This document shows, one piece after another, positions 1 through 64,000 of a stretch of 64,000 nucleotides of DNA (positions are counted from its first letter, which is position 1; every line of letters starts with the position of its first letter). The notes beneath the pieces were generated by a model, which was not told where the DNA came from, ran no database searches, and worked only from the letters and a program-made list of their open reading frames with translations. The translations under genes were made by a program, and so were the position numbers. The stretch is from an uncultured beta proteobacterium (GTDB taxonomy: Bacteria > Pseudomonadota > Gammaproteobacteria > Burkholderiales > Usitatibacteraceae): positions 22 through 64,021 of the forward strand of contig CAWGOH010000008.1 of the NCBI GenBank assembly GCA_963824135.1, given 5' to 3'.

Positions 1-27
1 GGTGGCATGGACGGCATGGACATGTAA
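1..27 (+). CDS. groL: 3' terminus (8 codons plus TAA) of a gene upstream of the window; Gly/Met-rich tail typical of chaperonin GroEL
   Basis: Frame 1 reads GGMDGMDM-stop. GGM-type repeats at the extreme C-terminus are a GroEL hallmark. Only 8 codons are visible. Confidence 0.4.
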   Translation, partial: GGMDGMDM

Positions 28-39
28 TTTCCTCTCCCT

Positions 40-61
40 CCCCTCTCCCTTGGGAGAGGGG
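40..61. repeat. REP-like intergenic palindrome CCCCTCTCCC-tt-GGGAGAGGGG, followed by GCCGGGGGTGAGGGTG
   Basis: Perfect 10-bp inverted repeat read directly. Elements of the CCTCTCCC/GGGAGAGG..GGTGAGGG type are common between genes in GC-rich proteobacteria. Confidence 0.4.
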
Positions 62-87
62 CCGGGGGTGAGGGTGCAGCATCACGG

Positions 88-118
88 AAAGGCCCGCCTC
101 GGCGGGCCTTTTCATTTT
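88..118 (+). terminator. Rho-independent terminator, probably for the upstream plus-strand gene; it abuts the stop of the minus-strand peptidase gene
   Basis: AAAGGCCCGC-ctcg-GCGGGCCTTT stem-loop followed by TCATTTT. Confidence 0.6.
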
Positions 119-1581
119 GGCTTCCCGTCCGCCCAGTTCCACAGCGTGCGCACCGCGCGCAGGCTGCGCTGGTGGGGCGAGAGCCCGCCGCGCCAGGGCA
201 CGAGGACGTCGGGCTCGACGCCTTCGACCTCGTTCGTCCCGTCGGCGCGGTAGCGCACGCAATCGGGAAGCTTGAGCCGGGCGCCGGAGCGGGCCAGCCG
301 GATCGCCATCCCCCCGCTCGTGTAGCCGCATCCCGACCCGTGGGTCGGCGTCCCGATGATCGTGGCGCGGCGGTTGTCCTGCAGCGTGGCCGCGAAGAGC
401 TCGGCGGCCGAGGCCGTCCCGCCGTTCACGAGGACGGCGAGCGGGCCGCGATACACGCCCTCGGTGAACTCGTATCGCGAGAGCATGTAGAGGGCGTGGT
501 CCGATTGCAGTCCCTCGAGGCTCGCGCGCGGCGGCTCTTCGAGCGCCCCCGTCGAGCGCAGCATCGGCGGCCCGACGAGGGGGCAGGCCTTCGCGCCGCT
601 CCACACCGCCGCGCGGTCGCAGGGCTCCGCCGCGATGCGCTTGGCCTCCGCGAGGGTCGCCCTGGCCGCGGTGAGGCTCGCGCGCAGTTCCTCGGACAGG
701 CCGCCGCGCGCGAGGTCCGCCTCCACGTCGCGCAGGCGCAGTCCCAGCTCGCGGACCCAGTGGGGATGGCGGATGAAGGACATCCGCGGGGCGGCCACGC
801 CCGGCGCCGTGACGATTCGCGCGGCGGCCTCCGCCCAGTCGCTGCCCCCTCCATTGCCCGTGATGTCGATCACGATCGCGTCGACGCGCCGCCCGGCGAG
901 CGCCGCGAGCTGCGTGGCGAGCGTGCGCGACATGCGCCGCTCCACCTCGCTGCCCAGCCGCCGCTCGCAGTCGCCGTCGCAGGCGGCGGGCGAATGCAGC
1001 CTCTCGCAGATTTCCGGGTAGGCCGAGTCCATGAAGAGCGGGATGCGCAGGATGCCGAGCTGCGCGCCGTTCGGCGTGGTGAGAATCCCCGCCGGGAACG
1101 ACGCGGAGGCCTCGCCCGGGAGGGGCTCGTAGTTCCCGGCGGCGCCGAAGTCCATGCCCTTGTCGCGCCAGGGACGGTAGCCGAGGTCGGCGCAGGACCT
1201 GGCGGGCGCAGCCGTCGGCGCGGCGGACGCAGGCGGCGAGGCGGGCGGCTCGGGCGGCTGCGGCCAGTCGAGGCGCACGTGCCCGTCGCCGAACTCCGCG
1301 AGGAAGCGCTCGAAGATCCGGCGCGCCTCGTCGTCGCTCGCGGCCTTGGCGAGCTGCGCCTCGGCTCTCGCCGAGAGCGCCGGCAGGTCCATGCGGCGCG
1401 CCTCGACGGCCCAGTCGAGGTTGGCGTAGGCGGCCGCGAGCTCCTTCCGGAGTTGCACGAAGTCGGTGCGCCAGGCCTCGGCGTCGTAGGCGAGGGCCGG
1501 CGCCGTCCCGGCGAGGATCGCCAGCGCCGAGGCGAGGGCGGCCCGGGCCGCCCGGCCCGGCCAACGCGTGGAAATTGCCAT
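112..1581 (-). CDS. Secreted S41-family (C-terminal processing / tail-specific) peptidase
   Basis: Intact 489-aa ORF with a signal peptide (ALASALAILAGTAPALA). VLVNGGTASAAELFAATLQDNRRATIIGTPTHG resembles the catalytic-Ser region of S41 peptidases. Confidence 0.8.
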   Translation of the reverse strand: MAISTRWPGRAARAALASALAILAGTAPALAYDAEAWRTDFVQLRKELAAAYANLDWAVEARRMDLPALSARAEAQLAKAASDDEARRIFERFLAEFGDGHVRLDWPQPPEPPASPPASAAPTAAPARSCADLGYRPWRDKGMDFGAAGNYEPLPGEASASFPAGILTTPNGAQLGILRIPLFMDSAYPEICERLHSPAACDGDCERRLGSEVERRMSRTLATQLAALAGRRVDAIVIDITGNGGGSDWAEAAARIVTAPGVAAPRMSFIRHPHWVRELGLRLRDVEADLARGGLSEELRASLTAARATLAEAKRIAAEPCDRAAVWSGAKACPLVGPPMLRSTGALEEPPRASLEGLQSDHALYMLSRYEFTEGVYRGPLAVLVNGGTASAAELFAATLQDNRRATIIGTPTHGSGCGYTSGGMAIRLARSGARLKLPDCVRYRADGTNEVEGVEPDVLVPWRGGLSPHQRSLRAVRTLWNWADGKPK

Positions 1582-1706
1582 GTGAAAGTCTCCGTCCGGC
1601 GACGGGCCGGCTTGCGCAAAGGCGAAATGCTAGCCGAACGGGGCCCGCGGCCGCACTGACCCTCCGATTCGCGCCTTTGCGCCGCCGCAAGAGGGGGCGG
1701 ACCGGG

Positions 1707-3359
1707 ATGCGCGATGATGTGGTCCTCTCCCCGAAGTCCCCCCGCGCCATGCAAGTCGTCGACCTCGCCCCCGCCATCGTCCTGACCGCCGTCGGGGGCG
1801 TCCTCGCGCCCTGGTCCCGGATGCCCCTGCCGATCTTCCTCGTGGTGGTGGGGGCCGCGGCCTCGTTCCTGCCCGGGCTGCAGGCGGTGAAGGTCGATCC
1901 CGAGGTGTTCCTGCTGCTCTTCATCCCCCCGCTGCTCTTCGCCGACGCGCGCGTGCTGCCCCGGCGCGACCTGCTGCACGTGCTGAAGCCGGTGCTTCTC
2001 ATGGCGCTCGGCCTCGTGGTGCTCACGGTGGTCGCGGTGGGCTACTTCATCCACTGGCTCATCCCGAGCATTCCCCTCGCGGTGGCGTTCACCCTGGGCG
2101 CCATCGTCTCGCCGACCGACGCCGTGGCGACGGCCGCGACGACCGCGACCATGCCCCTGCCGGCGCGCGTGGCGCACATCGTGAACGCCGAGAGCCTGCT
2201 CAACGACGCCACCGGCCTCGTGGCCTTCAAGCTCGCGGTGGCGGCCGCGGTGGCGGCGAACAACGTCTCGATGAACGAGGTCACCGGCCAGTTCGTCATC
2301 CTGTCGGGCGGCGGCCTGATGGTCGGCATCGTGATCGAATGGCTCGGGCGCAAGTTCCGCGAGCGGCTCATCCGGCTGAGGAAGGACGACCCGGTCGTGC
2401 AGACGCTGCTCACGGTGCTCGTGCCCTACTCGGCGTACCTGGTGGCGGAGGCGTTCCACGTCTCCGGCATCCTCGCCGTGGTCGCCTCGGGCCTGTGGGC
2501 GGGAGGCCAGGAGGTGAAGGGCCTCTCGGTGGAAAGCCGGCGCCACGCGCGCGAGGTGTGGCGCATGATCGCCTGGTTCTTCAACGGCCTCGTGTTCGTG
2601 CTGCTCGGGCTGCAGCTGCGGCAGATGATCGCCGGCGTGGCGGGCCACGACGCGCTGCACCTGGCGATGTGGGCCATCGCCCTGTGGGCGGCGCTCATGG
2701 CCATCCGGCTCGCCTGGGTGTGGGGGTCGGGCTACGCGCGCTTCCACTTCGGCTGGGGATGGGCGGGCGGCAGCGAGGGGCCGGACTCGCGGCGCATGTT
2801 CCTCGTGGGCTGGGCGGCGGTGCGCGGCTCGATCACGCTCGCCACCGTGCTCTCGATCCCGCTCCTCACGCAGGCGGGCGATCCCTTCCCCGAGCGCGAC
2901 CTCGTCGTGTTCCTCGCGGCGGCCACCATCATCCTCACGCTGGGGCTCAACGGCCTCACGCTGCCGTGGATCATCCCGCGCCTGCACGCCAAGGACGACC
3001 CGCAAGGGCCCATCGAGGAGGCGCACGCGCGCGTGGAGCTCGCGAGAGCGGCCATCTCCGTGGTGCAGCCCGCCCTCGAAAGGCTCGACCAGGAGGAGGA
3101 CCGGGCGTTCGCGCGCGCGCTGCTCGCGCGCTACCAGGGCAAGGTGGACCTGCGCGAGAGCCCGCCCGAGCTCGCCGCCCGGCGCGCCGAGCGCATCGGC
3201 GCCGCCCGCCAGCTGCGGCTCGACGGGATCGCGGCGGAGCGGGCGCGCCTGGACGAGCTCCTCAAGGCCGACGAAATCAACGACGAGACGGCGCGGCTCA
3301 TCGAGGAGGAGCTCGACGAGCGCGAGCTCGTGACCTCCGCCGACCCCGACAAGGGCTAG
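1707..3359 (+). CDS. Na+/H+ antiporter, CPA1 family
   Basis: Multi-TM ORF with GAIVSPTDAVA and ESLLNDATGLVAFK motifs typical of CPA1 exchangers, plus a charged cytoplasmic tail. The ORF opens at 1575; ATG 1707 is chosen and 1749 is also possible. Confidence 0.85.
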   Translation: MRDDVVLSPKSPRAMQVVDLAPAIVLTAVGGVLAPWSRMPLPIFLVVVGAAASFLPGLQAVKVDPEVFLLLFIPPLLFADARVLPRRDLLHVLKPVLLMALGLVVLTVVAVGYFIHWLIPSIPLAVAFTLGAIVSPTDAVATAATTATMPLPARVAHIVNAESLLNDATGLVAFKLAVAAAVAANNVSMNEVTGQFVILSGGGLMVGIVIEWLGRKFRERLIRLRKDDPVVQTLLTVLVPYSAYLVAEAFHVSGILAVVASGLWAGGQEVKGLSVESRRHAREVWRMIAWFFNGLVFVLLGLQLRQMIAGVAGHDALHLAMWAIALWAALMAIRLAWVWGSGYARFHFGWGWAGGSEGPDSRRMFLVGWAAVRGSITLATVLSIPLLTQAGDPFPERDLVVFLAAATIILTLGLNGLTLPWIIPRLHAKDDPQGPIEEAHARVELARAAISVVQPALERLDQEEDRAFARALLARYQGKVDLRESPPELAARRAERIGAARQLRLDGIAAERARLDELLKADEINDETARLIEEELDERELVTSADPDKG

Positions 3360-4234
3360 AGGCGCCGGGTGCGGACCTCCGGCGCGTGCATCTCGCGCCT
3401 CAGGAATCCCAGCTTGCGGCTGCGCTCGAGCCGCTGCGCGAGCCTCGGGAAGTCGAGGCCGAAGCGGGCGCGCATCGCGCTCGCCTCGCCCTCCATCCAG
3501 CGCCAGCGCGGCTCGAAGGCCGGGTCGCGGAAGGCGAAGGCCACGTAGTTCCCGTCGTCGGCGATGGGCAGCAGGATCACGTTGCCGTCGAACACGGTGC
3601 GCAGCATCTCCAGGTGGGCGATGCGCTCGGCCTTGGGGCCCACGAGGTTCGCGACCACCAGGCCCTTCTTCGGCAGGAGCGCGCGCAAGTCCTGGTAGAA
3701 CTCGCGCGTGCACAGCGTCGGCGCCACGCCGTCGCGGTCGAAGGCGTCGACCACCACGACCTCCGGGCGGCTTTCGCACCGCGCGACGAAATCGGCCGCG
3801 TCGCCGCGCACGACGCGGAAGCGCTCGCTGTCCGCGGGCAGCAGGAACTGCTCGCGGAAGGCGATCACGTCCGGGTCGATCTCCACCACGGTGAGGCGCG
3901 CCCCCGGCAGGTGGCGGTGGCAGTACCGGGCGAGCGAGCCCCCGCCCAGGCCCAGCATGAGGATCGAGCGCGGCTCCGGGAGGAAGAGCAGGAACCCCAT
4001 CATCTTGCGCGTGTAGGCGAACGCGAGCTCGTACGGGTCGGCGAGCCGCATCTCGCTCTGGATGAAGTCGCGCGTGAAGTAGAGGCAGCGCGCGCCGTCG
4101 TCCTCGATCACGAAGGGCTTGCCGTAGCGCTTGGCGAGGACGCTGTCGACGAGCGCCTCGGTGTCGCCGCCGGGCGGCTCCAGCAGGCGGATCACGCCGC
4201 CTTCGTTGGCGAAGGGGTTCGGCAGCTCCAGCAT
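3356..4234 (-). CDS. Spermidine synthase-like (class I methyltransferase fold) protein
   Basis: Intact 292-aa ORF. LGLGGGSLARY, VVEIDPDVI and VVVDAFD motifs match the aminopropyltransferase/SAM-binding fold. It lies 6 nt downstream of the DUF349 gene. Confidence 0.7.
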   Translation of the reverse strand: MLELPNPFANEGGVIRLLEPPGGDTEALVDSVLAKRYGKPFVIEDDGARCLYFTRDFIQSEMRLADPYELAFAYTRKMMGFLLFLPEPRSILMLGLGGGSLARYCHRHLPGARLTVVEIDPDVIAFREQFLLPADSERFRVVRGDAADFVARCESRPEVVVVDAFDRDGVAPTLCTREFYQDLRALLPKKGLVVANLVGPKAERIAHLEMLRTVFDGNVILLPIADDGNYVAFAFRDPAFEPRWRWMEGEASAMRARFGLDFPRLAQRLERSRKLGFLRREMHAPEVRTRRL

Positions 4235-4240
4235 GGGCCT

Positions 4241-7023
4241 CTAGCGGGGCTGGCCCATCGCGGCGAAGAGGCGGTCGCGGCGCTCGCCGTCGCGCCCGTC
4301 GATCACGCCCGGCTGCGCGCACCAACCCAGGAGCCGGTCGCTGGCCGACAGCGCCGCCGCGCCGCCGCCGAAGCGCTCCTTGAGCATCTTCACCTGCAGC
4401 GCGAGCCGCTGCGGCTGCAGGTCGGCGGGGCTCTCGAGGCCGAACGCCATCTCGAGCTCGAGGAGCGCCTCGCGCCGCGCCTGCGCGCTGCCTTCGATTC
4501 TCTGCCGGTGGCTGCCCGCGGCGGCGGGATCGGCCAGGGCCGCGAGCGCCGCGTCGCGCCGCGCGAGCATCTTCTTCTCCCAGGCCGAAGGCAGCTCCGG
4601 CAGCGCGCCCCAGCGCTCCTGCCACGCCTCGGGGGACTCGGAATCCGCGCCGGCGACGAGGGCCGACTCGAGCGCCTCGCACAGGACTTCCTTCTCGGCG
4701 AGGGTCTTCCACACGGCCGCCTCGCGCGAACGCGCGCGCGTCGACAGGGCGCCCTCGACGCTCTTCACCGCGCTGCGGAAGCGGCCCTCGAGGGGGCGCA
4801 GCAGCGGGTCGGGGCTGCGCGTGAGCGCGCGCCACCGGTCCTGCAGCTCGCGAAAGGCGGTGCGGACTTCCTTCTCTTCCTTGTCGGTCGCGCGGGCGAG
4901 GCCCTCGAGCTGCGCGCACACCTCCTCGAGGGAGCGGCGCCCGTCTTCCTTGCGGCCGACGACTTCCTTGTGCTTTTCGTGCCGCGCCGCGAACACCGCG
5001 TCGCAGGCCGCGCGGAAGCGCTCCCACAGGCCGCGCTCGTCGCGCTGGGTGAGCGGGTGCGCCTTCGAGTGTTCCTGCCAGCGCGCCTGCACCGCCTTCA
5101 CCAGCGCGGGCGACTCGCGCTCGAGGGCGCGGGGCAGGAGCGCCTCGACTTCGGCGATCAGGGCCTGGCGCCCGGACTTCGCCTCGTCGCGCGCGGCGCC
5201 CAGCAGCGCGCGGGCGGGCGCGAGCGCCTCCTTGAGGCGCGCGTCGAGCTTCTTCCAGGACGCCGGATCGACGCTGCCCAGGCCGCCTTCGCGCCAGGCG
5301 CGGTCGGTCTCGCGCAGCCATTTCTCGACGGCGCGCAGGTCCGGCGTCTCGGTGAGCAGGGTGGGGAGGTGCGCGGCGGCGGTGGCGATGAACTCGTCGC
5401 GCTGCTTGCGCGCGAGCTTCCTTTGCGCGGCCAGCTCCTTGAAATGCTGCGCGGCCGGCGCGTAGGCCTTCTCGCAGGCGCCGTCGAAGCGCTCCCACAG
5501 GGCGCGAGGCACGCCGGCATGCTGCGCGTCGAGCGCCTTCCACTCCTCGCGCAGCTTCTTCACCTCGGCCGCCGTGCGGGCGGCGTCGAGGCCCTGCGTG
5601 GCGAGCGCCTCGGCCCTCTCGCACAGCTGCGTGCGCGCGGTGTTCTGGCCGAAGGACTCCCAGCGCTCCAGCTCGCCCAGCTGCTGGCCCACGCGGCCCA
5701 TGCGGCTCTGCGTCGGCTTCGGCAGGGCGCCGGCCCCGGTCTTCAGCGCCTTCATCTCGTTCACGGCGGCGCGCGCGTCGTGCAGGTGGCCCGCGGCGAG
5801 CGCCTGCTCGGCGGCGAGGAGGAGCGCGTGCATGCGGTCCTGCGCGGCGCCGGCCTCCTCGCGCGCGGCCTGGGCCTGCGCGAGCCGGCGCTGCTCGATC
5901 ACCATGAGCGCGGACTCGAAGCGGCGCGAGAGCGCGGGCGTGCGGATGCCGCGGTCGAGCGCCTGCCAGCGCTCCGGAAGCTGGGCGTTGTCCACCGAGG
6001 TGTCGGCGGCCAGGCGCTCGGCTTCGACCACGAGCGCCTCGGCGCCGGCGAGCGCCTGCAGCTCCAGCGCCCAGGCGTCGATGCGCGCGCCGCGCCTGCT
6101 CGAGGCGGCCGGACACGGCGTCGTCGCCGAGCGCGCGCGCCTCTTCCTTCAGCGCGGCGAGCTGCGCGCGCAGCCCTTCGAGCGCCTCCGGGCCGTCCGG
6201 CGTGGCGAGGGCAGCGACCCATTCGGCGACGCGGCGCTCGAACCGGGCGCGGGCGGCCTGGTCGGCCTGCTCGCGGTCGAATCGCGCCTGCAGCGCGCGG
6301 CGCGCGGCGTCGCAGCGCTCGAGGCGGGCGGGATCGGCGCGCATGTCGAGCGCCTGCCAGCGGCGGTTCAGGTCCACCACGGCCGTGAGGATGGGGCCGG
6401 GCGTGCCGGCGAGCGCCTCGAGCTGGGCGAGGATCGCGTCGGCCTCGTTCGCCTGGCCCTCGCGGTCCTTCATGGCTTCCAGGCGCTGCTTCGCGAGGCG
6501 CGCGACCCCGCGGTCCTTGTTCTTGGCCGCCTCGGCGAGCGAGGCGAGGCCCTCGGGCGTGTGCACGCACTCGGCCGCCGCGAGGCGCGTCTCGGCATGC
6601 CCGCCCGACAGCGCGAGCGCGACGAGGAGGGGCTCGTCGCGGATGCCCGCGATGGCGGCGAGGCGCCGTTCGGCGTCCTTCGCGTGCCGGGCGACCTCGG
6701 CCCGGATCGCGTCCGTGCAGCCGGCCGACTCGAGGAAGGCGCGGGCCGCCGCCGCGTCGTGCGTCTCGGAGAGCGCCGCGCCCAGGGCGGAGGCGAGCGC
6801 CTCGCGCACGGAGGCGTCCGCCTCGCTGTCCCAGGCGGCGGCAAGCGCCGCGAGATCGCGAGCAGCGGGCGGCCGCGGCGGCCCGGACTTCCGCTTCCGG
6901 GTCGCCGGCGACGAGGGCTGCCAGCTCGGCCGCGTCGGGGGCGAGCTGCGCCACGCCCAGGATGCGCTGGGCGGCGTCGGCATGCTCGTGAAGGGGAGTG
7001 CGGGAGAAGAGCCGGGTGACCAT
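4241..7023 (-). CDS. Large DUF349 repeat protein, reading frame broken twice (near 6860 and 6050)
   Basis: Repeated W..L..(E/D)..LW.RF..A.D.F units (e.g. EEWKALDAQHAGVPRALWERFDGACEKAY) run through three frames: 7023-6860, 6860-6050 and 6031-4241. The N-terminus is MVTRLFSRTPL. Confidence 0.7.
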
Positions 7024-7195
7024 GGGGGGCGGGAATGTCGGTGCGGGAGCGCGCTCGGGACGATGCGCCAACCCGAATGATAATCCCGGACGGCAGCCCC
7101 ACGGTTGCCGATGCCCGGAATCGCGCCCGTTTGATCTGCGTCAGCCCCCTCGCATTGCATACCCCCCCGCCGGCGTAATAGAGTGCGGGACGAAA

Positions 7196-7212
7196 TTATC
7201 GAAAATCGATAA
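7196..7212. promoter_or_regulatory. Candidate operator: perfect palindrome TTATCGA-AAA-TCGATAA just upstream of padR
   Basis: 7-bp inverted arms in a locally AT-rich patch of a GC-rich genome, ending 10 nt before the PadR start codon. Confidence 0.4.
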
Positions 7213-7222
7213 CGAAACTCCG

Positions 7223-7601
7223 ATGGTCGGCGAACGGGAGATCTACGGCGGGCTGATCCGGCTGCACGTGCTGCACCACGCCTGCCCATGAGCCGATCTT
7301 CGGGCAGGGGATCATGGACGAGCTCGCGCACCACGGCTACCGGCTGAGCCCGGGCACGATGTACCCGATCCTGCACGGGCTGGAGAAGGGCGGGTACCTG
7401 AAGTCGGCGGTCGAGAAGGACGGCAAGCGCAGCCGGCGCACCTACGTGGCCACCGCGGCGGGAAGGAAGGCGCTGCGAGCGGCCAAGGGAAGGGTCTGGG
7501 AGCTGTTCAGGGAGCTGTTCGAGGAAGAGCTGTCGAGCGGGTTGCAGGGTGGCGGGATGCGGGACCGGAAGATCACGAAGACAAAGGGAGACGGGCAATG
7601 A
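7223..7601 (+). CDS. PadR-family transcriptional regulator (one frame break near 7290)
   Basis: MVGEREIYGGLIRLHVLHHA is in one frame; EPIFGQGIMDELAHHGYRLSPGTMYPILHGLEKGGYL..RRTYVATAAGRKAL is in the next. This is the canonical PadR winged-helix signature. Confidence 0.75.
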
Positions 7602-9495
7602 GTACGCATTCGGGTTTCAGGTGGTCGGGAATGGCCGCGGCCGCCGTCCTCGCTTTCGCGCCGCTCGGCGCGCTGGCGCAGGCGATCGGCGGGACGGTGA
7701 CGGACGGCGGCAAGCGGGCGGTTTCCGGGGCGACGGTGTTCCTCGTGCCCGCGGCCGACGTGGCGAAGCTGAAGAAGGCGCCCTCGTTCAACATCCGCCG
7801 CAACGTGGACGACGACGAGCCGATGGACGACAGCATCGCGGCCCACGGCGACAAGTACACGCAGGCCGTCACGGACGGCAGCGGCGCGTTCAGCATCGCC
7901 AATGCGGCGCCCGGCAAGTACTTCGTGTACGTCGTGCCGGACGACGACCGGCACCTGCCCGGCGGCACGCTCACCAACAAGTCGATGACCACGGCCGAGC
8001 TCGCGGCGAAGCCGCTCGCGATCCAGGTGTCCGGGAAGACCCCCGCCAACGCGACCTTCGTGGGCAGCTCGAAGTGCATGAAGTGCCACGACGACTACGC
8101 GGGCTTCAAGAAGACGGCGCACAAGCAGGGCATCATGGTGGTGGGCAAGCCCAGCGGCCTGCAGGACATGTCGCGCTTCCCGGCCATGAACGACGGGCTG
8201 AAGAAGCTGCAGGCGGGCACCAAGATGTACTTCCACGGCTACGACAAGGGCCGCGGCTTCGACAAGTACCTGGTTTCCGAGAAGGCGCCCGCCGACATGA
8301 AGACGGTCAGCTTCACGGCGACCTTCTACACGGACAAGGACGGCTCGCTCAAGCTGAAGACCGAGAACGCCCGCGACCCCGCCGACAAGGCGCGCATCTA
8401 CCCGGTCGAGAAGACGTACGGCGGCCCGGTGTACAAGCAGCGCTACCTGATCCGCGTCGGCAACGAGACCTATCCCTTCCTGCAGTACAACACCGAAGGC
8501 AAGGACGCCTGGGCCAACCGCACCCGCAAGCCCTGGCGCGACTACCACGGCGACTGGCTGTTCGACGAGGCCAAGGGCAAGCTCAAGGACCCGCCCAAGG
8601 GCAAGTCCTTCGAGATCCAGTGCGCGTCCTGCCACTACACCGGCTACACGCTCACCCCGACGGTGGAGGGCAACTTCGTCGCCGGCGCGGCCAACGACCC
8701 GAACGGCGAGATGGACATCGACGGCGACGGCGTGCCCAACGAGCTGAACATCGGCTGCGAGATCCTGCCACGGCCCCGGCTCCGAGCACGCCAAGGCGCC
8801 CGCGGGCGCGCAAGGCGTCGATGATCGTGAACCCGGGCAAGCTCGCCTCCGAGCGCTCGATGGTCATCTGCAACCAGTGCCACAGCCGCCCGCAGGGCAC
8901 GCAGAAGAACGACCAGCCGATCAACAAGGACGGCCGCATGCTCACCCCCGGCATCAGCCGCAACGAGTACCTGGTGAACCACACCACCCGCGAGGACGCG
9001 GCGCAGGGCGACTTCTGGCCCGACGGCGTGCACTCCAAGGCGCACCACCAGCAGGCCACGGACCTGGTCCGCTCGAAGCACTACATCAACGAGAACCAGA
9101 TCCTCAACTGCGCCGACTGCCACGACCCGCACGGCAAGGCCGGCATCAAGTTCCAGCTCCTGGCCGAGGCGCGCGACGGCAAGAACTCGCTGTGCGCGAC
9201 CTGCCACAAGGTGGACATGAAGGAGCACACCGCGAAGACGGTGGGCGAGCCGCACACGCGCAAGATCGCCTGCGTCGACTGCCACATGACCAAGACCATG
9301 CAGACGGGCGCGGGCCTGGGCGAGGGCATCGAGGGCAAGGGCGGCAAGAAGTACTGGATGAACGACATCACCTCGCACCTCTTCGACGTGCCGCGCATCA
9401 CCAACAAGGGCGTGAAGGGCGTCGATCCGGGCAATGCCATGCCGATCCCGTACACGAACGCCTGCGGCACCTGCCACGAGGCCGAGAAGATGTAG
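7598..9495 (+). CDS. Secreted octahaem c-type cytochrome with an N-terminal carboxypeptidase-regulatory-like beta-sandwich domain (two frame breaks near 8765 and 8800)
   Basis: Signal peptide AVLAFAPLGALAQA. Eight CxxCH motifs: CMKCH, CASCH, CEICH (restored across the shift, CHGPGSEH), CNQCH, CADCH, CATCH, CVDCH, CGTCH. The ATG overlaps the padR stop (ATGA). Confidence 0.8.
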
Positions 9496-9518
9496 GCCGG
9501 AGCGCGCATCGTTCCCGC

Positions 9519-9550
9519 GAAAGGCCCGCTTCGGCGGGCCTTTCGCTTTG
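9519..9550 (+). terminator. Rho-independent terminator after the cytochrome gene
   Basis: GAAAGGCCCGC-ttcg-GCGGGCCTTTC followed by GCTTTG; nearly identical to the hairpin at 88-111. Confidence 0.6.
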
Positions 9551-9731
9551 GCGGGCAGGGACGGAAATCGCCGGGGCGCCGCGAAAGGCGCGAGGAATTG
9601 TGATGCGGTTCACAAAGCCGCCGTCTCCGTTCGGCGACTTTCTGCCGCCGGTCGGAAATCTGTTGCAGGCGTAACCGTGCCGATGCTCGAATCCCCTGAG
9701 CAGTGCCACGGAAAAACCAGGAGACATCACG

Positions 9732-10576
9732 ATGAGATTGAAATCATTCCAGTCGGCGATCGCGTTCATCGCCGCCATTTGCGCGGCCCTCGTCCTCAAC
9801 GGTTGCGGCGGCGGCGGCGGCGGCGGAACCACCGCCACGACGAAATCGGCCATCGTCATCGGCAAGATGGCGGACGCAGACCGCCGCGAAGGCGGACGAC
9901 CGGAATCGTCGCGCTCGCGGCCGGTGACCCGATCGACGTCCACGTCCAGTCCGATCCGGCCATCAAGGCCACGGTCGGCGCGGATGGCACGTTCACGCTG
10001 CGCGGCCTGCCCGAAGGCAGCTTCACGCTCGTCTTCACCCAGGCGGGCGCCCCGGTCGGGACGCTCGACCTTCCGGGAGGTGGCGGCGAACCAGCAGATC
10101 ACCATCACCGTCCAGCTCGACGGCGGCGAGGTCGTCCTCGTCGACGAGGACCGCCGCGGCATCGGCAACGCCGGGGTCGAGCTCGAGGGACCGGTGCAGA
10201 ACGTCGTCGTCCTCGATGCCGGCGGCCGACAGCCGCTTCGTCATCGCCGGCCGCGAAGTGGTGGCGCGCCCGGGCGTGACGGCCATCCGCGAGGGCATCA
10301 CGCGCAAGACCGTCGCGGACGTCACGGTCGGCAGGCAGGTCCACGTGAAGGGGACCACGGTCGTGGGCAGCACCGACGTCCTGGCCTACGAGATCAAGCT
10401 GCAGAATCCCGCCACGGACGACGGCTCCCGCGGGCGGCACCGCGAAGATCACGATATGCCACATCCCGCCGGGCAACGCGGGCAAGGCGAAGACGATCAG
10501 CGTCGGCGCGAGCGCGTGGTTCGCGCACCAGGGGCACGGCGACACGGAAGGCGCCTGCCCGCCGCCCGCGCCCTGA
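9732..10576 (+). CDS. Lipoprotein with beta-sandwich domains and a C-terminal ICHIPPGN...HGD motif; at least 4 frame breaks
   Basis: Lipobox LVLNGC plus a poly-Gly linker. Segments TFTLRGLPEGSFTLVF, VELEGPVQNVVVLD / FVIAGREVV..VHVKGTTV (DUF5666-like) and GGTAKITICHIPPGNAGKAKTISVGASAWFAHQGHGD-stop lie in alternating frames. Confidence 0.55.
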
Positions 10577-10602
10577 TTGGGTCGCGGGTCCGACCTGCGT
10601 CC

Positions 10603-10628
10603 AGGGCGCCTTCGGGCGCCCTTTTCAC
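10603..10628 (+). terminator. Rho-independent terminator after the lipoprotein gene
   Basis: AGGGCGCC-ttcg-GGCGCCCT followed by TTTCAC. Confidence 0.5.
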
Positions 10629-10664
10629 GGATGCGCCGGATGCCGGAAGGGGCAACGGCCCCGG

Positions 10665-11213
10665 TCAGAACCAGACCTCGGGATAGCGGCGGGAAGCCGG
10701 GATGTTGTTCACCGCGAGCGCCACCGCCAGGAGCACCAGGGGCCCCAGCGTGCAGGGCACGAGCACGAAGAGGAAGCCCAGCTCGTGCACCTCGCGGCGA
10801 GCCGATCACCGCGATGAGCGCCGTGGCGCCCCCGGGCGGGTGCAGCGTGCGCGTGGCGTGCATCACCGCGATGGCGGTCGCGACGGCGAGCGCGCCGGCG
10901 AGCCACGGGTAGGGGTGCAGGAGCTTCCAGCAGGCCACGCCGATGAGGCCGACAGGACGTGGCCCCCGACGAGGTTGCGCGGCTGCGCGAGGGGGCTGCG
11001 CGGCGCGCCGAAGAGCAGCACGGCGGAGGCGCCCAGCGAGCCGACCATGAGCGTGAGGTCCGTTCCCGCGAAGATCGCCTGGCTCGCGAGCCCCGCCGCG
11101 GCGATGCCGAGGAAGGCGCCGACCCACGACCACGCGATCTCGGCGTTGCTCACGCGCGGCGGGCTGCCCCGCGTCGTCCCGCCCATCTTGCGGAAGTACT
11201 CGGGAAGGCTCAC
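10665..11213 (-). CDS. HPP-family integral membrane protein (two frame breaks near 10945 and 10800)
   Basis: WSWVGAFLGIAAAGL..GASAVLLFGAP.SPLAQPRNLVGGHVLSA / LIGVACW..ATRTLHPPGGATALIAV / EVHELGFLFVLVP..YPEVWF-stop. The HPPGG motif defines the family. The GTG start overlaps the CBS gene stop (GTGA). Confidence 0.7.
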
Positions 11214-11839
11214 CGGTGCGCCTCCCGGTCCAGGGCCTCGAGGAAGTCCTTGCGCAGGAGCAGCCCGCGCAGGCGTCCCTGCGGCGTCGGCCACCGGCAT
11301 GCTGCGGCCGGGATGCCCGCGGAAGGCCGCCATCGTCTCGCGGAAGCCCGCCTCCGGGCGCACGGTGACGGCCGGCGCGGTCATCGCCTCGTGGACGGGC
11401 GTCTCGTGGCAGCGGTGGCTCACCTCGCAGGAGTTCTCGACCATCCGCAGGAGCAGCTCCAGGAAGGTGCCCGCCTGGAGCCGGCGGAGGAAGTCCGTCT
11501 CCGTCAGCATGCCGACCACGCGCCCGTCGCCGTCGACCACCGGCAGCGCCCTTGAAGCCGCTCGCCACGATCGCGCGCGCGGCCTCGTCGAGCATCGTTC
11601 CGGTCGCGAGCGGCGCGGCGACGGGGCGCATGAGGCTTTCGGCGCGCAGCCCGCCGAGGAGGCGGTCGATGGCGTGGTGGTGCGCGAGGTGGTAGATCTC
11701 GCGGAAGTCGCCGGGCGTGATGTCGAGGTAGCCCGGGATGTGCCGCATCGCGTCGAGGATGTCCTCGTCGGCGAGCTCGACTTCGGGGACCGCCTCGTCG
11801 CCCGCGCCGCCGGGCGGCGGCTGCGGAATGCTCGTTCAT
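11210..11839 (-). CDS. CBS-domain pair protein (about three frame breaks)
   Basis: MNEHS.. / EDILDAMRHIPGYLDITPGDFREIYHLAHHHAIDRL..LMRPV / LPVVDGDGRVVGMLTETDFLRRL..VHEAMTAPAVTV.. / RLRGLLLRKDFLEALDREAHR-stop. Two CBS motifs are recognisable. Confidence 0.6.
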
Positions 11840-11925
11840 GTCGTGGCCTTCGGTTCGATGGGGACTGCCGTCAGGATAGGCCGGCCCGGGGTCGCCGCTC
11901 AAGGGCGCTTGCTACACTTCGCGCC

Positions 11926-13124
11926 ATGGCCCGGCAATCGCAGCCGCACTACGACGTCATCGTGATCGGCGCGGGCGCGGCCGGGATGATGTGCGCGGCG
12001 ACGGCGGGGCAGCGCGGGCGGCGCGTCCTCCTCGTCGACCACTACCCGAAGCTCGGCGAGAAGATCCGCATCTCCGGCGGCGGGCGCTGCAACTTCACCA
12101 ACCTGCACGCCTCGCCCGCCAACTACCTCTCGAGGAACCCGCACTTCTGCCGCTCGGCCCTGGCGCGCTACACGCCGAGGCACTTCATCGCGCTCGTCGA
12201 GCAGGCACCGCATCGCGTACCACGAGAAGACGCTGGGCCAGCTCTTCTGCGACGATTCCGCCACGCAGGTCATCGCGATGCTCAAGGCCGAGTGCGACGC
12301 CGGCGGCGTCGAGTGGCGCATGCCCTGCGAGGTGCGGGCGGTGGCGCGCGAGGAGGCGGGCTTTCGCGTCGACACCGCGGCCGGCCCCGTCACCTGCGCA
12401 TCGCTCGTCGTGGCGACGGGCGGCCTCACGGTGCCCAAGATCGGCGCGACGCCCTTCGGCTACCGCCTGGCGGAGCAGTTCGGGCTCGCGGTCGTGCCCC
12501 CGAGGCCCGCGCTCGTGCCGCTCAGCCTCGATCCGCAGGCGCTCGCGCGCTACGGCGATCTCTCCGGGGTTTCCCTGGAGGCGGAGGTCTCGTGCCGCGG
12601 CGCGCGCTTCCGCGAGAGCCTGCTCTTCACGCACCGCGGGCTCTCGGGCCCGGCGATCCTGCAGGCCTCCTCCTACTGGCAGGACGGGCCCGCCTCCGAC
12701 CCGATCCGGGTGAACCTGCTGCCGGGCGTCGACGCGCAGGCGTGGATCGCGGAGCGCCGGCGCGCGAAGGCGCTCCTCGCCACGCTGCTCGCCGAGACGC
12801 CTGCCGAAGCGCTTCGCGCAGGCGTGGTGCCAGGCGCACGGCCTCGAGAAGCCCGTGGCGGAGCTCTCCGACAAGGCCCTGCGGGATGCCGCGATCGGGC
12901 TCGCGGACTGGCCCGTGCATCCCTCGGGCACGCTCGGCTACAACAAGGCGGAAGTGACGCTGGGGGGCGTGGACACGCTCGGCCTGTCGTCGAAGACGAT
13001 GGAAGCGGCCGCGGTTCCGGGCCTCTACTTCATCGGCGAAGTGGTCGACGTCACCGGCCACCTCGGCGGCTTCAACTTCCAGTGGGCCTGGGCCTCCGGC
13101 CACGCCGCCGGAGAAGCGGCCTGA
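11926..13124 (+). CDS. BaiN/HI0933-family NAD(P)/FAD-dependent flavoprotein (two frame breaks near 12205 and 12810)
   Basis: YDVIVIGAGAAGMMCAATAGQRGRRVLLVDH..KIRISGGGRCNFTN at the N-terminus; GLYFIGEVVDVTGHLGGFNFQWAWASG at the C-terminus. Both are family signatures. Confidence 0.8.
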
Positions 13125-13158
13125 AAAAGGGGCCGGTTCCTTCGAACCGTCCCCGTTT
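13124..13158. terminator. Bidirectional terminator between convergent genes
   Basis: AAAAA-GGGGCCGGTTC-cttc-GAACCGTCCCC-GTTTT (11-bp stem with one mismatch, flanked by an A-run and a T-run). Confidence 0.55.
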
Positions 13159-13933
13159 TCATTTGAACTTGTCGCGCAGGGCCTGCGTCGCCGACCGGAA
13201 GAGGCCGAGGTCGCTGCCGACCGCCACGAACGTGGCGCCCCATTCCATGTAGCGGCGCGCGTCGGCCTCGACGGGCGCCAGCGTGCCCGCGGACTTCCCG
13301 CCGGCCACGGCGCGCTCGATGATGTGCTTGATGGCCGCCTGCACGTCCGGGTGCGCGGGGTTGCCCAGGTGCCCCAGCGCCGCGGCGAGGTCCTGCGGCC
13401 CCACGAAGATCCCGTCGACGCCGTCCACCGCCGTGATCGCGTCGACCGCCTCCAGCCCGGGCCGGCTCTCGATCTGCACCATCACCGCGATGTTGTCGTC
13501 GATGATCTTGAGGTAGTCGGGGACGGTGCCGAAGCGGTTGCTGCGCTGCGAGACGGAGACGCCGCGGATGCCGCGCGGCGGATAGCGCGTCGCGGCCACG
13601 GCGGCGCGCGCCTGGTCGGCCGACTCCACGAACGGCATCAGGAAGTTGTGGAACCCCGCGTCGAGCAGGCGCTTGATGATCACGGGCTCGTTCCACGGCG
13701 GGCGCACGACGGGCGCCGACACGCTGTCCTTCAACGCCATGAGCTGCGGCACGAGCGTCGTGACGTCGTTGGGCGCGTGCTCGCCGTCGACGAGAAGCCA
13801 GTCGAATCCCGCCAGCCCCAGCACTTCCGCCGTGGAGGGGTTGGCGAGCGAGCACCAGCAGCCGATGAGGCGGCTTGTGGGCGAGGAGGCCGGCGCGGAA
13901 GGCGTTGGGCGGCGACCGGTAGGGGGCGTTCAT
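13159..13933 (-). CDS. HpcH/HpaI-family 2-keto-3-deoxy-acid aldolase (one frame break near 13870)
   Basis: [50 protein letters not shown] are HpcH/HpaI (GarL/RhmA-like) motifs. The N-terminus [18 protein letters not shown] is in the adjacent frame. Confidence 0.8.
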
Positions 13934-13970
13934 GGCGTGTCTCCGTAGTCGAGGAAAGGGCCGGTGGATA

Positions 13971-14948
13971 TCAGTCGAACTTGGCGCCGGAATCCTTCAC
14001 CACCTTCGCCCAGCGCGCCTTCTCGCTCTTGATGAACTCGCCGAAATCCGCGGGCGAGCCCGGGCGCACCTCGGCGCCGGCCTTGTCGAGGCGGTCCTTC
14101 ATCTCGGGCGTGGCGAGGATCTTCGTGATCGTGGCGTGCAGCTTGGCGACGACGTCGGCCGGCGTGCCGGCGGGCGCCACGATGCCCTGGAAGGAGCCCG
14201 TCTCGAAGCCCGGGAGCCCCGCCGACTCGGCCACGGTCGGGATGTCGGGCGCCGCCGCGAAGCGCTTCGCGCTGGAGATCGCGAGCGCCTTGAGCTTGCC
14301 GTCCTTCACCGCGGGGTAGGTGGCGAGCATGCCGTTGAAGAGCACCTGCGCCTGGCCGCCCATCACGTCGGCGATGGCCTGCGAGCCGCCCTTGTAGGGG
14401 ATGTAGGTCCACTGGATCCCGGAGCGCATCGCGAACTCGATGCCGGCCAGGTGGTTGGCGCCGCCGATGCCCGAGATGGCGAAGTTGAGGGAGTTGGGCT
14501 TCGCCTTGGCGAGCGCGACCAGCTCCTTCGCGTCCTTCGCGGCGACCGACGGGTGCGCGGCGAGGATGTGCGGCGAGTAGGCCACCATGAGCACGGGCGC
14601 GAAGTCCTTCACCGGGTCGAAGGGCAGCGTCGGGAACACGCTCGGGGCGATGGCGAGCGAGCCGATGTCGCCCAGCAGGAGCGTGTAGCCGTCGGCCGGG
14701 CTCTTGGCCACGAAGTCGGCGCCGATGTTGCCGGTGGCGCCGGGCTTGTTCTCGACGATGACGGTCTGGCCCAGCGCCTCCGTGATCTTCGGCCCCAGCG
14801 AGCGCGCCAGGATGTCGGAGGTGCCGCCCGGCGGGTAGGGCACGATGATCTTGATCGACTTGGCGGGCCAGGCCTGGGCGAAGGCGGCGCCGGCGAAGGC
14901 GAGCGCGGCGGCACCGGCGAAAGCGGCGAATCGGCGGATGAGACGCAT
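13971..14948 (-). CDS. Bug-family (TctC-like) tripartite tricarboxylate transporter substrate-binding protein
   Basis: Signal peptide plus WPAKSIKIIVPYPPGGTSDILAR..ENKPGATGNIGA..PADGYTLLL..NFAISGIGGANHLAG..IPYKGG, the classic Bug signature. A GGAG lies upstream of the ATG. Confidence 0.85.
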   Translation of the reverse strand: MRLIRRFAAFAGAAALAFAGAAFAQAWPAKSIKIIVPYPPGGTSDILARSLGPKITEALGQTVIVENKPGATGNIGADFVAKSPADGYTLLLGDIGSLAIAPSVFPTLPFDPVKDFAPVLMVAYSPHILAAHPSVAAKDAKELVALAKAKPNSLNFAISGIGGANHLAGIEFAMRSGIQWTYIPYKGGSQAIADVMGGQAQVLFNGMLATYPAVKDGKLKALAISSAKRFAAAPDIPTVAESAGLPGFETGSFQGIVAPAGTPADVVAKLHATITKILATPEMKDRLDKAGAEVRPGSPADFGEFIKSEKARWAKVVKDSGAKFD

Positions 14949-14992
14949 GGAGGGACTCCTCGTTGTTGTGGTGGCGGTTTGTGGTGCTGCGG

Positions 14993-15929
14993 TCAGACGG
15001 GCGTGATCGCCTGCCCGGTCTCGAAGAAGCGGGCGAGGTTGTCCAGCACGAGCTGCCCCATGGCGGCCCGCGTGTCGGTGGTGGCGCTGGCGATGTGCGG
15101 GGTGAGGACGACGTTGTCGAGCGCGAGGAGCGCCTCGGGCACGCGCGGCTCGTCGGCGAAGACGTCGAGGGCGGCCCCGGCGATGCGCCTTTCCACGCAG
15201 CGCGGCCACGATCGCGGGCTCGTCGACCACGGAGCCGCGGGCGATGTTCACGAGGAAGCCCTCCGGCCCGAGCGCCTCGATGACGGAGGCCGACACGAGC
15301 CCGCGCGTGGACTCGCCGCCGGAGGTGGCGACCACGAGGAAGTCGCACCAGCGGGCAAGGTCGGCCAGCGAACGTTCGTAGGGATACGGGGCGTCCGGGC
15401 TCTGCCGCCGGTTGTGGTAGCGGATCTCCATGTCGAAGCCCTCGGCGCGGGCGGCGATGGCCCGGCCGATGCGGCCCAGGCCCACGATCCCGAGGCTCTT
15501 GCCGCTCACCTTGGTGGCGAGCGGCATGGGCCCCTTGAGCCAGCGCCCGGCGCGCACGTAACGGTCGCCCGCCGTGACCCCGCGCGCCACGTCGATGAGC
15601 AGCGCGATCGCCAGGTCGGCGACGCAGTCGGTGAGGACGTCCGGGGTGTTGGTGACCACGACGCCCTTGCGGCGGGCGTGCTCGGCGTCCACGTTGTCGT
15701 AGCCCACGCCGAAGTGCGCGACGAGCTTCACCTTCGGCAGCGCGTCCAGGAGCGCGGCGTTCACGCCGCTCCTGCTCGTGGAGACGAGGGCGTCGATCGA
15801 GGCGGCGTTCGCGGCGAGGAAGGCCGCGGGGTCCGGCGCCTTCGCCAGCTGCAGGTGGTTGTAGGTGGAAGCGAGGCCCTGCTCCACGAGCGGCAGGAGG
15901 GGGCCCAGTTGCAGGACGGTCGGCTTCAA
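14993..15929 (-). CDS. D-isomer-specific 2-hydroxyacid dehydrogenase (glyoxylate/hydroxypyruvate reductase-like); one frame break near 15195
   Basis: GVGYDNVD, GIVGLGRIGRAIA (NAD fold) and LVNIARGSVVDE are in one frame; AALDVFADEP..LTPHIASATTDTR is in the ORF at 14993-15196. Confidence 0.8.
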
Positions 15930-15941
15930 GCGTGGCTCCGG

Positions 15942-17372
15942 TCAGGCGGCGGTGTAGGCGGTCTTCACGACCGTGTGGAACTCGGCGGCGTAGCGGCCCT
16001 GCTCGCGCGGGCCGTAGCTCGAGCCCTTCCGGCCGCCGAAGGGAACATGGTAGTCGACGCCCGCGGTGGGCGCGTTGACCATGACCATGCCGGCCTGGGC
16101 GCTGCGCTTGAAGTGCGTCGCGAGCTTGAGCGAGGTGGTGCAGATCCCCGCGGACAGGCCGAACTCGGTGTCGTTCGCCACCGCGAGCGCCTCGTCGTAG
16201 TCCTTCACGCGGATCACGCTCGCCACCGGGCCGAAGATCTCCTCGCGGCTGGAGCGCATCGCGTTGCTGGCGTCCAGGAGGACGGCGGGGGAGAGGTAGA
16301 AGCCGGGCTTGCCGCGCCCGAGCACCTCGCCGCCGCAGCCGACCCGCGCGCCTTCCTGGCGCGCGATCTCGAGGTAGCGCAGGTCCTGCTCCAGCTGCGA
16401 CTGGTCGACGACCGGGCCGATCTGGGTTCCCGCCGCGCGGGCGTCGCCCACGGCCAGCGAGCGCGTGCGCTCGACGAGGGCCGCGACGAACCGGTCGTGG
16501 ATGCCGGCGGTGACGACGAGCCGCGACGAGGCGGTGCAGCGCTGCCCCGTGGAGTAGAAGGCGCCCTGCACCGCGCATTCCACGGCCACGGCGAGGTCGG
16601 CGTCGTCGGCCACCACGAGGGGGTTCTTGCCGCCCATCTCGAGCTGGAACTTCGCCATTCGCCCGACGGCGGCCTGGGCCACGCGCCGGCCCGTCTGCAC
16701 GGAGCCGGTGAAGGTGATGGCGTCCACGCGCGCGTCGTCGAGGAAGACCTGCCCCACGACCGAGCCGCGGCCCATCACGAGGTTGAAGACTCCCGGCGGC
16801 AGCGGGCTGCGGCTCGCGATCTCGGCGAGCGCCCAGGCGCAGCCCGGCACCAGGTCCGCGGGCTTGAAGACCACGCAATTGCCGTAGGCGAGCGCCGGCG
16901 CGACCTTCCACGCCGGGATGGCGATCGGGAAGTTCCACGGCGTGATCGCCGCGACGACGCCGAGGGGCTCGCGCGTCACCTCCACGTCGAGCCCGGGGCG
17001 CACGGAGGCCAGGCGCTCGCCGGGAACGCGAAGCGCCTCGCCGGCGAAGAACTTGAAGATCTGCCCGGCGCGCGCGACCTCCCCGACGGCCTCGGGCAGG
17101 GTCTTGCCCTCTTCGCGCGCCAGCAGGTCGCCCAGCTCGGCCTTGCGGGCGAGGATCTCGGAGCCGATGAAGTCGAGGGCGTCGGCGCGCGCCTGGGGCG
17201 TGGCCGCGGCCCACTTCGGGAAGGCTTCGCGCGCGGCGGCGACCGCATCGCGCGCGTGCGCCTCGCCCGCCTGCGCGTAATCGCCGACGACGTCGGTCGT
17301 GTCCGAGGGGTTGATGTTCGGCGAGGGGCGATCGCCCTCGACCCAGTTGCCGCCGATCCAGTTGCGCTTCAT
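15942..17372 (-). CDS. Aldehyde dehydrogenase, alpha-ketoglutaric-semialdehyde/glycolaldehyde dehydrogenase-like
   Basis: Intact 476-aa ORF with ITPWNFP, FTGS, ELGGKN-like QLEMGGKNP and GQRCTA (catalytic Cys) motifs. Confidence 0.9.
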   Translation of the reverse strand: MKRNWIGGNWVEGDRPSPNINPSDTTDVVGDYAQAGEAHARDAVAAAREAFPKWAAATPQARADALDFIGSEILARKAELGDLLAREEGKTLPEAVGEVARAGQIFKFFAGEALRVPGERLASVRPGLDVEVTREPLGVVAAITPWNFPIAIPAWKVAPALAYGNCVVFKPADLVPGCAWALAEIASRSPLPPGVFNLVMGRGSVVGQVFLDDARVDAITFTGSVQTGRRVAQAAVGRMAKFQLEMGGKNPLVVADDADLAVAVECAVQGAFYSTGQRCTASSRLVVTAGIHDRFVAALVERTRSLAVGDARAAGTQIGPVVDQSQLEQDLRYLEIARQEGARVGCGGEVLGRGKPGFYLSPAVLLDASNAMRSSREEIFGPVASVIRVKDYDEALAVANDTEFGLSAGICTTSLKLATHFKRSAQAGMVMVNAPTAGVDYHVPFGGRKGSSYGPREQGRYAAEFHTVVKTAYTAA

Positions 17373-17382
17373 TTCCTGCCCT

Positions 17383-19113
17383 TCAGTGGATCTCGGGGTC
17401 GGCCGTCGCGGCGCCGGCCTCGAGGAAGTCGAAATCGCAGCCCAGGTCGGCCTGCGTGACGTGGGCCTGGTAGATGGCGCCGAAGCCGCGGGAGAAGCGC
17501 GGCGGCGGCGGCGTCCAGGCGGCCTGCCTGCGCGCGAGCTCGGCCTCGTCGACGAGGAGCTCGAGGCGCCGCCCGGCGACGTCGAGCGAGATGCGGTCGC
17601 CGTCGCGCACGAGGGCGAGCGGGCCGCCCACGTGCGACTCCGGGGCCACGTGCAGCACGCACGCGCCGTAGCTCGTGCCGCTCATGCGCGCGTCCGAGAT
17701 GCGCACCATGTCGCGCACGCCTTCCTTGAGGAGCTTCTTCGGGATCGGGAGCTGCCCCCACTCGGGCATGCCGGGCGCGCCCTGCGGGCCGGCGCCCTGC
17801 AGCACGATGACCGAGTCGGCCGTCACCGGCAGGTCCGGGTCGTCGATGCGCGCGGCCATGTCGTCGTAGCTCGAGAACACGACGGCCGGGCCCGTGTGCT
17901 TGTGCAGGCGCGCCTCCATCGCCGGCGGCTTGATCACGGCGCCGCGCGGCGCGAGGTTGCCGGTGAGCACCGCGAGGCCGTCGCCGGCGACGAGGGGCCG
18001 CTCGCGCGGGCGGATCACGTCGTCGTTCCACACCTGCGCCCCGGCCAGGTTCTCGCCCAGCGTGCGGCCGTTCACCGTGGGCGCCGAGCCGTCGAGGAGG
18101 TCCTCCAGCCGGGCGAGGAGCCCGCGCAGCCCCCCGGCGTAGAAGAAGTCCTCCATCAGGAACTTGCCCGCGGGGCGGATGTTCGCGAGCACGGGAGTGC
18201 GCCTCGCGAGGGAATCGAAGCGCGCGAGGTCCAGCGCCACGCCGGCGCGGCGGGCGATGGCGATGAGGTGCACGATCGCGTTGGTCGATCCCCCGAGGGC
18301 GAGCGCCGCGGTGACGGCGTTGTCGATCGCGCGCGCGTCCACGACGTCGCGGATCTTCAGGTCCTCCCAGACCATGTCCACGATGCGCTTGCCCGAGAGG
18401 GTGGCCATCTGCGCGTGGCGCGAGTCGGGCGCCGGGATGGAGGCCGCGCCCGGCAGCGTGAGCCCCATCGCCTCGGCCGCGCTCGTCATGGTGGAGGCCG
18501 TGCCCATCGTCATGCAGTGCCCGGGCGAGCGCGCGATGCCGTCCTCGACGCCCTTCCAGTCCTCCTCGGTGATGTTGCCGGCGCGAAGCTCCGCCCAGTA
18601 CTTCCACGAGTCGCTGCCGCTGCCCAGGTACTGGCCGCGGAAGTCGCCGCGGAGCATGGGCCCGGCCGGCACGAAGATCGAGGGCAGGTTCATCGCGAGC
18701 GCGCCCATGACGAGGGCCGGCGTCGTCTTGTCGCAGCCGCCCATGAGCACGCAGCCGTCCGCGGGATAGGAGCGCAGCAGCTCCTCCGTCTCCAGGGCGA
18801 GGAGGTTGCGGTAGAGCATCGTGGTGGGCTTCTGGAACGGCTCCGACAGGCTCATCGCCGGCATCTCCACCGGGAAGCCGCCCGCCTGCCAGATGCCGCG
18901 CTTCACCTCCTCCGCGCGCTGGCGGAAGTGCGTGTGGCAGGGGTTGATGTCGCTCCACGTGTTGATGACGGCGATGACCGGCTTGCCCGCGTAGTCCGTG
19001 CGGTGGAAGCCCATCTGCGCGGTGCGCGAGCGGTGCCCGAACGAGCGCAGGTCCTTCGCCCCGTACCAGCGGTGGCTGCGCAGCTCCTCGGGCTTCTTGC
19101 GGCGGGCGGTCAT
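17383..19113 (-). CDS. IlvD/Edd-family dehydratase (pentonate/sugar-acid dehydratase-like)
   Basis: Intact [24 protein letters not shown] and GGSTNA motifs match the IlvD/Edd family; the RSHRWYG..FGHRSR N-terminus resembles arabonate/xylonate dehydratases. Start taken at the internal ATG ([10 protein letters not shown]). Confidence 0.9.
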
Positions 19114-19135
19114 GGCGCGGTCTCCATCGCTGCGA

Positions 19136-20188
19136 TCATAGCGCGCCGCGGCGGCGCGCAAGGTAGAGGTAGACGGGCTCGGTGAACAGCATGACGATGG
19201 CGAAGCGGATGACGTGGGCGGCGGTGACGAAGGCGACGCCCACGCGCAGCACCTTCGCCGTGATGGCCATCTCGGCGATGCCGCCGGGTGCGCAGGCGAG
19301 GAGGATGGTGGCCGGCAGCACGCCCATCGACCAGGAGATCGCCAGGGCGAGGGCGGCGCAAAGCACCAGCATGAGCGCGACGGAGGCGAGGACGGCGGCC
19401 ACGAAGCGGGGCGCCTCGCGCAGGAAGCTGCGCTGGAAGCGCTCGCCGAGGCTGCAGCCGAGCAGGAGCTGGGCGGCGTTGGTGAGCCACGAGGGGATGG
19501 AGGAGAACTCCAGCCCGGCCACGGTGAGCGCGATCGCCAGGGCGAGCGGGCCCATCATGAACGGGTTGGGGAGCCGGGTCCGCTGCCAGGCGAAGGCGGC
19601 CGCGAGCGCGAGGACGGCCAGGAGCGCGAGCCCCGCCGGGTCGAACGGCACGGCGACCGGGATGTAGTCGTCGGTGCCCGTCTGGCCCAGGAGCGTGATG
19701 GCGATGGGCACGCTCGTCACGACGACGAGCAGGCGCAGCGAGTGCGCGAGCGCCACGCGGTCGGCGAGGGCCGCGTGGCGGTCGGCGAGCACCACCATCT
19801 CCTGCGCGCCGCCGATGGCCGTGGAGAAGAAGGCCGTGGCATGGTCCGTGCCGGCCGCGCGCTCGAGCACGAGGCTCGACACGATGCCGATGAGGAGCAC
19901 GCCGATCGCGGCCGCGAAGAGCGCGGGCGCGTTCGCCAGCACCTCGCTCGCGACCGTGGGCGTGAAGTACAGGCCGATCGCGATGCCGATGGTCATCTGG
20001 CCGAACTGGCGCCCGCCCGGGGGCGCCACCAGGCTCGCGCCGCCGAACTGGAAGAGCGCCATCCCGGCGAGCGGCCCGATCATCCACGGCAGGGGCGTCT
20101 TCAGCCAGGCGCAGAGCGCGCCACCCGCAACGCACACCGCCAGTGCCCCCGCGATGGCGGCGAGTCGTCGTGGATCCATGGCCCGCAT
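19136..20188 (-). CDS. AbrB-duplication family integral membrane protein (putative transporter)
   Basis: Intact ORF of about 350 aa, all-hydrophobic, with an internal duplication (LPWMIGPL.. / [10 protein letters not shown].., APGGIAEM) as in PF05145-type proteins. Start 20188 or 20179. Confidence 0.7.
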
Positions 20189-20320
20189 TTTGCCTGTTGC
20201 CCGCGAAAGGCGCTTTCGCGGCACCCGGTCCGGCTTGACGTGCGTCAAACGGATCGTTGGCCCAAAGGCTAATCTGCCGGTGCAGGAACGCGGCCGCAGG
20301 TCCCGCCGCCATACCAGACG

Positions 20321-20686
20321 ATGAACCCCTATGTAGTCTTCCTCCTGTACATGGCCGCGATCCTCGGCGTCGTGGCCCTGATGCTATTGCTCAACAAGGT
20401 CCTCGGCCCGAAGCCGAAGGACACCGAGACGAAGCTCGAGCCCTTCGAGTGCGGCGCCACGCCGGTCGACACCCACAACGTCAAGGCGGTGCCGATCAAG
20501 TACTACGCGGTCGCCATCATCTTCATCCTGTTCGACCTCGAGACCGTCTTCCTCTTCATCTGGGCGCTGGGAGCCAAGCCCCTGACCGGCTTCATGCTGT
20601 TCACGCTCGGGCTCTTCGTGGCCCTGCTGGTCCTCATCCTCCTGTACGTCTACAAGGCGCGCCTGCTGGAGGCCGTCCGCGAATGA
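20321..20686 (+). CDS. nuoA: NADH-quinone oxidoreductase subunit A
   Basis: 121-aa, 3-TM ORF with the conserved EPFECG motif; first gene of a collinear nuoA-N set. Confidence 0.9.
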   Translation: MNPYVVFLLYMAAILGVVALMLLLNKVLGPKPKDTETKLEPFECGATPVDTHNVKAVPIKYYAVAIIFILFDLETVFLFIWALGAKPLTGFMLFTLGLFVALLVLILLYVYKARLLEAVRE

Positions 20687-21210
20687 GCGAAGGCAAGCGG
20701 ATCATTCCCATCGAGCCGGCCGGCGCCCCGGGCAGGAGCGCGGCGTTCGAGTACATCTCGACCCGCAAGGACGAGCTCGTCGGCTGGGCGCGCAAGTTCT
20801 CGATCTTCCCCTACCCGTTCGTCACCGCCTGCTGCGCCATGGAGTTCATGGCGGTGAGCTCGACGCCCTACGACACGGACCGGTTCGGGGCGGCCCTGCC
20901 GCGCTTCTCGCCGCGGCAGTCGGACCTGCTCATGGTCGTGGGCACGGTCACCCACAAGCAGGCCCCGATCCTGCTCAAGGTGTACGAGCAGATGTGCGAG
21001 CCGAAGTGGGTGATGGCCTTCGGCGTGTGCGCCACCAGCGGCGGCTTCTACCAGAACTACGCGGCGCTGCCGGGCATCGACCGCGTCATCCCCGTCGACG
21101 TCTACATTCCCGGGTGCCCGCCGCGCCCCGAGACCGTGATCGACGGGATCATGCAGCTGCAGGACAAGATCGCGCGCGAGAAGCACATGATCGTCACGAA
21201 GGACTTCTGA
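20683..21210 (+). CDS. nuoB: NADH-quinone oxidoreductase subunit B
   Basis: FPYPFVTACCAMEF..GVCATSGG..IPGCPPRPE (N2 cluster ligands). The ATG overlaps the nuoA stop (ATGA). Confidence 0.92.
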   Translation: MSEGKRIIPIEPAGAPGRSAAFEYISTRKDELVGWARKFSIFPYPFVTACCAMEFMAVSSTPYDTDRFGAALPRFSPRQSDLLMVVGTVTHKQAPILLKVYEQMCEPKWVMAFGVCATSGGFYQNYAALPGIDRVIPVDVYIPGCPPRPETVIDGIMQLQDKIAREKHMIVTKDF

Positions 21211-21215
21211 AAGAC

Positions 21216-21704
21216 ATGGGCGCCGAGGTTTTCGACCGGATCGCGAACCGCCTGACCGAAAGGGAGGGGGAGATCGCGGTATCGCACGGCATCCTGGTCG
21301 TGAACCTCGCGCCCGGGGCGGTCCTCGCGGCCGCGCGCGCCCTGCGGGACGAGCTCGGCTTCGACGTCTTCCTCGACGTGACGGCCGTCGACTGGCCGGG
21401 CCGCGACCCGCGCTTCGACGTGGTATGGCACCTCTACTCGAGCGCCGGCAAGGTGCGCGTGCGCCTGAAGGCGGGCGTCGCGGAGGCGGACCCCGTCGTG
21501 CCCTCCCTCACCGCGCTCTACGGCTCGGCCGCGTTCATGGAGCGCGAGTGCCACGACATGTACGGCATCGCCTTCGAGGGCAACGCCGACCTGCGCCCGA
21601 TCCTGCTCTACGAGGGCTTCGTCGGGCACCCGCTGCGCAAGGACTACCCGAAGGAGCGCGAGCAGCCGCTCGTGCCCTATCGCGAAGGCTGGGGGGAGCG
21701 CTAG
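21216..21704 (+). CDS. nuoC: NADH-quinone oxidoreductase subunit C
   Basis: LTALYGSAAFMERECHDMYGIAFEGN..LRKDYP is typical NuoC. It is separate from NuoD. Confidence 0.9.
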   Translation: MGAEVFDRIANRLTEREGEIAVSHGILVVNLAPGAVLAAARALRDELGFDVFLDVTAVDWPGRDPRFDVVWHLYSSAGKVRVRLKAGVAEADPVVPSLTALYGSAAFMERECHDMYGIAFEGNADLRPILLYEGFVGHPLRKDYPKEREQPLVPYREGWGER

Positions 21705-21712
21705 CGAAGGCC

Positions 21713-22936
21713 ATGGCAGCCAACCCCCGCATCGCCAATCCCGTGCGCTCCGCCTTCGCCCCCGGCGAGCGCGACGACACGGTCGTGGTGTCGATCGGCC
21801 CGTCGCACCCGGCCACCCACGGCACCATCCAGATCTTCGCCGAGCTCTCCGGCGAGCGCGTCATCCGCGCGGACGTGCACTGCGGGTACCTGCACCGCGG
21901 CTTCGAGAAGGAGTGCGAGGCGCACACCTGGCACAACTGCATCCCGTACATGGACCGGCTGAACTACTGCTCGCCGCTCATCAACGACTTCGCCTACTGC
22001 GACGCCGTCGAGCGGCTGATGGGCGTGGAGATCACCCGCCGGGCCGTGGTCCTGCGCACGCTCCTGTCGGAGTACTCGCGCCTGTGCGACCACATCACCT
22101 GCATCGCGGCGACCCTCATGGAGCTGGGGGCGATGACCGCCTTCCTCTACCTGGTGATGATCCGCGACTACATGTACGAGCACATCGCGGCGCTCACCGG
22201 GGCCCGGGTCACGCACTCGTACGGGCGCATCGGGGGCCTCGCGCACGACCTGCCCCCGGGCTGGCTCGCGCGCCTGGAGGAGATCCTCGTCCAGAGCGAC
22301 GACTTCGTGGGGCGCGTGCACGGGCTCGTGGACAGGAACCGCATCTTCATCGACCGCATGCGCGACGTGGGCGTCCTCTCGCAGGCCGACGCCCTCTCCT
22401 ACGGCTACACCGGGCCGATGCTGCGCTCCACCGGGCTCGCCATGGACCTGCGCAAGGACACGCCCTACCTCGCCTACCCCGAGCTCGACTTCGAGGTCCC
22501 CGTCGGCATCAAGGGCGACAACTACGACCGCTACTACGTGCGCATGCGCGAGATCGACGAGTCGGTGCACATGATCCGCCAGTGCGTGGAGATGCTCGAG
22601 CCCGGCCCGATCAACGTGGACGACCGCCGCTGCACCTTCCCCGAGAAGCCCCTGGTGTACGGCGAGATCGAGTCGCTCATCAACCACTTCAAGCTGGTGA
22701 TGGAGGGCCCGCGGGTCCCCGCCGGCGAGATCTACGCGGCGCACGAGGGGGCCAACGGCGAGCTGGGCTTCTACATCGTCTCCACCGGCGAGGGCACGCC
22801 GTACAAGGTGCACTGCCGCGCGCCGAGCTTCGTGCACATGGGCGGCGCGCACAAGATGCTCGAGGGCTACCAGCTCGCGGACCTCGTGCCCACCTTCGGC
22901 TCGATCAACATGATCGGCGGGGAGTGCGACCGGTGA
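21713..22936 (+). CDS. nuoD: NADH-quinone oxidoreductase subunit D
   Basis: GPSHPATHG, HCGYLHRGFEK, DRLNYCS and the C-terminal INMIGGECDR are NuoD signatures. Intact 407 aa. Confidence 0.93.
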   Translation: MAANPRIANPVRSAFAPGERDDTVVVSIGPSHPATHGTIQIFAELSGERVIRADVHCGYLHRGFEKECEAHTWHNCIPYMDRLNYCSPLINDFAYCDAVERLMGVEITRRAVVLRTLLSEYSRLCDHITCIAATLMELGAMTAFLYLVMIRDYMYEHIAALTGARVTHSYGRIGGLAHDLPPGWLARLEEILVQSDDFVGRVHGLVDRNRIFIDRMRDVGVLSQADALSYGYTGPMLRSTGLAMDLRKDTPYLAYPELDFEVPVGIKGDNYDRYYVRMREIDESVHMIRQCVEMLEPGPINVDDRRCTFPEKPLVYGEIESLINHFKLVMEGPRVPAGEIYAAHEGANGELGFYIVSTGEGTPYKVHCRAPSFVHMGGAHKMLEGYQLADLVPTFGSINMIGGECDR

Positions 22937-23396
22937 GGCACCTCATCCCCGAGTTCGAGAAGATGAAGGAGCGCTACCCGGCCGGCTTCGAGTCCTCGCT
23001 CGTGCTGCCGTGCCTGCGCCGCATCCAGGAGGACCGCGGCTTCGTGGCGGAGGAGGACATCAAGGGCCTCGTCGAGTACCTCGGCGTGCCGCGCATCCAG
23101 GTGGAGGAGGTCCTCTCCTACTACACGATGCTGCGCAGGAAGCCCGTCGGGAAGTACCACCTGCAGGCGTGCCGCAACATCGCCTGCTCGATGCGCGGCT
23201 CCGAAGGCGTCATCGCCCACCTGTGCGCGAAGCTCGGCGTGAAGCCCGGCGGGACCACGGCCGACGGGCGCTTCACCGTCACCGAGGTCGAGTGCCTGGG
23301 CTCCTGCGGCACCGCGCCCGTGGTGATGGTGAACGAGGCGTACCACGAGAACATGAGCGCCGAGAAGCTCGACCGGCTGATCGAGGGGTTGAAATA

Positions 23397-23397
<1 letters not shown>
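22933..23397 (+). CDS. nuoE: NADH-quinone oxidoreductase subunit E
   Basis: ACRNIACSMRGS..VECLGSCGTAP (2Fe-2S ligands). The GTG start overlaps the nuoD stop (GTGA). Confidence 0.88.
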
Positions 23398-24674
<1,277 letters not shown>

Positions 24675-24687
<13 letters not shown>

Positions 24688-26117
24688 CCATCGACGGGCG
24701 CGAGATCGAGGCCGCCGCCGGCCAGACCGTCATGGAGGCGGCGACGGCGGCGGGGATCTTCATCCCCTACTTCTGCTGGCACCCGAAGCTCTCGGTGCCG
24801 GGCAACTGCCGCATCTGCGTCGTGGGCGTCGAGGACAAGGGCGGCGAGTGGGTGGAGATCGCCTGCAACATGCCGGTCACCGAGGGGATGGTGGTCTTCA
24901 CCAACTCCGAGAAGGTGCGCGCGCGCCGCAAGGCCACGATGCAGTTCATCACGCTCAACCACCCGGTCGACTGCGGCATCTGCGACAAGGCGGGCGAGTG
25001 CACGCTGCAGGACTACCACTACGAGTACAACGGCGAGCGCTCGGTCTCCATCGACGCCAAGGCGCACGCCACCAAGCACTACGACCTCTCCGAGCGCATC
25101 GTCCTCGACAACGAGCGCTGCATCCAGTGCACGCGCTGCGTGCGCTTCACGCGCGAGGTCTCGAAGTCGAACGGGCTGGGCATGCAGAACCGCGCCGACC
25201 ACTCGCTGGTGCGCGCCGCCGAGGACGGCAGCTTCGCCCTCGATGCGTACTCCGACAACGTGATCGACATCTGCCCGGTCGGGGCGCTCCTGTCGCGCTC
25301 CTTCCTGCACAAGGCGCGCGTCTGGTACCTGAAGCCCACGGCCTCGGTGTGCCCGGGCTGCGCCCGCGGCTGCACGGTGAACCTCTGGCACCGCAAGGAC
25401 GAGTGGCGCCTGCGCGCCCCCGGCATGCAGGCGGCCAACGCGTCCATCGACCGCGTGACCCCGCTCGAGAACCCGGCCGTCAACGGCCCGTGGATCTGCA
25501 ACAAGGGGCGCGACCTGCCGCAACTGCTCGGCCGCGCGCGCGCCGAGGGGGCGATGCTCAAGGGCAAGCCCGCCGATCTCGCCGCCGCCATCGCGCAGGC
25601 GCGCAGCCTCGTCGCCGGCGCCCGGCGCCCGGTCGCGGTCGTCTCGAGCTGGGGATCCAACGAGGAGCTCGCGGCCTTCAAGGCGGCCTTCGGCACGAGG
25701 TTCGATGCCTTCGTGAAGGCCGACCACCAGCCCGAGCCCGGCGAGGTCGTCGAGGATTCGCTGCTCATCCGCGCCGACAAGAACCCCAACACCGCGGGCG
25801 CCGTCGCCCTGTTCGGCGATCGTCCCCCGGCCATCCCGAAGGACGCGGACCTGGTCCTCGTCTGGGGCGAGGGCCTCGATTTCGGCCTCATCCCCCCGGC
25901 GGCGAAGATCGTGTACCTCAACGCCTGGCTGCAGCCGGAGAACGGGCACGCCGACGTCTTCATCCCGACCAGCATCCAGACGGAGCGGGACGGCCACTAC
26001 ACCAACTTCGCGGGCGTCACGGGCGCCTTCTCGAAGTGCTTCGCGAAGTCCGCGCGCGTGGCGCACGCGCAGGAGCTCTTCGCGGCCCTCGCGGCGAAGG
26101 ACGGAGGCGGCGAATGA
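24675..26117 (+). CDS. nuoG: NADH-quinone oxidoreductase subunit G, short form (480 aa)
   Basis: 2Fe-2S (CWHPKLSVPGNCRIC), HPVDCGICDKAGEC, CIQCTRCVRF..DICPVGAL and CPGCARGC motifs. The protein ends about 300 aa earlier than the canonical forms I know. It overlaps nuoF by 13 nt. Confidence 0.88.
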
Positions 26118-27253
26118 TCGCGGACCTCGTCATCTCGCTCGTCTTCATCGGCTACGCGATCAGCGTCCTGATGGGGTTCGGCACGATCCTCACCTGGGTG
26201 GAGCGCAAGCAGGCCGCGGTGATGAGCGACCGGATCGGGGCCAACCGGGCGTACATCCGCATCCCCTTCACCAACGTGAAGCTCGTGTGGTGGGGGCTCT
26301 TCCACGGCATGGCCGACGGCCTGAAGATGCTCCTCAAGGAGGACTTCAAGCCGCGCACCTACGACTGGTACGCGTACGCGGTGGCGCCGTGGGTCGTGTT
26401 CACGCCGGTGCTGCTCGTCTTCGCCGTGATCCCGTTCGGCGGCGCGCTCACCCCGGCGCGGCTCTGGGAGCCGCTCGCCGCCTTCTTCGGCGACAAGACC
26501 TACTACATGCAGATCGCGAAGCTGGACGCGGGCCTGCTCATCATCTTCGCCTTCAGCGGCCTGCCGATCATCGGCGCGATGCTGGCCGGCTGGTCCTCGT
26601 CCAACAAGTTCTCGCTCCTGGGGGCGCTGCGCGCGGGCTCGCAGATGATCTCCTACGAGCTGGTGCTGGGCCTCACGACGCTCGGGCTCATCCTCATCTA
26701 CGGGACGGTGGACCTGGACGCGATCGTGCGCCACCAGTCCGGGACCGTGCTGGGGTTCGTGCCGGCCTGGGGCATCGTCTACCAGCCCTTCGCCGCGACG
26801 CTCTTCCTGGCCGCCGCGATCGCCGAGAACAAGCGCATCCCCTTCGACCTGCCGGAGGCCGAGAGCGAGCTCATCGCGGGCTACTTCACCGAGTACAGCG
26901 CGATGAAGATGGGCCTGTTCATGTTCGCGGAGTTCATCGAGATCGCGATCATCGGGGCGCTCTTCACGACCCTGTTCCTGGGCGGCTACAACCTGCCGTA
27001 CATGACGGACGCGGGGTTCGCCTTCCCCGGCGGCGCGGCCGTCGCGATGCCGCACGCGGCGGTCGTCGTCACGCAGCTGGGCGTGTTCCTCCTCAAGGTC
27101 TTCCTCGTGTGCAGCTTCCAGATCCTCATCCGCTGGACCCTGCCGCGCTTCCGCTACGACCAGGTGCTCCTGTTCGCCTGGAAGTTCATGTTCCCGCTCG
27201 CGCTCGCGAACCTCGTCGTGACCGCGGTGGTCGTCTGGGCGGTGCGCGCATGA
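26114..27253 (+). CDS. nuoH: NADH-quinone oxidoreductase subunit H
   Basis: WVERK..A.MSDRIGANR, GWSSSNKFSLLGALR and AESELIAGYFTEYS motifs. ATGA overlap with nuoG. Confidence 0.92.
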   Translation: MIADLVISLVFIGYAISVLMGFGTILTWVERKQAAVMSDRIGANRAYIRIPFTNVKLVWWGLFHGMADGLKMLLKEDFKPRTYDWYAYAVAPWVVFTPVLLVFAVIPFGGALTPARLWEPLAAFFGDKTYYMQIAKLDAGLLIIFAFSGLPIIGAMLAGWSSSNKFSLLGALRAGSQMISYELVLGLTTLGLILIYGTVDLDAIVRHQSGTVLGFVPAWGIVYQPFAATLFLAAAIAENKRIPFDLPEAESELIAGYFTEYSAMKMGLFMFAEFIEIAIIGALFTTLFLGGYNLPYMTDAGFAFPGGAAVAMPHAAVVVTQLGVFLLKVFLVCSFQILIRWTLPRFRYDQVLLFAWKFMFPLALANLVVTAVVVWAVRA

Positions 27254-27832
27254 GCAGGAAGCCCCACGTCCGCAAGCAGTACTGGAACGAGCCCGTGATG
27301 GGCCTGTGGGAGAAGGCGTACCTGCCCGAGATCCTGCGCGGCCTCGCGATCACGGGCGGCGTGTTCCTGCGCAACATGTTCAAGTGGGTCACCGGCCGCA
27401 AGGGCGCGCTCACCACCTACTACCCCGAGGAGACGCGCTGGGACTACGCCCCCGCCAACCGCGGCAAGCACGTGCTCACGCGCCGGGCCGACGGCTCGCC
27501 GCAGTGCGTCGCCTGCAACATGTGCGCCACGGTGTGCCCGGCCAAGGTGATCGAGATCGAGGCGGGCTTCGACCCCGCCGACAGCGCGCACCCGAAGTAC
27601 CCGGTGCGCTTCGAGATCGACTATTCGCGCTGCGTCTTCTGCGGCCTGTGCGTGGAGGCCTGCCCCGAGGACGCGATCCGCATGGCGAAGGAAGTGCCCG
27701 AACCTCCCCACCGGCGACCGCTGGACCATGTGGCTGGGCAAGGAAGAGCTCCTCGAGTGGCAGCCGCAGTCCGACGTCGCCAAGCCCTATCCCCCGGCCC
27801 CGCCGCGCGCGGCGGGCGGAGAACGCGGATGA
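27250..27832 (+). CDS. nuoI: NADH-quinone oxidoreductase subunit I (one frame break near 27700)
   Basis: Two 4Fe-4S motifs: CVACNMCATVCP and CVFCGLCVEACP. The tail continues in another frame to a TGA that overlaps the nuoJ ATG. Confidence 0.88.
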
Positions 27833-28357
27833 ACGAATTCCTGGCCCAACTCGACACGCTGCTCCTGTGGGCGTTCGCCGGGTGCGCGTTCGCGAGCGCG
27901 GCGGCCATGCTGGTCCTCAGGCAGCCGATGCGGGTGGCCATCGCCCTGGTGTCCTGCATGGTGTTCCTGGGCGGGGTGTACGGCCTGCTGGGCCTGCACT
28001 TCATCGCCGCCTTCCAGGTGCTCATCTACGTGGGCGCGGTGATGGTGTTCATGGTCTACGCCATCATGCTGCTCGACCCGCGCGACGAATCCGGCGGCGA
28101 GAAGTTCTCGAAGCTCCTGTGGCCCGGCATCATCGGCCTGTCGCTGCTGGCCGAGGCGCTCGCCGTGGGGTACTGGAGCGACCTGCCGGCCGCCGCCGCG
28201 CGGCGCCGCCGGCGAGCCCTTCGACATCATCCGCTTCTCGCAGGCCTTCCTGTCCGAGTACTGGCTGCACTTCGAGCTCACCTCGGTGCTGCTGCTCGCG
28301 GCGGTGGTCGCGGCGCTGGCCGTCATCAAGGAAAACCAAAGGCACGACCATGGATAA
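27829..28357 (+). CDS. nuoJ: NADH-quinone oxidoreductase subunit J (one frame break near 28200)
   Basis: FIAAFQVLIYVGAVMVFMVYAIML is typical NuoJ. The C-terminus FSQAFLSEYWLHFELTSVLLLAAVVAA is in the next frame. Confidence 0.85.
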
Positions 28358-28652
28358 GGTCCAGATGCTCCAGGTCCTGGCGGCCTCGCTCTTCGCGCTG
28401 GGGCTCACGGGCGTCATCATCCGGCGCAACGTGCTGGTGATGCTCATGTGCATGGAGCTGATGCTCAACGGCGTGAACCTGAGCCTCGCCACCTTCGCGC
28501 ACACCCTGGGCTCGGCCGTCGGCGCCGTGCTCGTGTTCCTGATCTTCGTCGTGGCGGCCGCGGAGATCGCGATCGCCATCCCGGTCGTGCTGCTCCTGGT
28601 GCGCCGCAAGCGCACGCTGGACATCGAGTCCTACTCGGACCTCAAGGGCTAG
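28350..28652 (+). CDS. nuoK: NADH-quinone oxidoreductase subunit K
   Basis: 100-aa, 3-TM ORF with MCMELMLNGVNL..AAAEIAIA. Overlaps nuoJ by 8 nt. Confidence 0.9.
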   Translation: MDKVQMLQVLAASLFALGLTGVIIRRNVLVMLMCMELMLNGVNLSLATFAHTLGSAVGAVLVFLIFVVAAAEIAIAIPVVLLLVRRKRTLDIESYSDLKG

Positions 28653-28658
28653 CGCGCC

Positions 28659-30537
28659 ATGGGACTGCTCACCCTCATCGTCCTCCTGCCCCTCCTGGGG
28701 TTCGTGCTGAACGGCCTCCTGGGAAACCGCCTGGGCAAGGGCTTCGTGACGGCGGTGGGCTGCGGGATGCCGGCCATCGCCTTCGCGGTGACCATCAAGT
28801 GCTTCCTGGACCTGCAGGGCGGCGGCTGGGCGCCGATCGCCGAGACCGCCTACGTCTGGACGATGGTGGGGCAGGACAGCTTCGAGGTCGCCTTCTGGTT
28901 CGACCGCCTGACGGCGGTGATGGCGCTCATCGTGACCGGCGTGGGCACGCTGATCCACGTCTACTCCACCGGCTACATGCACGAGGACAAGAGCTACGCG
29001 CGCTACTTCGCGTACCTGAACCTCTTCCTCTTCTTCATGCTGCTGCTGGTGCTGGGCAAGTCGCTGCTCGTGCTCTTCGTGGGCTGGGAGGGCGTGGGCC
29101 TGGCTTCCTACCTGCTCATCGGCTTCTGGTTCGGCGACATGGAGAAGGCCGCCGCCGGCAAGAAGGCCTTCATCGTGAACCGGATCGGCGACGCCGGGTT
29201 CCTCCTGGGCATGTTCGTGATCTACTCGGCGGTCGGCACCCTCGACATGCCGCACATCAACCAGGCGTTCACGGGCGGCGCGGTCCCGGCGGTCTCGGCG
29301 AGCCTGGTGGGCCTCCTCCTGTTCATCGGCGCCACCGGCAAGTCGGCGCAGATCCCGCTCTACGTGTGGCTGCCGGACGCCATGGCGGGCCCGACGCCCG
29401 TCTCCGCGCTCATCCACGCGGCCACGATGGTGACGGCGGGCGTGTACCTGGTGGCCCGCATGTCGGGCATCTACCTGAACGCGCCCGAGGCCTCGACGGT
29501 CATCACCGCGGTGGGCGCGCTCACCGCCCTCATGGCCGCCACCATCGCGCTGGCCCAGGACGACATCAAGAAGGTGCTCGCGTACTCGACCGTCTCGCAG
29601 CTCGGGTTCATGTTCGTGGCCCTGGGCGTGGGCGCCTACGGCGTGGCGGTGTTCCACGTCTACACCCACGCGTTCTTCAAGGCCTGCCTCTTCCTGGGCG
29701 CCGGCAGCGTGATCCACGCCATGTCGGGCGAGCAGGACATCAAGAAGATGGGCGGGCCTCGCGAAGAAGATCCCCATCACCTTCTTCACCTTCGCGCTCG
29801 CCACCGCCGCCATCGCCGGCATCCCGCCCCTTGCCGGGTTCTTCTCGAAGGACGAGATCCTCTGGTACGCGCTCGCGAGCGATCGCGGCGGCTCCTGGCT
29901 GCTCCTCGCGGTGATGGCCTCCACGGCGCTGCTCACCGCGTTCTACATGTTCCGCCTGCTGTGGCTCACGTTCTTCGGCAAGCCGCGCATGCTCAAGGAC
30001 GTGGAGCACCACATCCACGAGTCGCCGCCCTCGATGACGGGCGTCCTCGTGGTGCTCGCGCTCCTGTCGGCGGTGGGCGGGTTCCTGTCGATCCCGCACT
30101 TCCTGGAGCCGATGCTGGCCCTGCCCGGCGTGAAGCCCGGCATGGACGCCTTCCACTACTTCGTCGTCGGGGGCTCGATCGCGATCGCCCTGGCGGGCCT
30201 GGCGGGCGCGGCGTTCTTCTTCGGGGGCGAGGCCCTGCCCGCGGCCCGGATCAAGGCGTCCTTCGCGGGCCTGTACCGCGTCCTCAACAACAAGTACTAC
30301 GTCGACGAGTTCTACGACCGGGCCATCAACCGGCCGCTCCTGTGGATCTCGGACGCGGTCTTCCTCAAGGTCGGCGACCGGCTCCTCGTCGACGGCACCC
30401 TGAACGGGCTCGCCGCGCTGGCGCAGCGCGCCGCCGGGCGCCTGTCGCGGGTGCAGACCGGCAGCCTCCACAAGTACGCCTTCATGGTGCTCGCCGGCAT
30501 GGTGGCGAGCCTCGTCTGGATGTGGCGCAATGGCTGA
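28659..30537 (+). CDS. nuoL: NADH-quinone oxidoreductase subunit L (one frame break near 29755)
   Basis: [48 protein letters not shown], then [16 protein letters not shown] and the long amphipathic C-terminus in ORF 29911-30537. Confidence 0.9.
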
Positions 30538-32097
30538 CGGCACGATCCTCTCGCTGGTCCTGTACCTGCCGCTGGCGGGCATGCTCGCCATCGCGGCCCT
30601 TCCCGCGGGACGCGGCGGCGCGGTGCGCGCCCTCACGCTCGCCGTGATGGTCGTGCAGTTCCTCCTCTCGCTCGTCCTGTACGCGAACTTCGACCCGGCG
30701 GTGCCGGGGCTGCAGGCCGCGACGCGCGTGCCGTGGATCCCGGCCTGGGGCGTGAACTACATCATCGGGCTGGACGGCTACAACATCCTGCTGGTGGTCC
30801 TCACGACCTTCCTGGGCCCGCTGGTCACGGCCGGCGCCTTCAGCGCGATCACCAAGGAGGTGAAGCTCTTCTACGCGATGGTCTTCCTCATCCAGTTCGC
30901 GATGCTGGGGACCTTCGTCGCGCAGGACCTGTTCCTGTTCTACCTCTTCTGGGAGGCGATGCTGATCCCGATGTTCCTCATCATCGGCATCTGGGGCGGC
31001 GAGCGGCGCATCTACGCGACGATCAAGTTCTTCCTCTACACGGCCTTCGGCAGCATCCTCATGCTCGCCGCGGTGATCTACCTCGTGTGGTCGCTCTGGA
31101 GCACCACGGGCGTCGAACTCCTTCGCCTTCGCGGACCTCTACAAGGCGAGGCTGCCGCTCGAGACCCAGCAGTGGCTGCTCGCGGCCTTCGCGCTCTCCT
31201 TCGCGATCAAGGTGCCGATGGTGCCCTTCCACACCTGGCTGCCCGACGCCCACGTCGAGGCGCCCACCGCGGGCTCCGTGATCCTGGCCGGCGTGCTCCT
31301 GAAGATGGGGACCTACGGCTTCATGAAGCTGGGCTTCCCGCTCTTCCCGGACGCCACGCGCATGGCGGCCCCGCTCCTCGCGTGGCTCTCGGTGCTCTCC
31401 ATCGTCTACGGCGCCTGCCTCGCCCTCGTGCAGACGGACATCAAGAAGATCATCGCCTACTCCTCCATCAGCCACCTGGGCTACGTGATGCTGGGCCTGG
31501 TGAGCCTGGACCTCCTGGGCATCCAGGGCGCCATCGTGCAGATGGTGAGCCACGGCCTGGTCGCCGCCGGGCTCTTCCTCATGGTCGGGATGATCTACGA
31601 GCGCTGCCACACCCGCGAGCTCGCGGCCTACGGCGGCCTCGCCAAGGTGCTGCCCGGTGTACTCGGTCTTCTTCCTCATCCTCACGCTCGCCTCCGTGGG
31701 CCTGCCCACGACCAGCGGCTTCACCGGCGAGTTCCTCGTGCTCATGGGCGCCTTCAACGCCGCCTGGAAGCCCGGGGCGGTCACGATCCCGCTGGGGGCG
31801 GCGGGCCTCGCGGTCACGGGCGTGGTGCTGGGCGCGCTCTACATGCTGTGGTTCGCGCAGCGCTTCCTCTTCGGCGCCGAGCGCGTGCCGCACGCCCCCG
31901 TGGCGGACCTCGACCTGCGGGAGAAGTCCATCCTCGCGATCCTCGTGGCGGCGGTGTTCTGGCTCGGGCTCTTCCCCGACTCCGCCATGAAGCGCACCGA
32001 GCTCGCCGCGCGCGAGTACCAGGAACTGGTCGCCTCGCCGCGCATCCCCGCGGCGACGAAGCTGACCGGGACGCCCCCGGTGGAGGCGGCGAAATGA
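30530..32097 (+). CDS. nuoM: NADH-quinone oxidoreductase subunit M (two frame breaks near 31110 and 31655)
   Basis: [55 protein letters not shown] and [12 protein letters not shown] lie in three successive frames. Confidence 0.9.
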
Positions 32098-33480
32098 ACT
32101 TCACGGCCGTGCTCCATCGCGATGGCCCCCGAGCACCTGCTGCTCGCGGGCATCGTGAGCCTGCTGGTCCTCGAGATCTTCTCCGACAAGCCCAACGCCG
32201 CGCTGCCGCTCGCGGTGGCCTTCGTGGCCGCGGCCGCGGGAGCGGCGGCCTGGCTGGGATTCACGGGCTACGTGGGCGCCCCGTTCCCGGGCCAGTTCGA
32301 CCTCACGCCGCCGGCCTCCTTCGCCAAGGCGCTGGTGCTCGCGCTGGCGGTGCCGGTGCTCCTTTTCTCGAAGGACGACTTCGGCAGGGGCGAGTTCTAC
32401 CCGCTCATCCTCTCCTCGCTCTACGGCATCTGCCTCCTCGCCTCGGCGGAGAGCTTCCTCACGCTCTTCCTGGGCATCGAGCTCATGTCGATCCCCGTCT
32501 ACGTGCTCGTGCTCCTGGGCTTTCGCCGCCCCGAGAGCGCGGAGGCCGCCCTCAAGTACCTGGTCCTCTCCGGCACGGCGAGCGCCTCGTTCCTCATGGG
32601 CGCCTCGCTCATCTACGGCTCCACCGGATCCCTCGCGCTCGAGAGCTTCGCGCTGGCCATGGGCTCGCCGCGCCTGCTGGCCGGCACGGCCGTCGTGATG
32701 GTCGTCTCGGCGTTCTTCCTGAAGGCCGCGATCGTGCCTTTCCACGGCTGGGCGCCGGACGCCTACGAGGCCGCCAGCGTGCCCTCCACGGCCTTCATGG
32801 CGGTGCTGGTGAAGGTGGGCGTGCTGATCGCCGCGGCGCGCGTCTTCGGGACGGCGCACGTGGCCGAGCCGCTCGCCGGGCTCCTCGCCATCCTGCCGCT
32901 CGCCTCGATCGTGTGGGGCAACCTCGCGGCGATCCGCCAGGCGGGGCTGCGGCGCATGATCGCCTACTCGTCGATCGCGCACGCGGGCTACCTCTTCTTC
33001 GCCTTCCTGGGCGACGGGCCGGGGCGCTTCCAGGCGGTGATGTTCTACCTCGCGGCCTACGGCGTCATGAACCTGCTCGCCTTCGCGGCGCTGCCTTCGC
33101 ACCCGGTGGACGCCGAGCGCGACAAGCTCGACAACCTGAAGGGCCTGTTCCACACGCACCCGCTCGCGGCGCTGCTCATCGGCATGGCGATGCTCTCGCT
33201 CGCCGGCATCCCGCCGTTCCCGGGCTTCATCGGCAAGTTCCTCATCTTCAAGAACGTGATGGCGGCGGGCTACACGACCTACGCCGTGCTGGGCCTGGTG
33301 GGCAGCTACCTCGGCATCTACTTCTACCTGCGCGTGATCCAGTACATGTTCATGACCCCGCAGGCGGCCGCCTCCGGGCACGCGCCCTCGCGCGGCATCG
33401 CCATGGGCGCGAGCCTGCTGTGCCTGGCGGGCTCCATCCTGATCGCGGTCCTGCCGGGCCTCTTCCTCGCCCGGTTCTAG
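32094..33480 (+). CDS. nuoN: NADH-quinone oxidoreductase subunit N (probable frame break near 32115; the uninterrupted ORF starts at 32122)
   Basis: [33 protein letters not shown] and [10 protein letters not shown] motifs. ATG 32094 overlaps the nuoM stop (ATGA), as at the other junctions. Confidence 0.88.
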
Positions 33481-33486
33481 CCGGCT

Positions 33487-33817
33487 TCAGTCCGGAAACA
33501 GCAGCGCGTACACGCGGTCCCGGTAGGTGCGCGAGAGCACCAGCTCCACGCCGTCGTCCAGCGTGATGGCCTGGTCGCCCGCGTGGATCGGCTCGATCGA
33601 CTTCACGCGCTCGATGTTCACGAAGGTCGAGCGGTGGATGCGCACGATGTTCATCTGCGGCCAGCCGCGCCTCCATGTCGCGCATGGTGTTGCGCACCGT
33701 GAAGCGCTCCTTGCCGACGTGGAAGACGAGGTAGTTGCCGGCGGCCTCGACCCAGTCGATGGCCGAGAGTTCCACGAGCACCGTTCGGGAGCCCGCCTTC
33801 AACGCCAGTCGCTTCAT
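33487..33817 (-). CDS. Stand-alone LytTR DNA-binding domain protein (one frame break near 33650)
   Basis: [33 protein letters not shown] is in one frame; [32 protein letters not shown] is in the next. No receiver domain upstream. GGAGA lies before the ATG. Confidence 0.65.
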
Positions 33818-34182
33818 TCTCCTGGGCTCCCGGTGCGGCGCTCCTGCGACGATTCCGATGGCAGGGGCGTAAGCGTCCATGCGGCGATCATGCTAGGCGA
33901 GGCGCGGCGCACTGGGTTGCGAGTTGTTACGAATGTGCGTGGTATATGCCGCTCCGCGCATAAGCGTCGCGCCGGCGCGCGCGGCGCGCGCAGCGTTCGT
34001 CGCGCGCGGCGCGATCTGCTCCCGCATCGCGAACGGCTCGTCACAAATTTCGCGGCGCGGCCGACAGCGGGCGCGAGGATTCGCGCGTCGGCACCCGGCC
34101 CCGTGTTCTTTTCCTGGTTACCCATTCGGGCGAGACGCATCGGCGGGCCCGGGCGCCGGCGACCCCGCGAAAGGCCGAAGGC

Positions 34183-34947
34183 GTGAATCCACAGGACATT
34201 CCGGCCCACCTGCGGCCCGAGGGCGGAGCCGCCGCCGCGCGTGCTGCTCGTCGGGCGACGACGCGGGCCGCACGCGCCGCATCGGCGATTACCTGTCGCG
34301 CCACCCGCTGCGGGTCGACCGCGAGCGGCGGGGCGAGGTGGCGCTGGCGCTCGCGCTCGCGCCGGAGCGCGGCCCGGGCCTCGTCGTGATCGAGGCGGAC
34401 GCGCCGGGCCTCGCGGCGCCGGAATTCTGCCGGCGGCTGCGCGCCGGCGGCGGCAGCGCCCCGGTCGTGGTGCTCGCTCGCCACCGGACGACCTGGTCGA
34501 GCAGGTCGCTGTGCCTCGAGCTGGGAGCGGACGCCTGCCTGCCGGGCGACGTACCCGAGCGCCTGCTGTGGGCGCAGCTGAAGGCGATTCTGCGGCGGGC
34601 GCCGGAGCGCGCGCGCGGCGGCGCGGACGAGGGCTCCGAGGTGCCGCGCGGGGGCCTTCGTCCTGGCGCGGCCCGCGATGGCGGTGCGCCGCGGCGAGCG
34701 CAGCGTCGAGCTCACGCCGCACGAGTTCGACTGCGCGTGGCCCTCGCGCGCGCGGCCGGCGCGATCGTGAGCCGCGAGGCGGCCTTCGCGAGGCGATGGG
34801 CCGCGGCGCCCCGTGCGCGATCCGCGAGCGGACGGTCGACGCCTGCATCTCGCGCCTGCGCCGCAAGCTCCTGCGGCTCGACCCGTGCGCGCGGCGCATC
34901 CGCAGCATCCACGGCCGCGGCTACCTGCTCGACGTCGCCGGGCCTGA
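34183..34947 (+). pseudogene. OmpR/PhoB-type response regulator, at least 4 frame breaks; boundaries approximate
   Basis: Receiver-like RVLLVGDDAGRTRRIGDYL..LVVIEADAPG..PVVVLA and wHTH-like ELTPHEFD..IVSREA..RTVDACISRLRRKL..IRSIHGRGYLL are scattered over three frames. There is no in-frame stop before the downstream gene. Confidence 0.5.
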
Positions 34948-35122
34948 GGCTCCCGGGACGAACGGTTCCGGCGCCGGGGCAGGGCGTCCCGCGCGAACAG
35001 GCCGCAACAAAAAAATGCGCGCGGCGGGCCCGCAGGCGATTGTGTTCGCGGCCGGCGTTCGCTATAAATGGCCGCGATGCGTCCGCCCGGTGGGTAGCGG
35101 TTCCAACCACGGGGAGCGAGAC

Positions 35123-37825
35123 ATGAAGAACGGAAGAAGGCCCCTCGCCGCGGCGGTCGCGCGTGCGCTGGGCGTGGCGTGCGCGGTCGCCGCGGCCGGC
35201 CAGGCCGTGGCGCAGGACGCGGCGCAGAAGGTCGAGAAGATCGAGGTCACCGGCTCCAACATCAAGCGCATCGAGGGCGAAGGCTCGCTCCCGGTGACGG
35301 TGATCACCCGCGACGACATCGAGCGCTCCGGCGCCACGACGCCCATGGAGCTGCTCAAGTTCGTGAGCGCCAACAACAGCCTGGGCGACGTCTCGCTCGC
35401 GAACGTGATCGGCTCGGCCACCTTCTCCGCGCAGACGGCGTCGCTGCGCGGCCTGGGCGGCGGGCGCACGCTCGTCCTCGTGAACGGCAAGCGCATCGAC
35501 GGCTTCGCGGGCGAGGTGCAGGGCGTGCAGGGGGTGAACCTCGCGGCCATTCCCTTCTCGGCCATCCAGCGGGTCGAGGTGCTCAAGGACGGCGCCTCGG
35601 CCATCTACGGCTCGGACGCGATCGGCGGCGTGATCAACTTCATCATGCGCTCCGACTACCGCGGCGGGGAGGCGATGGCCTGGTACGGCAGCCCCACGCG
35701 GGCCGGGGGCGGCGAGCAGCTGCGCGCGAGCGGCACCGCCGGCTTCGGCGACCTCTCGAGCGACGGCCACAACGTGGTGTTCTCGCTCTCCTACGACAAG
35801 CAGAAGAGCCTCGACCAGCGCGACCGCAACTTCTCCAACACCTCCTACCGGCCCGAGCTGGGGCTGGTGGCGATCTCCAGCAACAGCTTCCCGGGCCGGA
35901 TCACGACGGGCGGCATCGGCGTGCCCGGTACGCCGGACAACTGCGCGCCCACGACCTACTTCGCCGACCTCGAGGGCTGCTACTACGATCCTTCCGCGAT
36001 CGAGGGCGTGCAGATGGTCCCCGACAACGAGAAGTGGAACTTCTTCGGCTCGGCGCGCTTCCAGCTGAACGCCGACACCCAGGCGTACGCGACGGTGCTC
36101 GCCTCGCGCGACGAGAACCGCTACGTGATCCAGTCGGTGCCGATCTCGAACCTCTTCAACTACGGCCCCAACGGGGACATCCCGGCGACCGTCACCGTGA
36201 GCCCGTCGAGCCCCTTCTACCCCACGGCGCTCGCGCAGGCCGCGGGAGTCGCGGGACAGGTGCTCAACGTGCGCTACCGGGCGGTGGAAAACGGGCTTCG
36301 CGACTCCACCGACACGAACGAGAACGGGCAGGTGGTCGCCGGGCTCAAGGGGGCGTGGAAGGGCTTCGACTGGGATGCCGCCGCGTTCTACAGCCGGGGC
36401 ACGACGAAGAACCACCTGAACGGGGGCTTCCCGCTCTACACGCAGCTGCTCCCGCTGCTCAACGGCGGCACCGTGAACCTCTTCGCGCCCAACACGCCGG
36501 AGGTCGTCGCGCAGCTCCAGGCCACGAACTACGTGGGCGACACCTTCAACGGGACCTCGAAGAACGGCGGCGTGCAGGCCCTGGCCTCCGGGGAGATCGC
36601 GAAGCTCCCGGCCGGGGCCCTCGCGGTGGCCTTCGGCGTCGAGGCGAGGCGCGAGTCCCTGGACCAGGTGCCCGAGCCCGTGCTCGCCACGGGCGACCTC
36701 TCCGGGTTCGGCGGCAACATCCTGCCGGTGCACGTCTCGCGCGACATCCGCGCGGTGTTCGCCGAGATGGTCGTGCCGGTCGCCAAGGGGTTCGAGGCGA
36801 CGCTGGCGCTGCGCAGCGACCATTACAGCGACTTCGGCCGCACGACCAACCCGAAGGCGAGCTTCCGCTGGGAGCCGGACAAGCGGCTGCTGTTCCGCGC
36901 CTCCTACGGGGAAGGCTTCCTCGCCCCTTCGCTCTACCAGCTCTTCACGCCCAACATCTCCGGCGTGACGGCCACGGGGCAATCGGACCCGGTCCGCTGC
37001 CCGGTCACCCAGGACACCGGGCTCGACTGCGAAACGCAGTTCGCGGTCACCTTCGGCGGCAACGCGCAGCTCAAGCCCGAGGAGAGCAAGCAGTGGAGCC
37101 TGGGGTTCGTCACCGAGCCCTTCGCGGGCGCTTCCCTGGGCGTGGACTACTTCAACCTGCGCCTGGACGACGCGATCACCAACGGGATCCCCTACGCCAC
37201 GATCCTGGGCGACCTGGCGCAGTACGGCCACCTCGTCACGCGCGGCGCCCCGGACCCCGCGTTCCCCGGCCTGCCGGGCCGGATCATCGACATCGACCAG
37301 ACCTACATCAACCTGGGTTCGCTGAAGATCGAGGGGATCGACCTCGACTTCCACTACGTGGCGCGCGCGGCCTCGTGGGGAAGCCTGCGCTTCGACCTGG
37401 CGGGCACCTACTACATCCGCTACGACGCCCAGAACTCCGACGGGACCTACTCCGGCTTCGTCTCGAACCAGTACGGCGCGGTCATCACCGGCATCATCCC
37501 CCGGTGGAAGCACTACGCGTCCGTGACCTGGGCGAACGGCCCGTGGTCGGCCACGCTGGGGAACCTCTACCAGTCGAGCTACGTGGACGCGGGGACCGAC
37601 GGCGAGGACAACCTGCGCCGGGTGAGCTCGATGAGCCTGTGGGACGCGCAGGTGGCCTACAAGGGCTGGCGCAACCTCACCCTCACGCTCGGGGTGAAGA
37701 ACGCCTTCGACACCGACCCGCCCCAGTCCAACCAGGGCAACTCCTTCCAGGTGGGCTTCGACCCCTCCTACTACGACTCGCGGGCCCGGTTCGTCTACGG
37801 CAGCGTCGCCTACACGTTCAAATAG
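35123..37825 (+). CDS. TonB-dependent outer-membrane receptor
   Basis: Intact 900-aa ORF. Signal peptide, plug motifs (IEVTGSNIKR, LRGLGGGRTLVLVNGKR, VEVLKDGASAIYGSDAIGGVINF) and a beta-barrel with a C-terminal ..YGSVAYTFK. Confidence 0.9.
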   Translation: MKNGRRPLAAAVARALGVACAVAAAGQAVAQDAAQKVEKIEVTGSNIKRIEGEGSLPVTVITRDDIERSGATTPMELLKFVSANNSLGDVSLANVIGSATFSAQTASLRGLGGGRTLVLVNGKRIDGFAGEVQGVQGVNLAAIPFSAIQRVEVLKDGASAIYGSDAIGGVINFIMRSDYRGGEAMAWYGSPTRAGGGEQLRASGTAGFGDLSSDGHNVVFSLSYDKQKSLDQRDRNFSNTSYRPELGLVAISSNSFPGRITTGGIGVPGTPDNCAPTTYFADLEGCYYDPSAIEGVQMVPDNEKWNFFGSARFQLNADTQAYATVLASRDENRYVIQSVPISNLFNYGPNGDIPATVTVSPSSPFYPTALAQAAGVAGQVLNVRYRAVENGLRDSTDTNENGQVVAGLKGAWKGFDWDAAAFYSRGTTKNHLNGGFPLYTQLLPLLNGGTVNLFAPNTPEVVAQLQATNYVGDTFNGTSKNGGVQALASGEIAKLPAGALAVAFGVEARRESLDQVPEPVLATGDLSGFGGNILPVHVSRDIRAVFAEMVVPVAKGFEATLALRSDHYSDFGRTTNPKASFRWEPDKRLLFRASYGEGFLAPSLYQLFTPNISGVTATGQSDPVRCPVTQDTGLDCETQFAVTFGGNAQLKPEESKQWSLGFVTEPFAGASLGVDYFNLRLDDAITNGIPYATILGDLAQYGHLVTRGAPDPAFPGLPGRIIDIDQTYINLGSLKIEGIDLDFHYVARAASWGSLRFDLAGTYYIRYDAQNSDGTYSGFVSNQYGAVITGIIPRWKHYASVTWANGPWSATLGNLYQSSYVDAGTDGEDNLRRVSSMSLWDAQVAYKGWRNLTLTLGVKNAFDTDPPQSNQGNSFQVGFDPSYYDSRARFVYGSVAYTFK

Positions 37826-37883
37826 GCGGCTGGCGAGGGGGACGCGAAAACGCTATAATTTCGAGCTTTCCGCGTCACCCCTC

Positions 37884-37959
<76 letters not shown>

Positions 37960-37969
37960 AATTCCCCTG

Positions 37970-37997
37970 AAAGCCCGCTTTCCGAGCGGGCTTTTTC
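37970..37997 (+). terminator. Rho-independent terminator after tRNA-Phe
   Basis: AAAGCCCGC-tttccga-GCGGGCTTT followed by TTC. Confidence 0.6.
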
Positions 37998-38150
37998 TTG
38001 GCCGCGGGCTTCTTCCAATGGCGGGCGGCCCGGGCCTTCGCAAGTTGATCCTCGCGAAGCCGCAATGAGATAATCGGCGACTTCTCCGAACGCATCCCTC
38101 CCGATCGCCCCTCCCCCCGAACGTCCCTCCCGAAGGAAGGCCTCCCGCCC

Positions 38151-39532
38151 ATGACCACCCCCATCGACCTGCTGAAAATCGCCCAGGAAGAGCAAAGCGG
38201 CGACCTGTTCAAGCTGCTCGACTCGATCTACAAGCGCTCCGCCGTGAGGCCCGCGGGCTACCCCGACGCCATCATCTGGGAGGGCGGCAACGCCGCGGGC
38301 GGCGTGAAGCCGGTGGCCCACGCCTTCACCGACATGTTCGCGCTCAACGGGACCCTCATGGCCCTGGACGTGCTGGGCCTGCCCTTCCTCGGCGTGCCGA
38401 TGATGGCCCAGTTCCGCCACGACACGAAGCTCGTCTCGCTGGAGTGGTTCGGCAAGCTCGACTACACCGCGCTCAAGTGGTCCACGGCCGGCGACTTCAT
38501 GGTGAACGACGGCGGCAGGAAGGTCGTGGTGGCCGGCAAGTCCGCCAACGCGCCGCTGCGCACGGCCGCGGGCGTCTACTGCAACGTCCGGCCCTACGGC
38601 GGCATCACCAACGTGCGCTTCATGCCGGGCCTGCCCTATTCGCAGGACAACAGGAAGTTCCGGGTCGATCCGGAAACCGGCAACGTCCACTCCGAGATGA
38701 ACACGCCCGGCGTGCGCATGGCGTACGCGGCGCGGCTCTTCCTGCAGATGGTGCACGAGACCGGGCCACATCGGCCGCGTCGCCACGAAGCCGACGCAGG
38801 CGAAGGAGGACGCGGTCAATGCCGGCCTCTTCCGGTGGCTCCTCCAGGGCACGAAATTCCAGCTGAAGCGCCGCTACACCGTCGACGCCTACGAGGAGCA
38901 CCGCAAGAACGTCGACGCCATCGTCGCCCTGCTGCCCAAGGACTTCAAGGCGGGCATGGAGAACTGGGGCGGCGAGGTCTACGAGCACATCTCGGACACC
39001 AACTTCGGCATCATGCTGCACGACATGATCCGGCAGCGGCCGTGCATCGTCTATTCCACGGACCTGGACGGCGACCGCCTGACCGACCTCATGGCCGATG
39101 CGGCCGACGTGCTGCGGGACTGGGGCCAGATCGTGCTGGACAGGGTCGGCGCCAAGGTCGACATGAAGAAGCTCTGGAAGGACATGGGCTTCACCATGAC
39201 CAACGGCAAGGACATGACCAGCGTCATGTACCGCATCCACGGCGAGCCGATCTACGAGCAGACCCTGGGCTCGGCCGACGCGATGCTGCTCCGGCTCCTC
39301 GACGGCGACGAGACCGTGGGCGGCGAGAAGCAGCCCTACGACCCGCGCATCCACTTCGTGCTGATCAACGAGGCGTACAAGGCGGCCAACCCCGGGCAAC
39401 GCGAAGCTCGCCGCCTGGCTGGACGCGCAGCTCGCGATCTTCGATTCCATCTACGGCGCCAAGCGCCCGCGCTACATCGACGGGTACAAGCAGCTCAAGG
39501 CGGCGATCAAGCCCTGGGGGAGCGCGGCCTGA
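38151..39532 (+). CDS. Hypothetical cytoplasmic protein of about 460 aa, no family recognised (two frame breaks near 38765 and 39400)
   Basis: Coding-like composition in three consecutive frames (MTTPIDLLKIAQEEQ.. / HIGRVATKPTQAKEDAVNAGLF..ENWGGEVYEHISDTNFGIMLHD.. / NAKLAAWLDAQLAIFDSIYGAKRP..-stop). GAAGGAAGG lies before the ATG. No signal peptide. Confidence 0.6.
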
Positions 39533-39595
39533 TCCAAAGCAGCAGCGGCAACAAGCGCCGATCGGCGCGATAACTACAACTACAGGAGGATCTCC

Positions 39596-40571
39596 ATGAG
39601 TCTCGCCAAGTGCAGGCACGCAGTGGGTTTGATCGCATCGGCAGCCATGCTGGCGGCCATGCCGGTTTCCGCGCAGAAGTACCCGGACAGGACGATCACC
39701 ATGATCGTCCCCTTCGGCGCCGGCGGCTCCACCGACATCGTCGGCCGCATCGCCGCTGAAGCCATGTCCAGGTCCCTGGGCGTTTCCGTGATCGTGGAGA
39801 ACCGGGGCGGCGCCGGCGGCACGGTCGGCACGCAGGCGGCGGCCAACGCGGCGCCCGACGGCTACACGATCACGATGGCGACGACGAGCACCCACGTCGT
39901 GGGCCCGCTCACCGTCGAGACGGTCAAGTACGACCCGGTCAAGGACTTCGAGCCCGTCGGCATGATCGCGGAGACGCCGTACGTCCTGGTGGTGAGCCCC
40001 AAGCTCGCCGTGAATTCGGTCAAGGAACTGATCGACTACGCGAAGAAGAACCCGGGCAAGCTCAACTACGGCTCCGCCGGACAGGGCTCCACCACGCACC
40101 TGGCGGGCCTCATGTTCCTGGACGCGACGGGCACGAAGATGGAGCACGTCCCGTACAAGAGCAACGCCGACTCGACCAAGGCGGTGATGACCGACGAGGT
40201 GCAGGTGCTCTTCGGCTCCATGCCGGCGGTGCTCGCGCAGATCAAGGCGGGCACCATCAAGGCCCTGGCGGTCGGCTCCACGGTCCGCTCGCCCGAGCTG
40301 CCCGACGTGATGACCATGCAGGATGCCGGCGTCCCCGGCTATCGCGCGACCCTCTGGCTGGGCCTTTCGGCGCCCGCCAGGACCCCCGCCAGCGTGATCG
40401 ACCCGCCTGAGCGCGGCGCTGGACCAGGCCCTGGCGGAACCGGCGGTGGCCAAGCGCCTTTCGGCCGCCGGCGCGGAGCCCTCGAAGATGACTCCCGCCG
40501 AGTTCGGCAAGCTGATCTCCAGCGAAATGGGCGTGTACGGCAAGATCGTGGCCGGGATGAAGAAGAAGTGA
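39596..40571 (+). CDS. Bug-family (TctC-like) substrate-binding protein (one frame break near 40395)
   Basis: Signal peptide plus YPDRTITMIVPFGAGGSTDIVGR..ENRGGAGGTVG..PDGYTITM..NYGSAGQGSTTHLAG..VPYKS. The C-terminus MTPAEFGKLISSEMGVYGKIV is in the next frame. Confidence 0.8.
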
Positions 40572-41266
40572 CCGCTTCCAGCGCCGGTTTCGTCTTCCAG
40601 CCCGTCGAGGCGCCCAGCCTTCCGGTGCGCGGCTCGGCGTTGCGGCTCCCCGTGAACCGCATCTACTGCATCGGCCGCAACTACGAGGCGCACGCGGTGG
40701 AAATGGGGCACGACCCCAGCAAGGAGCCGCCGTTCTTCTTCCAGAAGAACCCGGGCAACCTCCTGTGCGGCCGGGATTTTCCCTATCCCCCGGAGACCTC
40801 CGACGTCCATCACGAGATCGAGATGGTCGCCGCGCTCTCGAAGGGCGGGAAGAACATCGCCGTCGCCGACGCGCTCGGCCACGTCTTCGGCTACGGCGTG
40901 GGCCTGGACATGACCCGCCGCGACCTGCAGGGCGAGGCGAAGAAGCTCGGCCGCCCCTGGGAGGTCGGCAAGGCGTTCGAGCACTCCGCGCCCTGCAGCG
41001 AGATCGTCCCGGCGAGCGAGATCGGCCACCCGGACCACGGCGCCATCTGGCTCAAGGTCAACGGGGAGGTCCGCCAGAAGGGCGACCTCAACCAGATGAT
41101 CTGGAAGACGGCCGAGCAGGTCGCGATCCTGTCCCGGTACTTCGAGCTCCAGCCCGGCGACGTCATCTTCACCGGGACGCCCTCGGGCGTGGGCCCCGTC
41201 AAGCGCGGCGACGAGATGGAGGGGTTCGTGGAGGGGGTCGGCAGCCTGCAACTGCGGGTCGTGTAG
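40568..41266 (+). CDS. Fumarylacetoacetate hydrolase (FAH) family protein (acylpyruvate/fumarylpyruvate hydrolase-like)
   Basis: Intact 232 aa. RIYCIGRNYEAHAVEMG, HHEIEMVAAL, GYGVGLDMTRRDLQ and PGDVIFTGTPSGVG are FAH-fold motifs. The GTG start overlaps the Bug gene stop (GTGA). Confidence 0.85.
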   Translation: MTASSAGFVFQPVEAPSLPVRGSALRLPVNRIYCIGRNYEAHAVEMGHDPSKEPPFFFQKNPGNLLCGRDFPYPPETSDVHHEIEMVAALSKGGKNIAVADALGHVFGYGVGLDMTRRDLQGEAKKLGRPWEVGKAFEHSAPCSEIVPASEIGHPDHGAIWLKVNGEVRQKGDLNQMIWKTAEQVAILSRYFELQPGDVIFTGTPSGVGPVKRGDEMEGFVEGVGSLQLRVV

Positions 41267-41428
41267 GCCCGCGCCCCGGGAACGCGCGAAGCCCGCCCCG
41301 CCCGGGCTTGCGTGCGGGCCCCGGGTTGGCCTAAGCTCCCCCGGCAAGAAGTGCGCACAGGGTCCTAGGGACCCCGCGAGGGCCGTAGCCGTCGCAAGCA
41401 ACAACGAGAGCCTGGGAGGGTTTACAAG

Positions 41429-42280
41429 ATGAGCTCAAGCAAGTACGGCAGCAAACTCGACACGCAGATCGACGATTATCTCCTCGCCGCCAGCGGGCAC
41501 CTGAAGGAGACCACGAAGCCGGCCGCCGGCCGGGGCGCGGTGGCCTTCGGCGCCGCCGCGAGCTCCGCGCTCGCCATGATGTCCCAGGCCGAGGCGGCCG
41601 TCGTGGTGAACGGCGGGTCGCCTCTTCCGGTCACGGTCTTCAACGGGGCCGGAACCACCTCGATCAGCGGGGACATGATGGGGCGGCGGCTCGATGTGGA
41701 CGGCAACGGAGTCTTCGATTTCGCCATCTGGGGCTACTCCACGCAAGGGAACGTCGGCATGGCCGCGGGCAACGTCAACGCGTCCATGATCGGTGGCGGC
41801 AGCGACGACCTGCTGAAGCTCTCCGCCGGCGCGACGATCGGGCCCGCCCGGCCCGCGACTTCCTGGACCCAGAGCGTGATGGGCACGGGGAACGATATCG
41901 CGTTCAGTGTCGGGAACGGCGCCAACAACTGGTCCGGCGGGGTGGGGGAGTTCGGCTTCGTCGGGGTCCGGTTCGACAACGCCTCCGGCACCCACTACGG
42001 CTGGGTATGCCTGCGTTCCGACCCCTCGGTCCCCAGCCAGATCACGGCCGTGGCATACGCCTTCGAGTCCGTCGCCGACACGATGATCCTGGCGGGCGAT
42101 ATCGGGTCCGGCGGGCCCAGGGCCTGCGATGCGGCTCTCGGCGCCTTGGGCGGCGCCAACGCGGTTCCCGCCATCGGGCCGGTTGCCTACGGACTGACGG
42201 CCCTGGCGCTCGGCGCCCTCGGGATGGGCGGCCTGCGCCGCCGCCGCGAAGGTCTGAAGCCCGTCAACACGGCGCACTGA
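41429..42280 (+). CDS. Secreted protein with a PEP-CTERM-like (V-P-x-x-x-P variant) C-terminal sorting signal
   Basis: Intact 283 aa. N-terminal signal-like AVAFGAAASSALAMMSQAEA, core motif GFVGVRFDNASGTHYGWVCL, and C-terminus VPAIGP + VAYGLTALALGALGMGGL + RRRRE. GGGAGGG lies 8 nt before the ATG. Confidence 0.65.
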   Translation: MSSSKYGSKLDTQIDDYLLAASGHLKETTKPAAGRGAVAFGAAASSALAMMSQAEAAVVVNGGSPLPVTVFNGAGTTSISGDMMGRRLDVDGNGVFDFAIWGYSTQGNVGMAAGNVNASMIGGGSDDLLKLSAGATIGPARPATSWTQSVMGTGNDIAFSVGNGANNWSGGVGEFGFVGVRFDNASGTHYGWVCLRSDPSVPSQITAVAYAFESVADTMILAGDIGSGGPRACDAALGALGGANAVPAIGPVAYGLTALALGALGMGGLRRRREGLKPVNTAH

Positions 42281-42302
42281 CCCCCAGGGGGCCGCCGGAT
42301 CG

Positions 42303-42336
42303 AATGCCCCAGGCCCGCGCCTGGGGCATTTTCGTT
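42303..42336 (+). terminator. Strong intrinsic terminator/attenuator between the sorted-protein gene and the sulfotransferase gene
   Basis: Perfect 12-bp stem AATGCCCCAGGC-ccgc-GCCTGGGGCATT followed by TTCGTT. Confidence 0.65.
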
Positions 42337-42367
42337 CCGGTGCCCGGATTCCGCCTCGAGGCCTTCG

Positions 42368-45325
42368 ATGAACCCAGACACTCCGAAGCGCAAGGTCCTT
42401 CTCATCGGCTGGGATGCCGCCGACTGGAAGATCATGACGCCCCTGATGGAGCAGGGGCACATGCCCAACCTCGCGCGCCTCGTGGAGCGCGGCGTCATGG
42501 GCAACCTGGCGACCTTGCATCCCGTGCTCTCGCCCATGCTCTGGACGAGCATCGCGACGGGCAAGCGCCCGTTCAAGCACGGCATCCTCGGCTTCACGGA
42601 GCCGACTCCCGACGGGGGGGCGGTCCAGCCGGTCAGCCAGCTCTCGCGCACGACCAAGGCCATCTGGAACATCCTGAACCAATCGGGATACCGGAGCGGG
42701 GTGGTGGGCTGGTGGCCCAGCCATCCGGTCGAGGCCATCAACGGCTCCATGGTCTCGAACCACTTTCACCATGCCGTGGGCCCGCCGGACCAGCCGTGGC
42801 CGCTGCCTTCCGGAGCGGTGCATCCGGAACGCGTGTCGGAAGCCCTGGCGGAGCTGCGCTTCAACCCGAACGAGCTCGTCCCGGAAGAGGTGCTGCCCTT
42901 CGTCCCCAGGGCGCTGGAGATCGACCAGGGGAAGGACCGCCGGCTGGCCTCGGTGATGAAGATCCTGGCCGAGTGCATCACGATGAACAACGCGGCGACC
43001 TGGCTCATGCAGAACGAGCCCTGGGACTTCTTCGCGGTGTACTTCGACGCCATCGACCACTTCTGCCACGCCTTCATGCGCTATCACCCGCCGCGCCAGG
43101 ACTGGATCGGCGAGCGCGACTTCGAGCTCTACTCGGGCGTGGTCAATGCCGGCTACCGGTTCCACGACATGATGCTGGGCGCGCAGCTCAGCCTCGTGGA
43201 CGAGGACACGACGGTGATCATGTGCTCGGACCACGGATTCCATCCCGACCACATGCGGCCGCGCCAGATTCCCAAGGAACCGGCCGGCCCCGCGGTGGAG
43301 CACCGGGACCTGGGCATGCTGGTGATCGCCGGTCCCGGCATCAGGAAGGACGAGCTGATCCACGGGGCGACGCTGCTCGACGTCACGCCGACGATCCTCG
43401 CGCTGCTGGGGCTGCCGGTAGGCGAGGACATGGACGGCAAGCCGCTTCTCCAGGCGTTCGAGACGCCGCCTGAGGTGACTCGCGTTCCGAGCTGGGACGC
43501 CATCTCCGGCGACGACGGGCGCCACTCCGTGACCCTGCGGCAGGACCCGCTCGCCGCCAAGGCGGCGCTCGACCAGCTCGTGGCGCTGGGCTATGTCGAG
43601 GCCCAGGGCGAGGACCAGGCCGACGCGGTCTCCCGCTGCGTGGCGGAGATGCGCTACAACCTGGCGCGCTCTTACATGGACGCCGACCTGCATCCCCAGG
43701 CGATCCCGATCCTCACGGAACTGGGCGAGTCCTACCCGGAGGAAATCCGCTTCGGCACGCAGCTCGCCCTGTGCCTGCGCGCCGTCGGCGATACGCCGGG
43801 CCTGCGCCTGCTGGTCGAGAAGATGCGGCAGTCGCGCTCGGTCATGGCCCGGCGCGCGCAGGAGAAGCTGGCGGAGATTCGCGGGACGCTCAAGGAGCGC
43901 CTCGCGGCGCGCAAGTCGGGACGGGAGAAAGCCGTTGCGGAAGGCGGCCCCGCGCCGAAGGCCGCGACGGGCGAGGAGGAGGACCGGCTGCTCTCGCCGA
44001 AGGAGCGCGAGGAGCTCGATCGCTGGCGCTACGTGAGGAACACCACCACCTACGACCTCGACTTCCTCATGAGCTGCGTCCTTCTCGACGAGGACAATCC
44101 GGAGGAGGCGCTGGCCTACCTGGCGAAGGCGGGCGAGGCCCAGCCCGACCGCCCGGGCCTGCACATCCAGGTCGGCGAGGCCTACCTCAAGCTGCGAAGG
44201 GCGCCGGAGGCCGAGGAGTCGTACCGGAAGGCGCTCGCCATCGACCCGCTGAATTTCCACGCCCACCTGGGGGTGGCGCGCGCGAGCCTGCGCCAGCGCC
44301 GCTACGAGGAGGCCGCGGCGCAGGCGCTGGAGACGGTGCGGCTCATGTTCCACTATCCGATGGCTCACTTCGTCCTCGGCAACGCGCTGTTCCGGCTCCG
44401 CCGCATCGACGCGGCCGAGCGCTCGCTCAATCTCGCCCTCGAGCTCAACCCGAATTTCATCGAGGCGCACCGGATGCTGATGTCGCTCTACCGGTTCTGG
44501 AAGCCGGACCCCGTCGCCTTGAGAAAGCACCGCAAGGCCGTGGCGGAGCTGCGCCGCATGAATCTCAGGGGCAAGGAAGCGGGGCTCGCGGCGATGGCGG
44601 CGGAGTTCGCCGAGGCGCCCACGGGCGAGCATGACGAGCCGGGACTGTTGCCGGACGGGGCGCAGGCGCCCGAGCCGGAAGGGTCGGCCGGAATCAGTCG
44701 CCTGCCGGACGACGGGGCGCCCGCCGACTTCGTCACCGTGGTGGCGGGCCTGCCGCGCTCCGGGACCTCGATGCTCATGCAGATGCTCGATGCGGGCGGA
44801 ATGCGGATCTTCACCGACCGCAAGCGCGAGGCCGACGAGGACAATCCGAGGGGCTATTTCGAGACCGAGAAGGCCACCCAGCTGCGCAAGAACCGGGACT
44901 GGGTCCGCGAGGCGACGAACATGGGCGTCAAGATCGTGGCCCAGCTGCTGCCCTACATGCCCCGGGAGGTGCCCGTCCGCGTCGTCTTCATCGAGCGCGA
45001 TCTCGACGAGGTCCTGGCCTCGCAGAAGACGATGCTCGAAAGAAGGAAGCGGCCCGACGGCAAGTTCGCGGACGAGCAGATCAGGGCCGCGTTCTCCCGC
45101 CAGCTGACGATCGTCAAGCGCTGGCTGGCCCGCAACCCCAATGCCTGGACGCTGTACGTCCAGCACCGCGATGTCGTCCGCGATCCCCGTGCCGCCGCGA
45201 CGGCGATCAGCGAGTTCCTCGGCGGCCGCCTGGACGTGGAAGCGATGGTCCGGGCGGTCGATCCCTCCCTGTACCGGCAGCGCGCGCGGGCGGATGCCCG
45301 CGGCGGCATGGCCGTACCCTCCTGA
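42368..45325 (+). CDS. Three-module protein: alkaline-phosphatase-superfamily (type I phosphodiesterase/NPP-like) domain, TPR repeats, C-terminal sulfotransferase domain
   Basis: Intact 985 aa. N-terminus KVLLIGWDAADWKIM..LSPMLWTSIATGK..SDHGFHPDHM (AlkP/NPP-like). Middle has TPR-like helices (YNLARSYMD.., AYLKLRRAPEAEESYRKALAIDP). C-terminus VVAGLPRSGTSMLMQML (PAPS 5'-phosphosulfate loop) and VVFIERDLDEVLAS. Confidence 0.8.
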   Translation: MNPDTPKRKVLLIGWDAADWKIMTPLMEQGHMPNLARLVERGVMGNLATLHPVLSPMLWTSIATGKRPFKHGILGFTEPTPDGGAVQPVSQLSRTTKAIWNILNQSGYRSGVVGWWPSHPVEAINGSMVSNHFHHAVGPPDQPWPLPSGAVHPERVSEALAELRFNPNELVPEEVLPFVPRALEIDQGKDRRLASVMKILAECITMNNAATWLMQNEPWDFFAVYFDAIDHFCHAFMRYHPPRQDWIGERDFELYSGVVNAGYRFHDMMLGAQLSLVDEDTTVIMCSDHGFHPDHMRPRQIPKEPAGPAVEHRDLGMLVIAGPGIRKDELIHGATLLDVTPTILALLGLPVGEDMDGKPLLQAFETPPEVTRVPSWDAISGDDGRHSVTLRQDPLAAKAALDQLVALGYVEAQGEDQADAVSRCVAEMRYNLARSYMDADLHPQAIPILTELGESYPEEIRFGTQLALCLRAVGDTPGLRLLVEKMRQSRSVMARRAQEKLAEIRGTLKERLAARKSGREKAVAEGGPAPKAATGEEEDRLLSPKEREELDRWRYVRNTTTYDLDFLMSCVLLDEDNPEEALAYLAKAGEAQPDRPGLHIQVGEAYLKLRRAPEAEESYRKALAIDPLNFHAHLGVARASLRQRRYEEAAAQALETVRLMFHYPMAHFVLGNALFRLRRIDAAERSLNLALELNPNFIEAHRMLMSLYRFWKPDPVALRKHRKAVAELRRMNLRGKEAGLAAMAAEFAEAPTGEHDEPGLLPDGAQAPEPEGSAGISRLPDDGAPADFVTVVAGLPRSGTSMLMQMLDAGGMRIFTDRKREADEDNPRGYFETEKATQLRKNRDWVREATNMGVKIVAQLLPYMPREVPVRVVFIERDLDEVLASQKTMLERRKRPDGKFADEQIRAAFSRQLTIVKRWLARNPNAWTLYVQHRDVVRDPRAAATAISEFLGGRLDVEAMVRAVDPSLYRQRARADARGGMAVPS

Positions 45326-45335
45326 AAGGCCTGTC

Positions 45336-45875
45336 GTGAGAAAGCTCCTCCTGCTCGTCCTGGTCGCCGCGGGCCTCGCCGCCGTGGCGGCCGACAAGAC
45401 CGCCCCCGCTCCGAAGTCCGTTTCGCCGTCCCCGGCCGAAAAGGGCTGGAAGGCGATCCGCTGCCTCGGGGACGACGACGGCAACGGAAAGCTCTCGCGC
45501 GACGAGGTCGCCAGGATCGATCCCGCGCCCGTCCGGGTGTTGAGCAGGCAGTTCGACGCGATCGACGCGAACCGCGACGGCGTGATCACCTTCGAGGAAT
45601 TCCGCGACCATACCCAGGGAATCCGCGACAAGTGGGAGGCGTCCTTCCGCGAGGCGGACACGGACCGCAGCGGCGGGCTTTCCAAGGCGGAGCTGGCGAA
45701 GTCCCAGGACGGGAGCTTCGGCCAGATCAAGGCGCGCTTCGAGCAGATGGACGCCGACAAGGACGGACAGGTCACCCTGCAGGAGCGGGACCGGTACCTG
45801 AAATCGGCCGGCGAGGATGCGAGGCGCCGACGCCTCGAACCCAAGGCCGATCCCGCCCGGAAGGCGCAGCCGTAG
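45336..45875 (+). CDS. Secreted calcium-binding protein with four EF-hand loops
   Basis: GTG start 10 nt after the upstream stop. Signal peptide [16 protein letters not shown]. Loops [36 protein letters not shown] and [12 protein letters not shown]. Confidence 0.8.
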
Positions 45876-45877
45876 AA

Positions 45878-47322
45878 CCGCGCATCGTCGCGGTCGGGGG
45901 CGAGGGCGGGTCGGCCTCCATCGGCCGGATCCTGCTCGAGTCGGGGCGCCGCGATTTCGTCGTCGAGGACTTCGATCGCCGCGACCCCGGGGCCGGCGGC
46001 ATGGCGGCGGCGTGGAGGGCGGACATCGCCATCGTCGTGATCGAAGCTCCCGAAGGATTGCGGGAGCGGGCGCGGCGGGACCTCTACCTGGCATCGCTGC
46101 TGCGCATCCCGCGCATCGTGCTCGCGGTCGACCGGATGGACCGGGTGGGCTATGCGCAGGACGCCTTCCGCCGGATCGAAACGGACTGCGGTGCCTTCGC
46201 ATCCCGGATCGGCCTCGCGCGTTTCGCGTGCGTCCCGATCAGCTCCGCCCGCGGCGACAACGTCGCCTCGCCGCAGGGCAATACCCCGTGGTACGAGGGA
46301 CCGACGCTTCTGGGGCACCTGGATTCGGCGCCCGTCGACGATCCGGCGGCCACCGTGCCGGTCGCGGGCGATCCCGTCACCGTCGCGGACCAGTTCGAGG
46401 CCACCGTCGTCTGGATGGGCGGGGAGCCGCTGCTGCGCGGCCGCGAGTACCTGCTGGAGATCGGCGGCAGGACCGTCGCCGCCACCGTCGCGCCGCATCA
46501 AGTACCGGATCGACGTGGACACGCAGGAGCGTCTGGCCGCCGAACAGGCTCGAGCGGGACGAGATCGGCGTGTGCGAGCTGGAGCTCGGCCAGCCGATCG
46601 CATTCGAGCCTCACGCCGTCAACCGCGAACGGGGCCGCTTCGTCCTGCTCGACGGGATCACGCGCGTGGCGGTGGGCGCCGGCGTGCTCCACTTCGCCCT
46701 GAGGCGCTCGCAGAACGTCCATTGGCAATCGGTCGACATCGACCGCCGCGCGCGCGCCTCGCTCAAGGGCCAGCGGCCGGTCGTGGTGTGGTTCACGGGC
46801 CTGTCGGGCGCGGGCAAGTCGACCATCGCCAACCTGGTGGAGAAGAAGCTGCACGCGCTCGGCCGGCACACCTACCTGCTGGACGGCGACAACGTGAGGC
46901 ACGGTCTCAACAAGGACCTGGGCTTCACCGCCGAGGACCGGGTGGAGAACATCCGGCGGGTGGCCGAGGTGGCCGCGCTGATGGCCGACGCGGGCCTGGT
47001 GGTGCTGGCGGCCTTCATCTCGCCTTTCCGCAGCGAACGCCGCATGGCGCGGGCCTTGCTGCCCGAGGGCGAGTTCGTCGAGGTGTTCATCGACACGCCG
47101 CTGGAAGTGGCGGAGGCCCGCGACGCGAAGGGGCTGTACCGGAAGGCTCGTCGCGGCGAGCTCGCGAACTTCACCGGAATCGACTCGCCGTACGAGCGCC
47201 CCGAGGCCGCGGAGATCACGATCCCGGGAGCCCTTTGCGGGCCCGAGGAGGCCGCGGAGCGGATCGTCGCGGAACTGCAGCGCCGGGGCGTCACCCGCGC
47301 CGCGATCGGCCGGGAGGCGTAG
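45878..47322 (+). CDS. cysC: Degenerate, shortened CysN-like domain fused to adenylylsulfate (APS) kinase; two frame breaks near 46495 and 46545; N-terminal boundary uncertain
   Basis: C-terminal half [46 protein letters not shown] is canonical CysC. The N-terminal half aligns to CysN ([41 protein letters not shown]-like RVAVGAG) but has GGEGGSAS in place of the GxxxxGKS P-loop. No start codon occurs after the EF-hand stop. Confidence 0.75.
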
Positions 47323-47326
47323 GCGG

Positions 47327-48082
47327 GTGGATCCGGCGCTCCTCGAGGAGGTGATCGCCCTTGCCCGGGCCGCGGGCGAGGCCATCCTGGGCGTCTACGC
47401 CACGGACTTCGCCGTGCGCGAGAAGGCGGATGCGTCCCCCGTGACGATGGCCGACGAAATGGCGGAGGCGGTGATCCTCCGGGGACTGGCGTCGCTCGCG
47501 CCCGCGATCCCCGTGGTCTCGGAGGAGGCGGCATCCGCCGGGCGGGCGCCCGCGGTCGGGCAGGCATTCTGGCTTGTCGATCCCCTCGACGGGACGAAGG
47601 AGTTCGCCAGCCGCAACGGCGAGTTCACCGTCAACATCGCTCTCGTCGAGAACGGCCTGCCGGTCCTCGCCGTGGTGCACGCCCCGGCGCTCGCGCGCCT
47701 CTATGCGGGCCTCGAAGGAGGCGGCGCGAAGGCCGAGGACGCGAGCGGCAGCAGGCCGATCCGCGCGCGTGCGATTCCCGGGGAGGGAATGACCGTCGTC
47801 TCCAGCCGTTCCCACGGCGACGCCGAGGCGCTGGCGCGCCACCTGGCCGGCCGCAAGGTGGCCGCTTCGGCGCGCGCGGGATCCTCGCTCAAGTTCTGTC
47901 TCGTGGCCGAGGGGAAGGCGGACCTCTATCCCCGCTTCGGACGCACGATGGAATGGGACACGGCCGCCGGTCACGGGGTGCTGCGCGCGGCGGGCGGGCG
48001 GGTGGTCGACCTCGAGGGCCGCGAACTGCGGTACGGCAAGCCCGGCTTCGCCAATCCCCACTTCCTCGCCTTCGGCGCCTGA
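47327..48082 (+). CDS. cysQ: 3'(2'),5'-bisphosphate nucleotidase (PAP phosphatase)
   Basis: Intact 251 aa. KADASPVTMAD, WLVDPLDGTKEF and MEWDTAAGHGVL are inositol-monophosphatase-fold/CysQ motifs. GTG start 4 nt after the upstream stop. Confidence 0.85.
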   Translation: MDPALLEEVIALARAAGEAILGVYATDFAVREKADASPVTMADEMAEAVILRGLASLAPAIPVVSEEAASAGRAPAVGQAFWLVDPLDGTKEFASRNGEFTVNIALVENGLPVLAVVHAPALARLYAGLEGGGAKAEDASGSRPIRARAIPGEGMTVVSSRSHGDAEALARHLAGRKVAASARAGSSLKFCLVAEGKADLYPRFGRTMEWDTAAGHGVLRAAGGRVVDLEGRELRYGKPGFANPHFLAFGA

Positions 48083-48120
48083 TCCGCGGCCCGCCGGAGC
48101 AGGCAACGAGCGGGCGCGGT

Positions 48121-49770
48121 TCAGCGTTCGCGCGCGTCCAGCACCTCGAAGCGCGCCGCCACCCAGCCGCGGCCCGAAACCTGGTCCCGGCTGAAGCGGA
48201 TCGTGTAGGTGTAGGGGCCCAGGGTCATCTCGAAGGATCCCCTCGCCTCGAACGTGGCGCGGGAGACGAGCAGGGCGTCGAGCTGCCCTCCCGGGTCGCC
48301 CCCGGGCACGAACAGCGCGTCGACCTTCGCGAGCGCCCTGGACATTCCCGGCGTGTCGGCGAAGAGCGCGACGCGGGCCGGGTCGTCCGCCAGCGCCCGA
48401 ATTCCGATGCGCACGCGGTTCGTCGCCGGGTCCGCGAAGACGCGGACGACGCGGCCGACGCGGATGCGATCGCCTTCGCGCACGCCCAGCAGGTCGCCCG
48501 TCGAAACGTCGACGTCGCCGTTTCGCGGGATCGAGATGCCCATCCCGCGCGCGGACCGGTCGATGACGGTGCAGCGCTTGCCGAGGGGCTCCATGACCAT
48601 GCCGTACGACTCGCTGCGGTCGGAACGCGCGCTGCCCCGGGCGTCCGGCTGCGTCGGGGTGCCCGGATCGGGAACGGTGGCATCGTCGACGGCCGGCCCG
48701 AAGCCGCGCGCCAGGATTTCGCCCAGCCCGACGAGCAGCGGAACGCCTGCCCCGTCCGCGGCCCGCGCCCGCTTCTCGCGCGCGGCGGCGGGATTTGCCC
48801 AGAATGCGAGCAGCTCCTCGAGCCGGCCGAGCGCGGAGACGTGGTGCTCGACGGGAAGGCTGGCCGCGAACCGCGTCCCGGAAACCAGGCGCCCCGCGTG
48901 GAAGGCGCTCCGGATCCCGTCGATGCGCCCGCGCAGCCCCTCGAGGCCGCCGACGTATCGCGTGGCCGCGCCCGGCGAGCGGCCGCACGGCTCGAGGCCT
49001 CCCGAGCCGTGGATGCCGATGGCGACGGGACAATGCCCGGCGGTCGGCTCGGCGAGGACGCGGAAGTCCCTGCACCACAGCAGGAGCCAGCCGTCGGCGA
49101 TCTCCATCTCGGGACGCGACAGGGGGCCGATGCACAGGGCCTCGAACAGGAGGGCTCGCAGGTAGAGCGACTCGGGCGTCGCCTCGAAGGGCAGGCCGTC
49201 GACCGTGACGGTCGCCGGCGCCCTCGCGACGCCTGCCGCTTCCGCCATCCGGTAGGCCTCGTGCAGCGCCTGCAGGTCGCGGGCGCCCCGGCCGGCGATG
49301 GCGCTCCACTTGAGGGCCTCGCCCAGGCTCGCCATGGCGCTCGCCAGCAGCCGGGTCAGCACGGGGTTTTCCGCGCCGAAGGCCGCGAGCTCGATCTTCG
49401 CGAATCCCATCGCGGCTTCCGCCCAGCGCTCGCGCGCCCGGATCGCCCAGTCGGCGAACGCCTGGTCCTCGTCGCCCCACACGATCTCGTGCGCGAGCAC
49501 CGCCGAGGATTCCGTCGCGAAATGCCCGCCCACCGCCGCTTCGGCGTCGAGGAGCAGCGACGAGTCCAGGCTGCCGTGCGCGTCGGCGTGGCCGAGCGCA
49601 TCGAGCAGGTTGTCCAGTTCGTTCCGGAAACTCCTGCCGTGGGCCGTTGCGAGCCGGCGGGCGGCCGTCATGGCCGCTCCGGAAGCGGAGGTGGAGGGCA
49701 GGTGGGTCGGATACCTCATGACGCCCGCATTCCGGGCCGTCGCGAGATCGCGTGTCGTGGTGGATAGCAT
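48121..49770 (-). CDS. Hypothetical 549-aa protein with a C-terminal PilZ-like motif pair
   Basis: Intact ORF. Strong AGGAGG 7 nt before ATG 49770. RGSAR..(21 aa)..DRSARGMGI fits the PilZ RxxxR...(D/N)xSxxG spacing. The remainder is not recognisable. Confidence 0.55.
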   Translation of the reverse strand: MLSTTTRDLATARNAGVMRYPTHLPSTSASGAAMTAARRLATAHGRSFRNELDNLLDALGHADAHGSLDSSLLLDAEAAVGGHFATESSAVLAHEIVWGDEDQAFADWAIRARERWAEAAMGFAKIELAAFGAENPVLTRLLASAMASLGEALKWSAIAGRGARDLQALHEAYRMAEAAGVARAPATVTVDGLPFEATPESLYLRALLFEALCIGPLSRPEMEIADGWLLLWCRDFRVLAEPTAGHCPVAIGIHGSGGLEPCGRSPGAATRYVGGLEGLRGRIDGIRSAFHAGRLVSGTRFAASLPVEHHVSALGRLEELLAFWANPAAAREKRARAADGAGVPLLVGLGEILARGFGPAVDDATVPDPGTPTQPDARGSARSDRSESYGMVMEPLGKRCTVIDRSARGMGISIPRNGDVDVSTGDLLGVREGDRIRVGRVVRVFADPATNRVRIGIRALADDPARVALFADTPGMSRALAKVDALFVPGGDPGGQLDALLVSRATFEARGSFEMTLGPYTYTIRFSRDQVSGRGWVAARFEVLDARER

Positions 49771-49814
49771 CGTCGTCCCTCCTGTTCGTCGCCCGGGCTC
49801 GGCTCGCAGCCCGT

Positions 49815-50240
49815 TCAGTGCCGGAAGTCCGCGCGTCCCGCCGCCGACGTGAAGTGGCGGTGGATCTCCCCGGCGTAGAGCCGGGCGGGGGAGGATGCCG
49901 GGCTGGCCGCGTCGCCGGGCACTTCCCACGGCGATTGCCGGAACGCGGTCACGTCGGGGTGGACGCCGATCGCCAGGCGCACGAGTTCGCGCGCCCGGTC
50001 GGAGCGCCCGTCCTCGACGTAGCAGCGGGCCGCATCCATCACGCGGTCGGCGTCGGCGAGGTCCGCGAGGCCGCGAACCACTCCGGGAAAGCGTGCCCGC
50101 AGGTAGGCCTCGCGGACGCGGTCGCCCTCCGGCACGGCGGTGGACGGCCGTGCAGTACGCAACCCGGTTTCCGGCAGGGGCGCGTCGAGGGGAACGAGTT
50201 CGAGCGCTGCGGCATTCCAGCGTGGTTCGTGGGCAGTCAT
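49815..50240 (-). CDS. Small hypothetical protein, paralogue A (TPR-like helix pair)
   Basis: VREAYLRARFPGVVRGLADLADADRVMDAARCYVEDGRSDRARELVRLAIGVHPD parallels paralogue B. The start at 50240 is supported by the same upstream motif spacing as paralogue B. Confidence 0.5.
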   Translation of the reverse strand: MTAHEPRWNAAALELVPLDAPLPETGLRTARPSTAVPEGDRVREAYLRARFPGVVRGLADLADADRVMDAARCYVEDGRSDRARELVRLAIGVHPDVTAFRQSPWEVPGDAASPASSPARLYAGEIHRHFTSAAGRADFRH

Positions 50241-50306
50241 GGTGTCGGGCCTTCGCATTCCGGGGACAGGGTCATGAACCCAAAATACGCGCGCCGCGCT
50301 GGCGGG

Positions 50307-50324
50307 ACTGTCAACGATTGTGTC
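50307..50324 (-). promoter_or_regulatory. Recurring motif copy 1: GACACAATCGTTGACAGT (read on the minus strand)
   Basis: 66 nt upstream of the paralogue A start. Copies 1 and 2 share 22 of 25 nt (CGCGCGACACAATC.TT..ACAGTCC). Confidence 0.45.
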
Positions 50325-50359
50325 GCGCGGCGCCCCGGTCCCGGGCACGCCGCCGCCCC

Positions 50360-50725
50360 TCAGGCGTGGTCCAGGCGTCTCCAGAAATGCACGGCCTCGC
50401 CGAATTGCGGGGGCTGCGGGTGCGTGTCCAGGAATTCGCGGACCACGGCAAGGAACCGGGCGCGCTCGCCCGCGAAGGAGAGGACTTCCAGCTGCGCGAG
50501 CCAGAGCGATTCGTCGTCGGGGTACGCGTCGGTCGCCACGTCCAGCAGTTGCAGCGCCCGCTCGGCCTGCCCGGCGCCGAGGCAGCGGCGGGCCGCGTCG
50601 ATGACGGCGGCCGCCTCGTGGAAATCCGCGGCGTCGAGGATCACGTCCGGGAAGTGCGCGCGCAGGTAGGCGTCCCGCACGCGGGAGGGCATGGCCTTGC
50701 TGTCATTCCTCGGGGCAAATTCCAT
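50360..50725 (-). CDS. Small hypothetical protein, paralogue B (TPR-like)
   Basis: VRDAYLRAHFPDVILDAADFHEAAAVIDAARRCLGAGQAERALQLLDVATDAYPDDESLWLAQLEVL; 121 aa. Confidence 0.55.
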   Translation of the reverse strand: MEFAPRNDSKAMPSRVRDAYLRAHFPDVILDAADFHEAAAVIDAARRCLGAGQAERALQLLDVATDAYPDDESLWLAQLEVLSFAGERARFLAVVREFLDTHPQPPQFGEAVHFWRRLDHA

Positions 50726-50787
50726 GTGCGCCTCCCGGGATCCCGCTTCTGGTTTTGACCCGAGTGTGCCGGCGCGCGGGCGCCCGG

Positions 50788-50805
50788 ACTGTGAAAGATT
50801 GTGTC
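50788..50805 (-). promoter_or_regulatory. Recurring motif copy 2: GACACAATCTTTCACAGT (read on the minus strand)
   Basis: 62 nt upstream of the paralogue B start, in the gap after the regulator gene. Confidence 0.45.
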
Positions 50806-50832
50806 GCGCGCGCCGGGCGGGCCCGGCGGGGC

Positions 50833-51837
50833 TCAGCGGTGCGCCGCCTCGAGGCGGTAGCCGAGCTGGTAGATGGACGAAAGCTTCCAGCCGTGGCTTC
50901 CGTCGAGCTCCAGGGCGCGGCGCACCCGGCTCACGTGCGTGTCCACCGTCCGGGTGCCTCCTTCCATCGTGCGGCCCCAGGCCTGCTCGTAGAGGTGGCC
51001 GCGCGAGACGAGCGACTCGCGCTTCTCGAAAAGGACGCGCGCGATCTCGTACATGCGCGGCGTCAGGTCGACCGGCCGGCCTTTCAGCGTTGCCGTGCGC
51101 GTGCTGGAGTCGAAGCCGTAGACCCCCACCTTCAGCTTTCGCGATTCGGCCGCCGCGGCGAAGCGGCGGCCGAGAGCCTCGACGCGGGCCACGAATTCCG
51201 CGTGCCTGAGGGGCTTCACGAGGTAGTCGTCGGCGCCCAGTCCCAGCACTTCGACGATCTCCGATTCCTCGTCGCGGGCCGTGGCGAACATCACCGGAAC
51301 GCGGTCCGGCAGCGTTTGCCGGATCCACTGCAGGACCGCCTCGCCGGAAATGTCCGGGACCATCCAGTCGAGCACGAACACGTCGAAGGACTCCCGCCCC
51401 GCCGCCTTCAGGAGGTCCGCGGAGCGCAGGTAGCCGTGGCACGCGTGGCCCGCCGCCTCGAGCCAGCGCCGTTCGAGGGCGAGCTGGTCCGGGTCGTCCT
51501 CCAGGATCGCCACGCGCAGGCGGCGGTGTCCTGCGCGGGCGGGGGCCTGGCCGACCAGCATGACCTCGAGGCGATCGATGTCCTTCTCGACGGACCGGGC
51601 ATCGTGGCGCAGGGCGGCCGACTCCATGTCGCGGCCCAGCTCGCCCATCTCCGGGAAGCCATACCCCGACGCCGAGCCGGCGAGTCGATGCCCGATGAGC
51701 CGCGCCGGTTCGAGATCCCCGGAGGAGACCGCCGCGCGAAGGGTGGTCACGTCTTCCCGGCGGCGGGCGAGAAACGCGGGCACGAGATCCGTGACGAGAG
51801 GGTTGGCCCGGCTCGACTTCTTCGGCTTGGTGGGCAT
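50833..51837 (-). CDS. Hpt-REC-winged-helix fusion: OmpR-family response regulator with an N-terminal histidine phosphotransfer domain
   Basis: Intact. Hpt signature ARLIGHRLAGSASGYGF; receiver RVAILEDDPDQ..FDVFVLDWMVPDISG..DDYLVKP; wHTH LTPRMYEIARVLF..RTVDTHVSRVRRAL..IYQLGYRL. Confidence 0.8.
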   Translation of the reverse strand: MPTKPKKSSRANPLVTDLVPAFLARRREDVTTLRAAVSSGDLEPARLIGHRLAGSASGYGFPEMGELGRDMESAALRHDARSVEKDIDRLEVMLVGQAPARAGHRRLRVAILEDDPDQLALERRWLEAAGHACHGYLRSADLLKAAGRESFDVFVLDWMVPDISGEAVLQWIRQTLPDRVPVMFATARDEESEIVEVLGLGADDYLVKPLRHAEFVARVEALGRRFAAAAESRKLKVGVYGFDSSTRTATLKGRPVDLTPRMYEIARVLFEKRESLVSRGHLYEQAWGRTMEGGTRTVDTHVSRVRRALELDGSHGWKLSSIYQLGYRLEAAHR

Positions 51838-51883
51838 GGCAGGCACTCGTCCGCGCGGGCCTCGCGCCGCGGGAGACGGCCGA

Positions 51884-51901
51884 GACACAAATCTTAACAG
51901 T
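51884..51901 (+). promoter_or_regulatory. Recurring motif copy 3: GACACAAATCTTAACAGT (plus strand)
   Basis: Centred in the 110-nt divergent gap, 46 nt from the regulator start (51837) and 46 nt from the CheY start (51948). Confidence 0.4.
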
Positions 51902-51947
51902 GGCATCCGGCGCCCGGGTGGACTATGGTTTCCAAGGGAGATTCGCC

Positions 51948-52367
51948 ATGTTCCATCGCGAGAGCCGAACCGAAGTCCGCAGCCGGTCGCAGCGCCGCGT
52001 GCTCGTCGTCGACGACGATCCGGATTCGCGCCTGCTCATCGGCGCGATGATCGAGGCCTACCTCGACGCGGTGGTGACGCTGGTCCCGACGGTGGAGGAG
52101 GCGATCGCCTCGGCGAGCCGGGTGCTCCCCGACCTGGTGGTGACCGACGCGCTCATGCCGGAGCAGGACGGTTTCGATCTCCTGCGGCGCCTGCGCGGCA
52201 TCGCGCGCGCGGCGCGCGTCCCCGTGATCGTGGCCACGGCCACGACCGAACCCGCCCTGCATGCCCGCCTGCTCGCCGCGGGCGCCACCGCGATCCTCGC
52301 CAAGCCCCCGACGCCCCAGCAGCTCACGAGGGCGGTCGGCGCGGCACTGGCCTCCGGCGATGACTGA
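51948..52367 (+). CDS. Single-domain (CheY-like) response regulator
   Basis: RVLVVDDDPDSR..PDLVVTDALMPEQDGFDLL..PVIVATA..AILAKP; receiver motifs are intact. Confidence 0.8.
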   Translation: MFHRESRTEVRSRSQRRVLVVDDDPDSRLLIGAMIEAYLDAVVTLVPTVEEAIASASRVLPDLVVTDALMPEQDGFDLLRRLRGIARAARVPVIVATATTEPALHARLLAAGATAILAKPPTPQQLTRAVGAALASGDD

Positions 52368-53073
52368 GCGAACGGTCCCGGAGCAGACGGGTTCGCTGCC
52401 GACGCTGGCCGAGATCGCCGTCCTCGAGGCGCTGGCCGACCAGGGCGAAGTCCTCTCGGCAGGCGGTGGCGGCGCGGTGGCGGGCTTTCGCGGCGCCCTG
52501 CGCTTCGTCGATCCGCAGAGGCGATACCTCGTGGTTGCGCGAAGCGGCGACCGCGGCGCGGACGAAGCCCTTCTCGCGCAGGCGGGTGTCGAGTTCTTCG
52601 TGGAGTGGGGCGAATGGCGGATCGTCTTCGCCGCGCACTCGCCCGAAGCGGTGACGCACGAGGGCGCGGAGGCGATCCGGCTGCGCTTTCCGCACTCGGT
52701 GTCGATCGGCCGGCGGCGGATGTTCGAGCGCGCCCCGGTGGCCGGATCGGCGCTGCGCTGCGTGGCCTATTCCGGCGCCGTTCCCGTCTTCGAGGCGAGC
52801 GTCACGGACATCAGCCAGGGCGGGGTCGGACTCTCGATCGACGCGGCCGGAGACGCCCTCGAGCCCGGCATGGTGCTTCCGGGATGCCGGCTCGAGGGAG
52901 AGCATGGCGACCCGGCGACGGTGGACCTGGAGGTGCGCCATACGGCGGTGACGTGGCTCGCCGATGGCCGGCGCACCGTGCGGGCCGGCTGCCGGTTCGT
53001 CAACCTCTCGCCATCGGCGATGGCGCTGGTCTCCCGGTACGCCGTCGCGAAGCCGCCCGGCAAGGGCGCCTGA
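52360..53073 (+). CDS. YcgR-like PilZ-domain c-di-GMP binding protein
   Basis: RRMFER (RxxxR), 25 aa, then DISQGGVGL (DxSxxG), with an N-terminal YcgR-N-like region. Overlaps the CheY gene by 8 nt. Confidence 0.75.
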   Translation: MTERTVPEQTGSLPTLAEIAVLEALADQGEVLSAGGGGAVAGFRGALRFVDPQRRYLVVARSGDRGADEALLAQAGVEFFVEWGEWRIVFAAHSPEAVTHEGAEAIRLRFPHSVSIGRRRMFERAPVAGSALRCVAYSGAVPVFEASVTDISQGGVGLSIDAAGDALEPGMVLPGCRLEGEHGDPATVDLEVRHTAVTWLADGRRTVRAGCRFVNLSPSAMALVSRYAVAKPPGKGA

Positions 53074-53081
53074 GGCCCTTC

Positions 53082-57204
<4,123 letters not shown>

Positions 57205-57208
<4 letters not shown>

Positions 57209-58844
57209 GGCCGCCCCGGCCCCTGCGTCTCGCCACCGGCGTCGAGGAAGGCGAGCGGGAAGGGCGGCTCGCGGCCCAGCTCCCGGGAGAGCGCGTTGAT
57301 GCGCTGCTTCAGTTCGATCGCGTCGAGCTCGCGGCCGACGGCGGCGCGGTTGAAGCGGTCGAGCTCGGCATTCTGCCGGCGGAGCATGTCTTCCGCTCCC
57401 TTGCGCGCGGTGATGTCGCGCACGAAGGCCTGGTAGTACGCGGCGCCGTCGATGACCACGGAAGTCGCGCTCACCTCGACCGGGAACGTCGAGCCGTCGT
57501 GGCGCTGGTGGACGGTCTCGAAGAGGCCGCCCTCCATCTTGCGCGCCTCGCTCCAGTCCTGGTCGTAGGAGGCGCGGGCTTCCGGCGGCCGGATCTCGAC
57601 GAGGGGCATCCCGCGCAGCTTCCCGGGTTCGAAGCCGTAGGCCTCGAGCGCCGCGTCGTTGAAGTCGGCGATCCTGCCGGAGGGATCGACGAGCAGGTAG
57701 ATGTCGCGCGTGGCCTTGAGGAGGCGCTCGTAGTGGGCCACGAGGGCGGCGCGCTCGCCGCGCTGCTGCTCGCGCTCGCCCGCGAGCCACGCGAGCTCGC
57801 CCGCGACCGTCTCCACCTCCACCGCGCCTTCGGCTGCCGCGGAAGGCAGGCCTTGCCCTCCGCGCAGGGCCTGGGCGGCGCGCGCCAGGTCGGCGATGGG
57901 CCCGGCGATGGCCGCCCCGATCGCGTACGACAGGGCGATCACCACGAGGATCGCCGCGAATCCGATGCCGGCGCTGCGAACGAGGCGCTCCCGGTGCGGC
58001 GCCAGGACCACGTCGATCGGCAGCGCGGCGAAGACATGCCAGCCGGCGCCCGGGACGACGGCCGTCGCGTACATCCTCGCCACGCCGTCCACGCCGGTGG
58101 CCTCGAAGCTCTCGCCGGCCGTACGCGAGGCGACGCGCGCGGCCTGCGCGTCCGGCAGGGGCTTGCCGATCCACCGGTCGGGGTCGATGGAGCGCATGAG
58201 GTAGACGCGGCGCCGGTCGAGGACCGCGACGAGGGTTCCCTCGGGGAGCGCTTCGAACAGGCGATCCTGCAGCGACTTCAGGTCCAGCGAGAGCGCCAGG
58301 AGGCCCGCGACCTCCCCGGCGTCGTCCGCCAGCGGCTGGGTGAGGACGGACACCCAGCGACCGGTCTTCGGATGCAGGAAAGCGTCTCCCACGAGCGGGT
58401 TCGTGGTGGCGATCCCCCGCCGGAACCACGGAAAGGTCGAGACGGCCTGCGCGCCGAGGGGGTCGGGGCGGGACGAGCAGAGCGCGTTCGCCTGGCGATC
58501 CCGAAGCCCGATCGTGGTGTAGTGGGGATTGAGGGCGACGAGGTTCTCGAGGAGGGGGTCGCAGCTCCGGGGGTCCAGCGCGCGCACGCGCGGCCGGCGC
58601 GCCATCTGGTCCAGGAGGGTCGCGTTGTCGCGGATCACGAAGTCCAGGCTGCTCGCGGCGGCGGCGGCGAGGTACTGGACCTGGGCGAAGGCCGCTTCCC
58701 GCGCCCCGTTCGCGGCCGCGACGAGGGCATAGGCGACGAGTCCGGCGGCGGGCACCATCACCGCCAGGACGAGGGCGACGAGCTGCGCGCGGATGGTCCA
58801 GCGCCTGCGCGCGAGGGCCGGGAACGGGCTCTTGCCGCCGTTGC

Positions 58845-58848
<4 letters not shown>
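57205..58848 (-). CDS. Membrane sensor without output domain: TM, periplasmic (Cache/CHASE-like by position) domain, TM, PAS, C-terminal coiled coil
   Basis: Intact 547 aa. TM1 [21 protein letters not shown], about 270-aa extracytoplasmic segment, TM2 [24 protein letters not shown] ([15 protein letters not shown]..), then [24 protein letters not shown]. Both gene junctions are ATGA overlaps. Confidence 0.7.
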
Positions 58849-63179
<4,331 letters not shown>

Positions 63180-63201
63180 GGGCGGGCGCTCGGGGGCCGC
63201 G

Positions 63202-64000
63202 TCAGGCCGGCTCGCGGTAGCGCTCGGCGATGGCGACGAAGTCCGCGAACGAGTCGAGGAAGGCGTCGCAGACGGCCGGGTCGAAATGCTGCGCGCGTCC
63301 CTCCGCGATGATGTCGCGGGCCTTCTCGTAGGAAAAGGCCGGCTTGTAGACCCGCGCGGAGATCAGGGCGTCGAAGACGTCGGCGAGCGCCATGAGGCGC
63401 GCGGAAACCGGGATCGCCTCGCCCGCCAGGCCGTCGGGATAGCCGCTGCCGTCCCACTTCTCGTGGTGCCAGTGGGCGATCTCCTTGGCGGCCGACAGGA
63501 AGTCGAGCGGCATCTCGCATGTCCTGCTCGGCGCGCTCGATCGCGTCGCTGCCGATCTTCGCGTGCGTCTTCATGACCTCCCACTCCTCGGGCGTGAGCT
63601 TGCCGGGCTTGAGGAGGATGTGGTCGGGGATGCCCACCTTGCCGATGTCGTGCAGGGGCGCCGAGCGGGTGAGCAGGTCGATGTACCGCTCGTCCAGGCG
63701 CGCCGAGAAGCGCGGGTGCGCGCGCAGCGCGAGCGCCAGCCGGTTCACGTAGGCCTGGGTGCGCAGGATGTGGTTGCCGGTCTCGGGGTCGCGCGTCTCC
63801 GCCAGGTGCGCGAGCGCGCGGATGCTCACGCGCTGCGTGAGGTCGTTCTCGGCCATGCGCCGCGCGATCTCCGCCTCGAGAATCGCGTTCTGGTCCTTGA
63901 GCCAGTCGCGCGCCCGCTTGAGCTCGAGCTGGGTCTGGACCCGCGCCAGGACCACGGCCGGCACGATGGGCTTGGTGATGTAGTCCACCGCGCCCAGCTC
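63202..64000 (-). CDS. RpfG-like response regulator with an HD-GYP c-di-GMP phosphodiesterase domain; 5' part outside the window; one frame break near 63515
   Basis: The end of a receiver (ELGAVDYITKP) is followed by ETGNHILRTQ..APLHDIGKVGIPD..K.H and, in ORF 63202-63513, HHEKWDGSGYPDGL (the HD and GYP signatures). Confidence 0.8.

Follow-up and report, generated by a model that had tools for sequence, protein, structure and literature searches.

Gene content of the block

We examined a block of co-directional genes in a 64-kb stretch of DNA from an uncultured betaproteobacterium (the whole stretch is referred to below as the window). All five plus-strand genes of the original prediction, its 12-bp hairpin and the motifs it had quoted were located within positions 41429-48082 (Table 1). 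HMM searches of the products (Pfam, NCBIfam) gave matches for the sulfotransferase, AlkP/NPP, EF-hand, APS kinase and CysQ assignments, and none for the sorted protein. The intergenic gaps measured 87 nt, 10 nt and 4 nt: the two short ones were as predicted, the first had been put at 88 nt, and a further gap of about 2 nt is absent, because the coding frame has no ATG, GTG or TTG after the EF-hand stop codon. Positions 45877-46000 still read like upstream CysN remnant and lack a start codon; the first ATG of that gene is at 46001, which is also the start of the intact relative P0139.

Table 1. Features of the sulfotransferase block, in window positions.
Feature	Position	Strand	Basis or detail
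Sorted surface protein, 283 aa	41429..42280	+	ORF call, alignments of relatives
Terminator-like hairpin	42303..42336	+	AATGCCCCAGGC-CCGC-GCCTGGGGCATT, then TTCGTT
Tri-domain AlkP-TPR-sulfotransferase, 985 aa	42368..45325	+	Pfam, AF2, Foldseek, alignment
AlkP/NPP-like domain	~residues 8-390 (42389-43537)	+	within the 985-aa enzyme
Helical/TPR superhelix	~residues 394-748 (43547-44611)	+	within the 985-aa enzyme
Predicted minimal PAPS sulfotransferase domain	~residues 786-972 (44723-45283)	+	within the 985-aa enzyme
Secreted EF-hand protein, 179 aa, GTG start	45336..45875	+	signal peptide, Pfam EF-hand families
Degenerate CysN remnant fused to APS kinase domain (46774-47223)	46001..47322	+	frame analysis, PF01583
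CysQ, 3'(2'),5'-bisphosphate nucleotidase (PAP phosphatase), 251 aa	47327..48082	+	HMM

The block had been described as self-contained, with a complete donor cycle. That description was wrong: neither CysD, Sat nor a full CysN is encoded in the 64-kb window, so that ATP sulfurylase is missing and APS must come from elsewhere, and the kinase gene is frameshifted twice in this contig.

The sorted surface protein and the hairpin

The N-terminus of the 283-aa protein carries an invariant motif, LDxQI(N/D)DYLLxASGHL, followed by a signal peptide (…MMSQAEA/AV); then comes a domain that we call HYGW (DVDGNGVFDF … GFVGVRF…THYGWVCL … AYAFE), and the C-terminus has a tripartite layout, visible in the sequence, of VPAIGP ([VI]PxxxP), a TM segment and RRRR. 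The protein had zero Pfam or NCBIfam matches, including the PEP-CTERM models TIGR02595 and PF07589. Its isolated tail stayed below threshold with IPTL-CTERM (15.2 vs cutoff 20.5) and MYXO-CTERM (17.5 vs 20) and gave no match to VPXXXP-CTERM. More distant members of the family, which comprises 8806 representatives, pass PF07589, PF18203 or PF18962, and the sorting tails among the relatives are PEP-CTERM, IPTL-CTERM or T9SS. The family alignment has no Tyr, Ser or Thr that all members share; the Tyr of HYGW is replaced by Phe in some members, that of the WAYE motif by Val, Phe or Trp, and the N-terminal L..Y motif is absent from one enzyme-linked subgroup (L007, L046, L059, L064).

Downstream of this gene, the hairpin has a perfect 12-bp stem (42303-42314 / 42319-42330) and folds with -51 kcal/mol in a 101-nt context (z = -3.4; 0 of 200 shuffles were as stable), though a scan for consensus terminators did not pick it up. 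Analogous hairpins, with other sequences, lie at this position in L001, L004, L005, L006, L059, L085, L089 and L092. Terminator-like hairpins often part the sorted-protein and enzyme genes, and hairpins with U-runs and unrelated sequences recur between the two across phyla.

The AlkP-TPR-sulfotransferase

The 985-aa enzyme matched PF01663 (5e-27; 95.7 bits vs cutoff 23), TPR families, PF13469 (3e-11; 44.4 bits vs cutoff 27) and PF00685 (5e-7; 29.8 vs 22). No signal peptide is visible in its sequence, from which it is predicted to be a cytoplasmic enzyme. Across 66 homologues, residues D16, S55, D227, H231, D288, H289, H312, R797, T800, S801, E832, R877 and S885 never vary. The PRSGTS loop (residues 796-801), likewise invariant, fits the 5'-phosphosulfate-binding consensus P-[KR]-S-G-T-[TS], and R877 and S885 fit the 3'-phosphate motif, in which R and S stand eight residues apart; they align with the SULT1 motifs PKSGTT and RNpkDvavS. 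The profile of the sulfotransferase domain matched SULT1A3 at 3.8e-5 in the 3'-phosphate motif region (R877…S885) and, in the 5'-PSB loop, TPST1/2.

AF2 modelled the whole enzyme with pLDDT 87.6 and pTM 0.74; its model of the sulfotransferase domain had pLDDT 89.8. The Foldseek PDB leaders for this domain were Teg12, Teg14 and StaL (~4e-6, best 3.8e-6), SULTs and TPST (TMq 0.55-0.57); TMq against the solved enzymes ranged from 0.45 to 0.57, a few unrelated entries appeared lower down, and retinol dehydratase, which has the same fold and is not a transferase, was among the top matches. The predicted sulfotransferase assignment was thus borne out by HMM, motifs and a confidently modelled fold: the C-terminal domain looks like a PAPS sulfotransferase, with a presumed matching activity. 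None of the His residues of the domain is invariant in the 66 homologues; E832 may be the catalytic base, like the Glu of TPST and of heparan-sulfate sulfotransferases, a candidate drawn from motif comparison and not from an alignment.

In the AlkP domain, S55 aligns with the nucleophile region 'SIATG' of PhnA (phosphonoacetate hydrolase), and the structural neighbours found with Foldseek are NPP, PMH and choline sulfatase. The sulfatase formylglycine motif C/S-x-P-x-R is absent from the domain, as read directly, and the AlkP/NPP-like bimetallo site looks intact at the level of its residues. The AlkP-TPR-sulfotransferase family is large, unnamed and unstudied, being present in at least 586 species genomes of about eight phyla; Zoogloea, Rubritalea spongiae and Maioricimonas are cultured carriers. 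Its members are presently annotated merely as 'alkaline phosphatase family protein'.

The donor genes and the EF-hand protein

The APS kinase domain (GLSGAGKST) scored 1.5e-68 and 230 bits with PF01583 in the frame-1 translation of the window, and its L001 orthologue scored 244 vs cutoff 138.7 with TIGR00455. CysQ scored 285.5 bits vs cutoff 228.8 with TIGR01331 and 3.6e-52 with PF00459, so that both donor enzymes expected beside the sulfotransferase were identified by HMM. The kinase gene had been taken as one intact ORF, which did not hold for this contig: coding runs in frame 2 to 46495, in frame 3 to 46546 and then in frame 1, broken by two +1 insertions (46495 and 46545) that are absent from L001 and from L085-L088, four JGI contigs at ~96% identity. 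In the 501-aa ORF at 45817-47322, the first ~240 codons are out of frame. Intact orthologues are P0138, P0139 and P0140.

The CysN part was rejected as a sulfate adenylyltransferase subunit. It scored 211.9 with TIGR02034 (cutoff 336.1), and against full-length CysNC it has lost the G1 motif GSVDDGKST, the switch I segment and domain II, with DTPGH changed to EDLEGR and NKMD to DRMD; nor is there a CysD in the window. In L084, an independently truncated CysN-CysC lies inside a polysaccharide locus.

The EF-hand protein has four canonical 12-residue Ca2+ loops and matched Pfam EF-hand families at 3e-19 (PF00036 67.5 bits and PF13499 49.4 bits, both above cutoff). Its orthologues are confined to L001-L005 and L085-L088. 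The proposed Ca2+-mediated link of this protein to a sulfated product is therefore lineage-specific at best, since beyond the close relatives the gene occurs only in L004 and L005, two further betaproteobacterial MAGs.

Conservation of the block and of the gene pair

Co-conservation of the five genes held for close relatives, in which the order is kept in eight independent contigs, but not broadly. The CysN-remnant/CysC and CysQ genes are restricted to L001-3 and L085-88. Most enzyme loci lack EF-hand, CysC and CysQ genes, which are thus not required by the family.

A smaller unit, not identified in the original prediction, emerged from the 81 enzyme loci. An HMM of the upstream protein found a HYGW partner in 54 of them. 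The 2.5 kb upstream of the enzyme contained 52 matches (on its strand in 45 of the 68 loci whose sequence reached far enough), and the more distant flanks, 721 kb in total, contained 4; at 0.178 vs 0.0055 hits per kb, the local enrichment is 32-fold. Reverse look-ups from independently found HYGW members had the enzyme adjacent in 3 of 3 informative cases. The pair is kept though the tail switches among PEP-CTERM, IPTL-CTERM and T9SS; about one third of the loci with adequate upstream sequence have no partner gene nearby. The prediction had named the adjacent protein or an envelope glycan as acceptor, and this linkage, across phyla and far above chance, favours the sorted protein.

PAPS-metabolism genes look as if they had been recruited repeatedly beside the enzyme: besides the clade of the window, CysC overlaps the enzyme stop in Zoogloea, CysC adjoins the enzyme in a Desulfuromonadales MAG (L038), a CysQ-like gene does so in an alphaproteobacterial MAG (L041), and a PAPS-metabolism gene in L080. 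The lineage of the window alone adds PAPS-making and -recycling genes to the pair, the conserved core being the sorted protein and the enzyme.

Comparison with described systems

We found no literature on a sorted-protein/AlkP-TPR-sulfotransferase system, and no described system matches the block, as had been supposed. The RaxX precursor of Xanthomonas oryzae is tyrosine-sulfated, its locus being raxX-raxSTAB with raxPQ (PMC6637879, PMC4646787). The likeness lies in a gene for a cytoplasmic PAPS-dependent sulfotransferase beside that of a ribosomally made, exported substrate, in a precursor with an N-terminal leader, in the need for PAPS supply genes and in the Arg-type 5'-PSB loop (PRSGT) of TPST-like enzymes. 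RaxST, however, is a single-domain enzyme, whereas the window enzyme adds the AlkP/NPP domain and the TPR superhelix; RaxX is a 60-aa RiPP with a peptidase-containing ABC exporter, whereas the proteins here are 240-310-aa Sec proteins with an exosortase-type or T9SS tail and no transporter. Tyrosine sulfation is established for RaxX; protein sulfation by the genes described here is putative. We rejected a RaxX/RaxST-type RiPP system, given the 283-aa Sec/sorted partner and given that no ABC transporter occurs in the block or is conserved among the 81 loci.

The NodPQ/NodH system of Sinorhizobium likewise has donor-supply genes beside a dedicated sulfotransferase, and in NodQ, as in the ancestor of gene 4, CysN is fused to CysC. 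NodP (CysD) and the active NodQ GTPase let the nod system make APS, which the window genes, with no CysD and a CysN part devoid of G1, switch I and domain II, do not parallel; the NodH acceptor is a lipochitooligosaccharide, and CysQ is not in the nod cluster. The best structural matches of the central region were OGT and SPINDLY (E 1e-8 to 1e-10). By analogy, the layout, in which a TPR solenoid passes polypeptides to the catalytic domain fused to it, points to an enzyme directed at proteins; yet the GT41 catalytic domain of those enzymes is unrelated to AlkP and sulfotransferase domains, and the similarity is limited to the generic TPR fold. StaL, Teg12 and Teg14, whose solved structures come nearest to the C-terminal domain in fold (E ~4e-6, at 15-19% identity), are small PAPS-using enzymes of bacteria that modify phenolic hydroxyls on peptide scaffolds; they differ in their His base, which is not conserved in the window enzyme, and in being stand-alone enzymes of antibiotic clusters.

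The PEP-CTERM/exosortase floc loci of Aquincola and Zoogloea are ordered pepA - stem-loop - prsT, and PepA occurs in several processed or modified forms (PMC9850573). The shared order is that of a PEP-CTERM structural gene, a stem-loop terminator and the gene of a large TPR protein; Zoogloea, which has pepA-prsT floc loci, also carries the present cassette. Relatives of the window sorted protein match PepA weakly and below threshold (NF033554, 1.7e-7, 31 bits vs cutoff 80). PrsT is a TPR protein without AlkP and sulfotransferase domains, and its model gave 54 bits vs cutoff 312 on the TPR region of the 985-aa enzyme. The window further differs from the floc loci in having no RpoN promoter or PrsK/R, and no exosortase among the ORFs scanned.

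Proposed working of the system and alternative readings

We consider the block to be a five-gene extension, specific to this lineage, of a two-gene cassette that is itself widespread (sorted HYGW protein and AlkP-TPR-sulfotransferase) for PAPS-dependent modification of the sorted protein, and give this reading a probability of about 0.5. APS kinase makes PAPS, and CysQ removes inhibitory PAP. The APS-kinase domain of gene 4 would phosphorylate APS made elsewhere in the genome, which yields PAPS, and the CysN part of that gene would be a dead scaffold. The sulfotransferase domain, which has the fold and both PAPS-binding motifs, would use the PAPS, and CysQ would hydrolyse the resulting PAP. 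As the conserved adjacency suggests, the acceptor would be the precursor of the co-encoded surface protein or a group that this precursor carries, and the modification would take place in the cytoplasm, ahead of export. The TPR superhelix might grip the unfolded client in the manner of OGT and SPINDLY, possibly by its conserved extended N-terminal leader, and the AlkP/NPP-like site might carry out a second, putative reaction of phosphoryl or sulfuryl type, with this client or the nucleotide as its substrate. The hairpin would set a high ratio of structural protein to enzyme, the abundant HYGW surface protein would be Sec-exported and C-terminally sorted, and the periplasmic four-EF-hand protein would be an accessory Ca2+ partner confined to the clade. 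It would be unusual for a Sec substrate to be modified before it leaves the cytoplasm, which counts against this explanation, as do the lack of a Tyr, Ser or Thr common to all partner proteins, the third of loci with no partner nearby, the frameshifted kinase gene of this contig and the absence of EF-hand, CysC and CysQ genes from most loci. A broader claim, that the pair is a general, hitherto unrecognised bacterial pathway in which a cytoplasmic enzyme docks on the N-terminal leader, O-sulfates the precursor and adds a second AlkP-type modification before Sec export and exosortase/T9SS sorting, is more tentative.

A non-protein acceptor (an exopolysaccharide or LPS precursor, a glycolipid or a small molecule) is a possible, less probable reading. 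The HYGW protein would then bind the sulfated polymer or organise it on the cell surface, much as EPS is kept in flocs by PEP-CTERM proteins of the PepA type. In known bacterial gene clusters that include their own PAPS supply, it is mostly glycans or lipids that are sulfated (NodPQ/NodH, mycobacterial Stf), which speaks for such an acceptor, as do the missing invariant hydroxyl residue in the partner family, the polysaccharide locus around the truncated CysN-CysC of L084 and the weak PepA similarity of HYGW relatives. PepA itself raises bound EPS (PMC9850573). However, conserved genes for glycosyltransferases, polysaccharide export or lipids are absent from the surroundings of the enzyme, whose sole recurrent neighbour is the sorted protein; the TPR-plus-transferase layout is closest in structure to the protein modifiers OGT and SPINDLY, and the order of structural gene, hairpin and enzyme resembles that of substrate-then-enzyme operons.

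The two insertions in the kinase gene are probably assembly errors. It is improbable that the gene is a true pseudogene with a lost start, the donor branch decaying here and the block being nonfunctional as a PAPS cycle, although both insertions are peculiar to the window contig among six related sequences, neither lies inside a long homopolymer, and the 21 N-terminal codons and ATG of L001 are missing. P0139 and P0140, which are intact, lack that ATG as well, their starts being at 46001 or later; the downstream kinase region has 99% protein identity to intact P0140, and codon-position GC bias is strong throughout all three frames. Similar single-base frameshifts occur within 3 kb in at least two unrelated, otherwise well conserved genes of the contig, a formamidase-like gene (two) and TctC, which indicates assembly indel errors.

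It is very improbable that catalysis rests mainly with the AlkP/NPP-like domain, the client being the substrate of a phosphodiesterase or phosphotransferase, with the sulfotransferase-like domain a PAPS/PAP/nucleotide-binding regulator or a non-sulfuryl enzyme and no sulfated product. In favour of that reading, the metal and nucleophile residues are all invariant, and the sulfotransferase domain is minimal (~200 aa), with moderate TM-scores, no invariant His and a dehydratase among its top fold matches. Against it, both PAPS-binding motifs and E832 are invariant too, and the enzyme has APS kinase genes beside it in several lineages and CysQ-like genes beside it in two, which implies PAPS turnover and not mere binding.

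Bearing on surface-protein modification

To our knowledge, RaxX/RaxST is essentially the only system from which protein sulfation in bacteria is known. Environmental and wastewater bacteria are rich in PEP-CTERM/exosortase substrates, the post-translational chemistry of which is largely uncharted. If the broader claim of a general sulfation pathway holds, protein sulfation would be common on the surfaces of Proteobacteria, Planctomycetota, Verrucomicrobiota, Acidobacteriota, Nitrospirota and others, and not a Xanthomonas curiosity. The tri-domain enzyme, with an intact sulfotransferase site and fixed beside a sorted protein in hundreds of species, offers a testable entry into surface-protein modification, with a bearing on flocculation, biofilm matrix and Ca2+ bridging, and a working hypothesis is now attached to a very large 'alkaline phosphatase family protein' family. 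Finally, the degenerate CysN domain is documented, from its sequence, as an apparently retained appendage of an active APS kinase.

Conservation of the gene neighbourhood

We compared the five products of the block with 80 genome loci plus three close relatives (L001-3) by tblastn. The CysN-remnant/CysC gene (gene 4) and the CysQ gene (gene 5) were confined to the window's own clade (L001-3 and the JGI contigs L085-88), the EF-hand gene (gene 3) was also present in two betaproteobacterial MAGs (L004 and L005), and the homologues of the sorted-protein gene (gene 1) detectable by BLAST reached slightly beyond that tier. No EF-hand proteins were found 3' of the enzyme gene (gene 2) in distant loci. 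Unbiased clustering of 8307 flank ORFs recovered a single widely shared neighbour family, that of gene 1 (34 loci); no other conserved neighbours, such as glycosyltransferases, exosortase or transporters, emerged from this clustering, only small clade-specific genes. With a gene 1 HMM, a family member was present in 54 out of 81 loci, 52 matches lay 5' of the enzyme gene at a distance of at most 2.5 kb, and among the 68 loci whose upstream sequence was long enough, 45 had such a member on the same strand. The more distant flanks contained only 4 matches in 721 kb, which corresponds to a 32-fold enrichment near the enzyme. In the reverse look-up, three members drawn from an independent library-wide profile search (P0312, P0339 and P0294) all adjoined an enzyme gene, and a fourth contig (L093) did not reach far enough to judge. 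The sole widely shared neighbour, its enrichment and the reverse look-ups therefore identify the gene 1/enzyme pair as the conserved unit, which is locally elaborated into the five-gene block. Thus, the conservation predicted for the whole block holds widely for the pair, but genes 3-5 are limited to close relatives, with the two MAGs added for the EF-hand gene.

PAPS-metabolism genes were also found beside the enzyme in other lineages: a stand-alone CysC gene overlaps the enzyme stop codon in Zoogloea, CysC adjoins the enzyme in a Desulfuromonadales MAG (L038) and in locus L080, and a CysQ-like gene does so in an alphaproteobacterial MAG (L041). This looks like repeated recruitment and is an argument for actual PAPS consumption by the sulfotransferase domain. 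In Zoogloea, a 170–230-aa protein without Pfam match lies between the sorted-protein and enzyme genes (L089, 7405-7923), and the same position is occupied in L007, L008, L009 and L011, with Hydrogenophilales and Methylococcales MAGs among the carriers; this protein could be a third component restricted to certain clades. The sorted-protein orthologue of the Zoogloea locus L089 lies at 6432-7355. Downstream of the block in the window, a 602-aa ORF convergent to CysQ showed good coding statistics; it is kept in L085-L087 and replaced in L001 by a rubrerythrin-like gene, an exchange that marks the downstream boundary of the block.

Domain architecture of the enzyme

The family search of the 985-aa enzyme gave 7588 matches among the 8000 candidates scored, and the best 120 relatives listed were mostly near full length (~920-1020 aa). 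At least 586 species-representative genomes carry the enzyme, including Betaproteobacteria, Gammaproteobacteria, 'Deltaproteobacteria', Planctomycetota, Verrucomicrobiota, Acidobacteriota and Nitrospirota; the sole name given to the family, in the sources that name it, is 'alkaline phosphatase family protein'. Carriers available in culture include Zoogloea spp., Rubritalea spongiae KCTC 12906, Maioricimonas sp. JC845 and Thiohalocapsa halophila. No signal peptide was visible in its sequence. The AF2 model of the full enzyme was confident (pLDDT 87.6, pTM 0.74), and Foldseek placed its central region next to the TPR solenoids of OGT and SPINDLY.

The structural neighbours of the N-terminal domain were choline sulfatase, phosphonate monoester hydrolase and Xanthomonas NPP. 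A putative AlkP bimetal and nucleophile set (D16, S55, D227, H231, D288, H289 and H312) was invariant across 66 homologues, and the nucleophile segment 'LSPMLWTSIATGKRPFKHGI' aligned with the Thr-nucleophile segment of phosphonoacetate hydrolase. Because this segment has no formylglycine motif, the domain is of the NPP/PhnA-like type and not a sulfatase.

The C-terminal 208 residues, modelled separately (pLDDT 89.8), retrieved almost only PAPS sulfotransferases (Teg12, Teg14, StaL, SULTs, CurM-ST and TPST). The sequence profile of this domain matched SULT1A3 across the 3'-phosphate motif region (3.8e-5) and TPST1/2 over the 5'-PSB loop, and the residues PRSGTS, R877 and S885, together with E832, were invariant in the same 66 homologues. 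The invariant motifs, the model and the HMM and profile matches therefore uphold the sulfotransferase assignment of the original prediction, PAPS pocket included.

The block in the window and its sulfate-donor genes

The five co-directional genes and the perfect hairpin were present as predicted, with intergenic gaps of 87, 10 and 4 nt, in a chromosome segment of ~70% GC without a compositional break across the block region.

Positions of the block and of other features of the window
Feature	Position	Strand	Description
tRNA-Phe (GAA)	37884-37959		between TonB-receptor gene and formamidase-like gene
Formamidase-like gene	38121-39526		two frameshifts vs L001, near 38800 and 39394
TctC gene	39596-40565		frameshift vs L001 near 40350-40400, fusing TctC to FAA-hydrolase ORF
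Gene 1	41429-42280	+	283 aa; no Pfam or NCBIfam match
Hairpin	42303-42330		starts 22 nt after gene 1; perfect 12-bp stem, loop CCGC, short T-rich tail
Gene 2	42368-45325	+	985 aa; PF01663, TPRs, PF13469/PF00685
Gene 3	45336-45875	+	signal-peptide protein, four canonical EF loops
Gene 4	46001-47322	+	CysN remnant/APS kinase (CysC)
Gene 5	47327-48082	+	CysQ; exceeds TIGR01331 equivalog cutoff
ORF	48121-49929	-	602 aa; no Pfam or NCBIfam match
Hybrid PAS/histidine-kinase/receiver gene	53082-56507	-	contains first repeat copy
Repeat copy	53645-54976		1332 bp, direct
Hybrid PAS/histidine-kinase/receiver gene	58845-61328	-	contains second repeat copy
Repeat copy	59060-60391		1332 bp, direct

The hairpin folds better than 200 out of 200 shuffles (z = -3.4), and terminator-like hairpins of unrelated sequence separate the partner and enzyme genes in beta, gamma and planctomycete loci. 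Such a layout would be expected if the upstream gene encoded an abundant structural or substrate protein and the downstream gene its catalytic partner. The scan for sigma-70 promoters and consensus terminators (41000-48600) returned 0 sites, the hairpin tail being too short for the terminator rule. A pattern search found no sigma-54 promoter of the kind known for pepA upstream of gene 1 (41267-41428), and sigma-54 pattern counts across the window were no higher than in shuffles. The Rfam scan of 37000-50000 detected nothing besides the tRNA-Phe.

Gene 4 is not the intact ORF originally described. GC3 phase shifts occur near 46440-46500, and the intact 500-aa orthologue from L001 aligned in three frames by tblastn (switches at 46495/46497 and 46546/7). 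Nucleotide alignment resolved these as two single-base insertions, the sole coding indels of the gene with respect to L085-L088 (~96% nucleotide identity). The formamidase-like and TctC genes just upstream are also frameshifted, which suggests a contig with scattered single-base indel errors; an assembly error is thus the likelier cause in gene 4, and a strain-specific pseudogene the less likely one. No ATG, GTG or TTG in the coding frame follows right after the EF-hand stop codon, and the first ATG, at 46001, matches exactly the start position of an intact relative (P0139).

The gene 4 product is 75% identical to full-length betaproteobacterial CysNC across its C-terminal two thirds. Its APS kinase domain is fully conserved; compared with CysNC, the CysN part is degenerate (G1 P-loop lost, switch I segment deleted, G3 and G4 degenerate, domain II wholly missing) and scores below the TIGR02034 cutoff. 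We found no CysD, Sat or second CysN within the 64-kb window. Judging from its gene content, the block can turn APS into PAPS and recycle PAP; since those genes are missing from the window, sulfate activation would be beyond its reach, and the description of the block as self-contained had to be given up. An independently truncated CysN-CysC (P0225, 480 aa; L084, 10001-11443) keeps the G1 P-loop and has neither switch I nor domain II; the surrounding polysaccharide locus encodes glycosyltransferases and a Wzt ABC transporter. The attachment of a shortened CysN to APS kinase may be a recurrent feature.

The partner protein family

The partner family comprises 8806 representatives at 50% identity (profile search, E <= 1e-3). 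It matched no Pfam domain, and sequence and profile searches gave no relative of solved structure; relatives of the sorted protein had weak, sub-threshold matches to the flocculation protein PepA. Members consist of a signal peptide, a DxDGDGxxDF loop, a 'GF.GvrF…HYGWi.L…WAYE' core and a C-terminal sorting signal. The sorting tail varies by taxon: PEP-CTERM mostly, IPTL-CTERM in Nitrospirota and delta lineages, T9SS in one Flavobacteriales MAG, and an unclassified [VI]PxxxP-TM-RRRR tail in the window's clade. The gene 1 tail fits VPXXXP-CTERM by eye ([VI]PxxxP), yet the model gave no match.

Most partner proteins have an unusually long conserved segment ahead of the signal-peptide core ('L..L..Y(S/A)..A'), which in the window's clade is an invariant LDxQI(N/D)DYLLxASGHL. 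Within residues 1-34 of gene 1 (41429-41530), DYLLxASGHL is invariant in 17 out of 17 close homologues; the segment is reminiscent of the extended signal peptide regions in autotransporters, although the two are unrelated in sequence. In one enzyme-linked subgroup the N-terminal motif differs and lacks Tyr, and each of the other conserved Tyr residues is replaced in at least some linked members; a universal acceptor Tyr is therefore ruled out and no universal acceptor residue can be named. In some genomes, two to four paralogous sorted-protein genes form tandem arrays upstream of a single enzyme gene, and 4-5 copies of the HYGW domain are also found in tandem within giant proteins of 1600-3500 aa (tandem and array cases: proteins P0265, P0266 and P0269; loci L006, L014 and L046; QG662_1498-1501).

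Proposed role and known systems

APS kinase makes PAPS, sulfotransferases yield PAP, and CysQ removes PAP. We classified the block as a dedicated sulfation module, a variant within that type. The acceptor would be the co-encoded precursor or a group that it carries; the TPRs could hold this client, perhaps via its N-terminal leader, and modification would take place in the cytoplasm ahead of export. The EF-hand protein may be an accessory with a Ca2+-related role, and the partner protein has a DxDGDG loop of its own. The chief alternative is that the acceptor is not a protein and that the sorted protein binds the sulfated polymer. There is a realistic chance that the pair represents a widespread new protein-modification pathway.

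The donor-supply logic resembles that of NodPQ/NodH and RaxPQ/RaxST, the placement of a substrate gene beside the enzyme gene that of raxX-raxST, the TPR and transferase architecture that of OGT, and the gene 1-hairpin-enzyme layout that of pepA-prsT; the block belongs to none of these systems. In Aquincola, pepA is followed by a stem-loop and then by a TPR protein gene, and several forms of PepA, processed or modified, occur (PMC9850573). Literature searches on the enzyme's domain fusion, the partner pairing, PEP-CTERM with sulfotransferase, and COG3379 returned nothing relevant.

Elsewhere in the window, the two hybrid kinase genes share the direct duplication at 99.5% identity, which could reflect recent gene conversion or be an artefact of assembly.

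Follow-up and report, generated by a model that had tools for sequence, protein, structure and literature searches.

What could be the substrate of an enzyme that joins an alkaline-phosphatase-superfamily (AlkP) domain, a TPR array and a sulfotransferase on one polypeptide chain? The question is raised by a 985-aa open reading frame with an ATG start (42368..45325, forward strand) in a 64,000-nucleotide stretch of DNA from an uncultured beta proteobacterium, the whole of which we call the window. The reading frame is present as originally predicted, and the motifs quoted for it (LLIGWDAADW, LSPMLWTSIATG, CSDHGFHPDHM, GLPRSGTS and FIERDLDEVLAS) are all found in its translation. Its length alone proves nothing, because the GC content of the window is about 70% and an antisense shadow ORF of 1722 aa (41435..46603) lies opposite. 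The gene is nevertheless genuine, given a codon-position GC of 0.70/0.46/0.92, Pfam matches that all exceed the gathering score (PF01663, 95.7 bits vs 23; PF13469, 44.4 vs 27; PF00685, 29.8 vs 22; several TPR models) and more than 120 full-length homologs (50-88% identity, 940-1010 aa) of the same architecture. The window had also been described as full of frame breaks, and this is borne out: the reading frame of a CysN-like/APS-kinase gene shifts near 46.6 kb, a single ORF contains both NuoF and NuoG domains, NuoL/M/N-type fragments are scattered, and TctC is joined in-frame to enzyme domains in two instances. Because essential respiratory genes are hit, assembly indels are the most likely cause, rather than pseudogenes. 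With frame breaks and apparent gene fusions around it, the chain could itself have arisen as an artefact of an error-prone assembly, separate genes being joined through frame errors; the chance of this is negligible, as the more than 120 homologs are independent and come from many assemblies and sequencing technologies, and 80 further genome loci with the same architecture join them in refuting it.

The enzyme is a member of a large uncharacterised bacterial family. At least 561 species genomes from about 10 phyla encode relatives, so the sequences are already in databases, all under generic names, and the arrangement is not rare. The accompanying statement that no characterised protein of this arrangement could be named holds in NCBIfam, in PDB sequence and fold searches and in the literature searched. 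What is new, besides the PAPS-related genes downstream in the window and AlkP-TPR forms that have a partner but no sulfotransferase (both described below), is the linkage of the enzyme to one family of exported proteins and the lineage-dependent tag of that family, as seen in loci that are the 80 best-scoring ones, not a random sample, with ORFs called mechanically.

All three predicted modules were recovered by Pfam, an AF2 model and Foldseek. The N-terminal module (residues 1-410; 42368..43597, forward strand) is an AlkP-superfamily domain of the NPP/PhnA type, as indicated by PF01663, invariant residues and fold matches. The NPP-like character first proposed for it stands in that PF01663 scores far above its cut-off (E 5e-27 over residues 10-293), but the match covers only positions 1-223 of the 342 in the profile. 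Xac NPP and PhnA share its alpha/beta AlkP fold and are its best Pfam and PDB-sequence matches. The proposed nucleophile, Ser55, precedes the x8-T-G turn just as the NPP and PhnA nucleophiles do and aligns with the nucleophile Thr of PhnA (PSFTNPNN, 3szy) and Xac NPP (PSLTFPNH, 2gsn), which we take to be T64 and T90; other PDB entries of these proteins (3t02, 7mw8) have Ala there. The proposed metal ligands (D16, D227, H231, D288, H289, H312) would reproduce the D...D-x3-H...D-H...H pattern of NPP and PhnA, D16 and D288-H289 by alignment with their ligands, D227-x3-H231 and H312 from spacing and invariance only. Among 39 homologs (about 50-88% identity), D16 is nearly invariant and S55 and the other five ligands are fully so. 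The resemblance has limits: in contrast to NPP and PhnA, the nucleophile is Ser rather than Thr, the domain is placed in the cytoplasm, residues ~130-215 form a large insert specific to the family and the domain is fused to TPR and sulfotransferase modules, while a profile search gives only marginal sequence similarity (E 5e-5), TM does not exceed 0.46 and PF01663 matches the first two thirds only. By fold, the domain matches choline sulfatase, BT1918, ENPP3 and Xac NPP at a Foldseek probability of 1.0 with a target-normalised TM of 0.25-0.46. A formylglycine-dependent sulfatase (PF00884) was rejected: the nucleophile context L-S55-P-M-L-W has no x-P-x-R, and PF00884 scores much more weakly than PF01663.

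The middle of the chain (residues 417-748; 43616..44611, forward strand) is all-helical in the model, mostly at pLDDT >85, with a long coiled helix (476-524) and about eight TPR-like helix pairs; TPR Pfam models match residues 565-710. TPR arrays are typically protein- or peptide-binding devices, and in OGT and SPINDLY such an array followed by a catalytic domain handles protein substrates. The TPR domains of these two enzymes, together with consensus TPR proteins, are matched by the helical region in Foldseek and PDB sequence searches, and as the top structural match they offer the same principle of scaffold and transferase on one chain. The likeness is one of analogy, not homology: our enzyme has no GT41 domain, its chemistry differs and two catalytic domains flank its TPR. 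An acidic, Pro-rich and apparently disordered tether (residues 742-771; 44591..44680, forward strand; pLDDT <50), poorly conserved in alignment among homologs, then leads to the sulfotransferase.

This last module (residues 780-976; 44705..45295, forward strand) is a compact PAPS-type sulfotransferase of about 200 aa by PF13469, PF00685 and fold. Across 39 sequences its 5'-PSB loop, P796-R-S-G-T-S801, is invariant or nearly so, with P796, R797, G799, T800, S801, R877 and S885 invariant; R877 and S885, which stand 8 residues apart and which the model places on strand 870-876 and helix 879-892, are assigned as the 3'-PB pair by sequence and secondary-structure position. The catalytic base is His in SULT and StaL and Glu in TPST and HS-ST. 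Here no His is invariant, and the candidate bases are the invariant D817, D823 and E832, which lie in an invariant acidic loop (D817..R820..D823..N826-P-x-G-Y830-x-E832). The isolated domain was modelled at pLDDT 87 and matches Teg12 (E 6.5e-7), Teg14, StaL, SULTs and TPST at a Foldseek probability of 1.0; 61 PDB matches reach E <=1e-3, all 50 of the matches listed are sulfotransferase-fold proteins, and a PDB profile search also returned SULT1C2 and others. These fold matches (TM ~0.5) do not separate peptide-phenol, small-molecule, sugar and tyrosyl-protein sulfotransferases. With Teg12/Teg14/StaL, TPST1/2 and RaxST the domain shares a P-loop-like fold and the 5'-PSB (PRSGT[ST]) and 3'-PB (R...S) motifs, and its 5'-PSB segment GLPRSGTSMLMQML resembles that of TPST, but unlike the peptide sulfotransferases it is only ~200 aa long, has no conserved His and is tethered to TPR and AlkP modules. 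Membership in the TPST/RaxST family was rejected: similarity is confined to the P-loop (E 0.02), the match to TPST1/2 extends over no more than residues 12-33 of the domain profile (E 0.02-0.1), and TPST ranks 31st or lower by fold. RaxST is nonetheless a relevant comparison, being a cytoplasmic enzyme that sulfates the co-encoded RaxX before secretion with PAPS from dedicated genes (PMC4646787, PMC6637879); RaxX is a RiPP-like peptide, whereas the putative substrate here is a sorted surface protein of 200-300 aa.

Both catalytic domains look competent, because their motif residues are invariant, S55 aligns with known Thr nucleophiles and the sulfotransferase fold is confirmed. The enzyme is predicted to be soluble and cytoplasmic, because no signal peptide is found (all N-termini open straight into the first beta-strand, M-x6-KVLLIGWDAADW), no transmembrane helix appears in the AF2 model and PAPS is a cytoplasmic metabolite.

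A candidate substrate is encoded directly upstream. The partner gene (41429..42280, forward strand; GC3 0.88) specifies a 283-aa exported protein and aligns with genes directly upstream of enzyme homologs. Its product has a long N-terminal leader (LDTQIDDYLLAASGHLKE), an Ala/Ser-rich h-region ending in AEA, the motifs D-x-D-G-N-G-x-x-D-F and GFVGVRF...HYGW and a PEP-CTERM-like tail (PAIGPVAYGLTALALGALGMGGLRRRRE); this copy has no Pfam or NCBIfam match of its own and is recognised by no PEP-CTERM model. Between the two genes lies a GC-rich hairpin (42304..42336, forward strand; AAUGCCCCAGGC-CCGC-GCCUGGGGCAUU, followed by UUUCGUU; -49.7 kcal/mol, z -2.9), not called by a simple consensus scan, which may be a leaky terminator or attenuator; a comparable hairpin and U-run occur in loci L004, L005 and L044 and are absent in L001, L011 and L057. 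Jackhmmer found partner-family members in 59 of 84 loci. Where at least 900 nt of upstream sequence was present, 50 of 69 loci had a partner homolog, on the same strand and less than 1.5 kb upstream in 40 of the 50 (8 kb flanks being available on both sides); the remaining 19 of the 69 had neither a partner nor a PEP-CTERM tail within 4 kb. Partners and enzyme homologs occur on the same contigs, and when the locus ORFs were clustered all against all, no neighbour other than the partner proved to be widely conserved. Taken over its whole membership, the partner family has no invariant Ser, Thr or Tyr, and in Bryobacterales only the N-terminal ~90 residues are shared.

The C-terminal tag of the partner varies with lineage between PEP-CTERM, IPTL-CTERM, T9SS and Soli_cterm; models assigned, among 34 members, 18 PEP-CTERM, 5 IPTL-CTERM, 3 Por_Secre_tail and 2 Soli_cterm tags. 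That the tag is swapped while the enzyme stays ties the enzyme to the cargo rather than to any single sorting machinery. Partners carry tags like those of PEP-CTERM cargo (the flocculation protein PepA, NF038129) and of IPTL-CTERM and T9SS CTD systems, while their similarity to floc_PepA and NF038129 is weak, all scores being far below the family cut-offs. All five Bacteroidota loci have, just upstream of the enzyme, a stand-alone ORF of 63-96 aa with a PEP-CTERM-like peptide (GSLGLLALGYKGLLAWR) but neither a passenger domain nor a signal peptide. The ORFs scanned in the window include no exosortase gene, and NCBIfam and the literature searched hold no paper or curated model that links a cytoplasmic AlkP/sulfotransferase enzyme to sorting-tag systems.

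Downstream, the same-strand run continues into three further genes. A GTG codon 11 nt past the enzyme stop opens a gene for a secreted EF-hand calcium-binding protein (45336..45875; ~179 aa; EF-hand Pfam E 3e-19) with a signal-peptide-like N-terminus; L001 and L004 are the only loci with an ortholog immediately after the enzyme gene. Next comes a CysN-like domain fused to an APS kinase (45878..47322, forward strand; partial GTP_EFTU, GTP-eEF1A_C, APS_kinase E 1.5e-68), in which the CysN-like P-loop is degenerate (GGEGGSAS), the APS kinase is intact (GLSGAGKST) and the reading frame shifts near 46.56-46.62 kb. The inositol-monophosphatase-family protein that follows (47327..48082, forward strand; PF00459 E 3.6e-52) is, judging by family and context, probably CysQ, a PAP phosphatase. 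The run into EF-hand, APS-kinase and CysQ-like genes points to PAPS supply. The original prediction had missed the most important part of the context, namely the sorting-tag protein upstream and the APS kinase and CysQ-like genes downstream. PAPS genes adjoin the enzyme in 3 of 84 loci. L074 and L040 have an APS kinase or CysQ beside the enzyme gene, and in L040 a homolog of the 47327..48082 gene lies directly downstream of the enzyme. Bacterial operons that combine a sulfotransferase with PAPS synthetase and are predicted to act on co-encoded secreted proteins have been described (Iyer, Aravind et al. 2010; PMC2938197). The locus resembles them in its sulfotransferase, its PAPS genes and the proposed modification of a co-encoded secreted protein, but those systems are built on 2OG-Fe dioxygenases with collagen-like or tail-collar proteins and have no AlkP domain, TPR or sorting-tag cargo.

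The conserved adjacency to a gene for an exported, sorting-tagged protein suggests that the enzyme is probably a dedicated tailoring enzyme for this partner. Its specific form, in which the enzyme, guided by its TPR array, acts in the cytoplasm on the surface protein encoded next to it and alters it by sulfation and a phosphoester step ahead of export, is more tentative, and we put it somewhat short of an even chance. The TPR superhelix would bind an unfolded or terminal segment of the new partner, with the leader and the PEP-CTERM-like tail as candidate handles, and, either ahead of export or while it is under way, present it to both catalytic centres. On its flexible tether, the sulfotransferase would move sulfate from PAPS onto a partner hydroxyl; in this organism the adjacently encoded APS kinase would supply the PAPS, and the neighbouring CysQ-like enzyme would clear away the PAP that is formed. 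The two-metal NPP/PhnA-type domain would make or break a phosphate ester on the same substrate via a covalent Ser55 intermediate. The partner as acceptor, the residue modified, the AlkP chemistry and the timing before export are all steps that we infer. A two-step phospho/sulfo modification, with the TPR scaffold holding the substrate, had been suggested before, and the part of it that concerns the TPR-held substrate fits the conserved neighbour gene. Modification before export would be unusual, because proteins normally pass through Sec in an unfolded and unmodified state, and we know of no characterised precedent for a cytoplasmic NPP-type domain that acts on a protein. Several observations run against tailoring of the partner: the family-wide lack of an invariant hydroxyl residue, the 19 of 69 loci devoid of a partner, the rarity of adjacent PAPS genes (3 of 84 loci) and fold matches that do not discriminate the acceptor class.

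Alternatively, the acceptor could be a cytoplasmic non-protein molecule (a sugar-nucleotide, lipid-linked glycan, polysaccharide or lipid head group), the product being a surface polymer or anchor, sulfated and/or phospho-substituted, to which the partner later binds or becomes attached. GPI ethanolamine-phosphate transferases, which belong to the PF01663 family, comparably build the acceptor for a C-terminal transamidation. PEP-CTERM proteins are classically tied to exopolysaccharide loci, as stated where PMC10957091 cites Haft 2006, and synechan (PMC8205485) is an example of a bacterial exopolysaccharide that is sulfated by PAPS sulfotransferases. An anionic sulfated matrix would suit the Ca-binding-like DxDGDG motifs of the partner and the EF-hand protein encoded after the enzyme, and the missing conserved hydroxyl and the partner-less loci agree with a different acceptor. 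Against this, locus ORF clustering and gene lists returned no glycosyltransferase, polysaccharide-export or lipid-synthesis gene as a conserved neighbour, the modelled enzyme is soluble with no membrane segment, a TPR array would typically bind protein or peptide, and the enzyme tracks one cargo family through four tags, including T9SS with its different attachment chemistry. We regard a non-protein acceptor as rather unlikely.

It is also conceivable that sulfation is the sole tailoring activity and that the NPP-like domain hydrolyses PAP, PAPS or APS, easing product inhibition or controlling the donor. NPP-family enzymes do hydrolyse nucleotide pyrophosphate and phosphosulfate bonds, and most members of the family carry the two domains as a fusion. 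Donor turnover, one of the roles originally proposed, is weakened by AlkP-TPR proteins that have no sulfotransferase and still adjoin a PEP-CTERM partner (L085, where a complete gene lies within a 175-kb contig, and L086), which argues against a mere PAP/PAPS scavenger and for a role of the AlkP-TPR part with the partner in its own right; in L070 and L087 the sulfotransferase is a separate nearby gene. In the window, the CysQ-type gene would already handle PAP, the model separates AlkP from sulfotransferase by a helical/TPR region of ~330 residues and a low-confidence linker of ~30, and donor hydrolysis beside a transferase would presumably be wasteful, all of which make this reading improbable. 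More improbable still is a cytoplasmic receptor, holdase or regulator that reads the leader or tail of the partner and makes export or sorting responsive to metabolic state, its catalytic domain(s) serving as ligand sensors. The Bacteroidota 63-96-aa ORFs do look more like a binding ligand than like cargo, and the Bryobacterales partners keep only their N-terminal part in common, but catalytic and cofactor-binding residues of both domains are invariant or nearly so across about 10 phyla, which would be unusual for pure sensor domains.

Tailoring of the partner by the enzyme, if correct, could have a wider meaning. The family may be the first known post-translational tailoring enzyme for surface proteins with sorting tags (PEP-CTERM, IPTL-CTERM, T9SS): a widespread cytoplasmic system in which cargo would be recognised by a TPR-bound leader or tail peptide and a sulfate and a phosphoester-derived group would be installed before export. 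We consider this broader proposal possible but doubtful. Were it true, the enzyme would use the stand-alone PEP-CTERM-like mini-proteins of Bacteroidota as recognition peptides, and protein sulfation, far from being a peculiarity of Xanthomonas, would be commonplace among environmental bacteria of about 10 phyla.

The enzyme gene starts with ATG and occupies 42368..45325 on the (+) strand, encoding 985 aa, and both the reading frame and the motifs quoted in the original prediction are found in the sequence. ORF length is no proof of a gene in this window, because its G+C content is about 70%, so that long ORFs are common, and because the opposite strand carries a shadow ORF of the kind typical of high-GC DNA: this 1722-aa antisense ORF (41435-46603, (-) strand) spans the enzyme gene, the gene of an exported surface protein directly upstream (the partner) and an EF-hand gene, and its "homologs" at other loci are nothing but the enzyme gene read on the antisense strand. 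The enzyme frame itself has a codon-position GC of 0.70/0.46/0.92, the pattern of a genuine high-GC gene, and more than 120 full-length homologs (940-1010 aa) with identical Pfam content match it at 98-100% coverage and 50-88% identity; the suggestion that the fusion is an assembly artefact is refuted. Pfam matches above the curated thresholds bear out the three predicted modules, with residues 10-293 assigned to PF01663 (Phosphodiest; E 5e-27), about 565-710 to several TPR models and about 791-964 to Sulfotransfer_3/Sulfotransfer_1. In the AlphaFold2 model (mean pLDDT 84.8, pTM 0.69, from a 39-sequence alignment) residues 1 to about 410 form an alpha/beta domain, and residues 417-748 an all-helical region made up of a single long helix (476-524) and some eight TPR-like pairs; pLDDT falls below 50 at 742-771, and residues 780-976 fold into a second, compact alpha/beta domain. 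Homolog N-termini all start M-x6-KVLLIGWDAADW; neither the sequence nor the model of the enzyme contains a signal peptide or membrane helix, and the predicted location is cytoplasmic.

Several ORFs outside the enzyme gene are visibly fused or fragmented, as had been remarked from the sequence. Elsewhere in the window lie a nuo operon, genes of the TctC family and genes for catabolic enzymes and two-component systems, and the affected regions are 21191-33480, 13974-15941 and 39596-41266: NuoF and NuoG domains share one 1067-aa ORF, Proton_antipo_M (NuoL/M/N type) lies in three separate fragments, and in-frame fusions join TctC to a 2-hydroxyacid dehydrogenase in one case and an FAA hydrolase in another. 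A TonB-dependent receptor ORF (Plug and barrel, 34241-37825) with an N-terminal Trans_reg_C domain fragment is probably a further frame-break fusion, with an upstream regulator gene. Given that essential respiratory genes are affected, the breaks look like assembly indels, not pseudogenes.

A degenerate-pattern scan with one genome per species found that at least 561 genomes encode a relative of the enzyme, and the 80 best matches, full length wherever the contig permitted, provided the loci analysed here, which are therefore not a random sample and in which ORFs were called mechanically. Relatives occur in Gamma-, Beta-, Alpha- and Delta-proteobacteria, and in Planctomycetota, Verrucomicrobiota, Acidobacteriota, Nitrospirota, Bacteroidota, Cyanobacteria and Armatimonadota; when a profile of the AlkP domain by itself was searched exhaustively, its subfamily came to 4121 clusters at 50% identity (E <=1e-30). 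In databases these proteins go under "alkaline phosphatase family protein" or [quoted passage not shown] and nothing more specific. The architecture lacks a model in NCBIfam, which returns only sub-threshold TPR matches such as PrsT and MamA, and when the full-length profile is compared with PDB sequences TPR proteins swamp the result while the single domains match marginally. Literature searches on PEP-CTERM with sulfotransferase, COG3379 and TPR with sulfotransferase found nothing on the family. The architecture is thus common yet without a characterised member, in line with the original prediction, which could name none. The superfamily of each single domain is known already; the AlkP-TPR-sulfotransferase combination, and above all the two-gene module with a cargo that swaps its sorting tag between phyla, was found neither in the curated libraries nor in the literature searched.

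Each domain passes as a member of its superfamily, namely PF01663-type AlkP, TPR and PAPS sulfotransferase, and the same membership tests place the enzyme in neither the formylglycine sulfatases nor the TPST/RaxST family. By Foldseek the N-terminal domain resembles sulfatases and NPPs about equally (TM <=0.46). Its PF01663 score far exceeds that of PF00884, and the best PDB sequences for its profile are phosphonoacetate hydrolase and the Xanthomonas NPP, which agrees with its predicted place in the AlkP superfamily, on the NPP/PhnA side. S55 aligns exactly with the nucleophile Thr of these two proteins (a position that is Ala in their other PDB entries, 3T02 and 7MW8), and S-D288-H289-G aligns to the NPP segment VSDHGM. 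S55, D227, H231, D288, H289, H292 and H312 are invariant in the 39-sequence alignment and D16 is nearly so. A sulfatase identity was rejected, the (C/S)xPxR formylglycine motif being absent from the domain and its sequence lying on the NPP/PhnA side. This affiliation, the alignment of S55 and the invariant residues suggest that the domain is probably active, as a two-metal phosphoesterase or phosphotransferase whose nucleophile is a Ser.

The C-terminal domain, modelled alone, reaches a pLDDT of 87, and all 50 of the Foldseek matches listed are sulfotransferase-fold proteins, headed by Teg12, Teg14 and StaL, with retinol dehydratase, cytosolic SULTs, Stf0, TPST and HS sulfotransferases after them. 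Across homologs neither the 5'-PSB loop PRSGTS nor the 3'-PB pair R877/S885 varies. There is no conserved His in this domain in the homolog alignment; to judge from residue conservation, the catalytic base is probably supplied by an invariant acidic loop (D817, D823, E832).

The partner ORF (41429-42280, (+) strand, 283 aa) matches no Pfam or NCBIfam model. For three enzyme homologs chosen for their long contigs, the genes immediately upstream align with it, and an iterated HMM search recovered a family member in 59 of 84 sequences (the window and loci L001-L083). Where at least 900 nt of upstream sequence was available, the partner was present in 50 of 69 loci, in 40 of them on the same strand and less than 1.5 kb upstream, with 8 kb present on both sides; BLAST clustering of all locus ORFs makes it the sole widely conserved neighbour. 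No other recurring neighbour (an ABC transporter, a halogenase-like protein, a paralogous AlkP/TPR protein) was present at more than 8 of 82 loci, and these genes were placed outside the system. In several genomes two to four partner copies stand in tandem directly upstream of one enzyme gene (L001, 5927-7904; L005, 5942-7904; also proteins P0132, P0135, P0141 and P0142). The N-terminus of partners is signal-like, with an L-D-x-x-L-x-x-Y motif often lying before it, and the mature protein starts A-(I/V)-(I/V)-Y-S-G; the family also shares the motifs DxDGDGxxDF, GFxGVxF...YGW and WAYE...I.AG. The leader Tyr (LDxxLxxY) was considered as a sulfation site and rejected, as it is found in about half of the sequences and the acidic residues before it are inconsistent. 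The C-terminal sorting tag varies by lineage: among 34 partners scanned, 18 match PEP-CTERM (Pfam), 5 IPTL-CTERM (Nitrospirota, delta-proteobacteria) and 3 the T9SS Por_Secre_tail (Bacteroidota), and 2 carry Soli_cterm (Bryobacterales); the variant tail of the window's clade, PxxGPxAYGL...RRRR, is recognised by no model. An iterated profile could draw in unrelated PEP-CTERM proteins through the shared tail, but T9SS-tagged members match via the passenger domain (HMM 23-243) and the positional bias is strong, which argues against attraction by the tail alone. The PEP-CTERM zinc exoprotein ZepA, which also has a conserved context (PMC10957091), was set aside as another family in another neighbourhood, with no sulfotransferase.

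Upstream genes in Bryobacterales (L046, 4648-6006; L069, 5599-6873; L078, 5528-6826; L020, 6625-8010) share only their N-terminal 70-95 or so residues (DLDRRLEAYF...NWQxYAAV...) with the partner family, which makes the leader look like a movable module. L046 and L020, the two members scanned with models, continue with an IPT/TIG domain and then the C-terminal domain specific to Solibacter (TIGR03437), and all four have a Gly-rich tract further on. Between the partner and enzyme genes, 4 of 7 loci checked have a strong GC hairpin followed by a U-run (window, 42304-42336; L004, about 7922-7946; L005, about 7937-7968; L044, about 7925-7966). The consensus terminator scan did not call the window hairpin. 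The arrangement suggests partial termination after the partner gene, as would be expected if a structural gene is abundantly expressed and the enzyme gene behind it less so.

The fusion also exists in parts. At L070 AlkP-TPR (673 aa) and sulfotransferase (186 aa) are separate adjoining ORFs (7989-10598), and at L087 a stand-alone orthologous sulfotransferase lies 2 kb from the AlkP-TPR gene (184-750 and 2821-4818). L085 encodes AlkP-TPR without the sulfotransferase domain (4001-6037, a complete gene inside a 175-kb contig); this gene and its counterpart at L086 lie directly downstream of PEP-CTERM genes, with no sulfotransferase gene near either. From these split and reduced forms we conclude that the core consists of AlkP-TPR and the partner, to which a sulfotransferase is frequently added, in most cases by fusion. 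An apparent swap for a Methyltransf_28 (MidA/NDUFAF7-like) domain in P0147 (L084, 6001-8394), the top match of the representative search, is probably a chimera or deletion, since it comes from a single long-read contig of 2x coverage, its methyltransferase begins at profile position 50 and the junction falls in a low-complexity linker. In all five Bacteroidota loci a 63-96-aa ORF lies immediately upstream of the enzyme (L054, 792-1040; L063, 635-826; L070, 7706-7996; L073, 7175-7432; L082, 622-828). These mini-ORFs have no signal peptide or passenger domain and contain (E/D/N)GSLG(L/V/I)LA(L/I/M)G(Y/F)(K/R/Q)G(L/V)xAWR, a PEP-CTERM-like peptide (GSLGLLALGYKGLLAWR); an HMM built from them alone finds partner PEP-CTERM tails in other phyla (E down to 2e-5). 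The full-size Bacteroidota partner bears a T9SS tag instead. A PEP-CTERM-like peptide beside the enzyme suggests a link between the enzyme and the tail peptide as such, which may be a ligand of the TPRs.

In the window, same-strand genes continue from 41429 to 48082 without a gap above about 90 nt. A secreted EF-hand calcium-binding protein (45336-45875, (+) strand) has its GTG start 11 nt past the enzyme stop; the gene recurs downstream of the enzyme at L001 (10969-11511) and L004 (10810-11466), is limited to the window's closest clade and has weak XopAW- and lanmodulin-like matches. Together with the DxDGDG motif of the partner, it hints at a calcium theme. Next come a CysN-like domain fused to APS kinase (45878-47322, (+) strand, with an apparent frame shift near 46.56-46.62 kb) and a CysQ-like gene of the inositol-monophosphatase family (47327-48082, (+) strand). 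The GTPase P-loop is degenerate (GGEGGSAS, not GxxxxGKS) whereas that of the APS kinase, GLSGAGKST, is intact; the CysN part may be a remnant without catalytic function. No CysD gene adjoins. PAPS is made by APS kinase and PAP is removed by CysQ, and the presence of both genes in the cluster supports a working PAPS-dependent sulfotransferase. Elsewhere, only L074 (APS kinase) and L040 (CysQ) among the loci show such adjacency. No exosortase gene was seen among the window ORFs scanned. A sigma-54 scan, prompted by its report for some PEP-CTERM genes, gave 42 matches in the window vs 53 expected by chance and none in the intergenic region 41267-41428 upstream of the partner, and a sigma-70 and terminator consensus scan found nothing.

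It is likely, in our view, that the two catalytic domains are enzymatically active and that their function is coupled to the partner gene. To our knowledge, very few examples of protein sulfation in bacteria have been described. We infer acceptor, modified residue, AlkP chemistry and timing of modification in proposing that a cytoplasmic, TPR-guided tailoring enzyme would act on the neighbouring surface protein: the TPR array would bind the partner by one end or by an unfolded stretch, the sulfotransferase on its tether would sulfate it with PAPS, and the NPP/PhnA-type domain would carry out a phosphoester step via Ser55. This is not without precedent, as OGT and SPINDLY combine TPRs and a catalytic domain in one protein, RaxST sulfates the co-encoded exported peptide RaxX in the cytoplasm (PMC4646787) and comparable operons were predicted by Iyer et al., 2010 (PMC2938197). 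That the partner is itself the acceptor is nevertheless a tentative assignment. The fold search of the sulfotransferase domain does not reveal the class of acceptor, and a glycan or lipid that the partner later binds or joins is an unlikely one, if a serious candidate. Donor turnover, which the original prediction had offered from the pairing of an NPP-type domain with a sulfotransferase, would reduce AlkP to recycling the sulfotransferase nucleotide; the AlkP-TPR forms that stand beside PEP-CTERM genes without a sulfotransferase (L085, L086) argue against this as its sole role, and we regard the idea as improbable. A receptor or holdase role for the enzyme seems more improbable still.

The enzyme family bears on the chemical fate of PEP-CTERM/exosortase cargo: it is large, has two intact catalytic domains and adjoins the gene of a clear candidate substrate. 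Should the partner prove to be the acceptor, the family would represent a new route of pre-export modification for surface proteins of bacteria from soil, sediment and wastewater; a glycan or lipid acceptor would indicate a sulfated or phosphorylated component of the envelope that has gone unrecognised. Either way, the annotation "alkaline phosphatase family protein" understates the gene.
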